From an uncultured archaeon (lineage in GTDB: Archaea; Asgardarchaeota; Lokiarchaeia; Sigyniarchaeales; SOKP01), in assembly GCA_964486045.1 (NCBI GenBank), contig CAZALK010000001.1, forward strand, positions 680,242-744,241: 64,000 nucleotides of DNA, written 5' to 3'. The translations under genes and the position numbers were made by a program. Positions 1 through 64,000 of the stretch are shown piece by piece (position 1 is the stretch's first letter; every line of letters begins with the position of its first letter). The notes under the pieces were generated by a model, which worked only from the letters and a program-made list of their open reading frames with translations, was not told the DNA's origin and made no database searches.

Positions 1-128
1 GCAAAAGAAATAAAATCTACATTTATGAAAGATGTAGAAAAAGAATTAAAAAAATGGGTAGAATTATTATCCATTGATGAAATTCTGTTATTCCTCCCTA
101 ATGGCTTGTCTATGATTAAAAAGTAATA

Positions 129-866
129 TTACTTAGATTTAAGTTTAATTGTTTTAATATTTTTATAATCATCAAATAATATACCGTCTATTCCTTTAAT
201 GATTAAGTACTTAATTCTACTTATAGGATCCTTATAATCCAGAAAATCCCAAGACAGAGCCATAATCTCGTTTAGATGACATTTTTCAATAAATTTCTGA
301 GTTAATAAATTTGACCTTAAACTTATCATATCAAATTGGAAATTTTTTTTAATATCCAACCCCATGTTCAGAAATTCTGGTAGAGATAGACCTAATCCTT
401 TTGTTATACTAAAACAGCATCTCATATTCGGAATCTTATTTTTAATCTTTAATAAATCATGTAAACGTCTTCCACTAATAATCGTATTTGTTAATAATTT
501 TTTTTTCTTAATAATTTTAACAACATCATCAGTCAAACCTTCTTCTTTTAACTCAATCATAAAATTAACTTTCCCATTAAATTCATCTAAGACTTCAGTT
601 AATAATGGGATAGTTTTTTGATTTACAACCGTCTTGAAAGTTTTAATTTCTTTATATGTGAAATCTTTTAGGAAACCTGATCCATTAGTAGTTCTATTTA
701 GATTAGAATCATGGATTACTACTAATTTCCTATCTTTGGTTTTTCGAACATCAAACTCAATATAGTTTGCCCCATATTCTTTTGCTTTTTTAAAAGCCAA
801 AATTGTATTCTCATCAAATTCTATCCTAGTTCCTCTGTGCCCTATGAATAGAAAGTTATAAATCAT
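129..866 (-). CDS. Glycerophosphodiester phosphodiesterase (GDPD)
   Basis: IGHRG...ENTILAF...IEFDVRKTKD...HD motifs of the GDPD family. Confidence 0.92.
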   Translation of the reverse strand: MIYNFLFIGHRGTRIEFDENTILAFKKAKEYGANYIEFDVRKTKDRKLVVIHDSNLNRTTNGSGFLKDFTYKEIKTFKTVVNQKTIPLLTEVLDEFNGKVNFMIELKEEGLTDDVVKIIKKKKLLTNTIISGRRLHDLLKIKNKIPNMRCCFSITKGLGLSLPEFLNMGLDIKKNFQFDMISLRSNLLTQKFIEKCHLNEIMALSWDFLDYKDPISRIKYLIIKGIDGILFDDYKNIKTIKLKSK

Positions 867-878
867 TTTATTAATCGG

Positions 879-1295
879 TTATTTCTCTTGGACTAGATAT
901 AAATAAATTAGAATTAATAGAAGCCCGATCAAAGTAAAAGTAAAAACAATATAATTCAATAAGGTCTGTCCTAAAGAAAGGGTGAAAAGTAACAGGATTT
1001 CTTTCCAATCTAATGGGTTTCCTGTCATTTCTTTATAATTTCCCATGCTTATCATCATAAATAAGAAAAATAGGAGGATTACTATGACTTTTACTAAAAT
1101 ATTTATGATATCAAAGATGAGATTTATTCCTGCAAAAATCAAAATTATTTCAATATTAAATAAGAGTGAAATTACATAAAAGATTAAACTCAGTGCAGTA
1201 GAAATCACTACTGTTCTATAGGCAAATTTATCCTCAGAAATTCTTCTTGTTTTTGGTTTTTGGTCTTTAGTTTGAACTTTTGGGACTTTTGACAT
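879..1295 (-). CDS. Small multi-pass membrane protein, unknown function
   Basis: About 4 hydrophobic segments; co-oriented and tightly spaced with neighbours. Confidence 0.7.
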   Translation of the reverse strand: MSKVPKVQTKDQKPKTRRISEDKFAYRTVVISTALSLIFYVISLLFNIEIILIFAGINLIFDIINILVKVIVILLFFLFMMISMGNYKEMTGNPLDWKEILLLFTLSLGQTLLNYIVFTFTLIGLLLILIYLYLVQEK

Positions 1296-1296
1296 A

Positions 1297-2097
1297 TTAA
1301 ACTCTTAATCTCTCCATTTTTTCTTTTAATTTGAAAATTTTGTAAATGTAATAACCAGAGAGAATTCCAACAATACTAAAAACAATTATTATTAAAATCA
1401 TAAGGATTACATCAACCAATAATTGCTCTTCTACTAAAGGTTCAAAAATATTAATAAGAACTATTTCACTTTTAATAATCCCATCTGGATACGATGGTAT
1501 TTTTCCATAAGTTATGTTAAATGCATAACTATTTTCATATTCTAATACCGCATCTTCCTCATATCCGTTAGTCATAGACTGTTTAATCGGGATCGTAAAC
1601 TCATAAACCGAAACTTTTCCATCCAATTTCCCTGCTCCTTCACCATGATAATTTGTGTCGTTTAAAAAAATACTATTATTAATAAAATAATCTAGATAAA
1701 CGAATTCATCAGTTTGTATATTAGAAAATTGAACTATTTTCGCATCGATAAAATCTCCTTGATTTTCTGATGAACTATTGGAAATTAAAAGCCCAATAAA
1801 CTCAGTTGAGTTGTGAGAACTTAATTCTAAATCAACCTGAACAGAGATAAAAAGCTTAGAGCTATCTTGCATAACCCACAAATCAATCGGTAAATCTGTT
1901 AAATTGACCTGAGTTTTAAAAGCATTTTTCCATTCATTCATAGAATCATCGATCTCTCCATCTATAATAGGAGCTTCTCCAAATTCAGCATTAATTTCCT
2001 CAGCTGCACCATAACTATTGATTATAAATAAAGATGAAACTACAAAAAGATTAACTATTGTAATCCAGCTTAATATGACATAACTTATTTTCTTCAA
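1297..2097 (-). CDS. Surface protein with signal peptide, DOMON/CBM9-like domain and C-terminal TM anchor
   Basis: N-terminal hydrophobic signal, APIIDGEID...EW motif, YEFTIP, C-terminal TM plus basic tail. Confidence 0.6.
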   Translation of the reverse strand: MKKISYVILSWITIVNLFVVSSLFIINSYGAAEEINAEFGEAPIIDGEIDDSMNEWKNAFKTQVNLTDLPIDLWVMQDSSKLFISVQVDLELSSHNSTEFIGLLISNSSSENQGDFIDAKIVQFSNIQTDEFVYLDYFINNSIFLNDTNYHGEGAGKLDGKVSVYEFTIPIKQSMTNGYEEDAVLEYENSYAFNITYGKIPSYPDGIIKSEIVLINIFEPLVEEQLLVDVILMILIIIVFSIVGILSGYYIYKIFKLKEKMERLRV

Positions 2098-2254
2098 ACT
2101 AAATAATTGTTGCTTGTTTTGTTTTGTTAATTATTAAAATTGATAATTAAAATTGAATTTAATATTTTTCCCTACTTTTTTCAATAAGAAGTCAATTTTT
2201 AACAAGTGTATAAATGATAAAATGGAAAAAATTATGAATTTGTATATCCCTTAA

Positions 2255-2704
2255 TTATTTTAAATATTTAGGAAGGAAAACAACGCAGTTGAACTTATTC
2301 AAATATACAATAACATAATTAACCAACCGTTTAATTTTTCGTTTAGCTTCAGATAAATTCTTGTTACTATATTCAGCAAAGCCTTTTGGCCCTATGGCGA
2401 CTAGAACACCACTCAAATCTTTTTCTCTTTTAATAAAAAACCAAAATGGCATTTTTTTTTCATTATCTTTAATGACTATAAGCATCCAAGGATTTAATGT
2501 CCAATCGGTTTTATCTGGGCTTAAAACCTTTTCTATCGCCTTTTTGGTAAGAAACTTTTTCGTCATCTTTATTGATTTTAGGAGAGCATTAAAAAAGCTT
2601 CTCTTTATTTTTAAATATCCCCCAAAATAAACTTTCGCATCAAATAATTCAAGTTCTTTATCTGTTCCATCTGAAAACTTTAAAAAAACCTTCCAAAGAC
2701 TCAT
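2255..2704 (-). CDS. Hypothetical protein
   Basis: 149-aa ORF overlapping the upstream ORF by 4 nt (ATGA coupling). Confidence 0.65.
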   Translation of the reverse strand: MSLWKVFLKFSDGTDKELELFDAKVYFGGYLKIKRSFFNALLKSIKMTKKFLTKKAIEKVLSPDKTDWTLNPWMLIVIKDNEKKMPFWFFIKREKDLSGVLVAIGPKGFAEYSNKNLSEAKRKIKRLVNYVIVYLNKFNCVVFLPKYLK

Positions 2705-3147
2705 GATTTAGAAACTTTTCCATTATGTAATCCAATTTCTTCTATTTCTACTTTTTTAAATATATTTTTTATTTTTTCAAGTGAAGTTTTTAAATCTTTA
2801 CTTCTTTTTTCAGAAAGGCTTAAATTTAGATAACACTCATACAGCAACTGTCTCTCAATTTTTAAAAATCCGGATGTATGAATAACTTGAAATTTTTGAA
2901 GTAATTTTGAGATCTCTTTTATTATTTTGTTTGATAGCTTTAAACTGCACAGACTAACTTTAATAATTTTTTCTTTATTTATAGGATAAATTGCTAACTT
3001 GATCGAATTTTCAATGGACGATTGAACAATAAGGAGATATCCACAATCATATAAATTTTTAAACGACACTATCGGAATTTTTAAACATGCATAAGTAAAT
3101 TCATTTATCTGTTGAATAAAAGCATTTGTTATGTTTGAATTTTCCAT
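2701..3147 (-). CDS. Hypothetical protein (possible ACT-like C-terminal domain)
   Basis: 148-aa ORF downstream of RNase P genes; IHTSGF...YECYL beta-alpha pattern. Confidence 0.6.
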   Translation of the reverse strand: MENSNITNAFIQQINEFTYACLKIPIVSFKNLYDCGYLLIVQSSIENSIKLAIYPINKEKIIKVSLCSLKLSNKIIKEISKLLQKFQVIHTSGFLKIERQLLYECYLNLSLSEKRSKDLKTSLEKIKNIFKKVEIEEIGLHNGKVSKS

Positions 3148-3194
3148 TTTATATTAAACTGATATTTTTGATATTTTATTATTTTAATCGTTTT

Positions 3195-3521
3195 TTACGA
3201 GAGGCTGTTTTCTCTTAAAGATTTAATTGTCCCAGAAGTCTTTACTGGGGATATAATTAACCTTTTTCCATTTATTTCCTGTATAAGTGTTAAAGCGGTT
3301 ATGATAATTTCTTTTGTTTCGTGAGAGCATCGAATAATCCCGCAATTTTCATCAGGATTGAGTTCTACTAGCCATAATCCAATTTTATTCGCACCTTTCA
3401 TTCCAAAATATCGCCATATAGAATGCCATATAGATTTCAAAATAATGTTTTGATCTAGAAATAAGTCTCTTTCTTTAATTATTTTAAAATTTATATATCT
3501 CGATCTTTCATTTTTTACCAA
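3195..3521 (-). CDS. rnp2: Ribonuclease P protein component 2 (Pop5/Rpp14)
   Basis: ERSRYI, GIIRC, KTSGTIKSL motifs; adjacent to Rpp30. Confidence 0.92.
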   Translation of the reverse strand: MVKNERSRYINFKIIKERDLFLDQNIILKSIWHSIWRYFGMKGANKIGLWLVELNPDENCGIIRCSHETKEIIITALTLIQEINGKRLIISPVKTSGTIKSLRENSLS

Positions 3522-3536
3522 TTTAAATCCCTTTTT

Positions 3537-4244
3537 TTATACTAATTTTACTCCCGGTTCAATTATTTTATCATTTTGATCTTCGGTTTTTTCTACTAAG
3601 ATTTTAGGATTTGTAATGTATGCTTTTTTTACTAGATTCGTGGGAATTCCTAATAACGAATTACATATACTTAATTGTGATCTAGGATGTCTAAAATCAA
3701 ATAAATCAATAAAATTTCCACTTATTATCAAATTTGCCTTTAATTTTAAGGCTAATTGCGTGAATTTGAATAAGTTTCTAAAATTTTTTGATTGTACTGC
3801 TTTATTTCTAACCATAATTGGTGCTAACGAAAATTCAATAAAAGAATTATTCTGTTTTGTGAGTGAGATCACTCCTGGAGTGATTGTTTTAATAATTTCG
3901 GGATTAGAAAAGGAAACAATATCAACTCTTGAATCTTTAGCGGATTGTAATTGGACTGCTCTATTCAGAGATTCTATGGAAAGAATATCTGTAAAGTTAC
4001 TGTAACTCTTAATCTTTGCTCTAAAATCCTCAATTTTATTTAATCTTAGATTTATTCTAAAGTAAATATTAATTTTAGATTCCTCCCGCACTCTTTTCCT
4101 AAAATCTGAAGGAATTATTTCTACACCATTCTTAGGCTCTAAGATAATGTTCTTTATGCCAAGTTTCTCACAAATATTTAATTTTTTCTCAATTTCGTTA
4201 AAATCATTTATATTTACTGGAATTCTTGATTCAAAGTATGTCAA
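3537..4244 (-). CDS. rnp3: Ribonuclease P protein component 3 (Rpp30)
   Basis: RVDIVS, IEFSL, LIISG...FRHPR, LLG...NP motifs; canonical adjacency to Pop5. Confidence 0.9.
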   Translation of the reverse strand: MTYFESRIPVNINDFNEIEKKLNICEKLGIKNIILEPKNGVEIIPSDFRKRVREESKINIYFRINLRLNKIEDFRAKIKSYSNFTDILSIESLNRAVQLQSAKDSRVDIVSFSNPEIIKTITPGVISLTKQNNSFIEFSLAPIMVRNKAVQSKNFRNLFKFTQLALKLKANLIISGNFIDLFDFRHPRSQLSICNSLLGIPTNLVKKAYITNPKILVEKTEDQNDKIIEPGVKLV

Positions 4245-4488
4245 AAATGTTATAATCCCTCCAAGACAGCATTGTGTTAATTATTTAGTGTTTTTTGAGA
4301 ATAATTTTTTTTTTAGTAATAACTAATTATTCAAAATGTTAATTCCTTAAAAATAAGGGCTTTCCTTATCAAAAAAAGAGACTTTTTAAGGTAAAATTGA
4401 AAAGGACATCTTTATTCACTAATCTTTTAAAAATAATTGAATAAAATCAGTTATAATGGTTAAATAGTTAAATATCAGTATAAGATAT

Positions 4489-4932
4489 ATGTCAGAATTT
4501 AAATTACCTAAATTTGATCAAATTGGGATAGTAGTGAGGGATATTGATAAAACCGTTGAATTTCTCGGCACTATCCTTGATTTTAAAGTTGGGTTGAAAA
4601 TAATTGAACAAATTACAAAGGCAGTTTACAAAGGAAAGGAAGTCTCTTTTAAATTGAAAAAAATCATGCAAAAATTTGATGGAAAACAGATAGAAATTGT
4701 TGAAGTGTTGGAATCTTCAGGAAATCATGTATATTTAGAATATCTTAATGAAGGAAAACAAGGTTTACATCACCTAGGTATATTTACTAAGGATGTAAAA
4801 CCATTATTGAAATATTATAAAAATCAATTAGGTATTGATGTTATCCAAACCGGAAAAGCTGGAAAAGTTAATTTTTATTATTTGAACACTGTGGATATTT
4901 TAGGGTTTTACCTAGAATTAATCGCTTTTTAA
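4489..4932 (+). CDS. VOC/glyoxalase family protein (methylmalonyl-CoA epimerase-like)
   Basis: DQIGIVVRDI, QIEIVE, GLHHLG, YLELI motifs. Confidence 0.88.
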   Translation: MSEFKLPKFDQIGIVVRDIDKTVEFLGTILDFKVGLKIIEQITKAVYKGKEVSFKLKKIMQKFDGKQIEIVEVLESSGNHVYLEYLNEGKQGLHHLGIFTKDVKPLLKYYKNQLGIDVIQTGKAGKVNFYYLNTVDILGFYLELIAF

Positions 4933-4997
4933 TGGAGATCTAATATCTGTCATTTGCGTGTCATAAAGTTTATTTTCAATTTGAAATTTGGTTATGT

Positions 4998-6731
4998 ATG
5001 TCTAATCAATTATTAAACGGTGGCGATTTAACTGTTAAATGTCTATTAGAAGAAGGGATTTCAAAAATTTTTGGCATAGTTGGCGGTGAATTATTAAGAA
5101 TTTACGATGCTATTGAAAGATGGGGACGAGAACAAGGTATTGAAACAGTTATGGTAAGACATGAACAAGCAGGAGGACACATGGCAGACGCGTGGGCTAG
5201 GGCAACAGGTGAAATAGGTGTCTGCTTAGGGACTGTTGGGCCGGGAGTCACTCACCTTGTTCCGGCTGTAGCTACTGCCAATGCGGATTCTATTCCATTG
5301 TTAGTGATTGGAGCACAGATTGGTAGAATGTTTGAAGATACAGGAATTCTACAAGGAGGGATAGACCAAATTGCTTTAATGAAACCTATAACTAAGGCAC
5401 AAATTCAAATAGAAGAACCAAGTGAAATTCCAAGAGCGCTTCAAAAAGCAGTCAGAATTGCATTATCTGGAAGAAGAGGTCCAGTTTACGTTGATTTTAG
5501 GGAAACTGCTCTAGTGAGAGAAGCTTCTGAGAGGGATATTTCACATATTTTAAACCCTGAAAAATATAGAGCTTTTAGAAGACCGAATGGATCTCTTGAA
5601 GATATCAAAGTTGCTGTAAAGATTTTAGAAAATGCCAAAAAACCACTAATTGTCGCCGGTGGAGGTGTAATTGCATCAGAGGCTTCAAAAGAATTAAAAA
5701 CCTTATCAAAAACTTATTTAATTCCAACTGGGACCACAATTAACGGAATTGGATCAATCGGCAGTGATTTAAACACCTTCTTAGACTCCTATTTAATTAA
5801 TGATTCATATCGAACAGCTGCTTCAGAAGCGGATGTAGTTTTATCATTGGGTTGTAAATGGGATTATTCACTATTTTATGGTGCACCACCTCTTTGGAGT
5901 CAAGATCAAAGAATAATTCAAGTTGATATTGATCCAAAAGAAATTGGTAAGAATAGACCAATATCAGTGGGTATTATCGGAGATTGTAAAGCAGTAATTA
6001 ACCAATTGTTACTTGAAATGGAGAAAAATCTTACAAAAAACAAATTAACTGAATGGTCGGAATGGAATTATTATTTGCAAGAAATTAGAAGAAATCAATT
6101 ATCAAACAATCTTAAGATATTAGAGTTTAAGAAGTTACCAATGAAACCCGAAAGACTTGTTTATGAGGTTTTTGATTTCATTCCCAAGGATACACAAATA
6201 GTACTCGATGGTGGTGATATAGTTGTCTTTTCCTATAAATTTATAAACCATAAACCAAGGTCCCCAAGATCAACATTTTTCCCAATTACAATGGGCCATT
6301 TAGGCGTTGGAATACCATATTCAATTGGGGTAAAAATGGCTAAACCAAATAAGTTAGTTGTCTGTTTAACTGGAGATGGAAGTTTTATGTTTAACATTCA
6401 AGAATTAGAAACTGCCCTAAGATTAAACTTACCGATAATTGTAATTATAGCCAATAATTGCGCTTGGGGTATGATAAAGAGCACACAAAAAAACAGCTTT
6501 AGAAAAAGATATTGTGATGTTGATTTTCCTCCCATTAATTATTCAGAAATAGCAAAAGGTTTTGGATGTTACGCTGAAAAAATTGAAAAACCAGAAGAAA
6601 TAAAGAAAGCTATACAACGAGCGATTGACTCTAAAAAACCTGCAGTCATTGATGTTGATATTGCATTTGAGACACCCACCCCAATGCGATTTTTGGCTCA
6701 ATATAAGAAAAATAAGGGACTTTTTGGTTAA
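4998..6731 (+). CDS. Thiamine-diphosphate-dependent enzyme (acetolactate synthase/2-hydroxyacyl-CoA lyase-like)
   Basis: RHEQAG, GPG, GDGSF...NN TPP-binding motif. Confidence 0.92.
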   Translation: MSNQLLNGGDLTVKCLLEEGISKIFGIVGGELLRIYDAIERWGREQGIETVMVRHEQAGGHMADAWARATGEIGVCLGTVGPGVTHLVPAVATANADSIPLLVIGAQIGRMFEDTGILQGGIDQIALMKPITKAQIQIEEPSEIPRALQKAVRIALSGRRGPVYVDFRETALVREASERDISHILNPEKYRAFRRPNGSLEDIKVAVKILENAKKPLIVAGGGVIASEASKELKTLSKTYLIPTGTTINGIGSIGSDLNTFLDSYLINDSYRTAASEADVVLSLGCKWDYSLFYGAPPLWSQDQRIIQVDIDPKEIGKNRPISVGIIGDCKAVINQLLLEMEKNLTKNKLTEWSEWNYYLQEIRRNQLSNNLKILEFKKLPMKPERLVYEVFDFIPKDTQIVLDGGDIVVFSYKFINHKPRSPRSTFFPITMGHLGVGIPYSIGVKMAKPNKLVVCLTGDGSFMFNIQELETALRLNLPIIVIIANNCAWGMIKSTQKNSFRKRYCDVDFPPINYSEIAKGFGCYAEKIEKPEEIKKAIQRAIDSKKPAVIDVDIAFETPTPMRFLAQYKKNKGLFG

Positions 6732-6757
6732 TAATAATCGTAATAAATTATTTTGGT

Positions 6758-7567
6758 GTGATTAAAAAAATGATTGAAAATTTTTTTTTAAAAGGAAAAA
6801 TAGCTTTAGTCACAGGAGCAGGTAGCGGATTTGGGCGTGAAATGGCAATAAATTTTGCAAAGAAAGGTGCTAATTTAGTTTTAAATGATATTCATTTAGA
6901 AACTATAAAAGAAACTCGTGACTTAATCCTAAACTCATATGATGTTGAAGTAATGTTAGCGGAAGCAGATATTTCTGATGAAGAACAGGTTAATATCATG
7001 AGTAGAAATGTTTTTCAACGATTTGATAATGTTTTTTTACTAGTTAATAATGCCGGAATAAGAGGGGGTTCGTCATCTTTAAAAACTAAGATTAAAGACT
7101 ACAATATGGTCATGAACATAAATGTTAAAGGTGCGTGGAATGTAACAAAAGCATTCTATAAAAAAATGAGAAGACAGAAATTCAGCCCATTAGCAGGAAA
7201 AATCATAAATATAACCTCGTGTGCGGGTACAGAATGCGGATTGAATCCCTTTATTGGTATTTATAGTGTGAGTAAAGCTGCGCTTATAGCGTTTACAAAG
7301 CTTTGGGCTCTTGAATTAGGCTCAAGTAATATTTCTGTTAACGCAATTTGCCCTGGGATTTTTCTTACACCAGTATACAATAATGATCCAAACTTCATTA
7401 GGGAATGGATAAAATTGAGAAATTTGAAAATTCCTATAGATCAAATTGGAGAAGCCAGGCAAGTTGCTGATGTAGCACTATTCTTAGCCTCACCCGCTTC
7501 AGATTATATTACAGGTCAAAATATTATAATTGATGGTGGGATGACTATATCAATAAATAAACTATAG
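6758..7567 (+). CDS. Short-chain dehydrogenase/reductase
   Basis: TGAGSGFG, NNAG, YSVSK catalytic motif. Confidence 0.95.
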   Translation: MIKKMIENFFLKGKIALVTGAGSGFGREMAINFAKKGANLVLNDIHLETIKETRDLILNSYDVEVMLAEADISDEEQVNIMSRNVFQRFDNVFLLVNNAGIRGGSSSLKTKIKDYNMVMNINVKGAWNVTKAFYKKMRRQKFSPLAGKIINITSCAGTECGLNPFIGIYSVSKAALIAFTKLWALELGSSNISVNAICPGIFLTPVYNNDPNFIREWIKLRNLKIPIDQIGEARQVADVALFLASPASDYITGQNIIIDGGMTISINKL

Positions 7568-7587
7568 ATTAATAAGGAAAAAAAAGT

Positions 7588-8187
7588 TTATTTTCCACGA
7601 CCTTTATTTGCTCGGATGCTAGGCCGTGTTTTTTCAGATCCCCATCCTCTTTTATGTAACCCTCTCGCTCTCTTTCCAGCTGAAGTTAAACCCCTGGTAG
7701 CTCTTTTTTTATGTTGAGGTTCGGTGATCCAATTTATTTTAGGGTCTGACTTAATCACTGGATGAGATGGATCAACTAAGATGACTTCATAATACCAATG
7801 TCTTCCATCAGAGTATATTTTATAACTATTAAGAACTTCCATATTTGGATACTTTCTCTGAGCTCTCTCCTCAGCAATCCATTGTAAGTTTTTACCTGTA
7901 GTATATTTTGAAACCCCCATCGCTCTTGGTTTTCTTCCCCTCTTAGGACGAACTTTATGCATTCCCCCTTTTCTAATCCTAGCTCTTATAATGACATATC
8001 CTTGCTTAGCTTTATATCCTAATTCTCTTGCACGATAAATTTTAGTTGGTCTTTCGACTCTTTGAATTGATTTACCCTTCCGATATTCAATACCGCGATA
8101 CCAATGTGGTGTTTTATACCCTTTATCGTGTTTCTCAAAAGTTTCTTTCACATAGCTATATCCAGACTTCAAACTATTAGGGCACAT
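7588..8187 (-). CDS. rpl15e: 50S ribosomal protein L15e (likely start TTG at 8172)
   Basis: RARELGYKAKQG, EVLNSY, YEVILVDP, RGLTSAG. Confidence 0.98.
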   Translation of the reverse strand: MCPNSLKSGYSYVKETFEKHDKGYKTPHWYRGIEYRKGKSIQRVERPTKIYRARELGYKAKQGYVIIRARIRKGGMHKVRPKRGRKPRAMGVSKYTTGKNLQWIAEERAQRKYPNMEVLNSYKIYSDGRHWYYEVILVDPSHPVIKSDPKINWITEPQHKKRATRGLTSAGKRARGLHKRGWGSEKTRPSIRANKGRGK

Positions 8188-8241
8188 CCGTAAATTAATA
8201 TTATTTAAAAATATGCATATTATATTATTTTTATGGTTATT

Positions 8242-9174
8242 CTAATCAGATAAAAAACTCATCAAATATTCTGTTATTTTTTCTGTAATCATAGTACTTG
8301 CTTGAATTTGTGTTTCAACAGTTTGACTTCCGATATGAGGGGTAAGTATTAAGTTATCTTCACAAGAACATAAATCCAAGTTAGTCAAGGGTTCTTGTTG
8401 ATACACATCTAAGGCAGCACCGCTTATTTGTCCATTTTTTAATGCCTTCACTAAAGCAAACTCATCAATTAAATCTCCTCTCGCTGTATTAACTATTAAA
8501 GCGTTTTTATTCATCATATTAAGTCGTTTTTCATTTATTGTGTGTTTAGTTTCATTAGTAGAGGGTAAATGTAATGAAATTATTTGAACATCTACTATAA
8601 GGTCATCCACATTACGATAAACATTATATCCTAATTTTTTTGCTAATTCAATAACCCTTTTCTCTTTATCGTAGACCCCAATTTTCATTCCAAAAGCAGA
8701 ACATCTTTTTGCTACCTCCTGACCAATGTTACCGAACCCAATTAATCCCATTTTCTTATCTTTTAAAACAAATCCCATACAGTCATTTTTGCACCACTTA
8801 CCACAATGCATCATCTCATCCGCTTTTGATATATGCCTAGCTAAGTTAAGTATCAAACCTATTGTCAATTCTGCTACTGAAACAGACGAGGCTTCTGGAG
8901 TATTGAACACTTTAATCCCTAATTCTTTTGCCTTTTGTAGGTCAATATTATCAAGACCAACACCAGCCCTTCCAATTACTTTCAATTTTTTACCCTTTTC
9001 TAATATATTAGCAGTCAGTCTTGTTCTTGATCTAACTATAACAGCTTCATAACTCTGAATTTCTTTTTCCAAATCACTTAGAGTTAGATCATAAAATTCA
9101 TTATATTCGAGCCCATTTTCATCAAAAATCTTAAGAGATTCCTTCTGGATCTTATCTGTAATTAAAATCTTCAT
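8242..9174 (-). CDS. serA: D-3-phosphoglycerate dehydrogenase / D-2-hydroxyacid dehydrogenase
   Basis: RAGVGLDNID, GFGNIG, NTARG, LDVY..EP, TPHIG; no ACT domain. Confidence 0.85.
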   Translation of the reverse strand: MKILITDKIQKESLKIFDENGLEYNEFYDLTLSDLEKEIQSYEAVIVRSRTRLTANILEKGKKLKVIGRAGVGLDNIDLQKAKELGIKVFNTPEASSVSVAELTIGLILNLARHISKADEMMHCGKWCKNDCMGFVLKDKKMGLIGFGNIGQEVAKRCSAFGMKIGVYDKEKRVIELAKKLGYNVYRNVDDLIVDVQIISLHLPSTNETKHTINEKRLNMMNKNALIVNTARGDLIDEFALVKALKNGQISGAALDVYQQEPLTNLDLCSCEDNLILTPHIGSQTVETQIQASTMITEKITEYLMSFLSD

Positions 9175-9267
9175 CTAAATCTGAAAAAAATAATTTTTAT
9201 TACCTTGAATAAATTATCCTAATTATTAATTGCTTTTAGATTTATATTTTTTGAATTTTATTAACCT

Positions 9268-9777
9268 ATGGAAAGAAAAAACAAGAATAAAGATTTTCTC
9301 AACAATCCAAAGGTTGAGAATAAAGAAGGATTAACTGTATCATATGATAGAGATGAGTTAAAAGAAAAATTTCCTCATTTAGTTACTGAAATGTTAGGAA
9401 AAAAACCCCCCATAAAAATCGACTTAATTGAAAATAACATTGATTTAAAGCAATTTAGTGCTGAAATATCAAATCTAGATGAATTAGTAGATCCACGTGT
9501 AATTGATTTTTTAAGAAGATGTATGAATAATGATGAAGCCCTCAATATTTTAGATTACTTACTAAAACAAAAAGAAATCTCAGATGAAGAATATAATTCT
9601 TTTAAAAATCAGATTTTAAAAGGGAAAGGATTAAAAGAATTCATTGATAAACACGGAGGTTTTAAAGGTCATGGTTATTATGAAAAGAAATATAGAGATT
9701 TGACGCGAAGTAAATTAGCACAAAATAAAAATTTAAGTGCACACAAAAATATAGATAAAGAAGTTAAGATACCATGA
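9268..9777 (+). CDS. DUF2095-like archaeal protein
   Basis: FPHL..E, P.VIDFLRRC...EAL.ILDYL, GYYE motifs. Confidence 0.75.
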   Translation: MERKNKNKDFLNNPKVENKEGLTVSYDRDELKEKFPHLVTEMLGKKPPIKIDLIENNIDLKQFSAEISNLDELVDPRVIDFLRRCMNNDEALNILDYLLKQKEISDEEYNSFKNQILKGKGLKEFIDKHGGFKGHGYYEKKYRDLTRSKLAQNKNLSAHKNIDKEVKIP

Positions 9778-9792
9778 TTATTATATTAAGAG

Positions 9793-9870
9793 AAGAAAAA
9801 TGATGAGCTTATGACAATAAGAACTAATGCTCTTAGTTATGACTCATGTCGCCCCAATCTGATTTTTTCT
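9793..9870 (+). ncRNA. C/D box 2'-O-methylation guide sRNA (predicted target 23S rRNA G2251, E. coli numbering)
   Basis: C box ATGATGA 9800-9806, D box CTGA 9859-9862, terminal A/T stem, internal D'/C'-like AAGA...GTTATGA around hairpin AACTAA/TTAGTT; D guide ATGTCGCCCCAAT complementary to the P-loop UGGGGCG. Confidence 0.85.
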
Positions 9871-9897
9871 CCTAAAATTTTATAATAAGATTTCAGT

Positions 9898-10161
9898 TCA
9901 TTTACCCTTTGATGCATTTTCTAGCTGATTCTTTAATTTGAGCCCTCTTTCTGTTAAGAAATGCTCTTTTTTGACTACTTTAATGAGGTTTAATTCTAAT
10001 AAGACGGGTATTCTTCCTTTAACACATGAAATTGGTAACCCTGAAAATAATCTAATTATTTCATAATTCTTTGCTCCTTTATCAATTGCAAATAATATTT
10101 CAATTCCCATATAACCTAAAAGATTTTTTAAATCTTCTTTAGATTCTTCTCCATTAATCAA
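9898..10161 (-). CDS. Small winged-helix protein
   Basis: HTH followed by wing pattern L.LI......LTERG. Confidence 0.7.
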   Translation of the reverse strand: MINGEESKEDLKNLLGYMGIEILFAIDKGAKNYEIIRLFSGLPISCVKGRIPVLLELNLIKVVKKEHFLTERGLKLKNQLENASKGK

Positions 10162-10224
10162 TATAATCCAAACACACTATTTTCTTCTAGAAATTTTTTA
10201 GGTGTTGTTAAATCACTTGGTTCA

Positions 10225-11442
10225 CTAATTACTACTGGTTTCATTTGAGTTTAAATCATCGATGCTTACTAAAGGGGATTTATCATCTTCCTTCTCAGTA
10301 TCCTTTAATTTAGGACTGTAATTGTTGGCGACAACGGGTTCAGACTCCTTTGGTAATAGTTTTCTCATCCATTCCGGAAAGGCAGTAGTAATTTGCAAGT
10401 TTGTCTTTAAGACTATATACATTTCACTATCATAATTAATTTCTTCAATTACGTCGTATTTCTTCAGAAATTCAATATTTTCCATTAATGAGTCTAGAGA
10501 CTTCTTTGAAACTAATTTTGGAAGTTTATCTTTTGAAATAAGTCCATTTCTTAACTCAGTAAGAACATTATACTTTTTAGGATCAGCCATTATCTGAAAT
10601 AGAGTAAATATATCTTCTTTTATTTCTTCAATGTTTTTTTTTTCATATTCACTAAAGTAATCTTGGACTTTTGGTAACAGTAATTCTATTAATTCAGGTT
10701 TATCATCTATATACTCTATTACACTATCCGGGGGTATTCTCTCTGCATTTACTTCCTTTAATAGAAGTACATATTTTTCTACTAGACCGATTTGATTTAT
10801 GAAAATGAATTGCCTATCTACTAAAGTTTTAATAATTTCATCGAAATCTTTATTTGGAAAATCCTCGATAAACCCTTCTCTTAGCCACTCCAGAGGTATT
10901 GGACCCTTTGATAACCTTTCTAAAGTTTCAAACATGTGTTTGTCATTCATTAAAATTGCTATTTTCTCTTCTTCAGTTTTTTCTCTTATATCTTCAATGA
11001 TAGTCCAGTATAAATTAATTAACCATGCCTTTACAAGGGCCTCATTCTTTATTATTATCTCTTTTTCATTTTCATGATAATTTACATCGTTAATATAAAA
11101 TGCCGTGTAAATTTCTTCATTTGATTGCAACTGCTCTGAGAATTCAATACATAGTTCTGATATTTTTTCCTCGATTTCTGGTAAAATTTGTTGATCGAAA
11201 ACCGCTGATACCATTAACATTTCCTTATTTCCACGAGCCCAATCAGAGTGAATTTCAAAATAGTAATTCATTGATTTTAAATTTTCAAAAGAGTGAGTAA
11301 AAAAACCTTCACTAAATTGTTGATCCATGATATTCGCTATTTTAACTGATAAATCTTTGCTTAAAGAATTTTTTGGGTATGAATAAAATACTAAAGGTCC
11401 GATCTTACGATGAAAATATGATATGGCTACAATAGTCTTCAA
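10225..11442 (-). CDS. Longin/uDENN domain protein with two winged-helix domains (NPRL2/FLCN-like)
   Basis: N-terminal FHRKIGPLVFYSYP resembles NPRL2 FHPTLGPKITYQVP; FEIHSDWARG resembles FLCN FFIKDSLARG; two C-terminal wHTH-like segments. Confidence 0.7.
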   Translation of the reverse strand: MKTIVAISYFHRKIGPLVFYSYPKNSLSKDLSVKIANIMDQQFSEGFFTHSFENLKSMNYYFEIHSDWARGNKEMLMVSAVFDQQILPEIEEKISELCIEFSEQLQSNEEIYTAFYINDVNYHENEKEIIIKNEALVKAWLINLYWTIIEDIREKTEEEKIAILMNDKHMFETLERLSKGPIPLEWLREGFIEDFPNKDFDEIIKTLVDRQFIFINQIGLVEKYVLLLKEVNAERIPPDSVIEYIDDKPELIELLLPKVQDYFSEYEKKNIEEIKEDIFTLFQIMADPKKYNVLTELRNGLISKDKLPKLVSKKSLDSLMENIEFLKKYDVIEEINYDSEMYIVLKTNLQITTAFPEWMRKLLPKESEPVVANNYSPKLKDTEKEDDKSPLVSIDDLNSNETSSN

Positions 11443-11654
11443 TTAGCGAATCTCCATTACGATTTTTCTTTTATATAAGCACTACAGCTATTTTTTAATG
11501 TTTAACCTAAAATAAATTAATATTAAAGATTATATATTATTAAAGATAAATAAATTTATCTTAACTCAACCTCTAATATCTTTAGGCAAATAAAATACGC
11601 AGTTTTTTTATTTTACTCTTTAAAATCTAATAAATAGAAAGGTTAGAATTAAAT

Positions 11655-12392
11655 ATGTGCCCAATAAAACTAATTGGATTCGATCTTGATGATTGTCTGT
11701 TTGACTCCACAAGATTATCTGATAGGGCTAGAATTAAAGGGATTGACGCAATGATTAACTTAGGTTTAAAAATCGATAGAAATGAAGCAATTCGGACAAT
11801 TTATGATATAGTGCTAGAATACGGTTCAAATTTTTCAAAACACTATAATTTCTTCATTCGAAGATTAAACCAATTAAATGAAAATATAGAATTTATCAGT
11901 TATAATGACCGATATAAATTTATTGCCGCAGCAGTTATGGCTTATCATGAAGAAAAAGTAAATTCAATAAAGTTATATGATGATGTTGAAATCTGTCTTA
12001 AAAAATTAAAGGATTCAGAAATTAAAACTGCAATTATTACTGATGGATTACCAATAAAACAATATGAGAAGATTTTGAGACTTAAAATTGATAATCTTTT
12101 CGATTTAATAATTATATCAGACGAAATTGGAATAAAAAAGCCAAACCCCGAGTTATTCAAATACTGGTTAAAGAAGTTTAATGTCAAAGGTGAAGAAGTT
12201 ATATATATAGGAGATCGAATTGATAAAGATATCTTTCCAGCAAATTTAAATAATATTCATAGTGTTTATCTTCATAGGGGAGGAAAACATGATAAATATG
12301 ATGACAATATAAAAAATGAGGGCCAATTCAAGCCAGATTATGAAATTACTAACTTAAATGAATTATTTGATATAATTCATGAAATCTCATAA
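11655..12392 (+). CDS. HAD-superfamily hydrolase (archaeal TIGR02253-type)
   Basis: FDLDD, ITDG, KKP, IGDR..KD motifs. Confidence 0.92.
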   Translation: MCPIKLIGFDLDDCLFDSTRLSDRARIKGIDAMINLGLKIDRNEAIRTIYDIVLEYGSNFSKHYNFFIRRLNQLNENIEFISYNDRYKFIAAAVMAYHEEKVNSIKLYDDVEICLKKLKDSEIKTAIITDGLPIKQYEKILRLKIDNLFDLIIISDEIGIKKPNPELFKYWLKKFNVKGEEVIYIGDRIDKDIFPANLNNIHSVYLHRGGKHDKYDDNIKNEGQFKPDYEITNLNELFDIIHEIS

Positions 12393-12418
12393 TAAAGAAA
12401 TTAGAGAATAGTCAAAAA

Positions 12419-13231
12419 ATGAAAATAGCGTGTATTCAGCCCCAAATATTGCAAGAAAGAAGTCAGTGTTACCTCGAAATTGAAAAAACTTTAAAGAAGT
12501 TAATTGAAAAACATAATAAGACTGAAATAATTTGTTTACCAGAAAAGTGGGTTCCCTTTTCCAAGAATTTAAACGAAATTCTTCAAGAGGAGCGAGGAGA
12601 TGACTACATTTTCTTTAAAAATTTGGCTAAAAAATATAACATCAAAATAATATCTGGAGCGATTTGGGAAAATAGAGATAGTTCTGAAAAACCAGCAATT
12701 ACTTGCTATCTTATTGATGAGAATGGTGAGGAGATTGGTAGACAAGATAAGATCCACCTTTATGCATATGAACAAGAACTGTTCGAACCAGGAAACGTGT
12801 TAAATCTATTTAAAATAGAAAAATCGTATTGTTTTGCAATTCTCATATGCTTTGATATGGCTTTTTTTGAAACCCCTCGTGTAGCTGTCGAAAATGGAGC
12901 GGATATTTTATTTTCCCCAACTCAAATAGGGGAGGATGGAATGTTTAATTGGGACATTTATTTAAAAGCGCGGGCTCTAGAAAATCGGGTACCTATTGTA
13001 GCATGTAACACTTTTGGTAGGCATCTTCGAAGAGTGTTTCGTGGAGAAAGCAAAATTATATCATTTCTAAAAGGAAGTGTATCTCCTTCAAAATTAAAAA
13101 TATCAGAAGGGCCTAGTGGTTCAAGCGGGTTTATTTTTGATGATATTGATTTAGATTTTCCAAGAAAGCTTAGAAAAATTCGATTAAATGAAAAAATTGA
13201 CAAAAATAAAATTAAAGTGAAGAAAATTTAG
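12419..13231 (+). CDS. Carbon-nitrogen hydrolase (nitrilase family)
   Basis: LPE, KIHL, ICFD catalytic triad; ARALEN. Confidence 0.92.
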   Translation: MKIACIQPQILQERSQCYLEIEKTLKKLIEKHNKTEIICLPEKWVPFSKNLNEILQEERGDDYIFFKNLAKKYNIKIISGAIWENRDSSEKPAITCYLIDENGEEIGRQDKIHLYAYEQELFEPGNVLNLFKIEKSYCFAILICFDMAFFETPRVAVENGADILFSPTQIGEDGMFNWDIYLKARALENRVPIVACNTFGRHLRRVFRGESKIISFLKGSVSPSKLKISEGPSGSSGFIFDDIDLDFPRKLRKIRLNEKIDKNKIKVKKI

Positions 13232-13253
13232 GTTAAAAATAATATAAAGGAAC

Positions 13254-14210
13254 ATGAAAAATTCTATAGAATTACAAAAAATTCTATTTACAGGCCTAGA
13301 AGACGGAGGGAAAACTTCAATTCTTTTATCATTAGATAAAAAATTTAGTTTATTGCCCACAGTTCAACCCACAATAAAAACAAAGAGAACTTTTTATACA
13401 AACTCATTATTAGGAATTCAAATTACCCGGTGGGATTTAGGAGGTCAAAAATTATATAGAAAAATATATATCAATGAAAAAAGTAAATACTTTACTGAAA
13501 CACAATCTATTTTTTATGTAATTGATATTCAATCACCACGTAAATTTGAGGAAGCTTTAATATATCTCAAAGATATTATTAATGCTGTTTCAGAAAATCA
13601 TGTTAAAAATTTTCAGCTTTTAATATTACTCCATAAATTTGATCCAGATATTAAAAGCAGGAGTGATATAATTGAGAATCAAAATTTTCTCGAGTCCCAA
13701 ATTACAAAAATTATTGGAAATTTAAAATTTTCGATTTATAAAACTTCAATTTATGATGTAGCCACATTATTAAAAGCTTTTTCTGATGGAGTTTTTTATG
13801 CCACACATAAATCTAAAATGTTTCAAGCACTATTAAAGGATTACATGGGAAAAACATTCAATAGTGTTACACTCTTATTAGATCAGAATTGTTTTATCAT
13901 TGCCAGTAGATCTACGAATGAAGATTATCAAAGAATTTGTGAAGAGATTGCTCCACGACTAACTCAAGCTCTTGAAAAACTCGAAGAATGGGCAATAAAT
14001 ACTATTGATATAGTTACAACAATCGAATTTCCAGAAAAGCACTCAGATTTCCAAAAAAAAGGTATTATTTTTCTTAGGAAACTAGATATTACTAATACAA
14101 GATTCTATCTTATTGCTCTTTGCTTAAATAAAAATGTTAAACTCAGGGCGTATGAATATTTACCTTTATTAGCAGATAATTTAAAGAACTTATTAGAAAG
14201 TTTTGAATAA
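13254..14210 (+). CDS. Rag/Gtr-like small GTPase with C-terminal roadblock-like domain
   Basis: G1 GLEDGGKTS, G3 WDLGGQ, G4 HKFD, G5 TSIYD (Rag-type); C-terminal LLDQNCFIIAS roadblock pattern. Confidence 0.85.
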   Translation: MKNSIELQKILFTGLEDGGKTSILLSLDKKFSLLPTVQPTIKTKRTFYTNSLLGIQITRWDLGGQKLYRKIYINEKSKYFTETQSIFYVIDIQSPRKFEEALIYLKDIINAVSENHVKNFQLLILLHKFDPDIKSRSDIIENQNFLESQITKIIGNLKFSIYKTSIYDVATLLKAFSDGVFYATHKSKMFQALLKDYMGKTFNSVTLLLDQNCFIIASRSTNEDYQRICEEIAPRLTQALEKLEEWAINTIDIVTTIEFPEKHSDFQKKGIIFLRKLDITNTRFYLIALCLNKNVKLRAYEYLPLLADNLKNLLESFE

Positions 14211-14430
14211 ATTTTTTTTCTTGAAAGAAAGAATTCTCTTTAAGTGAGAATTTTTAATTGATTTTTAGATGATAATTAATCATTACGAAGACAGAATACA
14301 AGATGATTAAAAGCTAACCAAACTTGAATTTCTTCCAAAGTCATTATTTATTTTTACTTTTAGTGACCCCTCTCTGGGGGGGTTTAAATACTTTAATTTT
14401 AACCAATTAGAAAAAATAATAACATAAAAA

Positions 14431-15624
14431 ATGACCTTTATGCTCGATTTTGATCAACGTTTTGTGGGACCAAAAGCAATTTTTGACCCAAATTTTATTC
14501 CTCCTCAATTGTTGTTTAGAAAAAAAGAAATTATATCATTGAATTCTATTTTAACTGACTCTCTTTCTGATGGATTTTGCCTTAATATACTCTATCAAGG
14601 AATTAATGGAATAGGGAAAAAAGTAATAGCTAACAAAGTTATAGATGATCTCTCAAGAGAAAATAACGGATACAATGATATTCATAAAGTGTTTATAGAT
14701 TGTAAGGAGAAAAATTTTGAAGAATTGACATTTTCTGTATTAAACGACTTGGTTAATATTTCTAAACTTGATTTTAATTTTGAATCCCTCCTGAACTCAA
14801 ATCTGTCACATTTATGGAATGTCTTTAAATTAATCTGCAAAAAAACTGATCTTAACCTTTTCTTTATTTTTGCTAATGTAGAACATTTAAAACCAGATAT
14901 ATTTAAAAAATTTCTCCACCTTGGAAAAGAAAATAATATCACCTCAATTTATACTATCAACAAAATACTGCGACCAACAACAATCGATATCCTATCTGAA
15001 TTTGATTTAAAAAAAAAGTTGAGTTATTTTTCTTACAAAGAACTGTTTTCTATTCTGAAACAAAGAGTTTTATTGACTTTTTCACATGAAGTAGATGAAG
15101 ACCTCATTAAATATATTACAGATTTAATTTGTGAGCAATATGTTCCAGTCCCAGGAAAAGGAATAGAAATAATAAGAGATATATATCCCATATTAAAAGA
15201 AAATCAAATTATATGTGATTTTAGGTTAATAGAACTGTGCCAGAGTCATTTTGACCATATGCAAATTAATGATGAATTTTCTATGTTGAATTATATGTCT
15301 GAAAAAGATTTTTTAAATATCATATTTTTAGACAATCTCTCAAATTATTTTATAAGTAATATGAATTACTACATCGCATTAAATGAACTTGAAGAGATTT
15401 ACAGTATATCTTGTGAATCTTTAGAATATGTAAAGAATATGAATGAATTTCATGATATAATTAAAGAATTATCAAGTATAGGAATATTAAGACCATCGAA
15501 GAAATCTCAAAAGAAAAAAATTTCATCTTTCTTTGATAATTCCGCAAATACCGACTCCTACTTTATGGTTATAAGTCCAAATCAATTAAAAGCTCTTATT
15601 GATACTTTATTTGAAAGATATTAA
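14431..15624 (+). CDS. Divergent Orc1/Cdc6-family protein, probably ATPase-inactive
   Basis: FDPNFIPPQLLFRKKEI N-terminal signature, AAA+ lid (YKELFSILKQR), C-terminal wHTH; Walker A GINGIGKK, Walker B FANVE. Confidence 0.8.
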   Translation: MTFMLDFDQRFVGPKAIFDPNFIPPQLLFRKKEIISLNSILTDSLSDGFCLNILYQGINGIGKKVIANKVIDDLSRENNGYNDIHKVFIDCKEKNFEELTFSVLNDLVNISKLDFNFESLLNSNLSHLWNVFKLICKKTDLNLFFIFANVEHLKPDIFKKFLHLGKENNITSIYTINKILRPTTIDILSEFDLKKKLSYFSYKELFSILKQRVLLTFSHEVDEDLIKYITDLICEQYVPVPGKGIEIIRDIYPILKENQIICDFRLIELCQSHFDHMQINDEFSMLNYMSEKDFLNIIFLDNLSNYFISNMNYYIALNELEEIYSISCESLEYVKNMNEFHDIIKELSSIGILRPSKKSQKKKISSFFDNSANTDSYFMVISPNQLKALIDTLFERY

Positions 15625-15795
15625 TTATATTTGATGGAAACTTAATTCTTTAAATCAAAGTGAGGAATTATAAGCGGGAAACTCTATCAAAAATCAAAGG
15701 CAATTTGAGTTTTTTTATATTTACGACATGCCTATTATATATATATTGGGAATTACTCTATTTTTTATAATAAAGGTAGCAAATGGAGATTAATT

Positions 15796-18700
15796 TTGAC
15801 TTACATTAAAAAAATATCCATGACTGGTTTCAAATCATTTGGAGACCGTACCGTAACAATAAAACTCTCAAGTGGTTTTACTTGCATAGTGGGGCCTAAC
15901 GGGGCTGGAAAATCCAATATTATTGATGCCTTGTGCTTCGCCTTAGGAAGATTAAGTAAGAAAACAATGAGAGCCAAAAGCCTGGAAGATTTGATTTTTG
16001 CTGGATCTCGTGGTAAGAATCCTTCCCAAAGAGCATCAGTCACGATGTTTTTTGATAACTCTGATAATATTTTTCCAGGAGGTACTGATACTTTTGAGAT
16101 TACTCGTACAATAAAAAGAGGAGGGGGCGGTGGTTACAAGATGAATGGAACAAAGTCTACCCGCCAACAAATTCTGAATGCATTAGCCGCCGCAAATATT
16201 GATCCTGATGGCAGCAATCAATTTGTCTTACAAGGAAAGATCGTTGAGTTAACTCATATGAATGCTGAAAGACGAAGATTTTTCATTGAAGACCTTATAG
16301 GACTTCAAAAATACGATGAAATGAAAGATTCTACATTGAAAGAACTAGAAAAAGCAGAAAGAGATTTGGGGCAATTTGAAGCAATTTTCAATGAAGTATC
16401 GTCTCAACTTAAAAAAGTTGAAAAAGAGAAAAATGACGCGCTATTATGGAAGGAGTTTGATGAGCAAATAAACTCTTTAAATTCTCAGTTAATTGCATTA
16501 AAAATATTAAAATTGAGGGATGAAGAAGATGATTTGGAAAAGAAAATTGAATCTTCTTTAAAAATTACTGAAGAATTAAAGGAAAAAATTAATCGACAAG
16601 AATCTTTACTTACACAAGAATCACTTGTTATGGATAACATTCAAACAACAATAAACGAGAAGGAAAAGGAAAAAGAAGAAATAACTGAGGTTATTACTCA
16701 ACTAAAAACCAAAATTTCTTCCAACCAAACAACATCAAACATCGCTGAACAATCAATAGCAAAAGTGCATAAAGAAATAGAAAATCTAACAAAAATGCAA
16801 ATGAAACTCGAACAAGGTCAAACTATTGATATCTTAATGGAAGGTGTTGTATATGATATTAATGAATGCGAAAATAAAATCGAAGAAGCTAAGAAAGAAA
16901 TCGAGAAAAGACAACAAACCCAATCAGAGCTAGATTCTAAAATAAAAAATAATGAAGAAGAAAAATCATTATTCAATAGTGACATCTCAAAAATACGACA
17001 AGATATTTCATCAAATAATGCTCAAATTAAAGTGTTAAAGGATAACATCAAGAAGAATGAAGATAAGAAGGTTAAGTTAGAGGTTGAATTGAATAAACTA
17101 AAAAAAGACGCTGAAAGTATAGATGAAGCTATTGATGATGCAAAGAAGGTAGAAAAAGTAATAAGATCACAGATAAATAATTTAAAAACTCAACTCGTTG
17201 AGGAAAATCAGAAACAAAAAGATTTGGAGAAACAAATAAATAATTTTCAAGAAGCTAAAAATCAATTAAATACAAAATTGATAAATTTACAATCTAATCT
17301 ATCATCTCTTAATACAGAGATTAATATGAATAACGGGAGTATTCAAGATTTAAACACTAAGAAGACAGATATTGAAACAAAAATTCAGGAATTGAGTAAA
17401 GGTAAAGATACAGAGGTAGTAGTAAAAGAACTATTAAGTCAGAATGAGAAAGTAAATAAGGAAATAAATGAACAAAAAGGAAAATTAAAAAAAAAAAACT
17501 CAAACTATAAAAAAAATGAGCAAGCCCTAGAACTGCTAAAAGTGAAAAAAGAATCTTTTGGATCTGAACTTAATGATAATAAAGGAAAAATAGATACCCT
17601 AAGCACAGAAGTAAAAATATTTACAAAAGAATATACGAAACTTGAACGAGAAAAAAATAGCTTAGATTTACAGGTAAACACATTAAATAAAAATATTTTA
17701 AATATAGAAGATGAATTAGAGAAATTTAGTCGAAAAAAGGATAATGTCCAAGGACGCTTAGAAGACCTTTCAAAAGAGAAAGAAAATTTATTAAAGAAAG
17801 TAGAATCTTCCGAAATGGAATATGAGAAGAACGCTACAGATATTACTGGAATTCTACAGATATTAAATATGCTTACTCAAAACATTAATATCTCGGTTGA
17901 ATCCATTAAAGGTAATATACAACAATCTAATGCAGAGGCAATCGAGACATCTGCTGAAGATTTTAAAAAATATGTTTTGGATATTGTCGACATTATGAAA
18001 ACAGTTGAAGAACTTGGTAGTGAAACAGAACAAGTAACTGAAACGTCAATGATGCTCAAGTCTATTATGAAAACTCTAAAATTGTTCACTGATAATGCCG
18101 ATGGTACGATTTTTCAATTAATTGAGAAAGTTAAAGAATCAGCAGATGTAGAAATTCAATCTTCCACAATGACTTTTGATAATTTCGTTCAAGATCTCAT
18201 GGAAATCCTCGAAAATGTCTATATTTCTCTAAGAAAATTAACTATGTCGAAAAGTCAAGAATTATATAAACAATTGGAGGAAATATCTGAAAATATCAAC
18301 TCCCAAACTGGTGATTTTAATCTTATAGAAAAGAGATTAACAGAAATTAATATCCAAACAAAATTCTATACTGAAAATGCTTCATCAATTAATCGTAGAC
18401 TTGATGAAATCAACAAAAGGAATCTGGAATTAAATGAGAGAATTTCAAAATCAAATCAAGAAATAAATGTAAGAACTGGTGTTATAAACGAGAGGAAAAA
18501 GGAGAAAGAAAATATTGAGCAAGAAATACAAAAATTAGAGGGTATTAAAGAGACTTTTTGGGATGATATATCGAAAATCCAAGATAATATTGAGAAAAAA
18601 CAATTAGATTTAGAAAATTCAAGAGATAAATTGCACGAATTACATGGAATCCAAAATTTGTTTGAGAATATAGTGGAAATCGAAGAAAATATCCAAAAAC

Positions 18701-20250
18701 TAAATAGCATAATTGATGAAAAGAAAAATATAATCATTAATACACAAGAAATTATAGAAAAGTATCAAGAGGAACAAAATTCATTACAAAATGATATTGA
18801 TGCTCTCGCTTTAAAAAAAGATAATTTTTGGGAAATGACAAGTAGTATTCAGAAACAGATAGGAGATAGAAATAAAGAACTAGAAGAAGTCATGGATCGA
18901 TTGAGAGCACTTGAAAATGTTATGAGGACAATTAACACAATTGAAGACATAACAAATGAAAATGTTGAAGCAAAAGATAATATTGAAATTAGTCTAAAAC
19001 AAATAAATGAGTTTAATTCTCAAGTAGATGAAATACAAACTAAAGTAGATCAAACCCAAAAGATAGTAGATTCACTCAGAAATGAAAAAATTAAGGAATT
19101 AGAATCACAAAAGAGTGCCCAAAAAGAATTAAATAAAATTAATAAGGATTTACAAAAACACCAAAAAAAATTAAATGAGTTAAATAAAAATAAGGAAAGA
19201 GAGCAAAAAATTGTTGAATTGAATCAAGAGATAGTAGAGACTGAAAAGCAAATACGATCGGTATTAAAAGAATTGGAATCTTTTAGAGGTGAGTTGGATT
19301 CAGAAAGTGTGAAAAAAGATGCCAAACAAGATGAAATTGATAGATTAGCCAAAGAAAAGGATAATTCTTGGAAGAAACAGAAACAACATCAAAAAATGAT
19401 TTCTGATTTTAAGTCAGATCTTTCAATGGAAAATTCTAAGAAGAACAATTTTGAATCCAAAAAAATCATCTGCGCTGATCAAATAGAAACATACTTCCAA
19501 AGATCTAAGGAATATGGTTCTTTACCACCTGTTACTGAAGACCTCTCGGAAGGTGAATTGCAATCAGATATTGTTGAAGCAACAAATAATAAAAAAGTCC
19601 TTGAACCTGTTAATTTAAAGGCAATTGAACAATATGATGCAGTAAAGGAAAGATTTGATGAAATTGACATGCGTAGGCAAACAATTCAGAGAGAAAGGAA
19701 ATCAATTCTAGATGCTATAGATAAAATTGAGCTGGAAAAAACGCGTACATTCATGAAATCTTATCATGAAATAAATCGTGAATTTTCACGGGTATTTCAG
19801 AAATTATCTCCAGGAGGTTCAGCAAAAATGATACTAGATCGTCCCGATAAACCGTTTGAAGGAGGAATTAGTATAGAAGCGAGACCAAGAGGTAAAAAGA
19901 TTAGTTCACTTGAAATTTTAAGCGGTGGTGAAAAAACGCTCGTGGCTCTCTCATTTATCTTTGCCGTCCAGGAATTCTATCCCGCGCCTTTTTACGTTTT
20001 AGATGAGATCGATGCGGCTCTCGATGGTCCTAATGTACACAGAACGTCTGTGGTCATACAGGAATTTTCAAAACAAGCGCAATTCTTGGTTATTAGTCAT
20101 AGAGAGGAGAATATCGTAAATTCTGATAGAATTTATGGCGTCACTATGCAACAATCAGGCGTAACAGATATCTTTAGTGTCGATTTGGAGGAAGAAGCAA
20201 AACGGTTATTAGATCTTGAAGATATCGAGCCTACCATTGCAGAAAACTAA
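15796..20250 (+). CDS. smc: Chromosome segregation ATPase Smc (extended arms, non-canonical hinge)
   Basis: GFKSF, GPNGAGKSN, Q-loop VLQG, LSGGEK, LDEIDAALD, ISH; long coiled coils. Confidence 0.93.
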   Translation: MTYIKKISMTGFKSFGDRTVTIKLSSGFTCIVGPNGAGKSNIIDALCFALGRLSKKTMRAKSLEDLIFAGSRGKNPSQRASVTMFFDNSDNIFPGGTDTFEITRTIKRGGGGGYKMNGTKSTRQQILNALAAANIDPDGSNQFVLQGKIVELTHMNAERRRFFIEDLIGLQKYDEMKDSTLKELEKAERDLGQFEAIFNEVSSQLKKVEKEKNDALLWKEFDEQINSLNSQLIALKILKLRDEEDDLEKKIESSLKITEELKEKINRQESLLTQESLVMDNIQTTINEKEKEKEEITEVITQLKTKISSNQTTSNIAEQSIAKVHKEIENLTKMQMKLEQGQTIDILMEGVVYDINECENKIEEAKKEIEKRQQTQSELDSKIKNNEEEKSLFNSDISKIRQDISSNNAQIKVLKDNIKKNEDKKVKLEVELNKLKKDAESIDEAIDDAKKVEKVIRSQINNLKTQLVEENQKQKDLEKQINNFQEAKNQLNTKLINLQSNLSSLNTEINMNNGSIQDLNTKKTDIETKIQELSKGKDTEVVVKELLSQNEKVNKEINEQKGKLKKKNSNYKKNEQALELLKVKKESFGSELNDNKGKIDTLSTEVKIFTKEYTKLEREKNSLDLQVNTLNKNILNIEDELEKFSRKKDNVQGRLEDLSKEKENLLKKVESSEMEYEKNATDITGILQILNMLTQNINISVESIKGNIQQSNAEAIETSAEDFKKYVLDIVDIMKTVEELGSETEQVTETSMMLKSIMKTLKLFTDNADGTIFQLIEKVKESADVEIQSSTMTFDNFVQDLMEILENVYISLRKLTMSKSQELYKQLEEISENINSQTGDFNLIEKRLTEINIQTKFYTENASSINRRLDEINKRNLELNERISKSNQEINVRTGVINERKKEKENIEQEIQKLEGIKETFWDDISKIQDNIEKKQLDLENSRDKLHELHGIQNLFENIVEIEENIQKLNSIIDEKKNIIINTQEIIEKYQEEQNSLQNDIDALALKKDNFWEMTSSIQKQIGDRNKELEEVMDRLRALENVMRTINTIEDITNENVEAKDNIEISLKQINEFNSQVDEIQTKVDQTQKIVDSLRNEKIKELESQKSAQKELNKINKDLQKHQKKLNELNKNKEREQKIVELNQEIVETEKQIRSVLKELESFRGELDSESVKKDAKQDEIDRLAKEKDNSWKKQKQHQKMISDFKSDLSMENSKKNNFESKKIICADQIETYFQRSKEYGSLPPVTEDLSEGELQSDIVEATNNKKVLEPVNLKAIEQYDAVKERFDEIDMRRQTIQRERKSILDAIDKIELEKTRTFMKSYHEINREFSRVFQKLSPGGSAKMILDRPDKPFEGGISIEARPRGKKISSLEILSGGEKTLVALSFIFAVQEFYPAPFYVLDEIDAALDGPNVHRTSVVIQEFSKQAQFLVISHREENIVNSDRIYGVTMQQSGVTDIFSVDLEEEAKRLLDLEDIEPTIAEN

Positions 20251-20316
20251 TAAAAACGCGTTACAGACAACCAGACATTCCCACGAGAACTTGAGTTTAA
20301 AATAAAAATAAAAAGT

Positions 20317-23300
20317 TTAGATTCCTTTTCTGCATTTCCTACAAGGTTCAATGTTTTGGTTAACTAACCGTTTAAAGTATTTGGGGGTTATAGTAAACTG
20401 ATGTTGCCTCTGACATGTAATCTGTACTTTTTTAGTGTTGTTTACGTATTCAGAGAGGAGTTTATATTTCAAAAATTCGATCATCTGGACCAATTCTTTT
20501 TTAGCGGTTTGTAGTCGTTCTTTATTCGGATGGTTTTCATCTGCACAGATTTTACACCATCTTCCTTGGTATACAGCACCGGGGGTGGTGTTCCATTTGT
20601 GGTTTTTGTTACATTTTATAGTGATAGGTTTGAACCGTCCACTATACTGGGTAACAAGCTCCCCTCCCCTTTTCCTAACAAAGTGTTGAAATTTTTCAGC
20701 AAATACATCCCTATTGCATTTAGGGCACAGAATCTCAATTTTTTTAAAGTCCTTTTTTAACCAATACGGTGATTTTTCAAATTTATGTCCTTTCTGACAC
20801 CTGTATGTTATTAGGGTTTTAGCATTAACGTACTCACTAATTAAATCACAATTAAACATTTTCCCTATTTTTTGAAAAAACACTGTTGTCCCTTTCATAT
20901 TTCCCGCACATTCTGAACACCAGTTACCCATGTATACAGAATTTGGGGTGGTTGTCCACTGATGTCCTTTTTCACACATGAGAGTTACTTCTTTTCTCGC
21001 TGAGAAATAGGGTGTTATTAAAGCTCCGTCTTTCTTTTTGACATATGTTCTAAATTTTTCAGCATATTCATTTTCATGAATAATGAATTCTTTATAATCA
21101 TATCTAGGGATGTTTTTAAGAGTTTTTCCACTTATCCTTTCATATTCTTTTATAATATATTCTTGCATTTTATCGTAAGGTACAATTTCATCATCAGGAA
21201 TTTGAAGTAAAACTACATTGTTTTCTCCACATTTTTTTAATTTTAGAGCATCCTCTCTCATAATCTTTTGGAGTTCTTCATCTGTCATGCCAAAAGCTTT
21301 CTTCCGATGTTGTATTCCCTGATATTCAAATGCTAATCTTAAGTCTTTGCTATTTCCATCGAGTTCCATTTGATTACCGTTCTCATTAGTTAGCCACTCA
21401 GGATAACTTTTTGGAAAGGGTCTTTTAAAAAGCTTTTCAAAAAACCTTCTACAAATTGTCTCACTAATATATATATGACAATCCGGGCACCATGTATTAG
21501 AATAAACCACGCTATTATATGTAGTAAAAAAGTGATGTCCTTCAGCGCATTCAAGGTGTAGTTTCGACTTGGCATTTTTTAAGACTTTTGTATGACATTT
21601 CCCACCCTTTTTTTCTGCAATTTTCATTACAGTATCTATTGAAACATGTTTCTGTGTTCGGACATATTGCTGATATTCCTCTTTAGTTAAAATCCTATTT
21701 AATTGATTTCGAGTGGAGGTATCGCTTAACAAAAGCCATTCTTGTATATCGTATGCGTTATATTTCCCTGGATTCTCCAAAATTTGTGTTTTAATCACTT
21801 TATTCAAGATGTCATTATCTCTAATTTTTATTATTAGATCAGAAAAATTCAGGAGTACTTTTATCTGATCTTTAATAGAGTTAGTTTTATCATCTGTAGA
21901 AAAATTCACTAATTGTGTTTGTTTCACCTTTACAAAGTTTATAAAAGTCTTGGTTGGACGGAAATTTTTTATCCAATTACCAGATTTGTTAAATTCTGTA
22001 ATAAATTGTTTTATTAACTGATTTTCATGTATATAATGTAAAAATTCTTCAAATAGATCATACTCTTTCACATACGATTGTGAATATTGTTTGTTGAGGT
22101 AAGTAACTAACATATTTTTTTTTATATATTCATAATAATCCCAGCCCCATTTTACGTAGTTTTTAGTATGCTTTTCAAATGCATCTCCAAAAATTCCGAT
22201 TAATTGATTAATATGAAGTTTTTTCAAAATTGAAGCTATAATTTTTATATCTTTGTCAGTAAGGTCTTTTTTTCGTATTATTTGGTTCAATTGTGATTTA
22301 GACTCTTCACTTAATTCTTCTATAGATGTTAGCTTATGTCTTAATAATTCCTTCCAGTCTTTACTGACCAAGGATAGATTTTCATTTTTTCCTCTTTTTT
22401 CAGTTTCTTTAAGTTTCTTTAATTTTTGAGTTAGATGCGTGGTGAATCTTAGTTTTTCAGCAAGAATTTCATGTTTAAACCACCTAATTTTATTATTATA
22501 AAATGTTTGAAAAGCGCTCAGGTTTTTAAACATTTCTTCTTGGATATTAGTCATTTTTTCAAGCTTTTTACTTAAATTCTCAATTATTTCAATGTCGTCA
22601 TTTGTAGGGTTTGCTTTATTCAATAATTTAATTAATTTCTCGTATAACAGTCTATAGTAACGATATTTCTGAATTATATCTATCAATTCTTTTTTGTTTT
22701 CCCCTGAAATATCATCTTCATTAGCTTGTTGAATCCAATTCTCTAGTAGAACTTCCCAGTTTTCTTTTGATTTTTCAATTTCTTTTTTCACCTTCTTCTT
22801 TTGAGCTAAATTCTTTTGTTTCTCCAACCATTTTAAAAATTCTTTGGTTTCTTTTTTAGCATAAAGGGGTCTTTTACCTGTGTCCTGACGGTATTTCTGT
22901 TGTAGCTCTTTTTTCATTTCTTTGTTTTTTTGACTTTTCTGGTTGCTTTTTTGACGCTGTTGAGTAATAATCTTGCTTGTTGATGTTGGTTTTTGTGGTT
23001 GTATTTCATTTTTTAGAAGTTTATCCTTTTTTTTATTAGATTTCTCACTGGGTATTTTTTTAACAACCTTTTTATTTTCAGAAGAAATTTTTTTTTCAGA
23101 TTTTTCCGCTGGTTTTTTTGCTTGCTTTTTAATAAGCTCCGATTCCCCAAATTCCTTAGGATCGGTAATTAGTTCTAGACTTATTACTCTCTTAGGTCTC
23201 TTTTTCTGGGATGATTTTTCAGACGTCTCCTTTTTATTTACAGATTCTTCAGATTTTTTTTGACTATTAGCAGTTTTCGATTCACCAAGCTCTCCGGGAT

Positions 23301-24702
23301 CAGTTGCTAACTCAAGATGCTTTACTTTTATTTTTATTTTTTTTGAGTTTTTCGTTGTTTTTTTTGTTTTCTTTTCCGATTTTTTAGGATGGTTTTGAGG
23401 TAATTTGTAGTCATATTTTGTATTAACTATATGACTATATTCATAATGTTTATAATCCCCAAGCTCCTCGGGATCTGTGATGACCTCAAGTTGCTTGATT
23501 TTCTCCGGTTTTTTTTTGGGAGTTTTTTGTGGTTTCTTTTTTTTTGTCTTCTTCTCTTGTTTTTGAGGTTTCTTATGAGAAAAAATATAGTCGTACTTTG
23601 TTCCAACTATATGACTATATTCATAATGTTTATAATCCCCAAGCTCCTCAGGATCAGTAATTAATTCTAGCTCTTTAGCCTTAATTCGCTTTTTTTTCTG
23701 TTCTCTCTTTTGGATTTGTTCAGGAACTAGCTCAGGTTCTTGTTTGGGAGACTGTTCAGATTCTTGCTCAGATATTAATTCAGGTTCTTGTTTAGGAGTC
23801 TGTTCAGATTCTGGGGATATTTCCCCTTGCTGTTGATCATACATTTTTTCAAGCAAATCTTCAAGAGGTATTAATTCTGGGTCTGGTTGATGAGGAACAG
23901 GCTCCCCATTATCAGGATTTATGAGCTCCAGTTCTTCAAGTTCTCTTTCAGCTTCTTGTTCGGGCTCATTTTCAGATTTTACCTCAGGAGTTTGAGCAAT
24001 TTCATTTTCTGCTGTTTGATCCGATTCGATCTCACGGTCTTCCTCTGTTTCATAATCTCTTTCTGGATAAGTTGGAATGCCCATTTCCTCTAAATCTCCA
24101 AACATTTCAGTAACTTTTTGGGGATCTGCAGGAGGCATAGGTTCACCATCGGGATAAACCAATTCCGGATCTTCTTCAGATTGTTCTGAATCTTGGTCAT
24201 GTTCGCTTTCAGATTCTTCCTCAGGTTCATGGTCAGTTTCTTGATCTGGTATTTGATCAGGTTCATTGTGAATCGTAATAGTAACAGTTCCAGAATGATT
24301 TGGGTTGAGATTTCCATCAGAGTCTGATCCTAGATCATCATTAGGTTTTTCTTCGTTTGGGTTGAAGCTCTCTTCCTCTGGAATCTCATCTGATTCATCT
24401 ACATTGGGATTAAAATCATCCTCATCTGGGATTTCATCTGACTCATCTACATTTGGATTAAAATCATCCTCATCCGGGATTTCATCTGACTCATCTACAT
24501 TTGGATTAAAATCATCCTCATCCGGGATTTCATCTGACTCATCTACATTGGGGTTGAAGGAATCTTCATCTAAGGTCTCATCGGATTTATCAGAAATCTT
24601 TCCTTCCTCAGCTTCATCAGGACTATCTCCACTTTTTAAGGAGTGAATAATTTCAGGTCTATCGGGTCCAATATCGGAATCTAAAAAATCTAGATCTGTC
24701 AA
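20317..24702 (-). CDS. Large repeat-rich protein with C-terminal repeated Zn-ribbon modules and PD-(D/E)xK-type endonuclease
   Basis: Acidic then Lys-rich low-complexity N-terminus; five C-x2-(G/N/Q)H...C-x2-C modules; ELDG...LAFEYQGIQH nuclease motif. Confidence 0.8.
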   Translation of the reverse strand: MTDLDFLDSDIGPDRPEIIHSLKSGDSPDEAEEGKISDKSDETLDEDSFNPNVDESDEIPDEDDFNPNVDESDEIPDEDDFNPNVDESDEIPDEDDFNPNVDESDEIPEEESFNPNEEKPNDDLGSDSDGNLNPNHSGTVTITIHNEPDQIPDQETDHEPEEESESEHDQDSEQSEEDPELVYPDGEPMPPADPQKVTEMFGDLEEMGIPTYPERDYETEEDREIESDQTAENEIAQTPEVKSENEPEQEAERELEELELINPDNGEPVPHQPDPELIPLEDLLEKMYDQQQGEISPESEQTPKQEPELISEQESEQSPKQEPELVPEQIQKREQKKKRIKAKELELITDPEELGDYKHYEYSHIVGTKYDYIFSHKKPQKQEKKTKKKKPQKTPKKKPEKIKQLEVITDPEELGDYKHYEYSHIVNTKYDYKLPQNHPKKSEKKTKKTTKNSKKIKIKVKHLELATDPGELGESKTANSQKKSEESVNKKETSEKSSQKKRPKRVISLELITDPKEFGESELIKKQAKKPAEKSEKKISSENKKVVKKIPSEKSNKKKDKLLKNEIQPQKPTSTSKIITQQRQKSNQKSQKNKEMKKELQQKYRQDTGKRPLYAKKETKEFLKWLEKQKNLAQKKKVKKEIEKSKENWEVLLENWIQQANEDDISGENKKELIDIIQKYRYYRLLYEKLIKLLNKANPTNDDIEIIENLSKKLEKMTNIQEEMFKNLSAFQTFYNNKIRWFKHEILAEKLRFTTHLTQKLKKLKETEKRGKNENLSLVSKDWKELLRHKLTSIEELSEESKSQLNQIIRKKDLTDKDIKIIASILKKLHINQLIGIFGDAFEKHTKNYVKWGWDYYEYIKKNMLVTYLNKQYSQSYVKEYDLFEEFLHYIHENQLIKQFITEFNKSGNWIKNFRPTKTFINFVKVKQTQLVNFSTDDKTNSIKDQIKVLLNFSDLIIKIRDNDILNKVIKTQILENPGKYNAYDIQEWLLLSDTSTRNQLNRILTKEEYQQYVRTQKHVSIDTVMKIAEKKGGKCHTKVLKNAKSKLHLECAEGHHFFTTYNSVVYSNTWCPDCHIYISETICRRFFEKLFKRPFPKSYPEWLTNENGNQMELDGNSKDLRLAFEYQGIQHRKKAFGMTDEELQKIMREDALKLKKCGENNVVLLQIPDDEIVPYDKMQEYIIKEYERISGKTLKNIPRYDYKEFIIHENEYAEKFRTYVKKKDGALITPYFSARKEVTLMCEKGHQWTTTPNSVYMGNWCSECAGNMKGTTVFFQKIGKMFNCDLISEYVNAKTLITYRCQKGHKFEKSPYWLKKDFKKIEILCPKCNRDVFAEKFQHFVRKRGGELVTQYSGRFKPITIKCNKNHKWNTTPGAVYQGRWCKICADENHPNKERLQTAKKELVQMIEFLKYKLLSEYVNNTKKVQITCQRQHQFTITPKYFKRLVNQNIEPCRKCRKGI
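23415..23670 (-). repeat. Two-copy coding direct repeat (ITDPEELGDYKHYEYSHIV.TKYDY), 180-bp spacing
   Basis: actatatgactatattcataatgtttataatccccaagctcctc at about 23426 and 23606. Confidence 0.9.
24358..24570 (-). repeat. 48-bp coding tandem repeat (NPNVDESDEIPDEDDF, about 4.5 copies)
   Basis: ctcatcYgggatttcatctgactcatctacattKggattaaaatcatc repeated head-to-tail. Confidence 0.95.
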
Positions 24703-24708
24703 AATTGA

Positions 24709-26709
24709 TCACCTGAATCGATTTGAATACTTATATTCAGGCGTTTTAACAACAAAAATTTCTTGATTACTTCCATTTATAATAAGCGCATAACGAGGAT
24801 TTTGGAGAATAAGGTACTCTTGAGTTTTTAGATTATTAGTAAATAGCTTGCTATCTAAATGGCTAAGGCTGAATAGTATTTTAAGGTTTGGTAAGCTTAA
24901 AGCACAACTAAATAACCGATGGGGGGTATTATCTGAAATGAAGAATGATAATCCTTTACTCCGAAACTCTCTTATTAAATTGTTAAATATTAATTCCAAT
25001 TGCTCTCGTGAGATAAAATCATCCGCATTAGGGTTTGTCGTGATTGGTAATTCTAATATTTGGTAGGCTTCTTCAATCACTATTATGTTTTGAAGTTTAC
25101 CTGCTTCCACATCAGGAATAAGGGTTTTGACCATTTGAAAAATCGCATTAGACAATAATCTTTTAACATAAATATCACACATGGATAAATCAATAAAAAT
25201 TGTTTTTCCATTTCTCCAATCATTAAACCATTTAGGGATATTGTTAATCTGTAATAATTCTAAGGTCTTCTTCAGAATAGGATCAGAGAGAAGGGAAGGA
25301 ATCCGATTTTGTAGAGCTCTTAGAATATAGGTCTGATATTTCTTATGATATGGGTGTTCTATGAAATATTTTTTCAACCCATTAAACAAAGTCTTTAATG
25401 ATCGTGGTAAAGATCCATTTACTTTTATGAAAGCTTTCATTACAACATACAATATCTTATCAGAAGGACTTCCAAGCCCAAGAGATGATGCCAAATACGT
25501 CGCAGTTTCTTGAAGTGACTTGTTTAAATATTCTCCTTCATAAAAATAACTTAAATGTAAATCTGAAGATCCATACTTAAGAATTTTATCGGTAGTATAG
25601 AATCCCTCTTGTTTACCTTTCCCCAGGTTCAAGATTAGAATCCCAATATCAGGAGCATTATTATAAAATTGATTGCAAATATGACCTAATAGATAAGTCT
25701 TTCCTGCACCCGTTTGACCTCCAATAAAAACACTATTTGCAAAATGAGTTGTCGGCAGAGATTTGATTATCTTAGTTTCTACTCCATTAACTACAATATT
25801 ACCAATTGAGATGGAATTCTTATCACTAATAGAGGAATAATTAATATTAACGAGAGGGGGACTATATGATTTTTGTAATGGTAAATCATCTGAGAAAGTG
25901 AAGTCAACCTCATCAGGGCTAATAAATGCCGGAACTCTCTCTTCAGGTAATTTGCCATAAATATAACAATAATAAGCGCCAGTATTTTGATTTTTATCAT
26001 TAATCCAAAAGACGTTAGAACTCATTATTTTTTCCCAAGTGTTAAGACGAGTTTTTTTAATGCAAGCACGCTCTCCTATTAAATTTCTTATACCCATAGT
26101 TAAATACTCCAATTTAGCCTCAAGTTGTACCGTCTTTAACTTATTATTATCAAGCTTATTATCTTGTATAATTCTAATAAAGATCTTGAGTTTATACATT
26201 TCAAATACAGAAACCTTGTCATATTTGTGAATATGAATTGAATCATCCTTTTGCCAGAATATATAGAATTGAAATACGTTAGTGTCCCGCATTTTAAATA
26301 ATTGGATAATCTTCTTGATGATATGAAATTTATCTCCCTTTAAAAATGGAATTCGAGGGAGAACTAGTTCATAAGTGGGGAATTCTTGTTTTAAAATAAA
26401 TAGACCAATTGGTAGAGCTGAGACTTCACCCGAAAGTCCAAGGAATCTTTCTTCTAAATTCATAAGGAACGAATACCCCCTTTTTAGGGCTTTTGATTCG
26501 GTTTCAGCATACATAATAAAGATGAATGAAAAGGTCTTGTTCAGTGTGAGTTCCAAACCATATACAGTTTGGTCTAGAAAAGGATCAAAAAGCCACGACA
26601 TGTCGATTTTAGCACCGTTGTGAGTTCTAGGGTTTACGAATTCTTGCGTTTCTAATTTAGTTGGGATTTGCGTAATTTTTACTCGTGCTTGCCAAAATTT
26701 TGTTTCCAT
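24709..26709 (-). CDS. HerA/FtsK/VirB4-like (DUF87) ATPase
   Basis: Walker A GGQTGAGKT, Walker B IIVIEEA, REFRSKG arginine finger; start moved to ATG 26709 after SD GAGGGG. Confidence 0.85.
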   Translation of the reverse strand: METKFWQARVKITQIPTKLETQEFVNPRTHNGAKIDMSWLFDPFLDQTVYGLELTLNKTFSFIFIMYAETESKALKRGYSFLMNLEERFLGLSGEVSALPIGLFILKQEFPTYELVLPRIPFLKGDKFHIIKKIIQLFKMRDTNVFQFYIFWQKDDSIHIHKYDKVSVFEMYKLKIFIRIIQDNKLDNNKLKTVQLEAKLEYLTMGIRNLIGERACIKKTRLNTWEKIMSSNVFWINDKNQNTGAYYCYIYGKLPEERVPAFISPDEVDFTFSDDLPLQKSYSPPLVNINYSSISDKNSISIGNIVVNGVETKIIKSLPTTHFANSVFIGGQTGAGKTYLLGHICNQFYNNAPDIGILILNLGKGKQEGFYTTDKILKYGSSDLHLSYFYEGEYLNKSLQETATYLASSLGLGSPSDKILYVVMKAFIKVNGSLPRSLKTLFNGLKKYFIEHPYHKKYQTYILRALQNRIPSLLSDPILKKTLELLQINNIPKWFNDWRNGKTIFIDLSMCDIYVKRLLSNAIFQMVKTLIPDVEAGKLQNIIVIEEAYQILELPITTNPNADDFISREQLELIFNNLIREFRSKGLSFFISDNTPHRLFSCALSLPNLKILFSLSHLDSKLFTNNLKTQEYLILQNPRYALIINGSNQEIFVVKTPEYKYSNRFR

Positions 26710-26722
26710 CAAATTTTCCCCT

Positions 26723-27484
26723 CTATTTGTTTGTATTGTAATATGAATGTCTTTCTTTTTCAGGATTATGTCTACGGCGTGAATATCTTTTAAAATTATT
26801 TCTATTTGATAGCTTTTCTGCAGCATATATATTTTTATAGAACAAATTACCAACGAAATGAAATCCGTACTTAAACACAAAATAAAATCCTGTAACTATT
26901 AAATATATAAGGAATTCATGAAACCCTTGTAAATAAAATACAGTAACACTTATAAACGTTAATAGAATTGATAATCCAATTAATAAAATCTGATACATTG
27001 AATGATTGAAATTATTTAGAAATGTTTTGGGAATAATTAAGAAATCCGTAAATGAGGGAGCCGCAGAAAGTGAAATAGAAATCATTATAAAAATAAAAAC
27101 AAAGAAAAATACTGGTTCTACTTGGGAATATAGAAGAGTTTCAAGTAAAAAGAAAAAAAGCCAAAATAAGATATAAAGCGGAGCTAACCCTATCAGAACT
27201 GCTTGTAAAAATGAAATTCTATGTGCTTGAACCTCTACTTCTCCATAGTATCCAAGCCTTCCTTCTTCCTTAAAATCTAATTTCTTAACAAAAGTTACAT
27301 TTTCTATAGGAGAACGAGTTATTATACACATAAGATAGTGGCATAATTCATGGATGACAATTCCTGCCACTGCTAAAACCTTAATAATGTCAGAAAATGG
27401 TGGAGGCACATATTTAAAAGCTAGATAAGAAAATATCACTGAAAATATCATAAACCCGATGATATATGGTATTTCTTCAAACAT
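26723..27484 (-). CDS. Membrane zinc metallopeptidase (M50/M50B-like)
   Basis: HELCH within a TM segment, G.V, IGLAP, PS..D third-ligand motif; about 6 TM helices. Confidence 0.8.
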   Translation of the reverse strand: MFEEIPYIIGFMIFSVIFSYLAFKYVPPPFSDIIKVLAVAGIVIHELCHYLMCIITRSPIENVTFVKKLDFKEEGRLGYYGEVEVQAHRISFLQAVLIGLAPLYILFWLFFFLLETLLYSQVEPVFFFVFIFIMISISLSAAPSFTDFLIIPKTFLNNFNHSMYQILLIGLSILLTFISVTVFYLQGFHEFLIYLIVTGFYFVFKYGFHFVGNLFYKNIYAAEKLSNRNNFKRYSRRRHNPEKERHSYYNTNK

Positions 27485-28516
27485 TTCAAATCATTTTTTT
27501 GAAAATTATTATAGTTAAAAGAAAATACAACGTGAGTATATAAAGAAAAATTTAGAATTTTCTTTCTCTAAAAAAAACAAAATGACAATACAAAATTGGA
27601 ACAAAAATAATAATTATATTAAAAATTCTTTGAAAAAAAAATAAGGATTTGAGAAAATTTGATTCTAAGGGAATAATAAACTAAACTCTTAAAAGTATGG
27701 TTAGTATTTCATAATTTTATTTATATTCTGCATAATGCTGGATTATATTATTCCATAGAACTTTTAGGCATGTATAAATTTTCTTTAAAATTGCTCCTAT
27801 TTTATTCCTGATTTTATGCATGTGATATATAAATGAATTTTTAGTGTAATTCCAGTAGTTCTTATTGCTTTTATAGAGTAGTCGTAACTGTTTTAAATTT
27901 AATGAAGTTTTTGAAAAATAAATTTTTTTTTCATAAATAGAAGTCTCAAAACTTCCAATAAATTGATAAGGATCAGATTACATAAAATTAAGCCATATTT
28001 TGAGTTGTCCTTCTTAAACCTTGGATTAAACTTTGAGAATTTAAATATTTTTATTGACGATTTTTAAAAACCAGAGATATATCGCTTATTATCTTGGTAA
28101 TCCTAACCTTAATTGTCATATAAATGATGTATATTCTAAAAACCCGCGAAAGGATATTAATTCAAAAAGACTTATTGCAGAGATAATAAAAAATATTGAT
28201 AGCAGTGGTATTTATGCATTAATTTCAAGAATAAAAATGGATATAAATAGACCAATGGATGATATAATAAATCCACAATACTAGAATATCGTGAAACCAT
28301 ATTATTTTAAATTGATGTATAAACTATTTGAAACACCATCTAGCCCATAAACATAATATCGGAATAGAATATTATAATTATCCTTATTGTGAATTTACCA
28401 CGAAACACAAGAGTAGTATCCCCCGTTATATTAGATTAAATCACCCCAATGATAAGGATTTTAAAATTCAAATTTATAAATTTCAATAATCATATATTAG
28501 ATAGAGGTGAATAATT

Positions 28517-29692
28517 ATGGCTAAGAAGGGTAAGAAAGCAGAAAAAATTATTAAAGAATTTAACGAAAACATTGAATCTTTTACTGAAAATCTCACCATT
28601 CTAATGGAAAAAATTACTACCTATTTAGACACTACCAATAAATTAACTCTACTCGGTAGTCTATCGAACCACTCTCAAGAAACTCAAAACTTTCATAACG
28701 ATCTTCAAAAAAACGGTCTTGGGATCTTTCTCTGGTTTGAAAATGAATATCCAAATATATCAATGGTTTTTGATCAGTGTGGATTTTTACCCACCGTGGT
28801 AAAAATAAAGGATGTTAGGAAATGCATTGATGAGTATAACCAATTGATAAATCAAACTAACCAAAAATATAAAAATTTGATGAGATTAGAAACTCAAGAA
28901 TCACAAGAACTATTTAATAATACACATCTAGATCCTATCAAAAATCTCATTGTTAAATCTCATTTATGGCGAAAGATTGATGAAAATACAGTAATTTATA
29001 TAGATATATTCTTTAAAACTCTACCTGCTTTAACAATTTATATCGAATTGTTGTCAAAAGTAATAAGAATTGAATCAGCAAGACTTAAAGTATCAAAACG
29101 TAGAAAAGGAACAAAAAATGTATTTAAATCAACTGAACAACTGTTTAAGAGAATAAATAAGGAATTTTATAAAAAATGTCCCGAAAAAATTATAAAAGAT
29201 ATTCAAGAGCTGGGAGATTTTGGTAAAGAAATTACGGATAATTTAGATTATATTAAAGAACATAAAAGAGAAGAATTTTATAATTTGCTAGAGCTATCGA
29301 AGGATTTACACGAATTTCACATCGATTTAGTTAAATATGTATTACGTCTTTGGCACATCAATAAATATGGTAATAGGGATTATGTTAACAACTACAAAAT
29401 TAAACACCAATTTCCAAACATAAATTCAATCATTAATTTTTATATTAAACAACAGTTAATGCCCAATTTCCCAAATTTAAGCCGAATACTAATAGGGTTC
29501 TTCTTCCCCTTTGAAAAATATCGTCATATAGAATCTCATTCTGCCCCAAATTTTGAATTATCTGGTGATGAGAAATATATTTTTATTCCCCAAAAGGGAA
29601 AAAAAAGTAAGATAAAAGTAGATATAGGTGAATTTCAGACGCATATAAGAACTTATCAAAGTTTTATAGAAGCTATAGGTTTATATCGATAA
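28517..29692 (+). CDS. Helical protein with C-terminal HEPN-like motif
   Basis: YRHIESH (R-x4-H) near the C-terminus; SD GAGGTGA. Confidence 0.55.
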   Translation: MAKKGKKAEKIIKEFNENIESFTENLTILMEKITTYLDTTNKLTLLGSLSNHSQETQNFHNDLQKNGLGIFLWFENEYPNISMVFDQCGFLPTVVKIKDVRKCIDEYNQLINQTNQKYKNLMRLETQESQELFNNTHLDPIKNLIVKSHLWRKIDENTVIYIDIFFKTLPALTIYIELLSKVIRIESARLKVSKRRKGTKNVFKSTEQLFKRINKEFYKKCPEKIIKDIQELGDFGKEITDNLDYIKEHKREEFYNLLELSKDLHEFHIDLVKYVLRLWHINKYGNRDYVNNYKIKHQFPNINSIINFYIKQQLMPNFPNLSRILIGFFFPFEKYRHIESHSAPNFELSGDEKYIFIPQKGKKSKIKVDIGEFQTHIRTYQSFIEAIGLYR

Positions 29693-29694
29693 TC

Positions 29695-30237
29695 TTATGC
29701 CTTCTTTTTAATAACTAATGTGTGGTAATCTCCTTTTATATTTTCTGAAAATTCATTTGAAGTGTAGTTAAACCCTCTTATTTCACCATCTCCAGGATCA
29801 AAAAATAATAATTCAGTATCATTATATTCTACTGCTGTCCTTATATGAGCAACTTCCGCGTCTTGCCATCCAATAGGTTTGGGGTTATTCTTCTCCATTA
29901 TGGGGACTTTTATCATTTGTTTAAATGAAACTAAAACGGGTGTTTGGTTATCAATATTAGATTTAATATAGTCCACAACTTCTCTAAGTGAATGATTAAA
30001 ATCACCGATCCCTTTAAAAATAAATTCAAAATCTTTTAAAATTTTTGCTAATTCGGGACTAAGTTCTTTAAAGCCTAATGGTATGCTTCTCGTTTGACAA
30101 AAATACAACAATTTCAGTTCATCATAATTACTTTCTCCATAATATTTAAGAGCATTTTCTATGTTAACAGGTATACAACCTGCTGATGAATGCATTTGAA
30201 TTATTTTTAGATATTTTTCAAAATCGATTTTTGGCAT
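29695..30237 (-). CDS. C39-like papain-fold peptidase
   Basis: Q....GC, AH...V.Y, FFDP (Cys-His-Asp triad). Confidence 0.75.
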   Translation of the reverse strand: MPKIDFEKYLKIIQMHSSAGCIPVNIENALKYYGESNYDELKLLYFCQTRSIPLGFKELSPELAKILKDFEFIFKGIGDFNHSLREVVDYIKSNIDNQTPVLVSFKQMIKVPIMEKNNPKPIGWQDAEVAHIRTAVEYNDTELLFFDPGDGEIRGFNYTSNEFSENIKGDYHTLVIKKKA

Positions 30238-30352
30238 AAATGATTATTGGATAATTTTGTATAAAAAATTTGTCTTTTCTTTTTACTACCTGGCATTCCT
30301 CTAAACATTTTGGTTAAACTCGTTAGATTTAGATGATTCTACAATTTTTTAA

Positions 30353-30655
30353 TTATTCTGTTATTTCAAATGTTAATTTCATAGATTCCAGATATTCTTT
30401 TAACGGTTTTTTAACCTTAGGGAATTTATCACTTAAATAAATATAATCTTCTCGCTGTAAATCTACATAAGTACGTATTAAATCTTTCACAATTGCGTCT
30501 CTAATAAACTTCTTTGGTTTTATCTCAACAGTTTTGCAATAAATGTTTACAGCTTGAGCAAATTCTTGGGATAGTCGTAATGTGAATTTTGTACTAACAA
30601 TCTTCTTTCTAACAATAACTACCTTCTTAACCATATGTTTCAGTTTCAACTTCAT
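30353..30655 (-). CDS. Ribbon-helix-helix DNA-binding protein
   Basis: KFTLRLSQEF...YC......KKFIRDAI pattern. Confidence 0.65.
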   Translation of the reverse strand: MKLKLKHMVKKVVIVRKKIVSTKFTLRLSQEFAQAVNIYCKTVEIKPKKFIRDAIVKDLIRTYVDLQREDYIYLSDKFPKVKKPLKEYLESMKLTFEITE

Positions 30656-30789
30656 AATGAATTAATCCTAAACTTTTCTTTTTATTTTAAAATTCAATAG
30701 AAATCTCAATAAAACTTATTTAGGAGTCTTTCCACTATTTATTTGAAGAAAAAAATCGAGGAATTAATTATTAATAAGTGAATTAACGA

Positions 30790-32157
30790 ATGAAGTTACA
30801 TCAAAATAAAAACAATTTGACATATAGTTATAATACAATTGATATTAAAGAAGCACTTACAAAATTGTCAAACCTTTTAATACTATTTCCATATCATCCT
30901 AGGAAATCTAAAATAGAGAATATAGGATGGTTAACTCCTCAAAAATTATTTCGTAAAAGTGATATCCCAAAAAGACCCTTTTGTGGCATTATTGAAACAT
31001 GTCATAGAAAAGGTTTTCCAGTGTTTAGAGATTGGCTTAATTATATTGAAAATAAAAGTCGAGATAAAAAAAACGTCATAGAAATTAGGAAAAAATTGGT
31101 AAATCATTTAAATGAGTGTATAAAAAATATTGGGTATCAAGAAGAAAATTCAAGAATAATTCTCAATAATCAATTTAAGGAGTTGTATATATGGATTAAA
31201 ATAATGTATGATAAAATCAACTATCTTAAGAATAAAGGGTGTTGGAGTTCAGAATTCTTACAGCAATTAAGAAGAAGAAAAGAAATTTGGGATGCTTACA
31301 AGCAATATCGCAAGATCAAAGCCAAGAAGAGGAGAAAAAAAGTTGATCAATATAATCAAAAAATGGAAGAATTAACGAAAGATGATAAAATTGATGCCTA
31401 TCTTAATAAATTATTCCCAATGAGTTATGACCAATATAAGATAGAAAGAAAACTTCCCAAAAGTTCTTCAGAAAAGGAAATACTAAGATGTAAATTAGTA
31501 AGAACTGAGTATAATTCATATGTTGCAAATTCTCTCTATGATGAGAAGCTTCCCTTAGAAATAATATTTACAAAAATTTTTCATTTCAAACATAACTTAA
31601 AAGAATTTAATATCTTAACTCCACAAGAATTTGATAATTTTATTAATGAAATATTACAATTAATGGGCTATGATTGGGTATCTTGTATTAATGGCGAATT
31701 AATGCTTATAGGATATAGTATAGAAGAAAAAGAGGAAAAAGAAGTCTTTAGATATTTAAAGAAATATCGAAAAGTAATCGAGAATCTTGAAAAAGCCAAA
31801 CAACACATATTGGAAGCAGACTGGAATAGTGTCCCTTTATATTGTTGTAAGGCTATTGAGCACTTTTATAAAAATTTATTAGGACAAAAAAAAGAATTTG
31901 AAAAATACTCAATATCTAGATTAACTCAAAAATTAATAGAGGAAAAGAATATAAATTCTCTCTTTAAAAATTCATCTATTGATATTAACGACGGAATAAA
32001 CCAGCTATTACAATCGGGGAAAAATTTAATTGGAACTCTTAGGAATAGGAAAGATTCAGCTCATGGTAATCTCCTTGATGTAGAAAATTGGGAAGCTAGA
32101 CTAAGTTATAGTTATACTATTTTATTATTGAAGACATTAGAGCTAATTAAGAGTTAA
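30790..32157 (+). CDS. Abortive-infection-like protein with C-terminal Abi_C/HEPN domain
   Basis: LEKAKQHI...CKAIE and GTLRNRKDSAHG motif. Confidence 0.72.
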   Translation: MKLHQNKNNLTYSYNTIDIKEALTKLSNLLILFPYHPRKSKIENIGWLTPQKLFRKSDIPKRPFCGIIETCHRKGFPVFRDWLNYIENKSRDKKNVIEIRKKLVNHLNECIKNIGYQEENSRIILNNQFKELYIWIKIMYDKINYLKNKGCWSSEFLQQLRRRKEIWDAYKQYRKIKAKKRRKKVDQYNQKMEELTKDDKIDAYLNKLFPMSYDQYKIERKLPKSSSEKEILRCKLVRTEYNSYVANSLYDEKLPLEIIFTKIFHFKHNLKEFNILTPQEFDNFINEILQLMGYDWVSCINGELMLIGYSIEEKEEKEVFRYLKKYRKVIENLEKAKQHILEADWNSVPLYCCKAIEHFYKNLLGQKKEFEKYSISRLTQKLIEEKNINSLFKNSSIDINDGINQLLQSGKNLIGTLRNRKDSAHGNLLDVENWEARLSYSYTILLLKTLELIKS

Positions 32158-32562
32158 TAAAAAAATGTAAAATTTCACAGTAAATTAAAAAAAATGCCTA
32201 AAATATATTTATCAATTTCTTTACTTTAAAACCTTCAATAATAATCATAGTTATTTTTTTTTCAATTCATATTAATATAATTAAATACCTCCAGCCTTTT
32301 CTGAAGTTTTAATAATAAATATAAAGCGTTAGCAATCTCTGAAAGAATTGATTTTTCTTTTAAAGGTGAAAAAGTAATTTGCAGTTTATTATTTCAAAGA
32401 TTGAAAAAACCATCACAGATTAATAAAACATTTTGAGAATATGAGTTTAAAAGCTATAAATTTAATTTTCTGGAATATCTTCAAGGTAATTAATTTAATA
32501 ATTTTAAAAGTAGAGTCAAAAATTGAGAAATACCTTACCATTTCCAAATAAATATCAAAGAT

Positions 32563-33312
32563 TTAAGCTGATTTTTGAAAGTGTGATAAATATTTTTCTA
32601 CATCTGGATATCTAGTCACAATATTTTCATCAATCAAATATATGAACTCAGCTACATCTAGCATACAGTCCTCTACTGTTTCAATATTAATTAGATCATA
32701 TTCTAAAAAGATTGCACCTGTTATCCCATGAGCAGTACGATGTCTTATGCTCATATAGCTTGTCTTATGTCTAGAATAAATTTTTGACCAGAGAACATTA
32801 TTTATTCCAGCCAAACATATATTTAACATCTTAAACGCATTTTTTAAATTATCTTTACTTTGAAGATTAAATCTTTCTGGTAAGAGAGAAAATAATCGTT
32901 TTTTACCCAAGCGTTTATAATTTTTCCTAGTTTTCTTAATCTTTCTATTAAACCTTTTTAAAAATTTCTTGAATTTATCATATGCAATATTATCAATCAA
33001 AGTTAGTTTTGATAAATGTCGAAAAAGTTTTGTCAAATAGATTTCTAATGAAGTAATAGTCAATAATATAGCTATTTGGGTGAAGGAGTAATATCTAAAT
33101 CTCTGATTATTTTTCTTCGCATCTAAAATGATAGAATATATTAATAAAACACGATTAAAATGAACAATATTTTCGCTAAACGCGACTGAGTGAGTTTTAA
33201 AAATAGTAGGGTAGCTATATTTAAGGGAATTTTGGTTAATTTCTTCTACCTCTGCCTCAACTATATTATATTGAGATAACTCCTTTTTTAATTCTACTAA
33301 ATTACCAATCAT
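32563..33312 (-). CDS. HEPN domain protein (putative RNase)
   Basis: TSLEIYL N-terminal helix, NLQ, IRHRTAHG (R-x4-H). Confidence 0.7.
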   Translation of the reverse strand: MIGNLVELKKELSQYNIVEAEVEEINQNSLKYSYPTIFKTHSVAFSENIVHFNRVLLIYSIILDAKKNNQRFRYYSFTQIAILLTITSLEIYLTKLFRHLSKLTLIDNIAYDKFKKFLKRFNRKIKKTRKNYKRLGKKRLFSLLPERFNLQSKDNLKNAFKMLNICLAGINNVLWSKIYSRHKTSYMSIRHRTAHGITGAIFLEYDLINIETVEDCMLDVAEFIYLIDENIVTRYPDVEKYLSHFQKSA

Positions 33313-33534
33313 GATTTTGAATATTTGGAAATTACATTATTCTAATTAGAAATTATAAAAGAACCCTTTCTATCAATTAAAGATAGAACCATTTATTAAA
33401 TATCTTAAAGATCTTTTTTAAAAAAAGATGATTTTAATTGAATCCTTAAAAGATTCATTATTAATTGTGATTTAATTTTATTAATATAAAAAAGTATGTG
33501 AAATAATGATGAAAATGTCAAAAAAGAGGAGAAG

Positions 33535-34452
33535 ATGTATTCAATGAGTGATTTAAGATCAAAAATAAAAGGAATATCCATTTCAGATTTGATTGGAAAA
33601 AATAAAGAAGTAAAAGGTAAATTTAAGGAATGGTTTTTCAAACCGCCATTTAGTAAGAGTAAGTTATCAATGATTCATCCCCTAATTACGGATAAAGCTC
33701 CACTCTTAGGAACTGCTTTCGATTATCTACTCCGTTTTATATTACAATATTCAAATTCTAAGGTGAAAACCATGGTTTGGGCTGCAGAAAAGACCTTATT
33801 AGACTCTAGGGTTAGAAAAATCATTAAACGCTTCAATCCAGAAGCTAATGAACAATTAATAGAATCTTGGCTAAAAGAAGGTAAAACATTATTAACAATT
33901 GCAAAGGAAAACCATTCAAAATTCCTGAAGGATGGGGAAATTACAGGAGATTTGTTGAGATCTTGCCTTCATCTGGCGAAATTGGATGTACTTCATAGAA
34001 GAGGAATTATAGTTAGATTTGATGATATCAATGCTGGAGATATTAAAGATTTACGCTCCTTAATCAGTAATATTCGGATGGAGCAATTCCATGTAGATGA
34101 CGTGTGTTTATTAAGTCCTACTTTCAGCAACGCGACTAAAATCTCTGGCATTGACGGTGAAGCAGATCTTGTATTGGATGATACCTTGATTGATATAAAG
34201 ACCTATACTAGTCCAAAATTTGAACGGAGGTTTTTTGATCAATTAATGGGATATTATCTTCTTTCGAAGATCGGAGGGATTGATGGAGCCCCCGAAAATC
34301 ATGAAATCAATAAGATAGGCATATACTTCTCTCGGCATGAATACCTGCATGTAATAAATGTAAAAGATGTTTTTAATCAATCTGATTTAAGCTCAATTCT
34401 AGGTTGGTTTATTGCCAAAGGAAATGAGATTTCTGGATTGAAAGTAAGTTGA
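33535..34452 (+). CDS. PD-(D/E)xK superfamily nuclease
   Basis: GTAFDYLLR, GEADLVLDDTLIDIKT, QLMGY, YFSR. Confidence 0.78.
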   Translation: MYSMSDLRSKIKGISISDLIGKNKEVKGKFKEWFFKPPFSKSKLSMIHPLITDKAPLLGTAFDYLLRFILQYSNSKVKTMVWAAEKTLLDSRVRKIIKRFNPEANEQLIESWLKEGKTLLTIAKENHSKFLKDGEITGDLLRSCLHLAKLDVLHRRGIIVRFDDINAGDIKDLRSLISNIRMEQFHVDDVCLLSPTFSNATKISGIDGEADLVLDDTLIDIKTYTSPKFERRFFDQLMGYYLLSKIGGIDGAPENHEINKIGIYFSRHEYLHVINVKDVFNQSDLSSILGWFIAKGNEISGLKVS

Positions 34453-35078
34453 AACGGTTACAATATCAAAAGTTGATAGAAATTTTGATAGAGTAATCGG
34501 ATCGGACAAGTTTATTGAATGTGATACATTATTGTTATCGGTAGGATTAATACCTGAAAATGAATTGACTAGAGAAGCAGGAGCGAAAATCTCCAAAATG
34601 GGAGGCCCCGTTGTAGACAACAATTTAGAAACCACATTAGAAGGAATCTTTGCTTGTGGCAACGTACTACAAGTTCATGACTTAGTTGACCTTGTTACGG
34701 CCGAAGCAAAGCGAGCGGGATTAAATGCAATTGACTATTTAACTAATAGATATAGAAAAAAAACAGAAAAGAGATATTATAATTAAGTGCAAATCTGGAG
34801 AAAATGTTAATTATGTTAAGCCTGATCTAATAAAAAAATCTGATTTATCAAAAGGCATTATATTCCATTTTCGGGTCAAACAACCAGATAGAAGAATTCT
34901 AATCCAATTTAAAGATAATAATAACAAGATCGTTTATGAGCGAAAAAGAAGATATGTAATACCTAGTGAAATGATTGAGTTAAGAATAAATTTAAGTGAA
35001 TACCAAATAGATCCCAATTGTAAAAGTTTAAAAGTTGAAGTAATTCCTCGTCCAGAGGTTATGATTGAAGAAGACTAA
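34448..35078 (+). pseudogene. 5'-truncated, frameshifted NAD(P)/FAD-dependent oxidoreductase (type found with GlpA-like and DUF1667 genes)
   Basis: ECDTLLLSVGLIPENEL and GIFACGNVLQVHDLVD in frame from 34448; extra A in the A8 run near 34756-34763; continues GENVNYVKP...FRV...PSEM to TAA 35078; N-terminal FAD domain missing. Confidence 0.82.
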
Positions 35079-35094
35079 ATTAAAGGTAACTAAA

Positions 35095-35478
35095 ATGTCA
35101 GAATCAAAGGTTCCAGAAGGAAGTAAAGAAATACGTTGTATTGTGTGCCCCACCGGCTGCTTCGTCCACGTTGAGAATATTTCAGGAGAACTTGTAATTG
35201 AAGGGCATTCGTGTAAAAGGGGGGAAGTATATGCTCGAGAAGAATTTATATCACCAAAACGAATTCTTACTACTACTATGAGAGTTGAAAATGGATTCTT
35301 ACCATTAATTCCTGTAAGATCTGATAAACCTATACCAAAAGAAAGACTCGGAGAAGCTTTAAAACAGATTGCATTCACTAAAATTAAAGCCCCAATTAAA
35401 ATGGGTGATGTTTTACTTAAAGATATATTAGGATTAGAGGTTAATGTCATCGCCAGTAGAGATTTAATTAAGGCTTAG
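35095..35478 (+). CDS. DUF1667 family metal-binding protein
   Basis: CIVCPTGC, SCKRG..YA..E...PKR, APIKMGD; start set to ATG 35095. Confidence 0.85.
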   Translation: MSESKVPEGSKEIRCIVCPTGCFVHVENISGELVIEGHSCKRGEVYAREEFISPKRILTTTMRVENGFLPLIPVRSDKPIPKERLGEALKQIAFTKIKAPIKMGDVLLKDILGLEVNVIASRDLIKA

Positions 35479-35604
35479 TAATTTTTTTCTACTTTTAGCT
35501 AAATTTTGTATTATTAGACAAGTTAATAAACAAAGAATTGATAATTTAAATTCAAGAAATCAAATTTCATACTTGGATTTCTTCAATAAATATTATTTAG
35601 GTGA

Positions 35605-35910
35605 ATAAGAATAACAAGAACCACTCGAGAATGGTTATTATCTTGGGTATTAGTAGGGATTGCATTTATTACTATGCTGATCCTTATACCTTTTTTTGGT
35701 CCCCAAGCTGGTTCAAATCCAATTGCAGTCATAATTTTAATTACTATAATTATAATTTCAGTTTGTTTATTAAGTATGAACAGATATATTTCCAGTTATT
35801 TTAAATCAAAAATTCAAGATAAGAAGCAAGTAGTTTTAATTTGTCCCAGATGTAATATTCTAGTGAAAAAAGATCCAGGTATTTGCCCCGAATGTGGCAA
35901 TAAATTATAA
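35605..35910 (+). CDS. Two-TM membrane protein with C-terminal zinc ribbon (probable ATA start)
   Basis: CPRC...CPECG; frame open from 35605 adds TM EWLLSWVLVGIAFIT after SD AGGTGA. Confidence 0.65.
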   Translation: MRITRTTREWLLSWVLVGIAFITMLILIPFFGPQAGSNPIAVIILITIIIISVCLLSMNRYISSYFKSKIQDKKQVVLICPRCNILVKKDPGICPECGNKL

Positions 35911-36179
35911 AATGAAAAATTCTCCTCTTTTCCCTATTTATTAATATTTTCATCTTTTATTCAAAATTAATGTTAAATGAAACTTTAATGATAAGATTCA
36001 AGTTCTAATTCTTTTACAGATAGAGCATTTTAGATCCAATTATTAATTATATCGTTAAGGAAATTGTATGAGACAATATTAGTAAGAGGAGATAACTTTA
36101 AATATACTCTTTACTAAATAATAAACAATCAAAGGATAGAACTTATATTATTAGAAAAAATTGAGGTGTAAATCTTAAA

Positions 36180-36725
36180 TTGGCAGAAATTTACGTACCT
36201 ATTGATTGTTCCAGCATTAGAAAAGTGATTCCCCAAGGAGAAGATATTCTTTATAGTACAATGTGCAAAATGATAGTTAACAAAGGTTCGGAAGGTATTT
36301 ATCTTATCAATTTAACAACCTGGATTACACATGTTTTAATGACTAAAAGTGGTTTTGCAATGAATATACACCAAAAATATCAAGTGACAGAAAGAAAATT
36401 CATTCCCTGGTATGAGATTAAATACCTTAATCCTGTAGGAATTTACTGGGGATTAAGATCAAAACGTCTCGAATTTATTAGAGATCCGAATTTTGAAACC
36501 AAAAATGGTTTTAAAAATCGTAAATGGGAGTTTCCATTGAAATTTATACCAATTGCCATTGAAAGCAGGAAAAATCGAATCGCTGAAATGGAAGCTAATC
36601 CAACCAAATTTAAATCCAGGTTTATTAGAAAAATGAAGAGAAGGATTTATGGTTTAGATATTGAGCTAGATAAATATAGGAAAAAAGCCAATAGAAAAAT
36701 GACAAAGATGGATAAGAATAAGTAG
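36180..36725 (+). CDS. Hypothetical protein (possibly PH-like)
   Basis: SD GAGGTG; IPQGEDILYSTMC, HVLMTKSG, FIPW. Confidence 0.65.
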   Translation: MAEIYVPIDCSSIRKVIPQGEDILYSTMCKMIVNKGSEGIYLINLTTWITHVLMTKSGFAMNIHQKYQVTERKFIPWYEIKYLNPVGIYWGLRSKRLEFIRDPNFETKNGFKNRKWEFPLKFIPIAIESRKNRIAEMEANPTKFKSRFIRKMKRRIYGLDIELDKYRKKANRKMTKMDKNK

Positions 36726-36929
36726 TTAATTTTAGTCATCATAAGCTTCTTTTTTAAAATTTTATATAAGATAAAAATTAGTAATAATTTATTTCGCACA
36801 CTATTAGTAAAAAATTTCTGGTTCAATTTTTTCTTTGGATGTCTTGAAAAATCCATAGAAGTCGATATCCGTAAAAAGGTTATCAGTAGGTCTCACTGAC
36901 ATTAACTATTCTAATTTTCTCTCATTGTT

Positions 36930-37355
36930 TCATAAAACCTCAGATCGAAGTTTAATTGGTATTGTAAGCGCATGACCAATATCAGTATATAATTTAGCAG
37001 ATAGTGTAAAAACACCGGATTCCTTAGGTAATATTGTAACAGGAGCTCTTACGGTACTATTTGCCCCGATGGCCTGAAAATTTAATAAATTTGTTAATAA
37101 TTCAACTTGGGGTGGTCCAGAGAGTTTAACCTTAACATCGGGTATAGAATTTAAGCTATTATTTTTAACTTTCAGAAAGAATTTTTTGACTGTGTTAGGG
37201 TATACGAATAGAACTTCAATATCTTCTTCAAGGGAGATTTCAAAGTCTGATTCTGATATGGGACCTGTGAATTTTGGTTTTTGTAAGTTTTTTCCACATT
37301 TAAGACAAAAATCTGCTCCTTCAGATACGTTTGAACCACATTTAGGGCAAAACAT
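36930..37355 (-). CDS. Zinc-ribbon plus Ig/CARDB-like domain protein
   Basis: MFCPKCG...FCLKCG; beta-sandwich pattern LKVKNNS...V.L...P...G.FTL. Confidence 0.75.
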   Translation of the reverse strand: MFCPKCGSNVSEGADFCLKCGKNLQKPKFTGPISESDFEISLEEDIEVLFVYPNTVKKFFLKVKNNSLNSIPDVKVKLSGPPQVELLTNLLNFQAIGANSTVRAPVTILPKESGVFTLSAKLYTDIGHALTIPIKLRSEVL

Positions 37356-37533
37356 TTTAAATTATGATTTTTTAATTGACCTTCATTTAATTAGGAATTA
37401 CAGATTAAAGTAAGTAACTTTTTCTTTTTAATCTACTTGAAAAATAATATAATTATAAAATTAGTATCACTTCAATTTTTAAGTTTTATACTAATTTTAA
37501 ATGCTTAAATATTATGAGATTATTTTACACTCT

Positions 37534-37774
37534 AGAAGAATTTATATCACCCAAACGAATTCTTACCACTACTATGAGAGTTGAAAATGGTTTCTTACCA
37601 TTAATTCCTGTGAGATCTGATAGACCTATTCCAAAAGAAAGACTCCTAGAGGCTTTAAAACAGATTGCATTCACTAAAATAAAAGCTCCAATTAAAATGG
37701 GTGATATTCTACTTAAAGATTTATTAGGATTAGAGGTTGATATCATCGCCAGTCGAGATTTAATTAAGGTTTAA
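37534..37774 (+). pseudogene. Duplicated 3' fragment of the DUF1667 gene
   Basis: EEFISPKR...ASRDLIK at about 92% nt identity to 35238-35478; lacks the CxxCxxxC N-terminus. Confidence 0.88.
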
Positions 37775-37874
37775 CTAATTATTGTTTTCTCCCGGTTCTT
37801 TCTTATCACTTTTTTGAAAATCATAAAAAATTTTAAACAACAAGCAACTAATTACTTTAGCTGTTAATCAAAAA

Positions 37875-38993
37875 TTGAAACTAAAAAAAAATGTGTTAAA
37901 AATGGCTCAAGATCAAACGAATAAAGAAATAACCATTGCAGAACAAACAAAAAAATTCCTTGTTAAAAGTATGTATGGATTCCAAACTATCCTTACCTAT
38001 GGTTTAGGACAACGGTTAGGTATTTATGAATATCTATATGAAAAAGGTAAGAAAAGTGAAAAAAAAATGACTTTTGTGTCATTTAATCTTGAAGAACTCT
38101 CTGAAAACTTAAATCTCGATTTAACATATTTAGATGCATGGCTTCACCTATCAATTGCATGTGGTATATTCGAAATTGATGAAACTTGTGAAAGGTGTGC
38201 TAAAACAGCTCCATATGTATACGATTTATTAATTGATCATGAAAATATGTTTTATATAGGGCAGATGATGGCAGGATTTTATGTTATGGCTACTAACCAA
38301 GACCTCTTTATTAACGGCATCAAAACTGGCAAAATCTACAACATTCTAGACGTACCTGGGGGAGAATATAAGGGAGCCCAATTAATGAGTGCAAGATTTG
38401 GCAGCTTAGTGGAAAGATTATTCGCAAAATATTGTAAAGAAGATAGAAAAAAAATCTTAAAAGAGACCGCGAAAATAATTGAAATTGGGTGTGGGTATGG
38501 TTATAATCTCGTAGGTTGGATGAAAAGATATAAAAAAGCAAAATTTGTTGGAATTGATATTGATCCAGATGGGATTAAACATGCGAAACAACTAACAGAG
38601 GGAAATAACTGGAATGATAGAGTAGAGTTATATCATATCCCCCTGGAAGATTATATAACTAAGACAGATAATAAATTTGATATAGTTATCCTCAATATGG
38701 TTTTGCATGAGATGAACCCCGATGATAAATATAGGTTGAGTGTTTTAGAGAATATCTATGGATTATTAAAGGACGATGGTTTACTGATTATTGGAGATAC
38801 GATGATTCCTGATACATTCAATCCAAATACTAAATTTCAACTATTTGATGTAATGCATAAAATGTTGGAAGTAGCAATTGGATCTAAATTTTATAATGAA
38901 AAAACTTTCAAAGATCTTGTTGATTCCAGTTCATTTAGTCAAGTTGAATTAATAAAAGAAGGTGCTAATTATTTCTGGGCTATAAGGAAATAA
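37875..38993 (+). CDS. Class I SAM-dependent methyltransferase with N-terminal wHTH
   Basis: EIGCGYG, GIDID, FD...VLHE, LLKDDG. Confidence 0.9.
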   Translation: MKLKKNVLKMAQDQTNKEITIAEQTKKFLVKSMYGFQTILTYGLGQRLGIYEYLYEKGKKSEKKMTFVSFNLEELSENLNLDLTYLDAWLHLSIACGIFEIDETCERCAKTAPYVYDLLIDHENMFYIGQMMAGFYVMATNQDLFINGIKTGKIYNILDVPGGEYKGAQLMSARFGSLVERLFAKYCKEDRKKILKETAKIIEIGCGYGYNLVGWMKRYKKAKFVGIDIDPDGIKHAKQLTEGNNWNDRVELYHIPLEDYITKTDNKFDIVILNMVLHEMNPDDKYRLSVLENIYGLLKDDGLLIIGDTMIPDTFNPNTKFQLFDVMHKMLEVAIGSKFYNEKTFKDLVDSSSFSQVELIKEGANYFWAIRK

Positions 38994-39201
38994 AAGAGTT
39001 TCTAACTCCTCCAGGCTATAGAAATTCGGGAATCCATTCTCGATTTCCTCAAAGAAATTGAGGAAAATAGAAGAAAATATTAAAAATTGTAAACCCTCAA
39101 TTAGACTCCTTTAAATAGCTTACTTGAGTTCTAAAGATTTGCTTAAATATATAAAGTAATACTTTGATTAATTAATAAATTAATTTTGAGGAGAATTTTA
39201 C

Positions 39202-39558
39202 TTGTCAGAATTTGAACAAAAAGTTATAAAATTACTAGGAGACATAAATGGAAAACTTGATTCCCTATTAAAAGGAGACTCTGGAACCGCCACTGTGGCT
39301 TCATACACTTCACCCGCACCGAGTTCTGCTACTACTCCCGGTCAGAGTAGACCCAAACCTTCTGAACTAGTTGAAAGGCAAAAAGAGGAAGAAAAAATGA
39401 TTGAGAAACCTCCGGTTGAAGGACGGAGGGTTTGTCCAAAATGTGGGGGTAAAACCTTTAATGCAATTGAAGATAAATCCCAGGTTTTGCATCAAATGGG
39501 TGGGGTTAAGATTTACGCCAAAAAATATATATGTAAAGGCTGTGGGACTGAAGTCTAA
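39202..39558 (+). CDS. Small protein with C-terminal zinc ribbon homologous to the gelsolin C-terminal domain
   Basis: EGRRVCPKCG...EDKS.VL...IYAKKYICKGCG. Confidence 0.78.
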   Translation: MSEFEQKVIKLLGDINGKLDSLLKGDSGTATVASYTSPAPSSATTPGQSRPKPSELVERQKEEEKMIEKPPVEGRRVCPKCGGKTFNAIEDKSQVLHQMGGVKIYAKKYICKGCGTEV

Positions 39559-39762
39559 TATATCTTACGTCAACAAAACCGCTTCATTTCCTCTTTTGAG
39601 TTCTCTACTGCTGGGAAATTTATAGTTTTTTTTTATTTTTTATCTCTTCCCTAAATATATCTATCTTTTAGAACTTTTTAGTTAGATTTTTAATTTGAAT
39701 TAGCTTAAAATCTTTAATAGAAATATAATTCAGAGTTAATGGTGTTCAAATAAATTCCACAA

Positions 39763-40839
39763 TTGAGAGTAAAACAGTTGTTTCAATATGTAAAAAATTT
39801 CCTATTAAATAATTTCTCAAATATCAAGGTCCCTTATTCGGCACAAATTGAATTAACACTTCGCTGTAATGGAAAATGCCCTTTTTGCTCTATTCATTCT
39901 TTACCTTCTTCAATTACAAGTAAAGATATGACAACAAAACAAATTAAAAATTTAATCGATCAAATTGCTGATCTCGGTGTTCTGGCATTATCATTCACAG
40001 GTGGTGAACCTACTTTAAGAAAAGATCTTCCAGAACTCATATATCACACCGGAGTGATACATAATTTTATGAATGGAATGGCCTCTAATGGGTATTTGTT
40101 ACCGAAACTGCTAAGAGAAGATAGACTAGAAGGCTTGGATTATATATTACTTTCCCTAGATTATCCTAACGCAAAACTACATGATAAATGGAGAGGAATT
40201 AAAACATTTAACAAAGTAATAGAATCAATAAAGCTTGCATATAGAAATGATATAAAACCGATCATAAGTACGGTGGTTATGAAAGACAACATTCGCTTTT
40301 TAGGGGAGATGTGTGAATTGGCAGAAAAATTAAATGCATCCATTGAAATCTACCCATGCGAAGATATAATTAGAAACTTTTCTGAAAAAAGCTATCAGGT
40401 TGACAATATCAATGAATTAATACCAGATATCTCTTTATGGGCTAATATAATTCGATCTTTAAGAAAACAATTCAAGAATATTTTAACAGATTCAATTAGC
40501 ATAGAAGTGGTTGAAAAAGGTGGATTTGGGGGATCTCCTTCATACCACCAGAAAATTTTACGTTGTCATGTTGCTGAATCTTATTTATTTATAAGTCATG
40601 ATGGATTAATTCATTACCCTTGTAAAATCCATCCTCTTAAGAGTTTTAGCATTTTAAAACACCCTATATCTACCATCTATAAATCAACGGAAGTAGGAGA
40701 GATAATGAAAAACTATGATAATTATGATTTTTGTGATAATTGTCGTTTGGGTTGTGCTATAGCATCTTCAATCCCAACTCGTTGGAAAACAGTCTATACT
40801 AAATACATAAAAGGATTTTTGGACGGTAATTTGCGGTAA
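39763..40839 (+). CDS. Radical SAM protein with C-terminal SPASM/Twitch-like Cys cluster
   Basis: CNGKCPFC, FTGGEP, C..PC and CDNC...C. Confidence 0.92.
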   Translation: MRVKQLFQYVKNFLLNNFSNIKVPYSAQIELTLRCNGKCPFCSIHSLPSSITSKDMTTKQIKNLIDQIADLGVLALSFTGGEPTLRKDLPELIYHTGVIHNFMNGMASNGYLLPKLLREDRLEGLDYILLSLDYPNAKLHDKWRGIKTFNKVIESIKLAYRNDIKPIISTVVMKDNIRFLGEMCELAEKLNASIEIYPCEDIIRNFSEKSYQVDNINELIPDISLWANIIRSLRKQFKNILTDSISIEVVEKGGFGGSPSYHQKILRCHVAESYLFISHDGLIHYPCKIHPLKSFSILKHPISTIYKSTEVGEIMKNYDNYDFCDNCRLGCAIASSIPTRWKTVYTKYIKGFLDGNLR

Positions 40840-40948
40840 TACAAAATATATAAGATAAATCTCAAAAGTTCTCATTCCGTTTTAATAATAGATTCGATAT
40901 CAAAAAATTTAATTAAAATTATGATTTTCATAATTTAGTGATGCTATT

Positions 40949-41596
40949 ATGTCAAATGTGGAAATAATTCTTCAAATTATAGGAATAACCATTGGTATGA
41001 TAATTTTAGGTATGGTCTTAAATAAGATATTAGGTTTATCAAAAGTAAAAATTACAGAATTTAGGGAAAAGGCTTCAAATATTCAAGAACGTATGAGAAA
41101 TGCTCAAGTTGTTGGTGATATACGAATGCTAACACAATTACAACGAGAAACAATGCAGTTTACCAAACAAATTATGTTAAAACAATTTGTCCCGTTATGC
41201 GTAAGGTGTGTTATCTTTCTTGGAATCTTCGGTATATTAGGATTTATTTATGCTAACTATAGCGTTGGACTTTTACCGATAAATATTCTATTTTTTGGAA
41301 GTGGATGGGTTGCAGTGTATTTTATTTTTTCTATTAGTTTCTCACTAATCATTTATGGAATGAAAAGGCTTTATAAAAAAATGACAGGGAAGGAAACATC
41401 AAAAAAGGGTAATTTAAGAGAGATGATGGAAATGATCTCTCTTAACCAAAAAAGTTCTGGAATTTCATTTGAAGTTTCTGGAACAGCTTCTTCAAGTCCA
41501 TCTAGAATTACCACTATGAATACTAATCTAACGTCTATTTCAGAAGATGGACTTAGTGAAAAATCTGATACTTGGAAAGATCGGATAGAAAAATAA
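40949..41596 (+). CDS. EMC3/TMCO1/Get1-like (DUF106, Oxa1 superfamily) membrane protein
   Basis: TM1, cytoplasmic coiled coil, TM2, then GW...YF..S TM3. Confidence 0.72.
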   Translation: MSNVEIILQIIGITIGMIILGMVLNKILGLSKVKITEFREKASNIQERMRNAQVVGDIRMLTQLQRETMQFTKQIMLKQFVPLCVRCVIFLGIFGILGFIYANYSVGLLPINILFFGSGWVAVYFIFSISFSLIIYGMKRLYKKMTGKETSKKGNLREMMEMISLNQKSSGISFEVSGTASSSPSRITTMNTNLTSISEDGLSEKSDTWKDRIEK

Positions 41597-41657
41597 TACT
41601 AAAACTTATCTGTTTTTTACTGTTTTCTTGTTTTACTAATATAGAAGGTGAATAATA

Positions 41658-42143
41658 ATAGCAGAAGAAAATAACACTAAGAGACAGATGACTCTCTACT
41701 TTATATTTGCAGCTGTAATGATTGGCTTGAATTATTTAATTCAAAAACTAAATGAATTAGTTGTTACACCATTTATATGCCAAAATCATGGTGAAAATGA
41801 TTTTTTCCATATATTATACTGCTCAACCAATCCTTTTAATATGCCAGAGTTAATAGGATCTATTGTTGCTGTTGGGATTACCTATATTATAAAGTTTTTT
41901 CTAGATAAATATATTGTTTTTAAAAAGAAGGGAACAAAGTTGAAAGAAACTTCGTTAGAATTTATTAAATACTTCGGATTTGCCATATTGACCACAATAG
42001 AGAATATTGGAATTCAGTTCATATTTACAAATTATTTAAATACCCCGTTGGAACTAAGCTTAGTAGTCGCCTTATCTATTGGATATTTGACAAAATTCTT
42101 CATAGATAAAAAATTTGTTTTTATATTTGAGATTAGAGAATAA
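41658..42143 (+). CDS. GtrA-like membrane protein (probable ATA start at 41658; first ATG 41688)
   Basis: KFFLDKYIVF and KFFIDKKFVF duplicated motifs, EFIKYFGFA. Confidence 0.8.
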   Translation: MAEENNTKRQMTLYFIFAAVMIGLNYLIQKLNELVVTPFICQNHGENDFFHILYCSTNPFNMPELIGSIVAVGITYIIKFFLDKYIVFKKKGTKLKETSLEFIKYFGFAILTTIENIGIQFIFTNYLNTPLELSLVVALSIGYLTKFFIDKKFVFIFEIRE

Positions 42144-42178
42144 AAAAATTTAATAGATCGAATAGTGATTTAAAATAT

Positions 42179-43261
42179 ATGTCAGACGACGGAGAAAAAC
42201 ACGAAGAAGAAGAAGAAGACAAATCGATCGTTGACGCATTAAGTACTCTTGGATGGGTAGAAGAGGAGGAAGAAGAAGAAGAAATAACAACAGATGAAAA
42301 TATCTTAGAACAGCTTAATTTCTTCCAAGATGAAAATAAAAACTTAAGAAGTGTTATAAATGAGAAAATAAAAATTATTAGCAGTCTTGAAGCAAAAATA
42401 CAAGAATTGTCAGCTCAACTAAAAAGCAAATCATCACAGAGTGAAGCAACCCAAAAACTCTATGAAATTATTGAAAGTAAAAATGATGAAATTGAACGTT
42501 TAGGTTCTGTCATTAAAGAGGAAGCAGATAAATCTCAAAAGATAATAAAAGATCAACTTCAAAAAATTAAAGATTTGACAACACAAATAGATGAATCCCA
42601 ACCTGATCAGACTGATTTGATTAAAAAAAAAGATGAACAAATAAAAGAATTAAAAGAACAGCTTCAATATCTAGAAAATGATACAATTCAAAAATCAAAG
42701 TTTGAAAAACTTGAAGTTCTTTTGGAAAAAAAGGATGAAATTATAACTGACAAAGAAAAAACCATTTTTAGCTTAGAAAACTCGTTGAAAACAGCCAATC
42801 AAAAAACTCAAGAAATACACCAACAATCTGAAACATTTAACCTAGTAAAAAAAGATCTTGAGAAAAAGTTAGAAAGAAATAAAGAATTAGTGGTTAAAAT
42901 AGAAGAACTAAATCAAAAAAACATTACTAATTTAGAATTAGTCAACCGTCTTGAACAAAATTTAGAAGAAGCTCATAAAAAAACGGGAAATATTACTGGT
43001 AAATTTGAATTAGAATTAGGTAGTCTACGACATTTGCTGGATGGGAAAGACAATGAAATAAAATCATTGAGAGATAAAGCTATTAGTGTAGATACTGAGC
43101 TACATGAATATAAGAAAATCGAAGATAAAATTTTAGGTGATATTCAGGGTATAAAAGATGATAAACTTAAACTCGAATCTGATATTGAAGATCGGAGTAA
43201 GGAAATCATCGAACTGAAGAAGAAGATTAAATTAATGCGAAGAGATATGAAAAAAGCTTAG
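42179..43261 (+). CDS. Long coiled-coil protein with acidic N-terminus
   Basis: Continuous heptads; poly-Glu flanking IVDALSTLGW. Confidence 0.75.
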   Translation: MSDDGEKHEEEEEDKSIVDALSTLGWVEEEEEEEEITTDENILEQLNFFQDENKNLRSVINEKIKIISSLEAKIQELSAQLKSKSSQSEATQKLYEIIESKNDEIERLGSVIKEEADKSQKIIKDQLQKIKDLTTQIDESQPDQTDLIKKKDEQIKELKEQLQYLENDTIQKSKFEKLEVLLEKKDEIITDKEKTIFSLENSLKTANQKTQEIHQQSETFNLVKKDLEKKLERNKELVVKIEELNQKNITNLELVNRLEQNLEEAHKKTGNITGKFELELGSLRHLLDGKDNEIKSLRDKAISVDTELHEYKKIEDKILGDIQGIKDDKLKLESDIEDRSKEIIELKKKIKLMRRDMKKA

Positions 43262-43422
43262 ATCAGAAAAATTTCCTTCAAATTTGTTACTAAACCATTA
43301 ATTTTTCATTTAATCATCAAATAGACACAGTTTTAAGAGAAATCTAAGGTTTTCTTCTAAACATAAATCTTTTTATATTTTAGTATCTTCATTTTTATCT
43401 AATTATTATGCAAAAGTGAATA

Positions 43423-45777
43423 ATGATGAAGAGAAAAGAACATAAAATCTTAATATTAACTTATCTTAGTCTATTTTTGTTTCTCATATTCTTAACATCA
43501 AGTATGGGGGATGTGATAAACGACCCTAAAGATGTGTCTTCCAACGAAATTATAAATTATGAAAATAACTTAAAGAATTTGAAGAATTCTGGGTATTGGA
43601 CTTTAAATAATATTACTATTGATGACTTACTTTCTGGTGTGGGGGCTAGAAACTGGACTTGGGCTGCTACTCAACCTTGGTGTAGCGGAACGGGCACTTT
43701 GGGAGATCCATATATAATCGAAAACGTAACTATTAAAAATTCGAATACGGGAATTTTCATTAGAGATTCAACTAAATATTTTGTAATTCAAAATGTTACA
43801 ATTTTCAATGTAACTATATCTGGAATAAGATTAAATAATGTAACCAATGGTGTGTTATTTGATAACAATATTTCGTCCAACGATATTTATGGGATATATT
43901 TAACTGGGAGCAAATATAATCTCATTAAAGAAAATTTTATATCTAACAATACAAATAATGGGATATTGCTAACGAACTTAAGCAATAACAACACTATCAA
44001 AGAAAATATAATAAAAAATAATACACAGCATGGCATTTCCTTAGAAGAGAGCAGTGGAAATTTAATCAAAGGAAATACGGTAAATAATAGCACAGTGATG
44101 GGAATTTCAATAGCTTTACAAAGTAATAATAATACGATCTCAGAAAATATTGTTAACAACGGCTTATGGGATGGAATATACCTTGAAAGTAGCGTTAGTA
44201 ACATGGTTTTAGGAAATAATGCAACTAACAACAGTGGAGATGGAATTTATTTATCAGGTGCAAGCTACGATACAACTGTAAAAGAAAATAAATTAAATCT
44301 CAATAACATGGGAATTCATCTTATGAATAATGTTAATAATACTATAAAGGACAATACAATAAATAATTCCACTTACGATGGGATATTCTTAGTAAACTGT
44401 GATTTTACAAAAATTTTAGGTAATCTGGTGAATAATAATAAGGATAATGGGATGAGTTTAGTGAATAGTACCAACAATTTCCTTGAAGATAATTTCATAA
44501 ATAACAATCAAGGAGATGGTATTTTGCTAATGTCATCAAGTCATAACAACACAATTAAGGCAAATAGAATAATTGACAGTAATGTCGGGATTGATACAGC
44601 AGATAGTGATGGAAATGCTATTATTGAAAATACAGTAAATGGTTCTTTATACTCGGGGATAAGTGTATACCTTGGTAATTTCATAAAAGTCATAGGAAAT
44701 ATTGTTTATAATAATACTCAGGATGGGATATACACGGATAGTATTTATAATAGTACAATAGCTGAAAACACAGTTTATAATAATTTAAGGCATGGAATAT
44801 ATCTCACCGAAGAGAATATTAATAATAACGTGACAAGAAACATCATTAGTGACAATGCAATGAACGGTATAGATCTTAGTAGTATATTCAACATTGATAA
44901 CCTAATTTGGAAAAATATTCTCATTAGAAATGGAAAACACGCTATGGATGCTGGAAGTAATAACAATTGGAATAGCACGACAATTGGTAACTATTGGGAT
45001 AATCATACTGGTCCAGACACAACCCCAAATGATGGAATTGTAGATGCGCAATACAATATAAGTGGACCAGCAGGAAGCATCGATTATTTACCGATTGCTG
45101 ATGATGGTGCGCCACGGATAACGATTAACACTCCTTCTGGAGGAGATGCATTTGGTAGCAGTGCTCCCTCTTTCGATGTGACAATCATTGACAATTTTTT
45201 GGATGAAATGTGGTATAGCGTAGATGGTGGTTTAAACAATTACACATTTACCACAAATGGAATTATTGAACAAGCGGCTTGGGGTGCTATTTCTGATGGT
45301 GCTTTAACACTTGCATTTTACGCTAGAGACATACTTGGAAATATTGGCTCTGCTGATGTCATCATAGAAAAGGATACTCAAGCACCGATAATCACTATAA
45401 ATTCACCTAATCCGGGAGAGATATTTAGTAACGATGCCCCTTCTTATAATGTGACAGTCACTGATCCCAATTTGGACTCTGTATGGCTTGAGCTAGATGG
45501 ATCGAATTACGAATTGAGTATTCCAATTATCGGAACAATTAACCAAACAGCCTGGGCAGCTTTACCTGAAGGAAGTTATACAATAACTTTGCACGCAAAT
45601 GATACGTTGGGCCATTCTACTTCTGAAGCTGTCACAATAACGAAGATTGTCCCATCTGGAGGAGGGATTGGGTTGGATTATTTCATGACCAGTTTCCTTA
45701 TCTTTATAACTGGTGGAATTGGTGTTATAGTTATAATAGCGAAAATATATACTAAAAGACGCGTAAAATCCTCTTAA
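43423..45777 (+). CDS. Surface protein: parallel beta-helix (NosD/CASH-like) repeats, Ig-like domains, C-terminal TM anchor
   Basis: Signal peptide, GTGTLGDPYIIEN, GIYL..S..N.I..N repeats, GNYWD, two P.ITINSP Ig modules, TM plus basic tail. Confidence 0.88.
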   Translation: MMKRKEHKILILTYLSLFLFLIFLTSSMGDVINDPKDVSSNEIINYENNLKNLKNSGYWTLNNITIDDLLSGVGARNWTWAATQPWCSGTGTLGDPYIIENVTIKNSNTGIFIRDSTKYFVIQNVTIFNVTISGIRLNNVTNGVLFDNNISSNDIYGIYLTGSKYNLIKENFISNNTNNGILLTNLSNNNTIKENIIKNNTQHGISLEESSGNLIKGNTVNNSTVMGISIALQSNNNTISENIVNNGLWDGIYLESSVSNMVLGNNATNNSGDGIYLSGASYDTTVKENKLNLNNMGIHLMNNVNNTIKDNTINNSTYDGIFLVNCDFTKILGNLVNNNKDNGMSLVNSTNNFLEDNFINNNQGDGILLMSSSHNNTIKANRIIDSNVGIDTADSDGNAIIENTVNGSLYSGISVYLGNFIKVIGNIVYNNTQDGIYTDSIYNSTIAENTVYNNLRHGIYLTEENINNNVTRNIISDNAMNGIDLSSIFNIDNLIWKNILIRNGKHAMDAGSNNNWNSTTIGNYWDNHTGPDTTPNDGIVDAQYNISGPAGSIDYLPIADDGAPRITINTPSGGDAFGSSAPSFDVTIIDNFLDEMWYSVDGGLNNYTFTTNGIIEQAAWGAISDGALTLAFYARDILGNIGSADVIIEKDTQAPIITINSPNPGEIFSNDAPSYNVTVTDPNLDSVWLELDGSNYELSIPIIGTINQTAWAALPEGSYTITLHANDTLGHSTSEAVTITKIVPSGGGIGLDYFMTSFLIFITGGIGVIVIIAKIYTKRRVKSS

Positions 45778-45950
45778 AATTAAATTCTCCCTTTTTTATT
45801 TTTTTAATTTTTAATTTTTTTTTATCTAGAAAAAGTGGTGTGTAGAGATATGAAAAAAGCTTAGATCAAAATAGCTGCCTTCGAATTTTTAACTAAATCA
45901 TTAAAAAAAGATAAAAATAAATATGAATGATTATTTTTAGATAGTTGGCT

Positions 45951-47066
45951 CTATCTTTCGCGCCACATGCAAGAACACATACCACATTGGAATTTTTTTC
46001 CATATACACGCGGGTAATCGAGTATGATATTTGATTTGTCAACACTCTCATGGATCATCTTGTGATCATCATTTTCACACTCAGGACACTTACGTCTCCC
46101 CTCTGTTATCTCCACAGTTAGTATTGAAGTATCTAAGCTACCAGGTCTTCCCGGGGCTGCACCGGAGGCTTTTACTTTTGAGATGTCAGCACTAATATCT
46201 TCTGGAGTTACTTTTTTAACTTCAGGTTTAGTTTCTACTGGAGTTACTTTTTTAACTTCAGGTTTAGTTTCTACTGGAGTTACTTTTTTAACTTCAGGTT
46301 TTGATTCTACTGGAGTTACTTCTTTAACTTCAGATTTAAATTCAGGTTGGATTGCTTTTGCTACTCTATCATCTGCATCTTCTCCTTCTAAAACAGACTC
46401 AGCTTTTAATTGAACCGCATCAGATTCTTTATATTCTTCACCTCTAGCTAAAGCGGTAAAAAATTCTGCGTCATCACCCTCTTCAAAGATTGTTTCTTGC
46501 TGTAACCCGGCCCTATCAGCATCTATAGATCTAGCCCATTGGCCAGCTTTAACTTTCTCTTTAGTAGTACATGCTTTTCCCTGCCAAATAAATACTTTAT
46601 TTCCTAAATCAGCAACAAAACAATCTTCTGATTCTAATGAGTTTTTGGAATAGGGAACTTGAATCATTTTCATGGCGTTAATATCCTCAAATTCTTCAGA
46701 TGATACACGGTACAATATATTTCGCCATTCATTAAACCCGGCCCAATCTCCGGTGCTGACATCTATAAGTAATGTCTTTGCATAATTTTTTTCCACGATT
46801 TTCATAGCTCCCATAGGAGAGATAAGCTTAAGAAATTCTTTAGTCTCAAAACCTTGGTCTACGGTAATAATTTTTGCGGCACCCCCACGTTGTTGGTCTA
46901 ATGTTCTCGCTTGAGCAGCTCCAGAAGTCTTTTCATCTACTGAGCATTTATTGCCAATCCAAACAAAAATTGTTCTATCGTCATCTACCAGATAAACGTC
47001 TCCAGAGCTAAAAATTGGTTTTTTTATTTCTTTTAATTCGCCTTTGTCAATTAGAAATAGTTTCAT
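45951..47066 (-). CDS. Two-domain gelsolin-like protein with repeat linker and C-terminal zinc ribbon
   Basis: SGDVYLVD...IFVWIG..C...EK and SLESEDCFVADLG.KVFIWQGK gelsolin motifs; CPEC...CGMC. Confidence 0.9.
   Translation of the reverse strand: MKLFLIDKGELKEIKKPIFSSGDVYLVDDDRTIFVWIGNKCSVDEKTSGAAQARTLDQQRGGAAKIITVDQGFETKEFLKLISPMGAMKIVEKNYAKTLLIDVSTGDWAGFNEWRNILYRVSSEEFEDINAMKMIQVPYSKNSLESEDCFVADLGNKVFIWQGKACTTKEKVKAGQWARSIDADRAGLQQETIFEEGDDAEFFTALARGEEYKESDAVQLKAESVLEGEDADDRVAKAIQPEFKSEVKEVTPVESKPEVKKVTPVETKPEVKKVTPVETKPEVKKVTPEDISADISKVKASGAAPGRPGSLDTSILTVEITEGRRKCPECENDDHKMIHESVDKSNIILDYPRVYGKKFQCGMCSCMWRER
46201..46332 (-). repeat. 36-bp coding tandem repeat (KPEVKKVTPVET, about 4 copies)
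   Basis: ctggagttacttttttaacttcaggtttagtttcta repeated. Confidence 0.93.
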
Positions 47067-47166
47067 ACCAAATTTTCACTTTTATAATTTTTTTTAAAAT
47101 TTTATTTTTAAATAGATTATAATAAAAGGTTTATAAAAATTTGTGTAATAAAATGAAAAAATTATT

Positions 47167-48555
47167 CTAAAAATCATTCAGAGCATGGTTTATTCTTTTT
47201 ATTAATTCTGGGATCTTCGGAAGATCTATTGAACAATAAGCAATGCGAATACCATTTATTTGTTCATCTAATTTTTCGATGGGTATTACTCCTACTTTAT
47301 ATTTTCTTAAAAGGTGATCTCCGAATTCTTTAGCCTTTATTTTAGCTGGATTCAAATTTAAAAACAGAAAAAAACCTCCTGAATTAGGATCGATTGAAAT
47401 GTTAGGATCATCAATTTTCGCAAGTTCTGAATTTATTTTTTCATACCTCTTCTGAAGTAAATCTTTCACTTTTTCTCTTGAGATGAGTATTTTTTCAATA
47501 CCATTTTCATTAAATAATTTTTGAGTTAGAGCTTGGTAAAAATGGTTACAATTTGAAATTGTAGCTCGAGTAAATCCTTCTAATTTGTTGTTTATCTCAT
47601 CTTTCAAAATTTCTAGTTCTTGATCATTATCTACCCAGTTTGATTTTAATCCTAAGGTAATGAAGCCAATCCTTCCTCCGTACATCAAGAGTTCTTTTGT
47701 GATACCATCCAGTTTTATTGGGATGACATCCTCTTCCAATTGAAGTAAATCATAGAAAATTGATCGATTTAAAGAATCCTTGTTATAGACATAGGGTTCA
47801 TATGCATCATCAACTATGACGATTGTTGGTTTATTATGTTTTTTCTGTTGTTTTTGGAGAAGAGACACAATTTCTTTACCTTCTTCCTTTGAGGGAACAT
47901 ATCCCGTAGGATTATTTGGAAAATTTAAAATTATAATAATCTTGTCTTGAACTCTTGCAAGTTCATTTATGGCAAGTTCCAAGCTGTCAAGATTAATTTT
48001 TTTTTCTTTGAAAAAGCTAAATGACTTTATCTTAGCATCTATGAATTTCTCAATAATATTATCATAATTTCCCCATCTCTTATTTGGAGCTATAATAAAT
48101 TCACCCGGATTAAGGAATAAAGAACTACATTGGAAAATTCCGTTTGTAATACCGGCAGTGATTATCGGTGTTGTAATCAGTTTTTCTAATTTATCCATCA
48201 AACTCTTTTCCGTTATTTCATCATATTGAGATTTTTTGATTACCCAATTCTTCCAAATTTCTCGAGTTTCATTTAGGCCCCCAATTGACGCATAAGGAAC
48301 AATTTTTTTAATATCTAAACTAGAATATTCTGAGATTTCATTAAGGTAGCATGGCATCCAATCAGAGCCTCCTCCATCAACAAAATCTCTTTCAAATCCA
48401 AATGCGGAGCCTATTGTACCAATTAATTCTGCTTCCTTTTTTGCTCTTCCAGACCAGTAGAAAATCCCATCCGGTAAAAATATTCTTTTTCCTAATTCTG
48501 ATAAAGCGCTATATAAAGGTGTATTTTGAAGATATTTAAATTCCATAACATTCAC
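47167..48555 (-). CDS. PLP-dependent aminotransferase class I/II
   Basis: NFPNNPTG, DDAY, DGITKE (PLP lysine), G.RIG, IRIAY. Confidence 0.9.
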   Translation of the reverse strand: MNVMEFKYLQNTPLYSALSELGKRIFLPDGIFYWSGRAKKEAELIGTIGSAFGFERDFVDGGGSDWMPCYLNEISEYSSLDIKKIVPYASIGGLNETREIWKNWVIKKSQYDEITEKSLMDKLEKLITTPIITAGITNGIFQCSSLFLNPGEFIIAPNKRWGNYDNIIEKFIDAKIKSFSFFKEKKINLDSLELAINELARVQDKIIIILNFPNNPTGYVPSKEEGKEIVSLLQKQQKKHNKPTIVIVDDAYEPYVYNKDSLNRSIFYDLLQLEEDVIPIKLDGITKELLMYGGRIGFITLGLKSNWVDNDQELEILKDEINNKLEGFTRATISNCNHFYQALTQKLFNENGIEKILISREKVKDLLQKRYEKINSELAKIDDPNISIDPNSGGFFLFLNLNPAKIKAKEFGDHLLRKYKVGVIPIEKLDEQINGIRIAYCSIDLPKIPELIKRINHALNDF

Positions 48556-48659
48556 ATTACTTATTTAGAGTGTGATTTAAAACTTCTCTAATATTAAATA
48601 AGGATTATAAATGAAATTAATTTACTCAATTTAAATACTAAAATTATTAAAGAAAAAAT

Positions 48660-49130
48660 ATGACCGAAGATGAAAATTTAAAGGAATCAGGAAAAAAAGA
48701 ACCCAGTGAAAAACCATTCCAAAAGGGATGGAATAGTTTTGTTAATGGAATTAAAAGCGGGTTTGATCAATTTCAAAAATCTATTGAAGACCAATCTAAG
48801 AAGAATAAAGAAGGATGGAAAGAAAATAAAGTGAAGTTCAATAAATTCTTTAAAGACGCTGAACAAGATTGGGATACTAAAATTAAAGAATGGAACACCG
48901 ATATGGAGAAAAGGAAAATAGAATCAAAGGAACAATGGGAAGCACATAAAAGTAAAGTAACTCAAGACTTTAAAGATTGGCAAGAAAATACCAAGAAAGA
49001 CTGGAAGAATGGGGTTTCCACATTTAAGAAAGGATTTTTTAAAGCGTATATATGGTTTTGGGCATTGACACTCCCTATTCTTATCGTTGTAATTATTGTT
49101 ATAGTACTTGTAGTTGGCCTATTACCTTAA
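48660..49130 (+). CDS. Tail-anchored protein with Trp/Phe-periodic amphipathic helices
   Basis: Charged helical body with regularly spaced W/F; single C-terminal TM. Confidence 0.7.
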   Translation: MTEDENLKESGKKEPSEKPFQKGWNSFVNGIKSGFDQFQKSIEDQSKKNKEGWKENKVKFNKFFKDAEQDWDTKIKEWNTDMEKRKIESKEQWEAHKSKVTQDFKDWQENTKKDWKNGVSTFKKGFFKAYIWFWALTLPILIVVIIVIVLVVGLLP

Positions 49131-49156
49131 TATTAAGGATAAAAATTTACAAGATA

Positions 49157-49816
49157 ATGCTTGATATATTCCTCTTTTCTTTTTTAGTTGCTTTAAGCGG
49201 AGCTTTGACACCAGGACCTCTTCTAACCTTTACTTTATATAAATCTCTAAAACAAAAAAAAGGATATCTTGCTGGAATCTTCATAATTTTAGGCCATGCT
49301 ACAATAGAATTTGTATTAATTCTTGTACTGCTTGCAGGTGCATCATTATTATTTCAGAACCTAATTTTTTTAACAATAATCGGAATTATAGGAGGAATAT
49401 TTCTGATAATTTTTGGGTTATTGGTTGTTAGAAATGCAACCAAGGTGGATCCTAATGTAGATTTCAATCTCAAAGATGACGACTTAAAAGGATATAAGGG
49501 TAACAGTTATATAGGTGGTATTATCGTTAGTTTAAGTAACCCATATTGGACATTCTGGTGGGCCGTTATCGGATTAGGATTTTTAGTTAACTTTAACATT
49601 ACTTTCGCAACTCCAATTGGACTCTTACTTTTCTTTTTGGGACATGAATTAGGAGATATAATTTGGTATATCCCTATCTCAACATTTATATATCTTGGAG
49701 GGAAGTCTTTAAATCCTAAAATCTATAAATATGTTTTAATAGTTTGCGCAGGATTTATGATAATTTTCGGAATGTATTTAATTCTAAATATTCTTTTATC
49801 TCCTCCTCAAGTATGA
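49157..49816 (+). CDS. LysE family transporter
   Basis: SGALTPGPL, GHA..E, SLSNPY...WW; start set to ATG 49157. Confidence 0.9.
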   Translation: MLDIFLFSFLVALSGALTPGPLLTFTLYKSLKQKKGYLAGIFIILGHATIEFVLILVLLAGASLLFQNLIFLTIIGIIGGIFLIIFGLLVVRNATKVDPNVDFNLKDDDLKGYKGNSYIGGIIVSLSNPYWTFWWAVIGLGFLVNFNITFATPIGLLLFFLGHELGDIIWYIPISTFIYLGGKSLNPKIYKYVLIVCAGFMIIFGMYLILNILLSPPQV

Positions 49817-49914
49817 TCCTAATAATATTTAGATATATTAGCTCTCCTATTTTCTAGTATCCAAATATTATAACTTATTTTAGGTTTTTTTTGATTTTTA
49901 AGAAAGAGGATATT

Positions 49915-50165
49915 ATGAATAGTGAAACCCGGGCAATATAATCCGTAAACTTTTAACTATTTGTCCAGTATGTCAAAAAAGAATCTATGGTAGGGATATT
50001 GACATCCTAAAAATTGATACATCTAAGGTTAATCATTGGCCCTTAAGATATATCCACTGTCACACTAATAATAATGTTCCATTCCACGCTTTAACTATTT
50101 TTTTAGATAATAATTTTAGCGTACGTGGGAACGAAGTATCGAATTTTATAAAAATAGAAAATTAG
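49915..50165 (+). pseudogene. Unlisted small Zn-binding protein gene with an N-terminal frameshift
   Basis: Frame 49926-50165 reads NPGNIIRKLLTICPVCQKR...IHCH...FHALTIFLDNNFSVRGNEVS; SD GAGGA plus ATG 49915 is one nt out of frame. Confidence 0.7.
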
Positions 50166-50166
50166 C

Positions 50167-52242
50167 CTAAAATTTTTCCAACTCTTGATCTTCTTGAGGC
50201 TCAAATAAACCTGAATGAGGTTCAAGGAAATGATTTTGACACATTGGACAAGAATTATATTTTGAAAGCCAAAAAGCTACACAGAGATAATGATATGTAC
50301 TACCACAAAAAGGACAAGTTATCACTTTATCTCTTGCAAAGTTTAAATTTTTATGGCATACTGTACACTGGACATCCGATTCTGTTACACCTTTTCGCAC
50401 TTTTACTCTATTTGATAATATCGTTTCCAATTTTGATAACTCAACTTGATAAAGTCCCAAGGAATTATTTAAGTGATTTATTTTTGAATTGATTTCATTA
50501 ATTCTCTCTCTCAATTCATCTTCGGTTAGTTTTTCTGCCAAAAATGAAGATAAGGCAAAATTTAATGGTAAATCTTCAAAATTCTCAGTTTGTTCAGTTA
50601 TTTCGGTAACTGTTGCAAATAAGATTCCCTCTTTATCAATTAGCTCCTTAAAACTTTTAAATAGCTTATTTATTAAAAGAGAAATAAGAAAAGTAAGTTG
50701 TTGTCTTTTTCGATTAAAATTATCTTCCCATAATTTAATGATTTGATAAATATCAATATCATGAGACTTGATGGAATCTAATCTTTTATACACATCATCC
50801 TTAATATTTTGAATTTTTGAATTATATTCATTTAAAATCTCTTTAACCTTTTTTAATTGAGGGAATTCTTCCCGGATAATAATAGACGTTTCATCCTCAT
50901 AGTTTCTTATCAGCTCATTAATTTGTGTAATCTTTTCGGTGACAAATCTCCGAATAATAACTCTTAGCTCCTCATCTTTTACAGTTTTTATGAATGTTAA
51001 ATATTCACTTTTCCTTCTAAAAATTTCTGAGGTTAAATTTGAGAAGATCTTTTTCAATGATTCTGTAATATTTTCATAAGGTTTAAGATAAGGTTCAAGG
51101 GTTAAAATCCAATTTTCCATATCATCGATTATTCCGGAGAATTCTTCAATTTTCTGATAATAAAAATTAGCTATTTCTTCAAATTTCTCAGATTCGATTA
51201 CATCCTGAATTTTCTTCTGGAATTTCTTTTCTAATCCTTTAATATATAAATCTACTATTTTCGGTAAAAAATTGCTTATTTTCTGTTTTTTAAGGGCATC
51301 AATATCTAAACTTTCTAGATTCTCGTTTAAATCAAAATCTTCTAATTCAACAAAAATATTCCTTAATCTATCAATTATAAAATCTTTAAGTAAAGGATTA
51401 ATGAATTTTTTTAAATTTTCAATGACTTCTTTCCTTTCAAGGATATTTATAAACTCTTCTCCTTGGTAAATTTCAAAGCCATTATTCTTGTATAAGAGGT
51501 ATATCAAGTCAGTATAGTATTTAATTTGTGTTTCATCTTTCGATAGATAGAATTGATAAATTTCATCAAAATGAAATGTTTTGATATTCTCTTTCTTTGC
51601 TTTTTTTACCTTTCTACTAAAAACTTCATTTAAGCTTATGATAAAATCTTCGAGATCTTTAATCTCATTCCAATTCTCCATCCCATTTGGTAAGACATTT
51701 AACTTGAAATTAAGATTTTTTACCTTGTTGGCCTCAATCCAGAGAAAAATTTCATCATTATAAAGATTCACCTCTTCTTTTAAGGAGCTTATTACATTTG
51801 AGGCAACATCATTACTCTGATGAAGTAGATCTTTCGTGGTAGTTAATAAAGAATCTAAATGAGAAAAACTATTTTTAGTAAATCTCTTAATATTCGAGCA
51901 ATTTGAACTTATATTTTTTAAATTTTCTATTACACGATTTAATTCTTTAAGAATTCGTGATTTTAAATGATAATAAAGATAGGTTTTTACTCCGGAAGTT
52001 GTTCCTACTAAATATTGATCAAAAAAAGTTGCTATTTCATTTAAATAATTAGAATAGAGTTCAAAAACATTTTCTGGTATATTTAGTTTAGTAATTATAT
52101 AATCATTTACTTCTGACGCTTCTGCTTTTTCGGATTTTAGCCTGGTTAGAGTTTGTTTTATTTCTGTAATTTCTTCCTTACTAAAACTCGAAATATCTCT
52201 ATTAACATTAAAAGTATTATCGATTAAATTCATTGAGTTCAA
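50167..52242 (-). CDS. Long helical protein with C-terminal RING finger (putative E3 ligase)
   Basis: CTVC...CPFC...H..C...W....CPMC (C4HC3). Confidence 0.8.
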   Translation of the reverse strand: MNSMNLIDNTFNVNRDISSFSKEEITEIKQTLTRLKSEKAEASEVNDYIITKLNIPENVFELYSNYLNEIATFFDQYLVGTTSGVKTYLYYHLKSRILKELNRVIENLKNISSNCSNIKRFTKNSFSHLDSLLTTTKDLLHQSNDVASNVISSLKEEVNLYNDEIFLWIEANKVKNLNFKLNVLPNGMENWNEIKDLEDFIISLNEVFSRKVKKAKKENIKTFHFDEIYQFYLSKDETQIKYYTDLIYLLYKNNGFEIYQGEEFINILERKEVIENLKKFINPLLKDFIIDRLRNIFVELEDFDLNENLESLDIDALKKQKISNFLPKIVDLYIKGLEKKFQKKIQDVIESEKFEEIANFYYQKIEEFSGIIDDMENWILTLEPYLKPYENITESLKKIFSNLTSEIFRRKSEYLTFIKTVKDEELRVIIRRFVTEKITQINELIRNYEDETSIIIREEFPQLKKVKEILNEYNSKIQNIKDDVYKRLDSIKSHDIDIYQIIKLWEDNFNRKRQQLTFLISLLINKLFKSFKELIDKEGILFATVTEITEQTENFEDLPLNFALSSFLAEKLTEDELRERINEINSKINHLNNSLGLYQVELSKLETILSNRVKVRKGVTESDVQCTVCHKNLNFARDKVITCPFCGSTYHYLCVAFWLSKYNSCPMCQNHFLEPHSGLFEPQEDQELEKF

Positions 52243-52345
52243 ACCTATATCAGATACATTGTGCTTTATAAAAGAAAGATGCTATACAATTAATAATTAA
52301 TGACTAAAAGGTAATCTCTACATTTTTAGAAAAAGAATAAAAACT

Positions 52346-52960
52346 TTATTCTCCCACTTCTTTTATTTCAACAAATTTTTCTTTAGAACCAGTTTTAGTG
52401 ATAGTTAAAATATCTACACCGTTACCAGACATTGCATCTCGTGCAATTGTATTTATGATTGTTTTTTCTACTAATTTTTCCCCTGCTGCTACCGTCATGC
52501 CCGGTTTGTATTCTGCTTCTAAAATTCCCGTGGAAAGTAACATTCCTGTCCCTACCGCACCATAATCATCAGGCATTATACTCCCAATTTGATCAAAAGT
52601 GTATAAATCAGGCCCTTCTTTATCCATTCCTGCGATTACTACGATTGCCACTAAAGGTGCCATTTTTCTCGAATATAAATAATTACTTATCATTTTACCC
52701 ATACTTCGTGTAGAGATCCTCTCTCCAGCATCTAAGAGGTATAGATTTGCCTGCGCCCGTAGGATTCTAACTAAAATTTGGAAATCTCCGATAAGTCCAT
52801 AGCATGCTAACCCTATATGGTCAGTAATCTTAAAAACCTTTCTTGTAGCCTTATTAACTACGGTATAACCCCACGTAGCTCTCCGATCACTGCCCATAAC
52901 TACACCATCCTTACATTTAATAGCAACCGATGCCGCTCCTGGAACCATTATCTGTGACAT
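52346..52960 (-). CDS. psmB: Proteasome beta subunit (probably non-catalytic)
   Basis: DGVVMGSDRR, RKVFKI, GLIGD, ARDAMSG; GAAS replaces GTTT. Confidence 0.93.
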   Translation of the reverse strand: MSQIMVPGAASVAIKCKDGVVMGSDRRATWGYTVVNKATRKVFKITDHIGLACYGLIGDFQILVRILRAQANLYLLDAGERISTRSMGKMISNYLYSRKMAPLVAIVVIAGMDKEGPDLYTFDQIGSIMPDDYGAVGTGMLLSTGILEAEYKPGMTVAAGEKLVEKTIINTIARDAMSGNGVDILTITKTGSKEKFVEIKEVGE

Positions 52961-53169
52961 TCTTGATCAGTTCTCCTTTTACAATTAATTAAATTGAATT
53001 ATTAAGTTATTTTTGATATTATAAATAAGCAGAACTAATTAAAATTTTTCTTTTAAATTATAACATATAGCAATTAACCTCAATATATTAAAGATTTTTA
53101 TTCTACTCTTTCAATAACCATTTTTCAATTTTCGATTTGTTAAATGATCCCTAGATTGAAATTATTTTT

Positions 53170-53570
53170 TACTTCTTATTCCAATTATTATATAATGTTT
53201 ATGATCATACATTTTATCATATGAAATTTAATAGGGATGATTCAATTTAACTAAAGATTTTTTAATTTCCCTTTAAATTATAATAAAAATGAAGTTAAAG
53301 AAGATTTACTCAATAATACAATTTGAATTATTGTGTGCCTAACAAAATTACTTCATATTTTGCGAATGATTAGTCAGTGAATGATCACATAATTTATGAT
53401 ATTTTTTTCACTCATGATTCTCAGTTTCAATTAAAAATTTTTCAATTCCCCTTTAAATTATAATAAAACCAATCCTAACGAGTCTTTACTCAATCTTGAT
53501 ATTCGAACAATTTTGTTTCTATAAAAATTAGTTCATATTTTTTGAATGATCAATAATTCAATGATCATAA
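53170..53570. repeat. Diverged non-coding tandem repeat with exact 180-bp period (about 2.2 units)
   Basis: ATGATCA at 53201/53381/53561; CTTTAAATTATAATAAAA at 53271/53451; TTTACTCAAT at 53305/53485. Confidence 0.85.
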
Positions 53571-53769
53571 GTGATAACTCTTTAATTAAAACTATAATTT
53601 TTTGTCGTGATTTTTTTTTCATTTAACTCTTCATGTTCTGCTGATTTAGTCAAAAGATTTAAATAACTCTTCAGACATTATACTATCTAAGACACTTTAA
53701 AAATAAACTTAAATAAAATTAAAAACTGAAATTTTAAAATTTTACACAAAAAATTTGGAGGAATAAAAA

Positions 53770-53988
53770 ATGGCAAAAAAGAAACATTCTTTCGCATGGA
53801 GCCCAATTCGTCGATTGATGAAGCAACAAGGCGCTTCTATCGTAGCTCGTAATGCAGTTGATTTATTAATTGATCATTTAGAGAAAACCGCTTCTGGTTT
53901 GACTGAACAAGCAAGAACCTTTACCATGCATGCGAATAGAAAGAAAATCACTAAGAATGACTTACTCCTAGCAATTAAATACGTCTAA
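53770..53988 (+). CDS. Archaeal histone
   Basis: SPIRRLMK..GA..V...A...L, HANRKKITKND..LA; SD GGAGG. Confidence 0.95.
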   Translation: MAKKKHSFAWSPIRRLMKQQGASIVARNAVDLLIDHLEKTASGLTEQARTFTMHANRKKITKNDLLLAIKYV

Positions 53989-54253
53989 AAAAAATAAATA
54001 GACTTATAGGATATTTTTAACATTTTTTCTTTTTTTATTTAATTATTTACTTTTAATAGATCTTATTCTTTTATCCTATCAAATTAGTAATTTGGTTTTA
54101 AAATAAATGTTAAATACAACATGTAAACAATCTAATAATATTAATAAGGATAAAACTTGAATAAAACTATGAAGACTCGATTTTCAAATGATTTTGATTG
54201 ATTGGATTTATCAAAACACTGAACAAAGAATCTATCAATAAAGATTTTTAAGA

Positions 54254-55474
54254 TCAGTTAAACAAAAGTTGGATTAATTGAGCTGCTTTTTGAGCCCCAT
54301 TAGTGTCGATTTGTGGATATTCTATTTCTTTACCAATATTGCTTACGATGGTATCAGCTAAAATTTGTGATGTAACTTCAGGGAAATGCATTTCCACTCC
54401 AATTTTATTTTTGCTCAATCGCTCTGCAATTAAATCTTGCTCAAAATGTTTTTCGAGAGGAAAATAGAGAAAATTTTTTTTCAGAGCTGTTAATTCTGTA
54501 GTTGTACTTCCTCCACATTGAGTTATAACAAGATCACTAGCAGCAAAGTGCTTATATAGATTAGGGATAAATCCCTTCACTTTAACTCCATTTGGTACGC
54601 TTATAGATTCTGGGGGGATATTTGGACCACATATTAGGATCATTTGTAAGTCAGAAATTTTTTTTTTAATTAATAAATAAGATTCTGCGCAAAGTTCTAA
54701 TAATGCTTTACCAACACTTGTTCCACCAATTGTACATATTACTAATGGATCTTTACCATATCCCAATTCTTTACATATATTTACTTTATTCATAAATTTA
54801 TCAGGTTCAAAGGGAATAATGTTACCCAAACTCACAAAATTTAGAGCGTCGAATAACTTACGAATATTTTCAGAAGGAAATCCAAAAAGAGCCCCATCAG
54901 GGAGATCATTATATTCACCAACAAAATAATTGTGCACTAAATTTCCGTAGTCAAATGTTTTATCCCTTAAAAAAAATTCATCATTTGCCATTTTTATCAA
55001 CTCGGTTTCTGCAGGGTTGTCTGACCCAGGATAAGCTCCTATAAAATCATAAATCGCAACAAGGGGAACATCCATTAAGGGTTTATTCTCTCTAATAGCA
55101 GTCTTTACAACATTAGTTATTTGATAAGTTTCATCTCCTATGATTAAATCAAATTTATACTTGTTAATTAACTCCTTGAAAATGTCAACAGATTTTGCCC
55201 AATGTTGCAAAACCATGGTTAGATATTCAAATAAATTTACTTGAAATGTAGTACTCACATTTTCCATTATTATCGTTTCATTTGGGTATTGACTCGCTTC
55301 AGGTAGTAATGTTTCACCAGCATTCTGTAAAGCTAAACTTGCGGGTGGAGCAGCAAGCCATGAAATTTCTACATCTGGAATGATTTTATATAATTCCTTA
55401 GTGATCGCGAGATCTCGAGATGCATGTCCTAATCCTACAGAAGCACAAATAAACAAGATTTTTTTATTTACCAT
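54254..55474 (-). CDS. GT-B glycosyltransferase (GT28/MurG-like)
   Basis: GLGHASR, TIGGT, DLVITQCGGSTTTE, HFEQ. Confidence 0.88.
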   Translation of the reverse strand: MVNKKILFICASVGLGHASRDLAITKELYKIIPDVEISWLAAPPASLALQNAGETLLPEASQYPNETIIMENVSTTFQVNLFEYLTMVLQHWAKSVDIFKELINKYKFDLIIGDETYQITNVVKTAIRENKPLMDVPLVAIYDFIGAYPGSDNPAETELIKMANDEFFLRDKTFDYGNLVHNYFVGEYNDLPDGALFGFPSENIRKLFDALNFVSLGNIIPFEPDKFMNKVNICKELGYGKDPLVICTIGGTSVGKALLELCAESYLLIKKKISDLQMILICGPNIPPESISVPNGVKVKGFIPNLYKHFAASDLVITQCGGSTTTELTALKKNFLYFPLEKHFEQDLIAERLSKNKIGVEMHFPEVTSQILADTIVSNIGKEIEYPQIDTNGAQKAAQLIQLLFN

Positions 55475-55815
55475 TCAAAACACTCTCAAATTCAAAATTG
55501 CCCTCAATAAATATAGTTATAATAAGGTGATTATAATATATTGATTATTTATATAAAAATGTAATTCTATGAGCGTTAGAAAATAAACAAGGCGTATATA
55601 ATCAAAACAACATTAAGGAAGATCTTAAATACTGTATTTAACTTCTGTTTTTTAAGAAAAGCATTGAATTGATAAAATAGTCTTATTATTAAAATTATAG
55701 TTAACAGTTTGATAGCGGAGTTTAAAAATTTAATTTCAAAATTAGGAGTAACAATCTATATTTTACTGCAATGATTATTTAAATTGTTCTGCAAAAAATT
55801 GATTAATAATTAAAA

Positions 55816-56445
55816 ATGACTAAATCTAATGAAGCAGTTGTAAATGGGGAAGCCAAGAGAATCCTCTTTCAATCAATGGAGCTTATAATGAATAATATTC
55901 ATGCTAACATTGATCACTTGGATAAAAACTTTAAGTATACTCAAAAATTTATTAATTTAGTTTATGATGGATTAGAAAACAAACGTAGGTTTTTCTTATT
56001 GGCATCAGGTAGAAGCGCTTTTATATTACAATGTTTTGCTACAAGATTAGTTCACTTGGGGGCCGAGATCTACATGGTTACTAATTTAGGTTCTATGCCT
56101 GCTTTACGGAAAAAAGATATCCTAATTGTCCTATCAGGATCAGGAACCACAAGTATAGTAGTAAGCTTACTTAATAATTATGTAAACTCAGTTAAACCAT
56201 ATGGAATAGTAACAATTACATCCCACCCTGAAACCATCATTGGTAGAATCGGAGATATCACGATTAAACTTAAAGGCAGAAGTAAGAGAGATAAAGTTCT
56301 AGGAGACACAGCAGTATTAGCACCTGAAGGGACGATGTTCGAAATCGCGGCATTTTCTTATTTGGATGCTATTATAGCTGAACTGGCTATTAAATTGGGA
56401 ATATCTAATGAGGAATTACTTGAACAACACTCACAAGCCACATAA
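55816..56445 (+). CDS. hxlB: 6-phospho-3-hexuloisomerase (SIS domain)
   Basis: SGRS, RLVHLG, LSGSGTT, APEGTMFE. Confidence 0.85.
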   Translation: MTKSNEAVVNGEAKRILFQSMELIMNNIHANIDHLDKNFKYTQKFINLVYDGLENKRRFFLLASGRSAFILQCFATRLVHLGAEIYMVTNLGSMPALRKKDILIVLSGSGTTSIVVSLLNNYVNSVKPYGIVTITSHPETIIGRIGDITIKLKGRSKRDKVLGDTAVLAPEGTMFEIAAFSYLDAIIAELAIKLGISNEELLEQHSQAT

Positions 56446-56468
56446 AGTTTTAACCACATTTTCTCATC

Positions 56469-56476
56469 TTTAAATA
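56469..56476 (+). promoter_or_regulatory. TATA box for the H/ACA RNA
   Basis: TTTAAATA about 25 nt upstream of the hairpin 5' end. Confidence 0.55.
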
Positions 56477-56495
56477 CTAGCTCTTAGTATAACTA

Positions 56496-56566
56496 TGCGC
56501 CGATTTTTTAGTGTTTTTACAAGAACTCTGTTCGATGAGTAAAAATCTCCAAATCGGCGCACACTT
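56496..56566 (+). ncRNA. Single-hairpin H/ACA pseudouridylation guide RNA
   Basis: Lower stem GCGCCGATTT/AAATCGGCGC followed directly by ACA (56561-63); pocket TTTAGTG/TCTCC; upper stem TTTTTAC/GTAAAAA; apical AAGA...CGATGA K-turn; 15 nt from pocket top to ACA. Confidence 0.85.
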
Positions 56567-57438
56567 TATAACACCAGAGCTCCAATTGCTGTGCTAAACT
56601 CGGAATTTTTCAAAAAAACTGCTTTTTTCTTATTAACTCTACACATACGCGATATTAGTTTTCTAGCTATCTTGTTATTTCTTAAAAAACCACCACAGAA
56701 CACGATTGAAGAGATTTCATTTTTATCTGCCATCAAATTTGCTATGGTTCCTATATTTTCCCCGATCATGCATATTAGTGAATTAATCAAATCTTCTTTT
56801 TTCAATATATTGCTTTTAGAATTCAAAACAATCTTCCCTAGGGACGCGGCCGTAAATTCTCTAAATAATGGATCTACTCTACCGTCTTTAGGATCATAAA
56901 TGTCAGAAACTTTTAAATCTACATTATACCTATTTCCATTTTTAGCTAAACTCATGGCTTCTTGGAAGTTATTTATTTTAAATAGTGTTTTAATAATACC
57001 CATAAAAAAACCTCCTCCTAAGGCAGTACCCCCCAGATGCTTATATGAATCACTATTGGAGACTATCGATGTTCCGGTTCCGATAGTAACGATCAATGAT
57101 GTTGATAATACGTTCTTTTTTTCTAACAAATAAGTTGTTTCAGTTCCCCTTACATTAGCCTCAAATTCATTAATTAAAATCGTTTTGATATCTTTTTTTG
57201 AATAAATTTGAAATAAGTGAAAACACTTACCACCTGTGAAATTAATATTTTTAAATTGACCTATTTTCATTTCTATAGCATTCTCAATTGAATTTAGATC
57301 CCGATGTATATTAAAAAATGATAGTTTTAACTCATTATTTTCTATATAAGCAAGTTTAGTTAGAGTTTGTCCCATATCAACTCCAATTGTATCTTCTGGG
57401 AGATTCACAGTAGAAGTATCTATATTAATGTTTAACAT
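56566..57438 (-). CDS. coaW: Type II pantothenate kinase (CoaW/Fumble family)
   Basis: GVDMGQTLTK, TGG, EFEA..G, IGTGTS, GGTALGGG, G...VDLKVSDIY. Confidence 0.88.
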   Translation of the reverse strand: MLNINIDTSTVNLPEDTIGVDMGQTLTKLAYIENNELKLSFFNIHRDLNSIENAIEMKIGQFKNINFTGGKCFHLFQIYSKKDIKTILINEFEANVRGTETTYLLEKKNVLSTSLIVTIGTGTSIVSNSDSYKHLGGTALGGGFFMGIIKTLFKINNFQEAMSLAKNGNRYNVDLKVSDIYDPKDGRVDPLFREFTAASLGKIVLNSKSNILKKEDLINSLICMIGENIGTIANLMADKNEISSIVFCGGFLRNNKIARKLISRMCRVNKKKAVFLKNSEFSTAIGALVL

Positions 57439-57520
57439 CTATTCCATCACTTAACTTAAAATTCTATTCTTTCATATTTAATATTATGAATATAATGATT
57501 GAATTTTGTAAAACATTTCG

Positions 57521-58993
57521 ATGAATAATCAATCAGATTTAGAGAACACGGAAGTCGTCATAATAAAAGGTAGTTCACCACAAGAAAGTGTTTTAGAGGG
57601 CATTGAAACACTCGGTGGCATCTCTACATTCATCAAAGAAGGAGATCAAGTTTTTATAAAATTCAATTTAACTTTACCAGGTGGTTTTCCTACAAATACT
57701 AATATTGACGTAATTTCAACTTTAATAGATTCTTGTAAAAAAGCAAGAGCAGAAAAGATATATCTTGGGAGTTTTCCATTTAAAGGTGTACCAATCAAGA
57801 AGATTTCAAATTTATTAAATTTAGAGGAATTTTTTAAAAATATTGGTGCGGAATTGATTTTTCTAGACAATAGCAATTTATTTGTAGAGAAGAATATAAA
57901 GATTGAACAATTAACTAAAATCAAGGAGGAGTCTTTTTCTAGTGTTAACATAAACAATAAAGAATATTTAGTTCCAAAAATTATAATAGAGTCAGATAAG
58001 CTAATCTCGGTTAATCAAGTCAATGTAAATCCCTTATTTAAAATAAATACATCTCTCCTAAATCTCTCCTCAATTGTTTCACCAAAATACCAAGAATTAG
58101 GTGTAAGTAAAAATGAAGAGAATGAGTATATATCACAAGATAAATATAAATCTAACTTAGTTTCGAACATTCTTGACATTTATTCGGTTAAACAACCAGA
58201 TCTTGTAATCAATGATTTGTTCTATGTATTAGAGGGTGCAGGTCCATATCTTTATAAGGACTCTAATCTAAAAAAAACAAATTTGGTGGTAGTCGGGAAA
58301 AACGCCGTTTCTGTTGATACAATAACACTAAAATTATTGAATATTGGGATTCAAAATTATGATTTAATAGTAGAAGCAAATAAGAGAGAGCTGGGGATCA
58401 TAAATCTTGAGAAAATCAAGATCATTAGAGGAGAACTAGGAGAAACTAACATAGATGTCGATTTATGCGTACCTAAGCTCGAAGATATTAATGTGAAGAA
58501 TTTTAGGATAAGCTCTGGTGAATATTGTTCAGGGTGTTTTAAATATGCTTACCATTTATTAAATTTCATGAAAACCAACATGGTTAAGGACTTGAAATAT
58601 AATCCTAGTAATAATTTTCTTGTCGGTCAAAATCCACCAAAACCAGATTATTTTAGTAATATTTTACTGTTTGGCGATTGTGCCATAAGCAGTACGAAAA
58701 ATAGCAATTTTAGAATGATAAAAAAGGAATCGAAAAAAAATATAGTAGATGGAGCAAAAGATAAAATTTTAAAAAAACAAAAGGACCAAAAAAAGCCTAA
58801 GTCTAAAATTAAAGCCAACAAAAAAATCTTGGAATTTCCAGGATGTCCACCTGATATCTTAAGCTGCCTAAATCTTATTATGAAATATTATGGAAAAAGT
58901 AATATGCCCAATTTATCCTTGCTTAAAGAGAATTTAAAAATTTGGTTTAATCCAAAGGATAAGCAGAATTTGAGAGCTATGGGGGTGCTTTAA
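57521..58993 (+). CDS. DUF362 family Fe-S protein
   Basis: LGGI..FIK.GD.V.IK.N, EG.GP, CSGC, GDCA, GCPP. Confidence 0.8.
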   Translation: MNNQSDLENTEVVIIKGSSPQESVLEGIETLGGISTFIKEGDQVFIKFNLTLPGGFPTNTNIDVISTLIDSCKKARAEKIYLGSFPFKGVPIKKISNLLNLEEFFKNIGAELIFLDNSNLFVEKNIKIEQLTKIKEESFSSVNINNKEYLVPKIIIESDKLISVNQVNVNPLFKINTSLLNLSSIVSPKYQELGVSKNEENEYISQDKYKSNLVSNILDIYSVKQPDLVINDLFYVLEGAGPYLYKDSNLKKTNLVVVGKNAVSVDTITLKLLNIGIQNYDLIVEANKRELGIINLEKIKIIRGELGETNIDVDLCVPKLEDINVKNFRISSGEYCSGCFKYAYHLLNFMKTNMVKDLKYNPSNNFLVGQNPPKPDYFSNILLFGDCAISSTKNSNFRMIKKESKKNIVDGAKDKILKKQKDQKKPKSKIKANKKILEFPGCPPDILSCLNLIMKYYGKSNMPNLSLLKENLKIWFNPKDKQNLRAMGVL

Positions 58994-58997
58994 TACA

Positions 58998-60578
58998 TTG
59001 ATAAATAAGAAATTCAAGGATAATTGGTTAAGAATGCTTAATTATAATTCCAACATTGATCTGGGAAATAAAATTAAAATAACTGATAGAAAAATAAGAA
59101 TACCACTTACACCTATAGAAGTTGATCCATATCTCCTATACCATCTTTTTAAGATTTTATATCCCAAATTTATCAATGACCATAATAACATTTTAGATAT
59201 AATAATATCTAATGATGGAAAGAATGTTATTAGCTCATATCTATATGAAACCAAAAAAGCAGGAATTCATGAGTCAATCGAAAAACTACCGCATGATATA
59301 TTTAAGTTTCATAAAAAGGATCTTGATGATATCAACAAATTTTACAGAAGAATTTTAGATGGTTTAACTAAGAAGAAGGGAATAAGAGTCTCATCAATTC
59401 GGATATTTAAAGAAAAAGCCATTGAGCATATTAATCGATATTGCGTAGATATTGAAGATACTCCTTTCGATTCATTATTATCGGAAGCCTGTGATCTGAT
59501 TCAGACATTACTTGAGCAGGAATTATTTATAATTTACCCTGAACCTAACTTGTTAAGATATTTAAAGGAATTGATAGAATTTCTAAATGGTAATCAACTA
59601 AGCCATCTTATTAAGTTAAGTTATACGCTTCTCCCTAAATTTAATATTGCTATTATTTTTGGGGCTCAGGATTTAACGATAATCCTACATTTGCAAAAAA
59701 TTGAAGTTTCAAAATCAGTTACACCCTATTTGAGAATAAAATTAATAACCACAGACGAATTGGGAATAAATACCGAAGATATTAATAAAAATGAAATAAC
59801 CGAACTTGTTCAGCAACAAATACAACCCGAAAAGACTTATTATATAAATCAAGTTGACGTTATTTCACTTTTAACTGAATTAGTCAATTTACCGGTTAAT
59901 CTGAGAGAAGAGAATTTGGTGCTTTTGTTACAGAAAATCTTATTTGGATTTAGAAGTTTTGAGAAACATTGGCTCTTAAGCCCGAGACCAATTATTTATA
60001 ATAACTTATTAAGATTTTTTGTAAGACTCTTCGGATTCAATATAAATCTTCGAAAGATTTCTCATTGGGCAATACCAGATCTAATCTTCAATATATTTAG
60101 AAACAACTTTGGATTGAATTATAAGATTTTAGTTATTATTTCAGACATATCTGGGATGGAAAAGCAAAAATTAAGCAATTGTAAATATTTAGAAAAGGCT
60201 GCTAAGCATCTGTTTATTTTTGAGATTGAAAATAATACATTAATAAAAATAAATTACATAAAAAAGGAAGATTTATTTACTAATGAGCAAATTGAATCCT
60301 TTGAATCAATAAGGTTAAGATCCTCAGAAAAATATGGTTATCTGTCAAATATCATTGTTCTCGACAAGGGTTTACTTCAAAGTTTTATAAGAAATTTTAT
60401 GTTTGAACATTCCAAGATTGCCCCACGCTCCAAAATAAGAACCTTGAAGATGCTCAAAAAATCGAAATTTTTCTATATGTTCCCTGAACTCCCGCTCTAT
60501 AAATTAATTAAAAAGAAAAGTACAATTTCACTTATAAAACTCCTACTCCCAATTATAATTGACAAACATGAATTTTAA
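58998..60578 (+). CDS. Hypothetical protein
   Basis: 526-aa ORF coupled to the DUF362 gene; no recognised motif. Confidence 0.7.
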   Translation: MINKKFKDNWLRMLNYNSNIDLGNKIKITDRKIRIPLTPIEVDPYLLYHLFKILYPKFINDHNNILDIIISNDGKNVISSYLYETKKAGIHESIEKLPHDIFKFHKKDLDDINKFYRRILDGLTKKKGIRVSSIRIFKEKAIEHINRYCVDIEDTPFDSLLSEACDLIQTLLEQELFIIYPEPNLLRYLKELIEFLNGNQLSHLIKLSYTLLPKFNIAIIFGAQDLTIILHLQKIEVSKSVTPYLRIKLITTDELGINTEDINKNEITELVQQQIQPEKTYYINQVDVISLLTELVNLPVNLREENLVLLLQKILFGFRSFEKHWLLSPRPIIYNNLLRFFVRLFGFNINLRKISHWAIPDLIFNIFRNNFGLNYKILVIISDISGMEKQKLSNCKYLEKAAKHLFIFEIENNTLIKINYIKKEDLFTNEQIESFESIRLRSSEKYGYLSNIIVLDKGLLQSFIRNFMFEHSKIAPRSKIRTLKMLKKSKFFYMFPELPLYKLIKKKSTISLIKLLLPIIIDKHEF

Positions 60579-60638
60579 AGAGGAAAGAGTAAGTCTAAAA
60601 TCAGTGAAATAATTAGCTACATTGATGAGGTAATCATA

Positions 60639-61727
60639 CTACTTTATAAATCCCTTATTAACTAGTAATTCTGCATTTAATATGGCTCCTCCTGCAGCTC
60701 CTCTAACGGTATTGTGACTTAAAGCAATGAACTTAAAATCAAAGACTGTATCTTCTCTTAATCGACCAACTGTTATTGCCATTCCTTTATCGTTATCTCT
60801 ATCTTTTTTAGGTTGAGGACGATCTTCGCCTTCTAAATATATTATTGGTTGTTTAGGTGCATATGGTAAATCCAATTCCTGAGGAATTGATTTAAACGAA
60901 TTCCAAATTTTAATTATTTCTTCTTTTGAGGGTATTTTCTTTTTGAATTTTATATTTACACTAGCCGTATGACCATAAGAAACTGGAACTCTCGTACATG
61001 TTGCACTTATTTGAATTGAATGATCATTTTCTATCCCACCATTCCCAATTTTTCCTAAAATCTTTAACGGTTCATTTTCTGTCTTCTCCTCCTCTCCGTT
61101 AATATAAGGAACAAGATTATCAACAATATCTAGAGAGGGAACACCTGGGTATCCTGCTCCAGAAACAGCTTGTAAAGTAGTTATTATTAACTTGTCCACT
61201 TTATATCCTGCTTTTTCTAGAGCATAAATCGGTGTTAAATAACTTTGGAGAGAACAATTTGGTTTCACAACTATAAATCCTCTCTCGAAACCATGATTTT
61301 TTTGTTGGATTGGGATGACATTTACATGTTCGTGGTTAATTTCACCAATAATCATGGGTACGTCAGGAGTCCAGCGATGAGCTGAATTATTACTAATTAC
61401 CGGTATTCCTCTTTTAGCATAATTTATTTCAGTTTTTTTAATTTGTTCCTTTGTGGGCATACTAATAGCAGAGAATACCAAACTAAGATCTTTGGGTAGT
61501 CTCTCAAAGTCTTGAACATCCCTTACTATTAGATCTTTAACTGAGCTTGGGATAGAAGTAGACATCTGCCATTTAGCTTTAACAGCTTCTTTATAAGTTT
61601 TATTCGCTGATCTCGGTGAGGCTGCTACATCAACTATTTGAAACCAAGGATGATTTTGTAATAAGTTAATATAATTTTGACCTACAACTCCAGTAGCTCC
61701 TAGAATACCTATTTTATATTTATTCAT
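60639..61727 (-). CDS. asd: Aspartate-semialdehyde dehydrogenase (archaeal/fungal type)
   Basis: GATGVVGQ, PNCS, QAVSGAG, HNTVRGAAGG. Confidence 0.96.
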   Translation of the reverse strand: MNKYKIGILGATGVVGQNYINLLQNHPWFQIVDVAASPRSANKTYKEAVKAKWQMSTSIPSSVKDLIVRDVQDFERLPKDLSLVFSAISMPTKEQIKKTEINYAKRGIPVISNNSAHRWTPDVPMIIGEINHEHVNVIPIQQKNHGFERGFIVVKPNCSLQSYLTPIYALEKAGYKVDKLIITTLQAVSGAGYPGVPSLDIVDNLVPYINGEEEKTENEPLKILGKIGNGGIENDHSIQISATCTRVPVSYGHTASVNIKFKKKIPSKEEIIKIWNSFKSIPQELDLPYAPKQPIIYLEGEDRPQPKKDRDNDKGMAITVGRLREDTVFDFKFIALSHNTVRGAAGGAILNAELLVNKGFIK

Positions 61728-61915
61728 TAGAAGATCTTCAGACAGTATCTAAGATTTTAAATAGATGTATCTTTATTTAGTTTGAGATTTCAATCTAATT
61801 AATTTTCCTACTTTTTGTCTAAAGTTTTTGAATTTTGCTACATTTTTATTTTTTATAATCTTAAATGTATCTTGTATTTTTGAACTTATTAAATAAACTG
61901 TATTAATGGAATGAT

Positions 61916-62455
61916 GTGTTAGTTATGTCGGGACCATATGATGAGCTAGAAAAAGAAGCAGAAAGATTGGAAAAACAATCTAAAAACGAGTTTGGCAAGA
62001 AAAACTTTATTTCAGCGATTACTTTATTAAATGAAGCTAAAAATTTGTATTCAAAACTTGGTTTTCAGGGTAAAATTAATATGATTGATCAAAGAATAAC
62101 TCGGTTAAATAATCTGGTTAAATTCGAGAAGCAGGATTCAGATATGAAAACCAAAAGTGAGGAAGCATTCCAAAAACGGGTTGATAAGGTTATAAAAGAA
62201 AAACGAAAATATTCTGACAAAAAATTTTCTGAACAAAGAGCTATAACACCAGAAATGAAGAGAACATTTGAAAAGATTAATTTATTAGTTGAAAAAGCAG
62301 AAAAAGAAGAGAAACTAGGAAAGTATTCTAGAGTTATAGGGAGATATGAATACATTTTGGAGATATATAATTCTATTCCAAAGGATATAGGAGATTTCTC
62401 ACAGCGAATATATGAAATTGAGAAAAAAATAGCAATGCTACAAACAAAGAAGTAG
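61916..62455 (+). CDS. Helical protein with two MIT/TPR-like three-helix units
   Basis: Duplicated A...E....(F/Y)..(A/V)I..(L/Y)......Y pattern. Confidence 0.6.
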   Translation: MLVMSGPYDELEKEAERLEKQSKNEFGKKNFISAITLLNEAKNLYSKLGFQGKINMIDQRITRLNNLVKFEKQDSDMKTKSEEAFQKRVDKVIKEKRKYSDKKFSEQRAITPEMKRTFEKINLLVEKAEKEEKLGKYSRVIGRYEYILEIYNSIPKDIGDFSQRIYEIEKKIAMLQTKK

Positions 62456-62502
62456 AATTTTTTTTTCTCACTCTCTCAATCAAAAATATACAATGAATTT
62501 TT

Positions 62503-63543
62503 ATGAAAAATCCATTTAACAAGTTTTATCACGTTCCTAATTCAAAAGAATTGCTAGACATAGCCTTTAAAAGAGGGATGAAAAGTTCAGCGCAAGTCTC
62601 ACAAAATGCTCCAATTCTAATTAAAGCAAAAAAAAAGGAGTCTAAGCGTATTAAAGTCGCTGTAGAAGAGCTTTTAATTCGAATACTTAAAATTATTAAA
62701 ACAGTGCCTATTATTAATGAGTTACCTGACTTCTATAAAGAATTAGCATCTATTTTAGTCGATGTAGACAAATTAAGGTTGACTCTCGGCAAGTTAAATG
62801 GTATTATGCCCGTTTTACGTAAAATTGAGTCAGAACATCTAAGTCAACTAAGGAAAATTGAATTTCCGAAAGAAGGAGATCGTTTGCGAAGAGCCGCATT
62901 TGGAAGAATTTCTTCCATAATCAATAAACAAAACATTAATCTCGAATATTTAAACAGTATAAGAGGTAGTTTAAGACAAATCCCATCAATTGATTATACT
63001 ATGCCATGTGTAGTTGTCGCGGGGTATCCAAATGTAGGTAAAAGTAGCATTGTAAAAAATATATCAACAAATAAAAAGATTGTAGTAAGAGAATATCCAT
63101 TTACCACTAAAAAATTGATAATGGGGCATTTAGAAATTGAGCGAAAATTTGAGAAAATTAAAATTCAGTGCCTAGATACACCCGGGATATTAGACAGGCC
63201 AATGTCAAATAGGAACAGTATTGAATTACAAGCTATCCTTGCATTAAGGCTCATATCTGATCTAATTATATTTGTTTTTGACCCTACACCCGCTTGTGGT
63301 TATGATGTATTGTCCCAAATTGAACTGTTTAATGAAATAAAAGAAAAATTTACGAGAGACGGAAAAATCGAAATTTTAACTGTATTTAATAAAATGGATC
63401 TAGCCAAAGACTCTGAAATTGAATATTTAAAGGATTATCTAAAGCTTGATGATAATGAATTTTATTTAACTAATGCTCTTAGTGGGGAAAATTTGGATAA
63501 AATAATTGACGCTTTAAAGGAAAGATATAGGGGTAATGAATAA
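62503..63543 (+). CDS. NOG1-like GTPase (ribosome biogenesis)
   Basis: GYPNVGKSS, YPFTTK, DTPGILDRP...RN.IE, NKMD. Confidence 0.93.
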   Translation: MKNPFNKFYHVPNSKELLDIAFKRGMKSSAQVSQNAPILIKAKKKESKRIKVAVEELLIRILKIIKTVPIINELPDFYKELASILVDVDKLRLTLGKLNGIMPVLRKIESEHLSQLRKIEFPKEGDRLRRAAFGRISSIINKQNINLEYLNSIRGSLRQIPSIDYTMPCVVVAGYPNVGKSSIVKNISTNKKIVVREYPFTTKKLIMGHLEIERKFEKIKIQCLDTPGILDRPMSNRNSIELQAILALRLISDLIIFVFDPTPACGYDVLSQIELFNEIKEKFTRDGKIEILTVFNKMDLAKDSEIEYLKDYLKLDDNEFYLTNALSGENLDKIIDALKERYRGNE

Positions 63544-63614
63544 TTTCCCATATAGTTATTGGGTTAGATATAGGTGGTGCAAATACAAAAGTTGAGAAAG
63601 ATATCTATAATTAA
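63536..63614 (+). pseudogene. 5' remnant of a hydantoinase/oxoprolinase-family (MfnF-like, ASKHA) gene
   Basis: 63552-63593 encodes IVIGLDIGGANTKV, then stop at 63612; ATG 63536 overlapping the NOG1 end is out of frame. Confidence 0.65.
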
Positions 63615-63656
63615 ATAATATAATTAAAAATTCAACTTCAATTTTAATTTACCTTC

Positions 63657-63980
63657 TCAAATCCGTCTTAATTTTTTCAAGGTTCGCGAGAAATCTTGAG
63701 TTAGACGATTGATCCACGTCGATTTTATAGAATATGAGTAATAATCTTTAGTAGGAAACCTAATTAACTGATTTTTCTCATTAACAATCTCAGCATAAAA
63801 TTTAATATAAGTCCCTGCTTGAAACGGTTGAATTAATCCTGTTAAATGACCTTTATGCATAACAAGGGGAACAGGATGCCAAATATCCTCACGCGGAGTG
63901 TAATAATACATAGTTCCATGAAGAGAATGAATTTTTGGATAACTAATAAAAGGAACAATATTTTTCTCAATATTTTGCAT
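63657..63980 (-). CDS. Hypothetical protein (beta-sandwich-like; start may lie outside the window)
   Basis: 107-aa ORF at the window edge. Confidence 0.5.
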   Translation of the reverse strand: MQNIEKNIVPFISYPKIHSLHGTMYYYTPREDIWHPVPLVMHKGHLTGLIQPFQAGTYIKFYAEIVNEKNQLIRFPTKDYYSYSIKSTWINRLTQDFSRTLKKLRRI

Positions 63981-64000
63981 CTGATTAGCTCTATAAATTT

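Follow-up and report, generated by a model that had tools for sequence, protein, structure and literature searches.

The locus and its genes

The window analysed here is a stretch of 64,000 nucleotides (positions 680,242 to 744,241 of contig CAZALK010000001.1, assembly GCA_964486045.1) from an uncultured Lokiarchaeia archaeon (Sigyniarchaeales; SOKP01). It contains a gene for a 405-aa longin protein and, in divergent orientation, closely spaced genes (26 and 22 bp apart) for a HAD hydrolase, a nitrilase-family enzyme and a Rag-like GTPase. In window coordinates, the features are as follows.

9898..10161, minus strand: gene of a small winged-helix protein (87 aa), lying 63 bp downstream from the longin gene
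10225..11442, minus strand: longin-wHTH-wHTH protein of 405 aa (TTG start) with NPRL2-like architecture, candidate arginine-finger GAP
10381..10581, minus strand: winged helix 2 (residues about 288-354), matching generic ArsR/MarR-type regulators only
10735..10974, minus strand: winged helix 1 (residues about 157-236), superposing together with the longin domain on NPRL2
10987..11442, minus strand: longin domain (residues 1-152), five strands and three helices in the model's secondary structure
11233..11235, minus strand: codon of Arg70, the putative arginine finger of the beta4-beta5 loop
11395..11415, minus strand: F10-P16 loop including the GP motif, predicted to be the main contact to the GTPase
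11443..11654, no strand: AT-rich divergent intergenic region, by gene orientation a probable two-way promoter
11655..12392, plus strand: HAD hydrolase of the TIGR02253 family (above cut-off), the most constant neighbour and probably a passenger
12419..13231, plus strand: carbon-nitrogen hydrolase (nitrilase family), a variable neighbour
13254..14210, plus strand: Rag-like small GTPase of 318 aa (G domain about 1-186), candidate substrate

The longin and GTPase genes lie 1812 bp apart, no second Rag gene is present at the locus, and both proteins are small and, by prediction from sequence, soluble. An initial sequence-only reading had the divergent operon end in the GTPase; its end may lie further on, as a Cdc6-like gene follows 220 bp later on the same strand. 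A sigma-70 scan of the intergenic region, using a bacterial promoter model ill-suited to archaea, returned matches at chance level. The 87-aa winged-helix gene in most cases remains near the longin gene.

Fold and conserved motifs of the longin protein

The AlphaFold2 model of the 405-aa protein (pLDDT 81.5) comprises a longin domain, two winged helices within residues 153-365 (modelled at pLDDT 91) and a disordered tail from residue 368. The leading Foldseek matches were chains of GATOR1, FLCN and SEA complexes (E 1e-5 to 8e-4), and the best structural matches were NPRL2, NPRL3 and folliculin (Z about 13). VIA comparison yielded Z scores of 12-13.5 against GAP-class longins versus at most 10.6 against SNARE, adaptor and TRAPP longins; the longin domain scored 13.5 against FLCN (8dhb_J, rmsd 2.8, 137 aligned), and the same value was obtained against 9o5d_D (rmsd 4.6, 177 aligned). 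By fold, the protein is thus a longin of the GAP class, as the sequence-only reading had proposed. The two C-terminal wHTH regions claimed in the same reading are likewise found in the model as an NPRL2-like tail, the longin domain and winged helix 1 superposing on residues 6-239 of NPRL2 (6ces_N: Z 10.8, rmsd 4.7, 186 aligned; also 9o5d_D, with the values given above). Of the combined label "FLCN/NPRL2-like", only the NPRL2 half describes the architecture: membership in the FLCN family was ruled out, since the DENN module is lacking and winged helices occupy its place. When taken alone as a query, the winged-helix pair matched ArsR, MarR and PadR regulators best, at a generic level (Z <=8.5), and did not retrieve NPRL2 or NPRL3.

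NPRL2 was the best match of a longin-only profile among PDB sequences, albeit a weak one (E 0.23, 34 residues); the HMMER match spans residues 3-36 and takes in the GP motif. Because it covers these 34 residues only, the register of Arg70 with Arg78 of NPRL2 has no sequence-level alignment behind it. The full-length profile gave nothing useful against PDB sequences, the 405-aa protein had no matches in Pfam or NCBIfam, members of the longin alignment gave only weak Afi1 and Folliculin matches, and an atlas search returned only unnamed Asgard clusters.

Of 41 genomes searched, all 41 gave a match to the protein at E<=1e-3, and 40 have the full-length ortholog. A GP motif before or at the start of beta2 and an arginine in the beta4-beta5 loop are described as two marks of longin/DENN GAPs in two reports (PMC12290439; bioRxiv 10.64898/2026.01.05.697756), and the 405-aa protein carries both. 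The motif FHRKIGP occupies residues 10-16, of which F10, G15 and P16 are invariant among 25 orthologs; in 93 diverse homologs of the domain the glycine is kept in 91 and the proline in 90. FEIHSDWARGNKE begins at residue 62, and Arg70 falls between the strands modelled at 55-65 and 73-82, that is, in the beta4-beta5 loop. This arginine, singled out in the sequence-only reading as an arginine-finger motif, is present in all 25 orthologs and in 85 of the 93 diverse homologs, as counted before any removal of rows without it. Many of the homologs that retain it have no winged helices and carry a fused GTPase, PAS or receiver domain instead. A direct fusion to a P-loop GTPase occurs in 15 of 92 domain homologs, and for four of the seven Arg-type paralogs of the source genome a small GTPase is either fused on or encoded within 2 kb (background 7.8%).

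The linked Rag-like GTPase and the complex model

The Rag-type HKFD and TSIYD motifs that had been noted in the neighbouring GTPase are present as G4 and G5, along with G1 GLEDGGKT and G3 WDLGGQ; P39, T40 and Q65 are invariant. Pfam assigned the protein to Gtr1_RagA (E 2e-22) ahead of Arf (E 4e-18). Against the PDB, its profile matched the Asgard Rag-like GTPases 8yl2 (E 1e-56) and LokiRagM (9e-43) first, followed by RagA (7e-25), RagC (4e-13) and Arf6 (1.5e-10), so that RagA/Gtr1 are the nearest eukaryotic structures. The profile match runs into the C-terminal domain of RagA (to position 224-241), and the corresponding domain, called a roadblock in the sequence-only reading, is probably roadblock-like, but HHalign of the tail against free roadblocks gave no more than 4.9%.

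The linkage of this GTPase to the longin gene recurs in four families, and the linked GTPases form one clade (support 99/99), which in no instance on an unbroken contig was found away from the longin gene. The linkage is ancestral, dating from the ancestor of the order; as a chance level, 1.5% of the genes in this genome have a Rag-like gene no more than 2 kb away. In one family (f4), the two genes are directly head-to-head, 130-365 bp apart, with other flanking genes, and two of its genomes have lost the HAD and nitrilase genes while the GTPase stays head-to-head. At the sequence level, then, the longin fold, the conserved arginine and the conserved linkage on which the sequence-only reading had depended were all found. 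No linked GTPase was found in genera g2, g5 and g12-g15 or in genome G180, and this loss rules out an exclusive pair. The HAD gene adjoins the longin gene in more genera than does the GTPase, and general gene-order conservation is seen across the region, so adjacency alone is no proof of function. A functional role for the HAD or nitrilase protein was set aside as improbable, both being ordinary enzymes and the nitrilase gene being variable (missing at this place from f4 and from most of f2). In another Asgard family (G068), a longin and a Rag gene stand side by side in the same orientation; this pair occurs in only one of five genomes of its order and was therefore not counted as an independent conserved linkage.

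A complex of the longin homodimer with the GTPase G domain and GTP was modelled with ipSAE 0.73 (best control 0.00), above a pass mark that 58 out of 80 solved complexes reach, as do two of 110 mismatched pairs. At least 91% of the contacts agree between runs, and partner pLDDT is at least 85. The geometry is GAP-like: longin residues 10-16 and 70-73 lie on switch I/II, Arg70 touches P39 of switch I, and the F10-P16 loop contacts the catalytic glutamine, Q65. The pass may stem from the predictor's familiarity with the solved eukaryotic complexes GATOR1-Rag, FLCN-RagC and C9orf72-ARF1, and near relatives of a true partner pass as well, for which reasons it indicates likeness rather than specificity. 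Conservation is higher at the residues of the predicted interface than elsewhere (pairwise identity 0.73 vs 0.46), and these residues are kept in at least six genera without a linked GTPase beside the longin gene, identity being 0.79 in genomes without the linked GTPase vs 0.69 in the others.

A candidate GAP mechanism and its alternatives

In our assessment, the 405-aa protein rather probably works as a GAP on the Rag-like GTPases of Lokiarchaeia by means of an arginine finger, with the neighbouring GTPase as one ancestral substrate. In this scheme, two longin domains, either of the same protein or possibly one of them from an arginine-less paralog, would form a cradle; helix 1 and the F10-P16 loop would grip switch I and II of the GTP-bound GTPase and hold Gln65. 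Arg70, which touches switch I in the model, would reach the GTP site in trans and so switch the GTPase off. Beyond the co-encoded GTPase, the protein probably also serves several others among the Rag-like paralogs, of which each genome has roughly 15, and the winged helices may act as a scaffold or bind partners, as they do in NPRL2/NPRL3.

NPRL2 (Npr2) is the catalytic subunit of GATOR1 (SEACIT) and, through Arg78, a GAP for RagA/B (Gtr1); folliculin-FNIP is a GAP for RagC/D (Arg164) and SMCR8-C9orf72 for Arf (Arg147). Like NPRL2, in which winged helices follow an N-terminal longin (PMC3747258), the 405-aa protein has an F-x4-GP start, the beta4-beta5 arginine and winged helices, and the GTPase at its locus is nearest to RagA/Gtr1. 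It differs in sequence (10-15% identity) and in being modelled as a homodimer, whereas NPRL2 pairs with NPRL3 and each of the three longin GAP complexes known so far is a heterodimer. With FLCN, whose loop 10-16 and Phe10 form the RagC interface (PMC9473554), and with SMCR8 it shares, in the model, the F10-P16 loop at the GTPase and a two-longin cradle round the switch regions, in agreement with the descriptions of FLCN-RagC and SMCR8-ARF1; in contrast to these DENN proteins, the structural match ends at residue 153.

A GAP activity directed at other Rag-, Arf- or Rab-like GTPases, with the neighbour as a mere syntenic passenger, is unlikely in our view. The equal or higher interface conservation in genomes without the linked GTPase, the wider adjacency of the HAD gene and the similar switch motifs of the Rag-like paralogs would fit it, but the GTPase clade stays with the longin gene wherever contigs are unbroken and persists head-to-head after the HAD and nitrilase loss, and the complex model with this very neighbour passes. 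We would also give little credence to a non-catalytic platform, in which an effector or GEF-like longin dimer would signal through the winged helices, possibly by binding DNA. Longin dimers are mostly GEFs or platforms (PMC10933270), the isolated winged-helix pair is closest to transcriptional-regulator folds with no NPRL2 match, and small winged-helix and AbrB/ACT-like genes come after the longin gene. On the other hand, those winged-helix matches are generic, the arginine is kept in most homologs, many of them devoid of winged helices, and GEF longins are reported to lack the GP motif (PMC12290439).

The sequence-only reading went further, to a GATOR1/FLCN-like GAP and Rag pair as a possible precursor of TORC1 signalling. 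Fold, motifs, linkage and complex model are in line with a candidate GAP and a Rag-like partner; exclusive pairing and a TOR kinase output do not stand, and a dedicated nutrient-sensing pair is very unlikely. Its appeal lies in the NPRL2-like architecture, the RagA-like partner and a gene immediately downstream of the longin in f4, in f3 and in some of f2 that is ACT-like; amino acids are common ligands of ACT domains. However, there is little to back this ACT assignment (an atlas score of 0.79, an NCBIfam match at E 7e-4 that falls below cut-off, and no match in the PDB), the gene lies elsewhere in the source genome, and the pair is not obligatory. In addition, no PI3/PI4-kinase domain (PF00454) of a TOR-type kinase was found in the source genome (99% complete), which agrees with Liu et al. 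(bioRxiv 10.1101/2020.10.19.343400).

Asgard longins that carry a GP motif together with an arginine finger (PMC12290439), and NPRL2-like proteins from Asgard archaea (Liu et al.), have been published; as far as these sources extend, they describe the same motifs, phylum and two-component fusions, and give no GTPase partner, gene linkage or complex model. What is new here is the named candidate substrate for such a longin. PMC12290439 leaves the GTPase target, if any, as an open question, Asgard GTPases are hard to assign to their GAPs by genome layout, being rarely in operons, and 8yl2 and LokiRagM (8zla/9m28), the closest solved relatives of our GTPase, have no regulator assigned (PMC10933270). 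The locus speaks to both problems, offering a concrete candidate pair of off-switch and target whose linkage extends over the whole order and which a complex model supports. If the GAP activity is real, the off-switch chemistry of GATOR1 and folliculin on Rag GTPases would predate eukaryotes and TOR, though it would not by itself establish nutrient sensing or TOR signalling.

A more speculative, and on balance doubtful, extension is that the GATOR1 catalytic core, in its NPRL2/NPRL3 architecture, is already present in Lokiarchaeia in both its halves, the single Arg-type longin-wHTH-wHTH protein being one and arginine-less paralogs the other, and that heterodimers of the two act as membrane-recruited GAPs for the linked RagA-like GTPase. 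If so, the catalytic/non-catalytic longin heterodimer with a Rag substrate would be older than eukaryotes and TOR. Full-length arginine-less longin paralogs with a C9orf72-like W-D-x3-G start are indeed present, and several of these form fusions with giant surface proteins or are encoded immediately after them.

Fold and motifs of the longin protein

By the names carried by its close homologs, the window belongs to a Promethearchaeota (Lokiarchaeia) genome. The candidate GAP and the Rag-like GTPase gene linked to it occupy the following positions in the window.

10225-11442, minus strand: longin protein, 405 aa
residues 10-16 of this protein: FHRKIGP motif
11233-11235: its Arg70 codon
13254-14210, plus strand: linked GTPase, 318 aa, preceded by a TIGR02253 HAD hydrolase gene and then a nitrilase-family gene (spacers 26 and 22 bp), the three genes divergent from the longin gene

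The longin gene and the GTPase start are separated by 1812 bp, and the motif and Arg codon proved to be correctly placed in the sequence-only reading. No match to the longin protein was found in Pfam or NCBIfam. Its confident AlphaFold2 model (pLDDT 81.5) comprises a longin domain (residues 1-152), winged helices at ~157-236 and ~288-354, as anticipated from the sequence, and a disordered tail. Foldseek placed GATOR1, FLCN and SEA chains at the top ranks (E 1e-5 to 8e-4), and VIA gave Z 13.5 both to 9o5d_D (rmsd 4.6, 177 aligned, model residues 1-216) and to FLCN 8dhb_J (rmsd 2.8, 137 aligned, longin only) versus at most 10.6 for SNARE, adaptor and TRAPP longins, bearing out the proposed longin fold of the NPRL2/FLCN kind. 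The longin and first winged helix superpose on NPRL2 6-239 (6ces_N), and since NPRL2/3 consist of a longin followed by winged-helix repeats (PMC3747258), the architecture is NPRL2-like rather than FLCN-like. The winged-helix pair folded separately (pLDDT 91) retrieves generic regulators only, so the likeness of the tail to NPRL2 is supported at the level of architecture.

Arg70 lies between strands 55-65 and 73-82 of the model, i.e. in the beta4-beta5 loop, the defining site of longin/DENN arginine fingers (bioRxiv 10.64898/2026.01.05.697756). G15-P16 constitute the GP motif, described as specific to GAP longins in PMC12290439. F10, G15, P16, W68 and R70 are invariant among 25 orthologs (33-83% identity), and R70 is retained in 85/93 domain homologs taken from clusters below 50% identity, in line with the expected conservation of the Arg. 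The best match of the longin profile among PDB sequences is NPRL2, a weak one (E 0.23) covering the GP region only.

The linked GTPase and its conservation at the locus

The closest solved relatives of the linked GTPase are Asgard Rag-like proteins (8yl2, LokiRagM), followed by RagA/Gtr1 (E 7e-25), RagC (4e-13) and Arf6 (1.5e-10), which agrees with its original assignment as Rag-type. P39, T40 and Q65 are invariant, and the C-terminal tail is likely a roadblock by homology. The source genome holds ~15 Rag-like paralogs.

Within the genus, the two genes share a contig, 1.8-1.9 kb apart, in 20 of 24 genomes; in three others contig ends separate them, and in one no longin was found. The pair recurs in three other families with different intervening genes, including one (4/4 genomes of f4) where the genes stand directly head-to-head (130-365 bp). 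A tree of 50 Rag-like sequences unites all 16 rows taken from this locus in a single clade (support 99/99); therefore, the arrangement is as old as the ancestor of the order, and the linkage, whose conservation the sequence-only reading had proposed to check, is conserved. As a background, only 1.5% of source-genome genes have a Rag-like gene no more than 2 kb away. Direct fusion to a P-loop GTPase is seen in 15/92 domain homologs, and 4/7 Arg-type paralogs of the source genome (longins with this loop Arg) have a small GTPase either as fusion partner or at most 2 kb away, versus a 7.8% background. In genome G068 the gene for a 454-aa Arg-type longin protein and that for a Rag-like GTPase share a strand, the longin first, with 122 bp between them (L129:4821-7233); this co-oriented pair was found in 1/5 genomes of that order.

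Complex model and candidate function

Two copies of the longin protein (residues 1-362) were modelled with the G domain (1-186), GTP and Mg. The ipSAE was 0.73 (best control 0.00), at a mark reached by 58/80 solved complexes and 2/110 mismatched pairs, where close cousins of a true partner pass too and a pass signifies likeness, not binding or specificity. At least 91% of contacts agree between runs, with partner pLDDT of at least 85. The first longin copy is predicted to contact the GTPase through residues 10-16, helix 1 and 70-75, placing G15 against Q65 and R70 against switch I P39; the second would touch the interswitch region. This arrangement is like that of SMCR8-C9orf72 on ARF1 (PMC8213707) and of FLCN, which meets RagC through loop 10-16 and Phe10 (PMC9473554). 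Because such complexes are already solved, the predictor may be reproducing known structures. The model supports resemblance to a longin GAP complex.

With the fold, motifs, GTPase class, linkage and fusions of the pair observed, and the dimer and binding modelled, the longin protein is rather probably an arginine-finger GAP for Lokiarchaeial Rag-like GTPases, its neighbour being one ancestral substrate; in the catalytic step Arg70 would stimulate GTP hydrolysis. The linked GTPase is absent from the locus in genera g2, g5, g12-g15 and genome G180, and the best Rag-like matches there (11 genomes placed in the tree) fall in other clades. The longin of such genomes keeps Arg70 and the predicted interface (identity 0.79, versus 0.69 in genomes that have the GTPase), so it must have other substrates or partners. 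The HAD gene is a more constant neighbour than the GTPase, and the L15e, Rpp30 and Cdc6 genes likewise remain nearby; hence, the linkage is partly plain gene-order conservation. That the protein acts as a GAP for other GTPases only is unlikely, and we are just as doubtful of a non-catalytic platform or regulator, a role against which the retention of Arg70 speaks.

Less plausible still is a dedicated proto-TORC1 nutrient switch. A search of the source genome for a TOR-type kinase domain found none, and Liu et al. (bioRxiv 10.1101/2020.10.19.343400) also describe Asgard archaea as being without one. Nutrients are hinted at solely by a gene of weak ACT likeness, which immediately follows the longin gene in several relatives but not in the source genome. 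Of the TORC1-precursor pair proposed earlier, the NPRL2-like layout and the Rag-like neighbour stand.

Asgard longins with a GP motif and arginine finger are already published, their GTPase partner being left open in PMC12290439, and NPRL2-like Asgard proteins are noted by Liu et al. In the literature searched, no report was found of order-wide longin pairing with one Rag clade, nor of a complex model. The pair represents a known kind in prokaryotic form, and its main interest is that the published question about the GTPase partner becomes testable.

Arginine-less paralogs, fusions and surrounding genes

A full-length paralog family aligns with the longin protein (HHalign 100%, E 7e-41, 346 columns), shares the longin-wHTH-wHTH layout, starts with W-D-x3-G and lacks the Arg loop. 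It is spread over other Asgard families, where a longin-Arf GTPase gene often comes shortly after it. Among loci L051-L069 (one match per genome at the applied cut-off), it stands directly upstream of a longin-Arf GTPase gene and a small coiled-coil gene in f10 and f21; in f9 a longer longin-Arf GTPase lies 0.4-3 kb away. The source genome contains six copies.

L105-L110, source-genome contigs C7, C11, C17, C18, C23: six arginine-less longin-wHTH-wHTH paralogs

Four are joined to very large surface proteins or encoded immediately behind them: in three cases the paralog gene begins a few bases after that of a giant surface protein (1723, 1446, 1254 aa), and in one the paralog makes up the cytoplasmic tail of a membrane protein of 2307 aa. 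For three of the six, a small GTPase gene is found less than 250 bp away. The W-D start recalls C9orf72, the non-catalytic partner of SMCR8, with a W-D motif ahead of its GP (PMC12290439 and PMC8213707); by this analogy, Arg-type and arginine-less proteins might possibly form a catalytic/non-catalytic heterodimer.

Arg-type longins are also fused to GTPase and to PAS/GAF sensory domains in the source genome, at C6:92701-98373 (in two frames, split near 94188-94246) and on C12 (L112, beside three GTPase genes). In other Asgard families (L127, L128, L131-L133) response-regulator receiver proteins carry them as their C-terminal domain. In f4, f3 and part of f2, the longin gene is overlapped or immediately followed by a ~145-aa Asgard gene.

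L045:5304-5738; L034:5451-5876; L043:8673-9116: ~145-aa gene
window 2701-3147: paralog of this gene

It possibly encodes AbrB plus ACT, the ACT assignment being weak and a lead only; its best source-genome match lies away from the longin locus (C1:52367).

Upstream of the TTG start (window 11443-11460), an in-frame ATG is closed by a TAA immediately ahead of that start, the same frame being open in some relatives (MEIHYL), and a GGAG there could be a ribosome-binding site. Beyond the linked GTPase (window 14431-20250) lie a divergent Orc1/Cdc6-like gene, whose P-loop is degenerate, and an SMC gene; both hold position in family f1 also where the linked GTPase is absent. They are followed at 20317-24702 by a 1461-aa ORF with N-terminal acidic tandem repeats of ~16 aa each and, C-terminally, repeated small Cys/His motifs and a possible nuclease-like segment.

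Follow-up and report, generated by a model that had tools for sequence, protein, structure and literature searches.

The window, by which we mean the whole stretch of DNA that was analysed (64,000 nucleotides, from a source genome of 5.18 Mb), contains three genes oriented in the same direction on the minus strand. They encode a putative M50-like intramembrane metallopeptidase (27484-26723, 253 aa), a VirB4/coupling-protein-like ATPase (26709-24709, 666 aa) and a giant carrier-nuclease fusion protein (24702-20317, 1461 aa). The start of the ATPase gene was set at an ATG at position 26709; a longer mechanical ORF from 26880 runs into the peptidase gene. Gaps of 13 nt and 6 nt separate the peptidase from the ATPase gene and the ATPase from the giant gene, respectively, and the ribosome-binding site of the giant gene, AGGTGA, overlaps the ATPase stop codon, all of which agrees with the arrangement described in the original prediction. 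The host smc gene (15796..20250, plus strand) is convergent with the giant gene at a distance of 66 nt. The trio was found again in more than 20 loci across Promethearchaeota, and all three genes showed dN/dS values of 0.13-0.41, indicative of purifying selection; the trio is therefore not a chance arrangement. This recurrence bears out the proposal of a coherent, co-occurring module, and, as had been anticipated, no match to a described system was found in PADLOC, NCBIfam, the PLSDB plasmids or the literature. The trio is thus a real, coherent and apparently undescribed module. It is not an obligate unit, since the peptidase accompanied only 24 of 60 scorable ATPases (0 of 13 membrane-anchored ones) and the nucleases also occurred alone.

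The peptidase has about five hydrophobic segments, and its residues H45, E46, H49 and D147 were invariant in 14 homologues, 7 of which gave weak M50/M50B matches. An HExxH motif within a membrane segment together with a third, Asp ligand is the hallmark of M50/site-2 proteases, and both are present, so the predicted HExxH multi-TM peptidase was recovered. The ATPase gene lies directly downstream of the cassette-type peptidase in 14 of 17 loci and of the host paralogue in 0 of 11; judged by its sequence, the cassette peptidase is a paralogue of, and derived from, a near-core host gene. Fusion of the peptidase into membrane-anchored ATPases was considered and rejected, as no homology was found. 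M50 proteases cleave within or close to membrane helices. The ATPase and the giant protein both lack such a helix, and release of the nuclease by the peptidase, which had been suggested, is therefore not supported and unlikely. Its substrates are probably small membrane proteins, namely the neighbours of 72-122 aa with 2-3 TM segments found in some loci, for which Pfam gave no support as pilins. A 2-TM gene of this kind is present in the copies on contigs C28 and L069 and missing from the window copy.

The ATPase matched DUF87, with a Walker A motif at residues 331-338 and no TM helix. In its AF2 model (pLDDT 90.6), the fold matches of the motor domain were DndH (Z 29.6, rmsd 3.1, 326 residues aligned), VirB4 (27.3) and HerA (25.7), and also TrwB. 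The N-terminal domain was modelled as an alpha/beta plait, with TrwK/VirB4 as the best, middling match (Z 9.5, rmsd 5.2, 219 residues aligned) and an ESX-3 chain at 8.8; HerA, whose N-terminal domain is a HAS barrel, was not among the listed fold matches of this domain, and comparison with DUF8128-TraD proteins gave a TM of 0.6. Because of the fold matches of both domains, the ATPase is assigned by its predicted fold to the VirB4 or coupling-protein type, with DUF8128-TraD fitting as well as VirB4. The soluble HerA/FtsK/VirB4-type ATPase that had been proposed was thus upheld, whereas its N-terminal region, described as unknown and roughly 330 aa long, spans about 290 aa and resembles known folds. 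The Walker B motif reads EE and the downstream motif DN, against a family consensus of DE and DQ, which counts against the explanation favoured below. An N-terminal alpha/beta domain joined to a HerA/FtsK-type motor, as well as small 2-3 TM neighbours in some loci, is shared with VirB4/TrwK, the DUF8128-TraD coupling proteins and the DNA-transfer ATPases CedB/TedB of archaea (PMC9905601, PMC12102498). Unlike VirB4/CedB-type systems, the ATPase is coupled to a homing nuclease, and no VirB6/CedA channel, relaxase or confirmed pilin was recognised beside the trio, which also counts against that explanation.

Where named, the homologues of the ATPase were nearly all Promethearchaeota records. The gene was present in 24 of 54 genomes of the genus and 26 of 68 of the family, with nine matches in the source genome, and was rare beyond the family among the genomes searched; relatives were seen in no viral contigs, and no sequence match was found in 72,556 plasmids (PLSDB). 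Loci L045-L048 had been considered as ICEs with a second VirB4, and were rejected because they encode type IV pilus-like proteins (a T2SSE ATPase and an A24 peptidase) and a similar host locus exists. The motor fold is common to the HerA proteins of defence systems such as Sir2-HerA and DUF4297-HerA, weak PADLOC matches to HerA and mad8 were obtained, and defence cargo such as DarT lies inside some elements, so that an anti-phage HerA-nuclease system with the membrane protease as its switch might be envisaged; defence in general had been allowed for by the original prediction. We consider such a system very improbable. The peptidase and the nuclease had no PADLOC match, no PADLOC system was matched as a whole, Pfam and PADLOC scans of the neighbours revealed no NurA, Sir2 or DUF4297 partner gene, and the N-terminal domain is closest to VirB4/DUF8128; moreover, a defence role leaves unexplained why a given nuclease clade stays with a single host gene whose tail has been exchanged, as described below.

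Carrier and nuclease parts of the giant protein

The giant protein begins with a disordered carrier N-terminus (22936..24702, minus strand), in which acidic 16-aa repeats (about 24355-24591) are followed by Lys-rich repeats in the charge profile; acidic N-termini come after the ATPase in most loci. A helical carrier core follows (aa ~590-865; 22108..22935, minus strand), which contains the motif quoted in the original prediction, had no Atlas or NCBIfam match and is present in 26 of 48 ATPase-adjacent partners. The remainder (aa ~866-1461; 20317..22107, minus strand) is a putative exchangeable nuclease module that consists of a helical region, zinc-ribbon repeats and a Vsr/EDxHD-like core. The core matched a PHROG endonuclease family (E 1.8e-46) and a PHROG homing-endonuclease family (E 1.4e-5) and had no PDB sequence match. 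Its residues E1081, D1115, E1126 and H1132 were conserved across the aligned relatives. The Vsr-like catalytic set and the repeated DNA-binding modules recall the EDxHD/Vsr family (I-Bth0305I; PMC3239194), from which the nuclease differs by a Gln in place of Asp in the E-x-D-G motif. The 1461-aa architecture that had been read from the sequence, with its disordered repeat N-terminus, helical core and C-terminal zinc-ribbon nuclease, was therefore confirmed.

Alignment of the third-gene proteins also confirmed the expected pattern of a conserved N-terminus and core with a variable C-terminal nuclease. The giant protein on contig C31 is 95% identical to that of the window up to aa ~865 and unrelated beyond, where it ends in a tandem HNH tip; the tips found in the source genome are thus zinc-ribbon/Vsr-like (window), tandem HNH (C31) and LAGLIDADG (C14, C20). 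Peptidase and ATPase were 98-100% identical to the window copy on contig C28 and 78-97% on C41, and a related strain has an 88-93% identical block with a LAGLIDADG tip at a different site, so that three nuclease classes sit on carriers that are 88-96% identical. Complete tips of ATPase partners comprised LAGLIDADG, Hint-LAGLIDADG, tandem HNH, Vsr-like, I-Ssp6803I-type PD-DExK and GIY-YIG-like nucleases, a few without assignment and one with TFIIB repeats. LAGLIDADG, HNH, Vsr-like, PD-DExK and GIY-YIG enzymes are the main homing-endonuclease classes and not the usual repertoire of toxins. These comparisons of sequence support the view of the protein as a fusion between a conserved acidic/helical carrier and an exchangeable module of the homing-endonuclease type.

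The association between carrier and nuclease is not universal. Nucleases often occur with no ATPase or carrier, and stand-alone copies lie at smc in G004, G008, G018 and G024 and beside many other genes; this counts against the need for a motor in the explanation favoured below. The carrier core is missing in 22 of 48 ATPase partners, GIY-YIG genes lie upstream and are not fused, and there are relatives of the ATPase in type IV pilus-like islands, where their partners are short and carry no nuclease. All of this could be accommodated if homing were real and the peptidase and ATPase were passengers, that is, if free-standing nucleases had fused into the last gene of an unrelated small export operon that was then hitch-hiking cargo. 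This account appears unlikely to us, as a homing-type nuclease adjoins the ATPase in most complete loci from very different clades, and near-identical blocks with unrelated nucleases at different sites would need repeated in-frame fusion at one junction. In addition, several stand-alone nucleases retain remnants of the carrier, the copy in G018 keeping part of it.

The nuclease and the 3' end of smc

In relatives with an empty site, scpA directly follows smc, the presumed target gene. Of the 30 genus relatives examined, 23 have the two genes side by side. The remaining 7 carry insertions at this position, each of which starts with this nuclease or a piece of it. Orthologues of the nuclease at 67-83% identity followed the smc stop in 8 of 8 cases with available flank, one of them with a 185-aa ORF in between. 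Each more distant nuclease clade flanks its own host gene, and the HNH and LAGLIDADG subtypes do likewise. Flanking genes mapped onto the nuclease tree with 3 changes, which is the minimum, and 0 of 200 shuffles gave a value as low. The insertions are patchy on the host smc tree (6 changes, 4 of them forced); ancestral presence with many losses is also compatible with the trees. In 19 of 28 loci, the ORF that follows the nuclease matched a host gene (48% or more), and no recurring small (immunity) gene was found after the nucleases in these 28 loci, in line with the earlier remark that none follows the nuclease here.

Comparison of the window smc with that of the nearest host relative, G013, revealed a drop in identity from 0.86-0.93 to 0.74-0.81 at codon ~1410. 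Together with the phylogeny of the tail, this delimits a putative element-borne replacement of the smc 3' end (codons 1409-1484; 20020..20250, plus strand). The in-use tail groups with that of the carrier genome G004 (99/87), and a smc remnant located before scpA on contig C28 of the source genome groups with G013 (98/84). These results indicate that the smc tail in use is foreign and that the native tail survives as the remnant. The replacement was not part of the original prediction; it explains both the convergence of the trio on smc and the missing immunity gene. Remnants begin at codon 1409 in four lineages (G000, G008, G018 and L069), and the ~110-nt non-coding sequence before the remnant is conserved in all four; this right end is not common to elements at other target genes in the source genome. 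In G008 and G018, a single contig carries smc, the convergent nuclease, unrelated cargo, a further copy of smc codons 1409-1484 and scpA. The metagenome contig L069 holds in one piece the remnant, the right end, DarT-type cargo, the 2-TM gene, peptidase, ATPase and carrier, and the trio therefore lies inside the smc element.

Within the SMC head, which otherwise hardly varies, amino-acid variation is highest at codons 1412-1425. Element smc alleles were further from the consensus than other alleles (4.7 versus 1.1 residues; p about 7e-4, with kin not independent) and had a higher GC3 (0.41 versus 0.23; p about 7e-4, with the same non-independence of kin). On these sequence grounds the replacement tail is presumed to be a cleavage-resistant allele. 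Against the favoured explanation, no remnant was found in G024, the empty alleles of G002, G013, G025 and G070 also have altered target codons, which may be scars or resistance, and both smc tails of G008 group together, so that the foreign-tail comparison does not discriminate in that genome. Tyrosine integrases (PF00589) had matches in five genomes and none at the five smc elements, and no serine recombinase was seen among the cargo genes looked at. Inspection by eye of three junctions revealed no exact 18-bp direct repeats.

The original prediction had compared the giant protein with polymorphic toxins, with which it shares a conserved N-terminus and a swapped C-terminal nuclease. On this basis the system could be an allele-specific contact weapon, in which the ATPase would export the nuclease and kill relatives that bear a sensitive allele of an essential gene, the recoded tail would serve as immunity and homing would be a by-product. 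The relation of the motor to T4SS and T7SS folds, the choice of conserved genes as targets and the purifying selection on the nucleases are consistent with such a weapon, and there is a precedent in phages for a homing endonuclease that works in interference competition (PMC11620839). The usual kind of polymorphic toxin is not supported. Almost every tip that could be recognised is a DNase of the homing-endonuclease type, each tied to a single host gene; in a set of about 30 complete tips, no RNase, deaminase or other toxin without DNase character was recognised, and no family of immunity genes recurs. Variable cargo, remnants and 5'-truncated copies fit the life cycle of a mobile element, and we regard the weapon as quite improbable. 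It and the homing explanation are not mutually exclusive.

Sibling elements and the assembly of the window

The right flank of the trio contains cargo genes detected with Pfam and PADLOC (28517..34452), which encode a C39-like peptidase, an AbiC-like protein, a PD-DExK protein and unknowns. They are followed by a candidate displaced 3' remnant of an FAD-oxidoreductase (G3PDH-type) operon (34457..35486, plus strand), and the genes after it are the native downstream flank. The in-use copy of this operon, on contig C31, converges on the sibling cassette with the HNH tip. In the trees, the remnant falls with G028, a member of the host clade (100/99), and the in-use 3' half of the C31 operon with G068 (92/92), in which the same HNH nuclease is present. 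A third cassette, with a LAGLIDADG tip, lies at fwdA; other assemblies link its contigs C20, C41 and C2, and the linked sequence ends with an fwdA remnant. The HNH cassette at the G3PDH-type operon and the LAGLIDADG cassette at fwdA thus follow, by their gene content and trees, the same logic as the smc element.

The cargo at 28517..34452 probably belongs to the HNH sibling rather than to the smc element. In the run from which the genome probably derives, one unitig carried both smc and the nuclease, and the region of 22.1-27.5 kb was a two-copy repeat, with a depth of about 2x, that no contig spanned. The window is therefore probably a composite of the smc element (its left half) and the HNH element (its right half), created by either an assembly switch or real recombination; no alternative assembly that resolves this join was found. 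The trio is unaffected by the join because both copies are 98-100% identical. Contamination was considered as the origin of the extra copies and rejected, as C28 and C31 bear single-copy host genes and the depth fits an equal copy number.

A proposed homing element and its relation to known systems

By comparison between genomes, the left part of the element consists of smc with its foreign tail and, on the opposite strand, the nuclease-carrier, ATPase and peptidase genes; the right part consists of the small 2-TM gene, variable cargo and the non-coding end of ~110 nt that is conserved, followed by the displaced smc tail of the host and then scpA. With moderate confidence, we favour the explanation that the three genes form the engine end of a homing element that has no integrase and exchanges the tail of a host gene for its own. 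Mobilisation of DNA had been a side option of the original prediction, and site fidelity, the foreign tail and the remnants make it the best-supported reading. As a first step, the nuclease would cut empty smc alleles near codons 1409-1425, and the recoded tail of the element would be resistant, so that no immunity protein would be needed; we consider this step quite likely. The break would then be repaired by recombination with donor DNA, with ends in smc and in the donor remnant, which would install the foreign tail and push the recipient tail downstream; we infer this route from the phylogeny of the remnants and from the WHO model described below. Third, the peptidase-ATPase-carrier block exchanges nuclease modules at aa ~865, as is shown at the level of sequence, and this accounts for its occurrence at smc, the G3PDH operon, fwdA and other sites.

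In a fourth step, the ATPase would recognise the carrier and pass the nuclease, donor DNA or both to an adjacent cell. The channel would be built of small membrane proteins that may be matured by the peptidase or supplied in trans. The chances that the ATPase block delivers nuclease or DNA between cells seem to us about even. After arrival, the block would often decay and leave 5'-truncated stand-alone nucleases. A bolder proposal, which we put forward tentatively and hold to be somewhat doubtful, is a self-transmissible, retargetable Asgard gene drive, in which a reduced conjugation-like machine would export a homing endonuclease together with its repair template, the nuclease would replace both relaxase and integrase, and the target would be changed by swapping nuclease classes on one carrier.

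To our knowledge, tail-replacing homing is known only from yeast nuclei and fungal mitochondria. In the WHO elements of Torulaspora and Lachancea yeasts, an endonuclease gene lies immediately behind an essential gene, for which the element provides a resistant 3' end; fragments of the old 3' ends start at one position, phylogenies are discordant and variation is concentrated at the presumed target (PMC7282813; bioRxiv 10.64898/2026.08.13.744650). The smc element likewise has a nuclease next to its target gene, remnants from one position (codon 1409) and a discordant in-use 3' end. It differs from WHO elements in being archaeal, in its convergent nuclease, in the many target genes, in that no tandem clusters were seen at smc, and in its additional ATPase, peptidase, carrier domain and kilobases of cargo; the WHO nuclease is an intein-LAGLIDADG-zinc finger protein, whereas that of the smc element is Vsr-like with zinc ribbons, and several classes occur across the family. 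The mitochondrial mORF gene hybrids of Allomyces (atp6) and Glomus (atp6, atp9, cox2, nad3) (PMC3630166, PMC4019555) also combine a foreign C-terminus in use with a displaced native one and an endonuclease between them, with no intron or integrase. However, mORFs are short genes in the same orientation as their target, in many cases in frame with it, and organelle fusion is their means of spread, whereas smc-type elements are 7-37 kb long and lie in a cell for which no fusion route is known. The smc element works like WHO elements and mORFs and is a member of neither family. Intronless homing by Seg and Mob of T-even phages (PMC2988022) resembles it in the intergenic nuclease gene beside conserved genes; phage homing endonucleases lack the target-gene duplication, the carrier domain and the motor that are found here.

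No prokaryotic description of such an element was found in the literature searched, nor is one given in a paper on Asgard mobile elements (PMC11529989). A tail-replacing homing element in archaea, with a possible transfer engine, is apparently undescribed before. If the proposed element is correct, tail-replacing homing would extend to an archaeal phylum related to eukaryotes, with essential targets such as smc, and elements would carry defence and metabolic cargo with no integrase. Such elements would account for the mosaic 3' ends of marker genes in Asgard archaea and for some of the fragmented MAG assemblies, and would offer a source of many long-site nucleases whose targets are predictable from remnant breakpoints, as well as a testable idea for how archaea that have no relaxase cut and move DNA.

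Insertions and remnants

A group II intron reverse transcriptase was located in the promoter region of the cassette on contig C41 of the genome under study, G000 (L134:152-1651; L291:7806-9305), at a site equivalent to window ~27550. The G3PDH-type operon is the target of the sibling HNH element, and its final gene has left another partial remnant, the second one, at window 37530-37783, 91% identical to 35234-35486. This second remnant suggests that the operon site was hit by insertion repeatedly. Stacked remnants at L175 (G000:C2:6961-13387) and C18:1-716, which consisted of an HNH-HTH tail, a chelatase 5' end and the 3' end of fwdA, the target of the sibling LAGLIDADG element, suggest nested or decayed elements.

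Cargo genes and the settings of the peptidase and the ATPase

The AbiC-like gene region (window 30649-32215) is duplicated on contig C25 at 90% identity, where a further SMC-like gene lies close by. A DarT-like toxin and an adjoining glycohydrolase-like gene were carried as cargo upstream of the peptidase (L031:9111-11578; L069:207-2636), and the toxin of L069, a metagenome contig, was matched by PADLOC.

An M50-like paralogue of the peptidase is near-core, being present in most family genomes (L278-L288; G000:C1:196929-197678, G000:C23:54055-54804), and is usually flanked by a TFB-like gene on one side and by a small membrane protein and a RadB-like ATPase on the other. A TFB-like gene also lies upstream in several cassettes.

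In five genomes (L037, L040, L042, L113, L131), a GIY-YIG nuclease gene and, downstream of it, the soluble ATPase directly follow the thermosome gene, and these insertions lack the peptidase. A membrane-anchored ATPase of the cassette ATPase family is encoded in islands that also contain a TFB paralogue and an additional, second set of type IV pilus-like genes (L046-L048; C7 42-79 kb of the relative G024); the G024 island sits within the smc insertion. Upstream of the ATPase, some cassettes encode a two-part protein of ~1260 aa with no Pfam match (L043, L044, L118, L126), which is split in G000 C14.

Proteins sharing the carrier motif or the nuclease domains

In one carrier protein (L044:4436-9457), the nuclease is replaced by C-terminal TFIIB cyclin repeats and an HTH. 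The same Vsr-like nuclease as in the smc-linked giant protein forms the C-terminus of a 5217-aa surface-type protein (G000:C4:281939-297592), and a LAGLIDADG domain ends another giant protein (L239:6732-10424). A single carrier-motif copy was observed at the end of a 256-aa host membrane protein (G000:C2:150504-151274); the carrier may have arisen from this protein or may bind to it.
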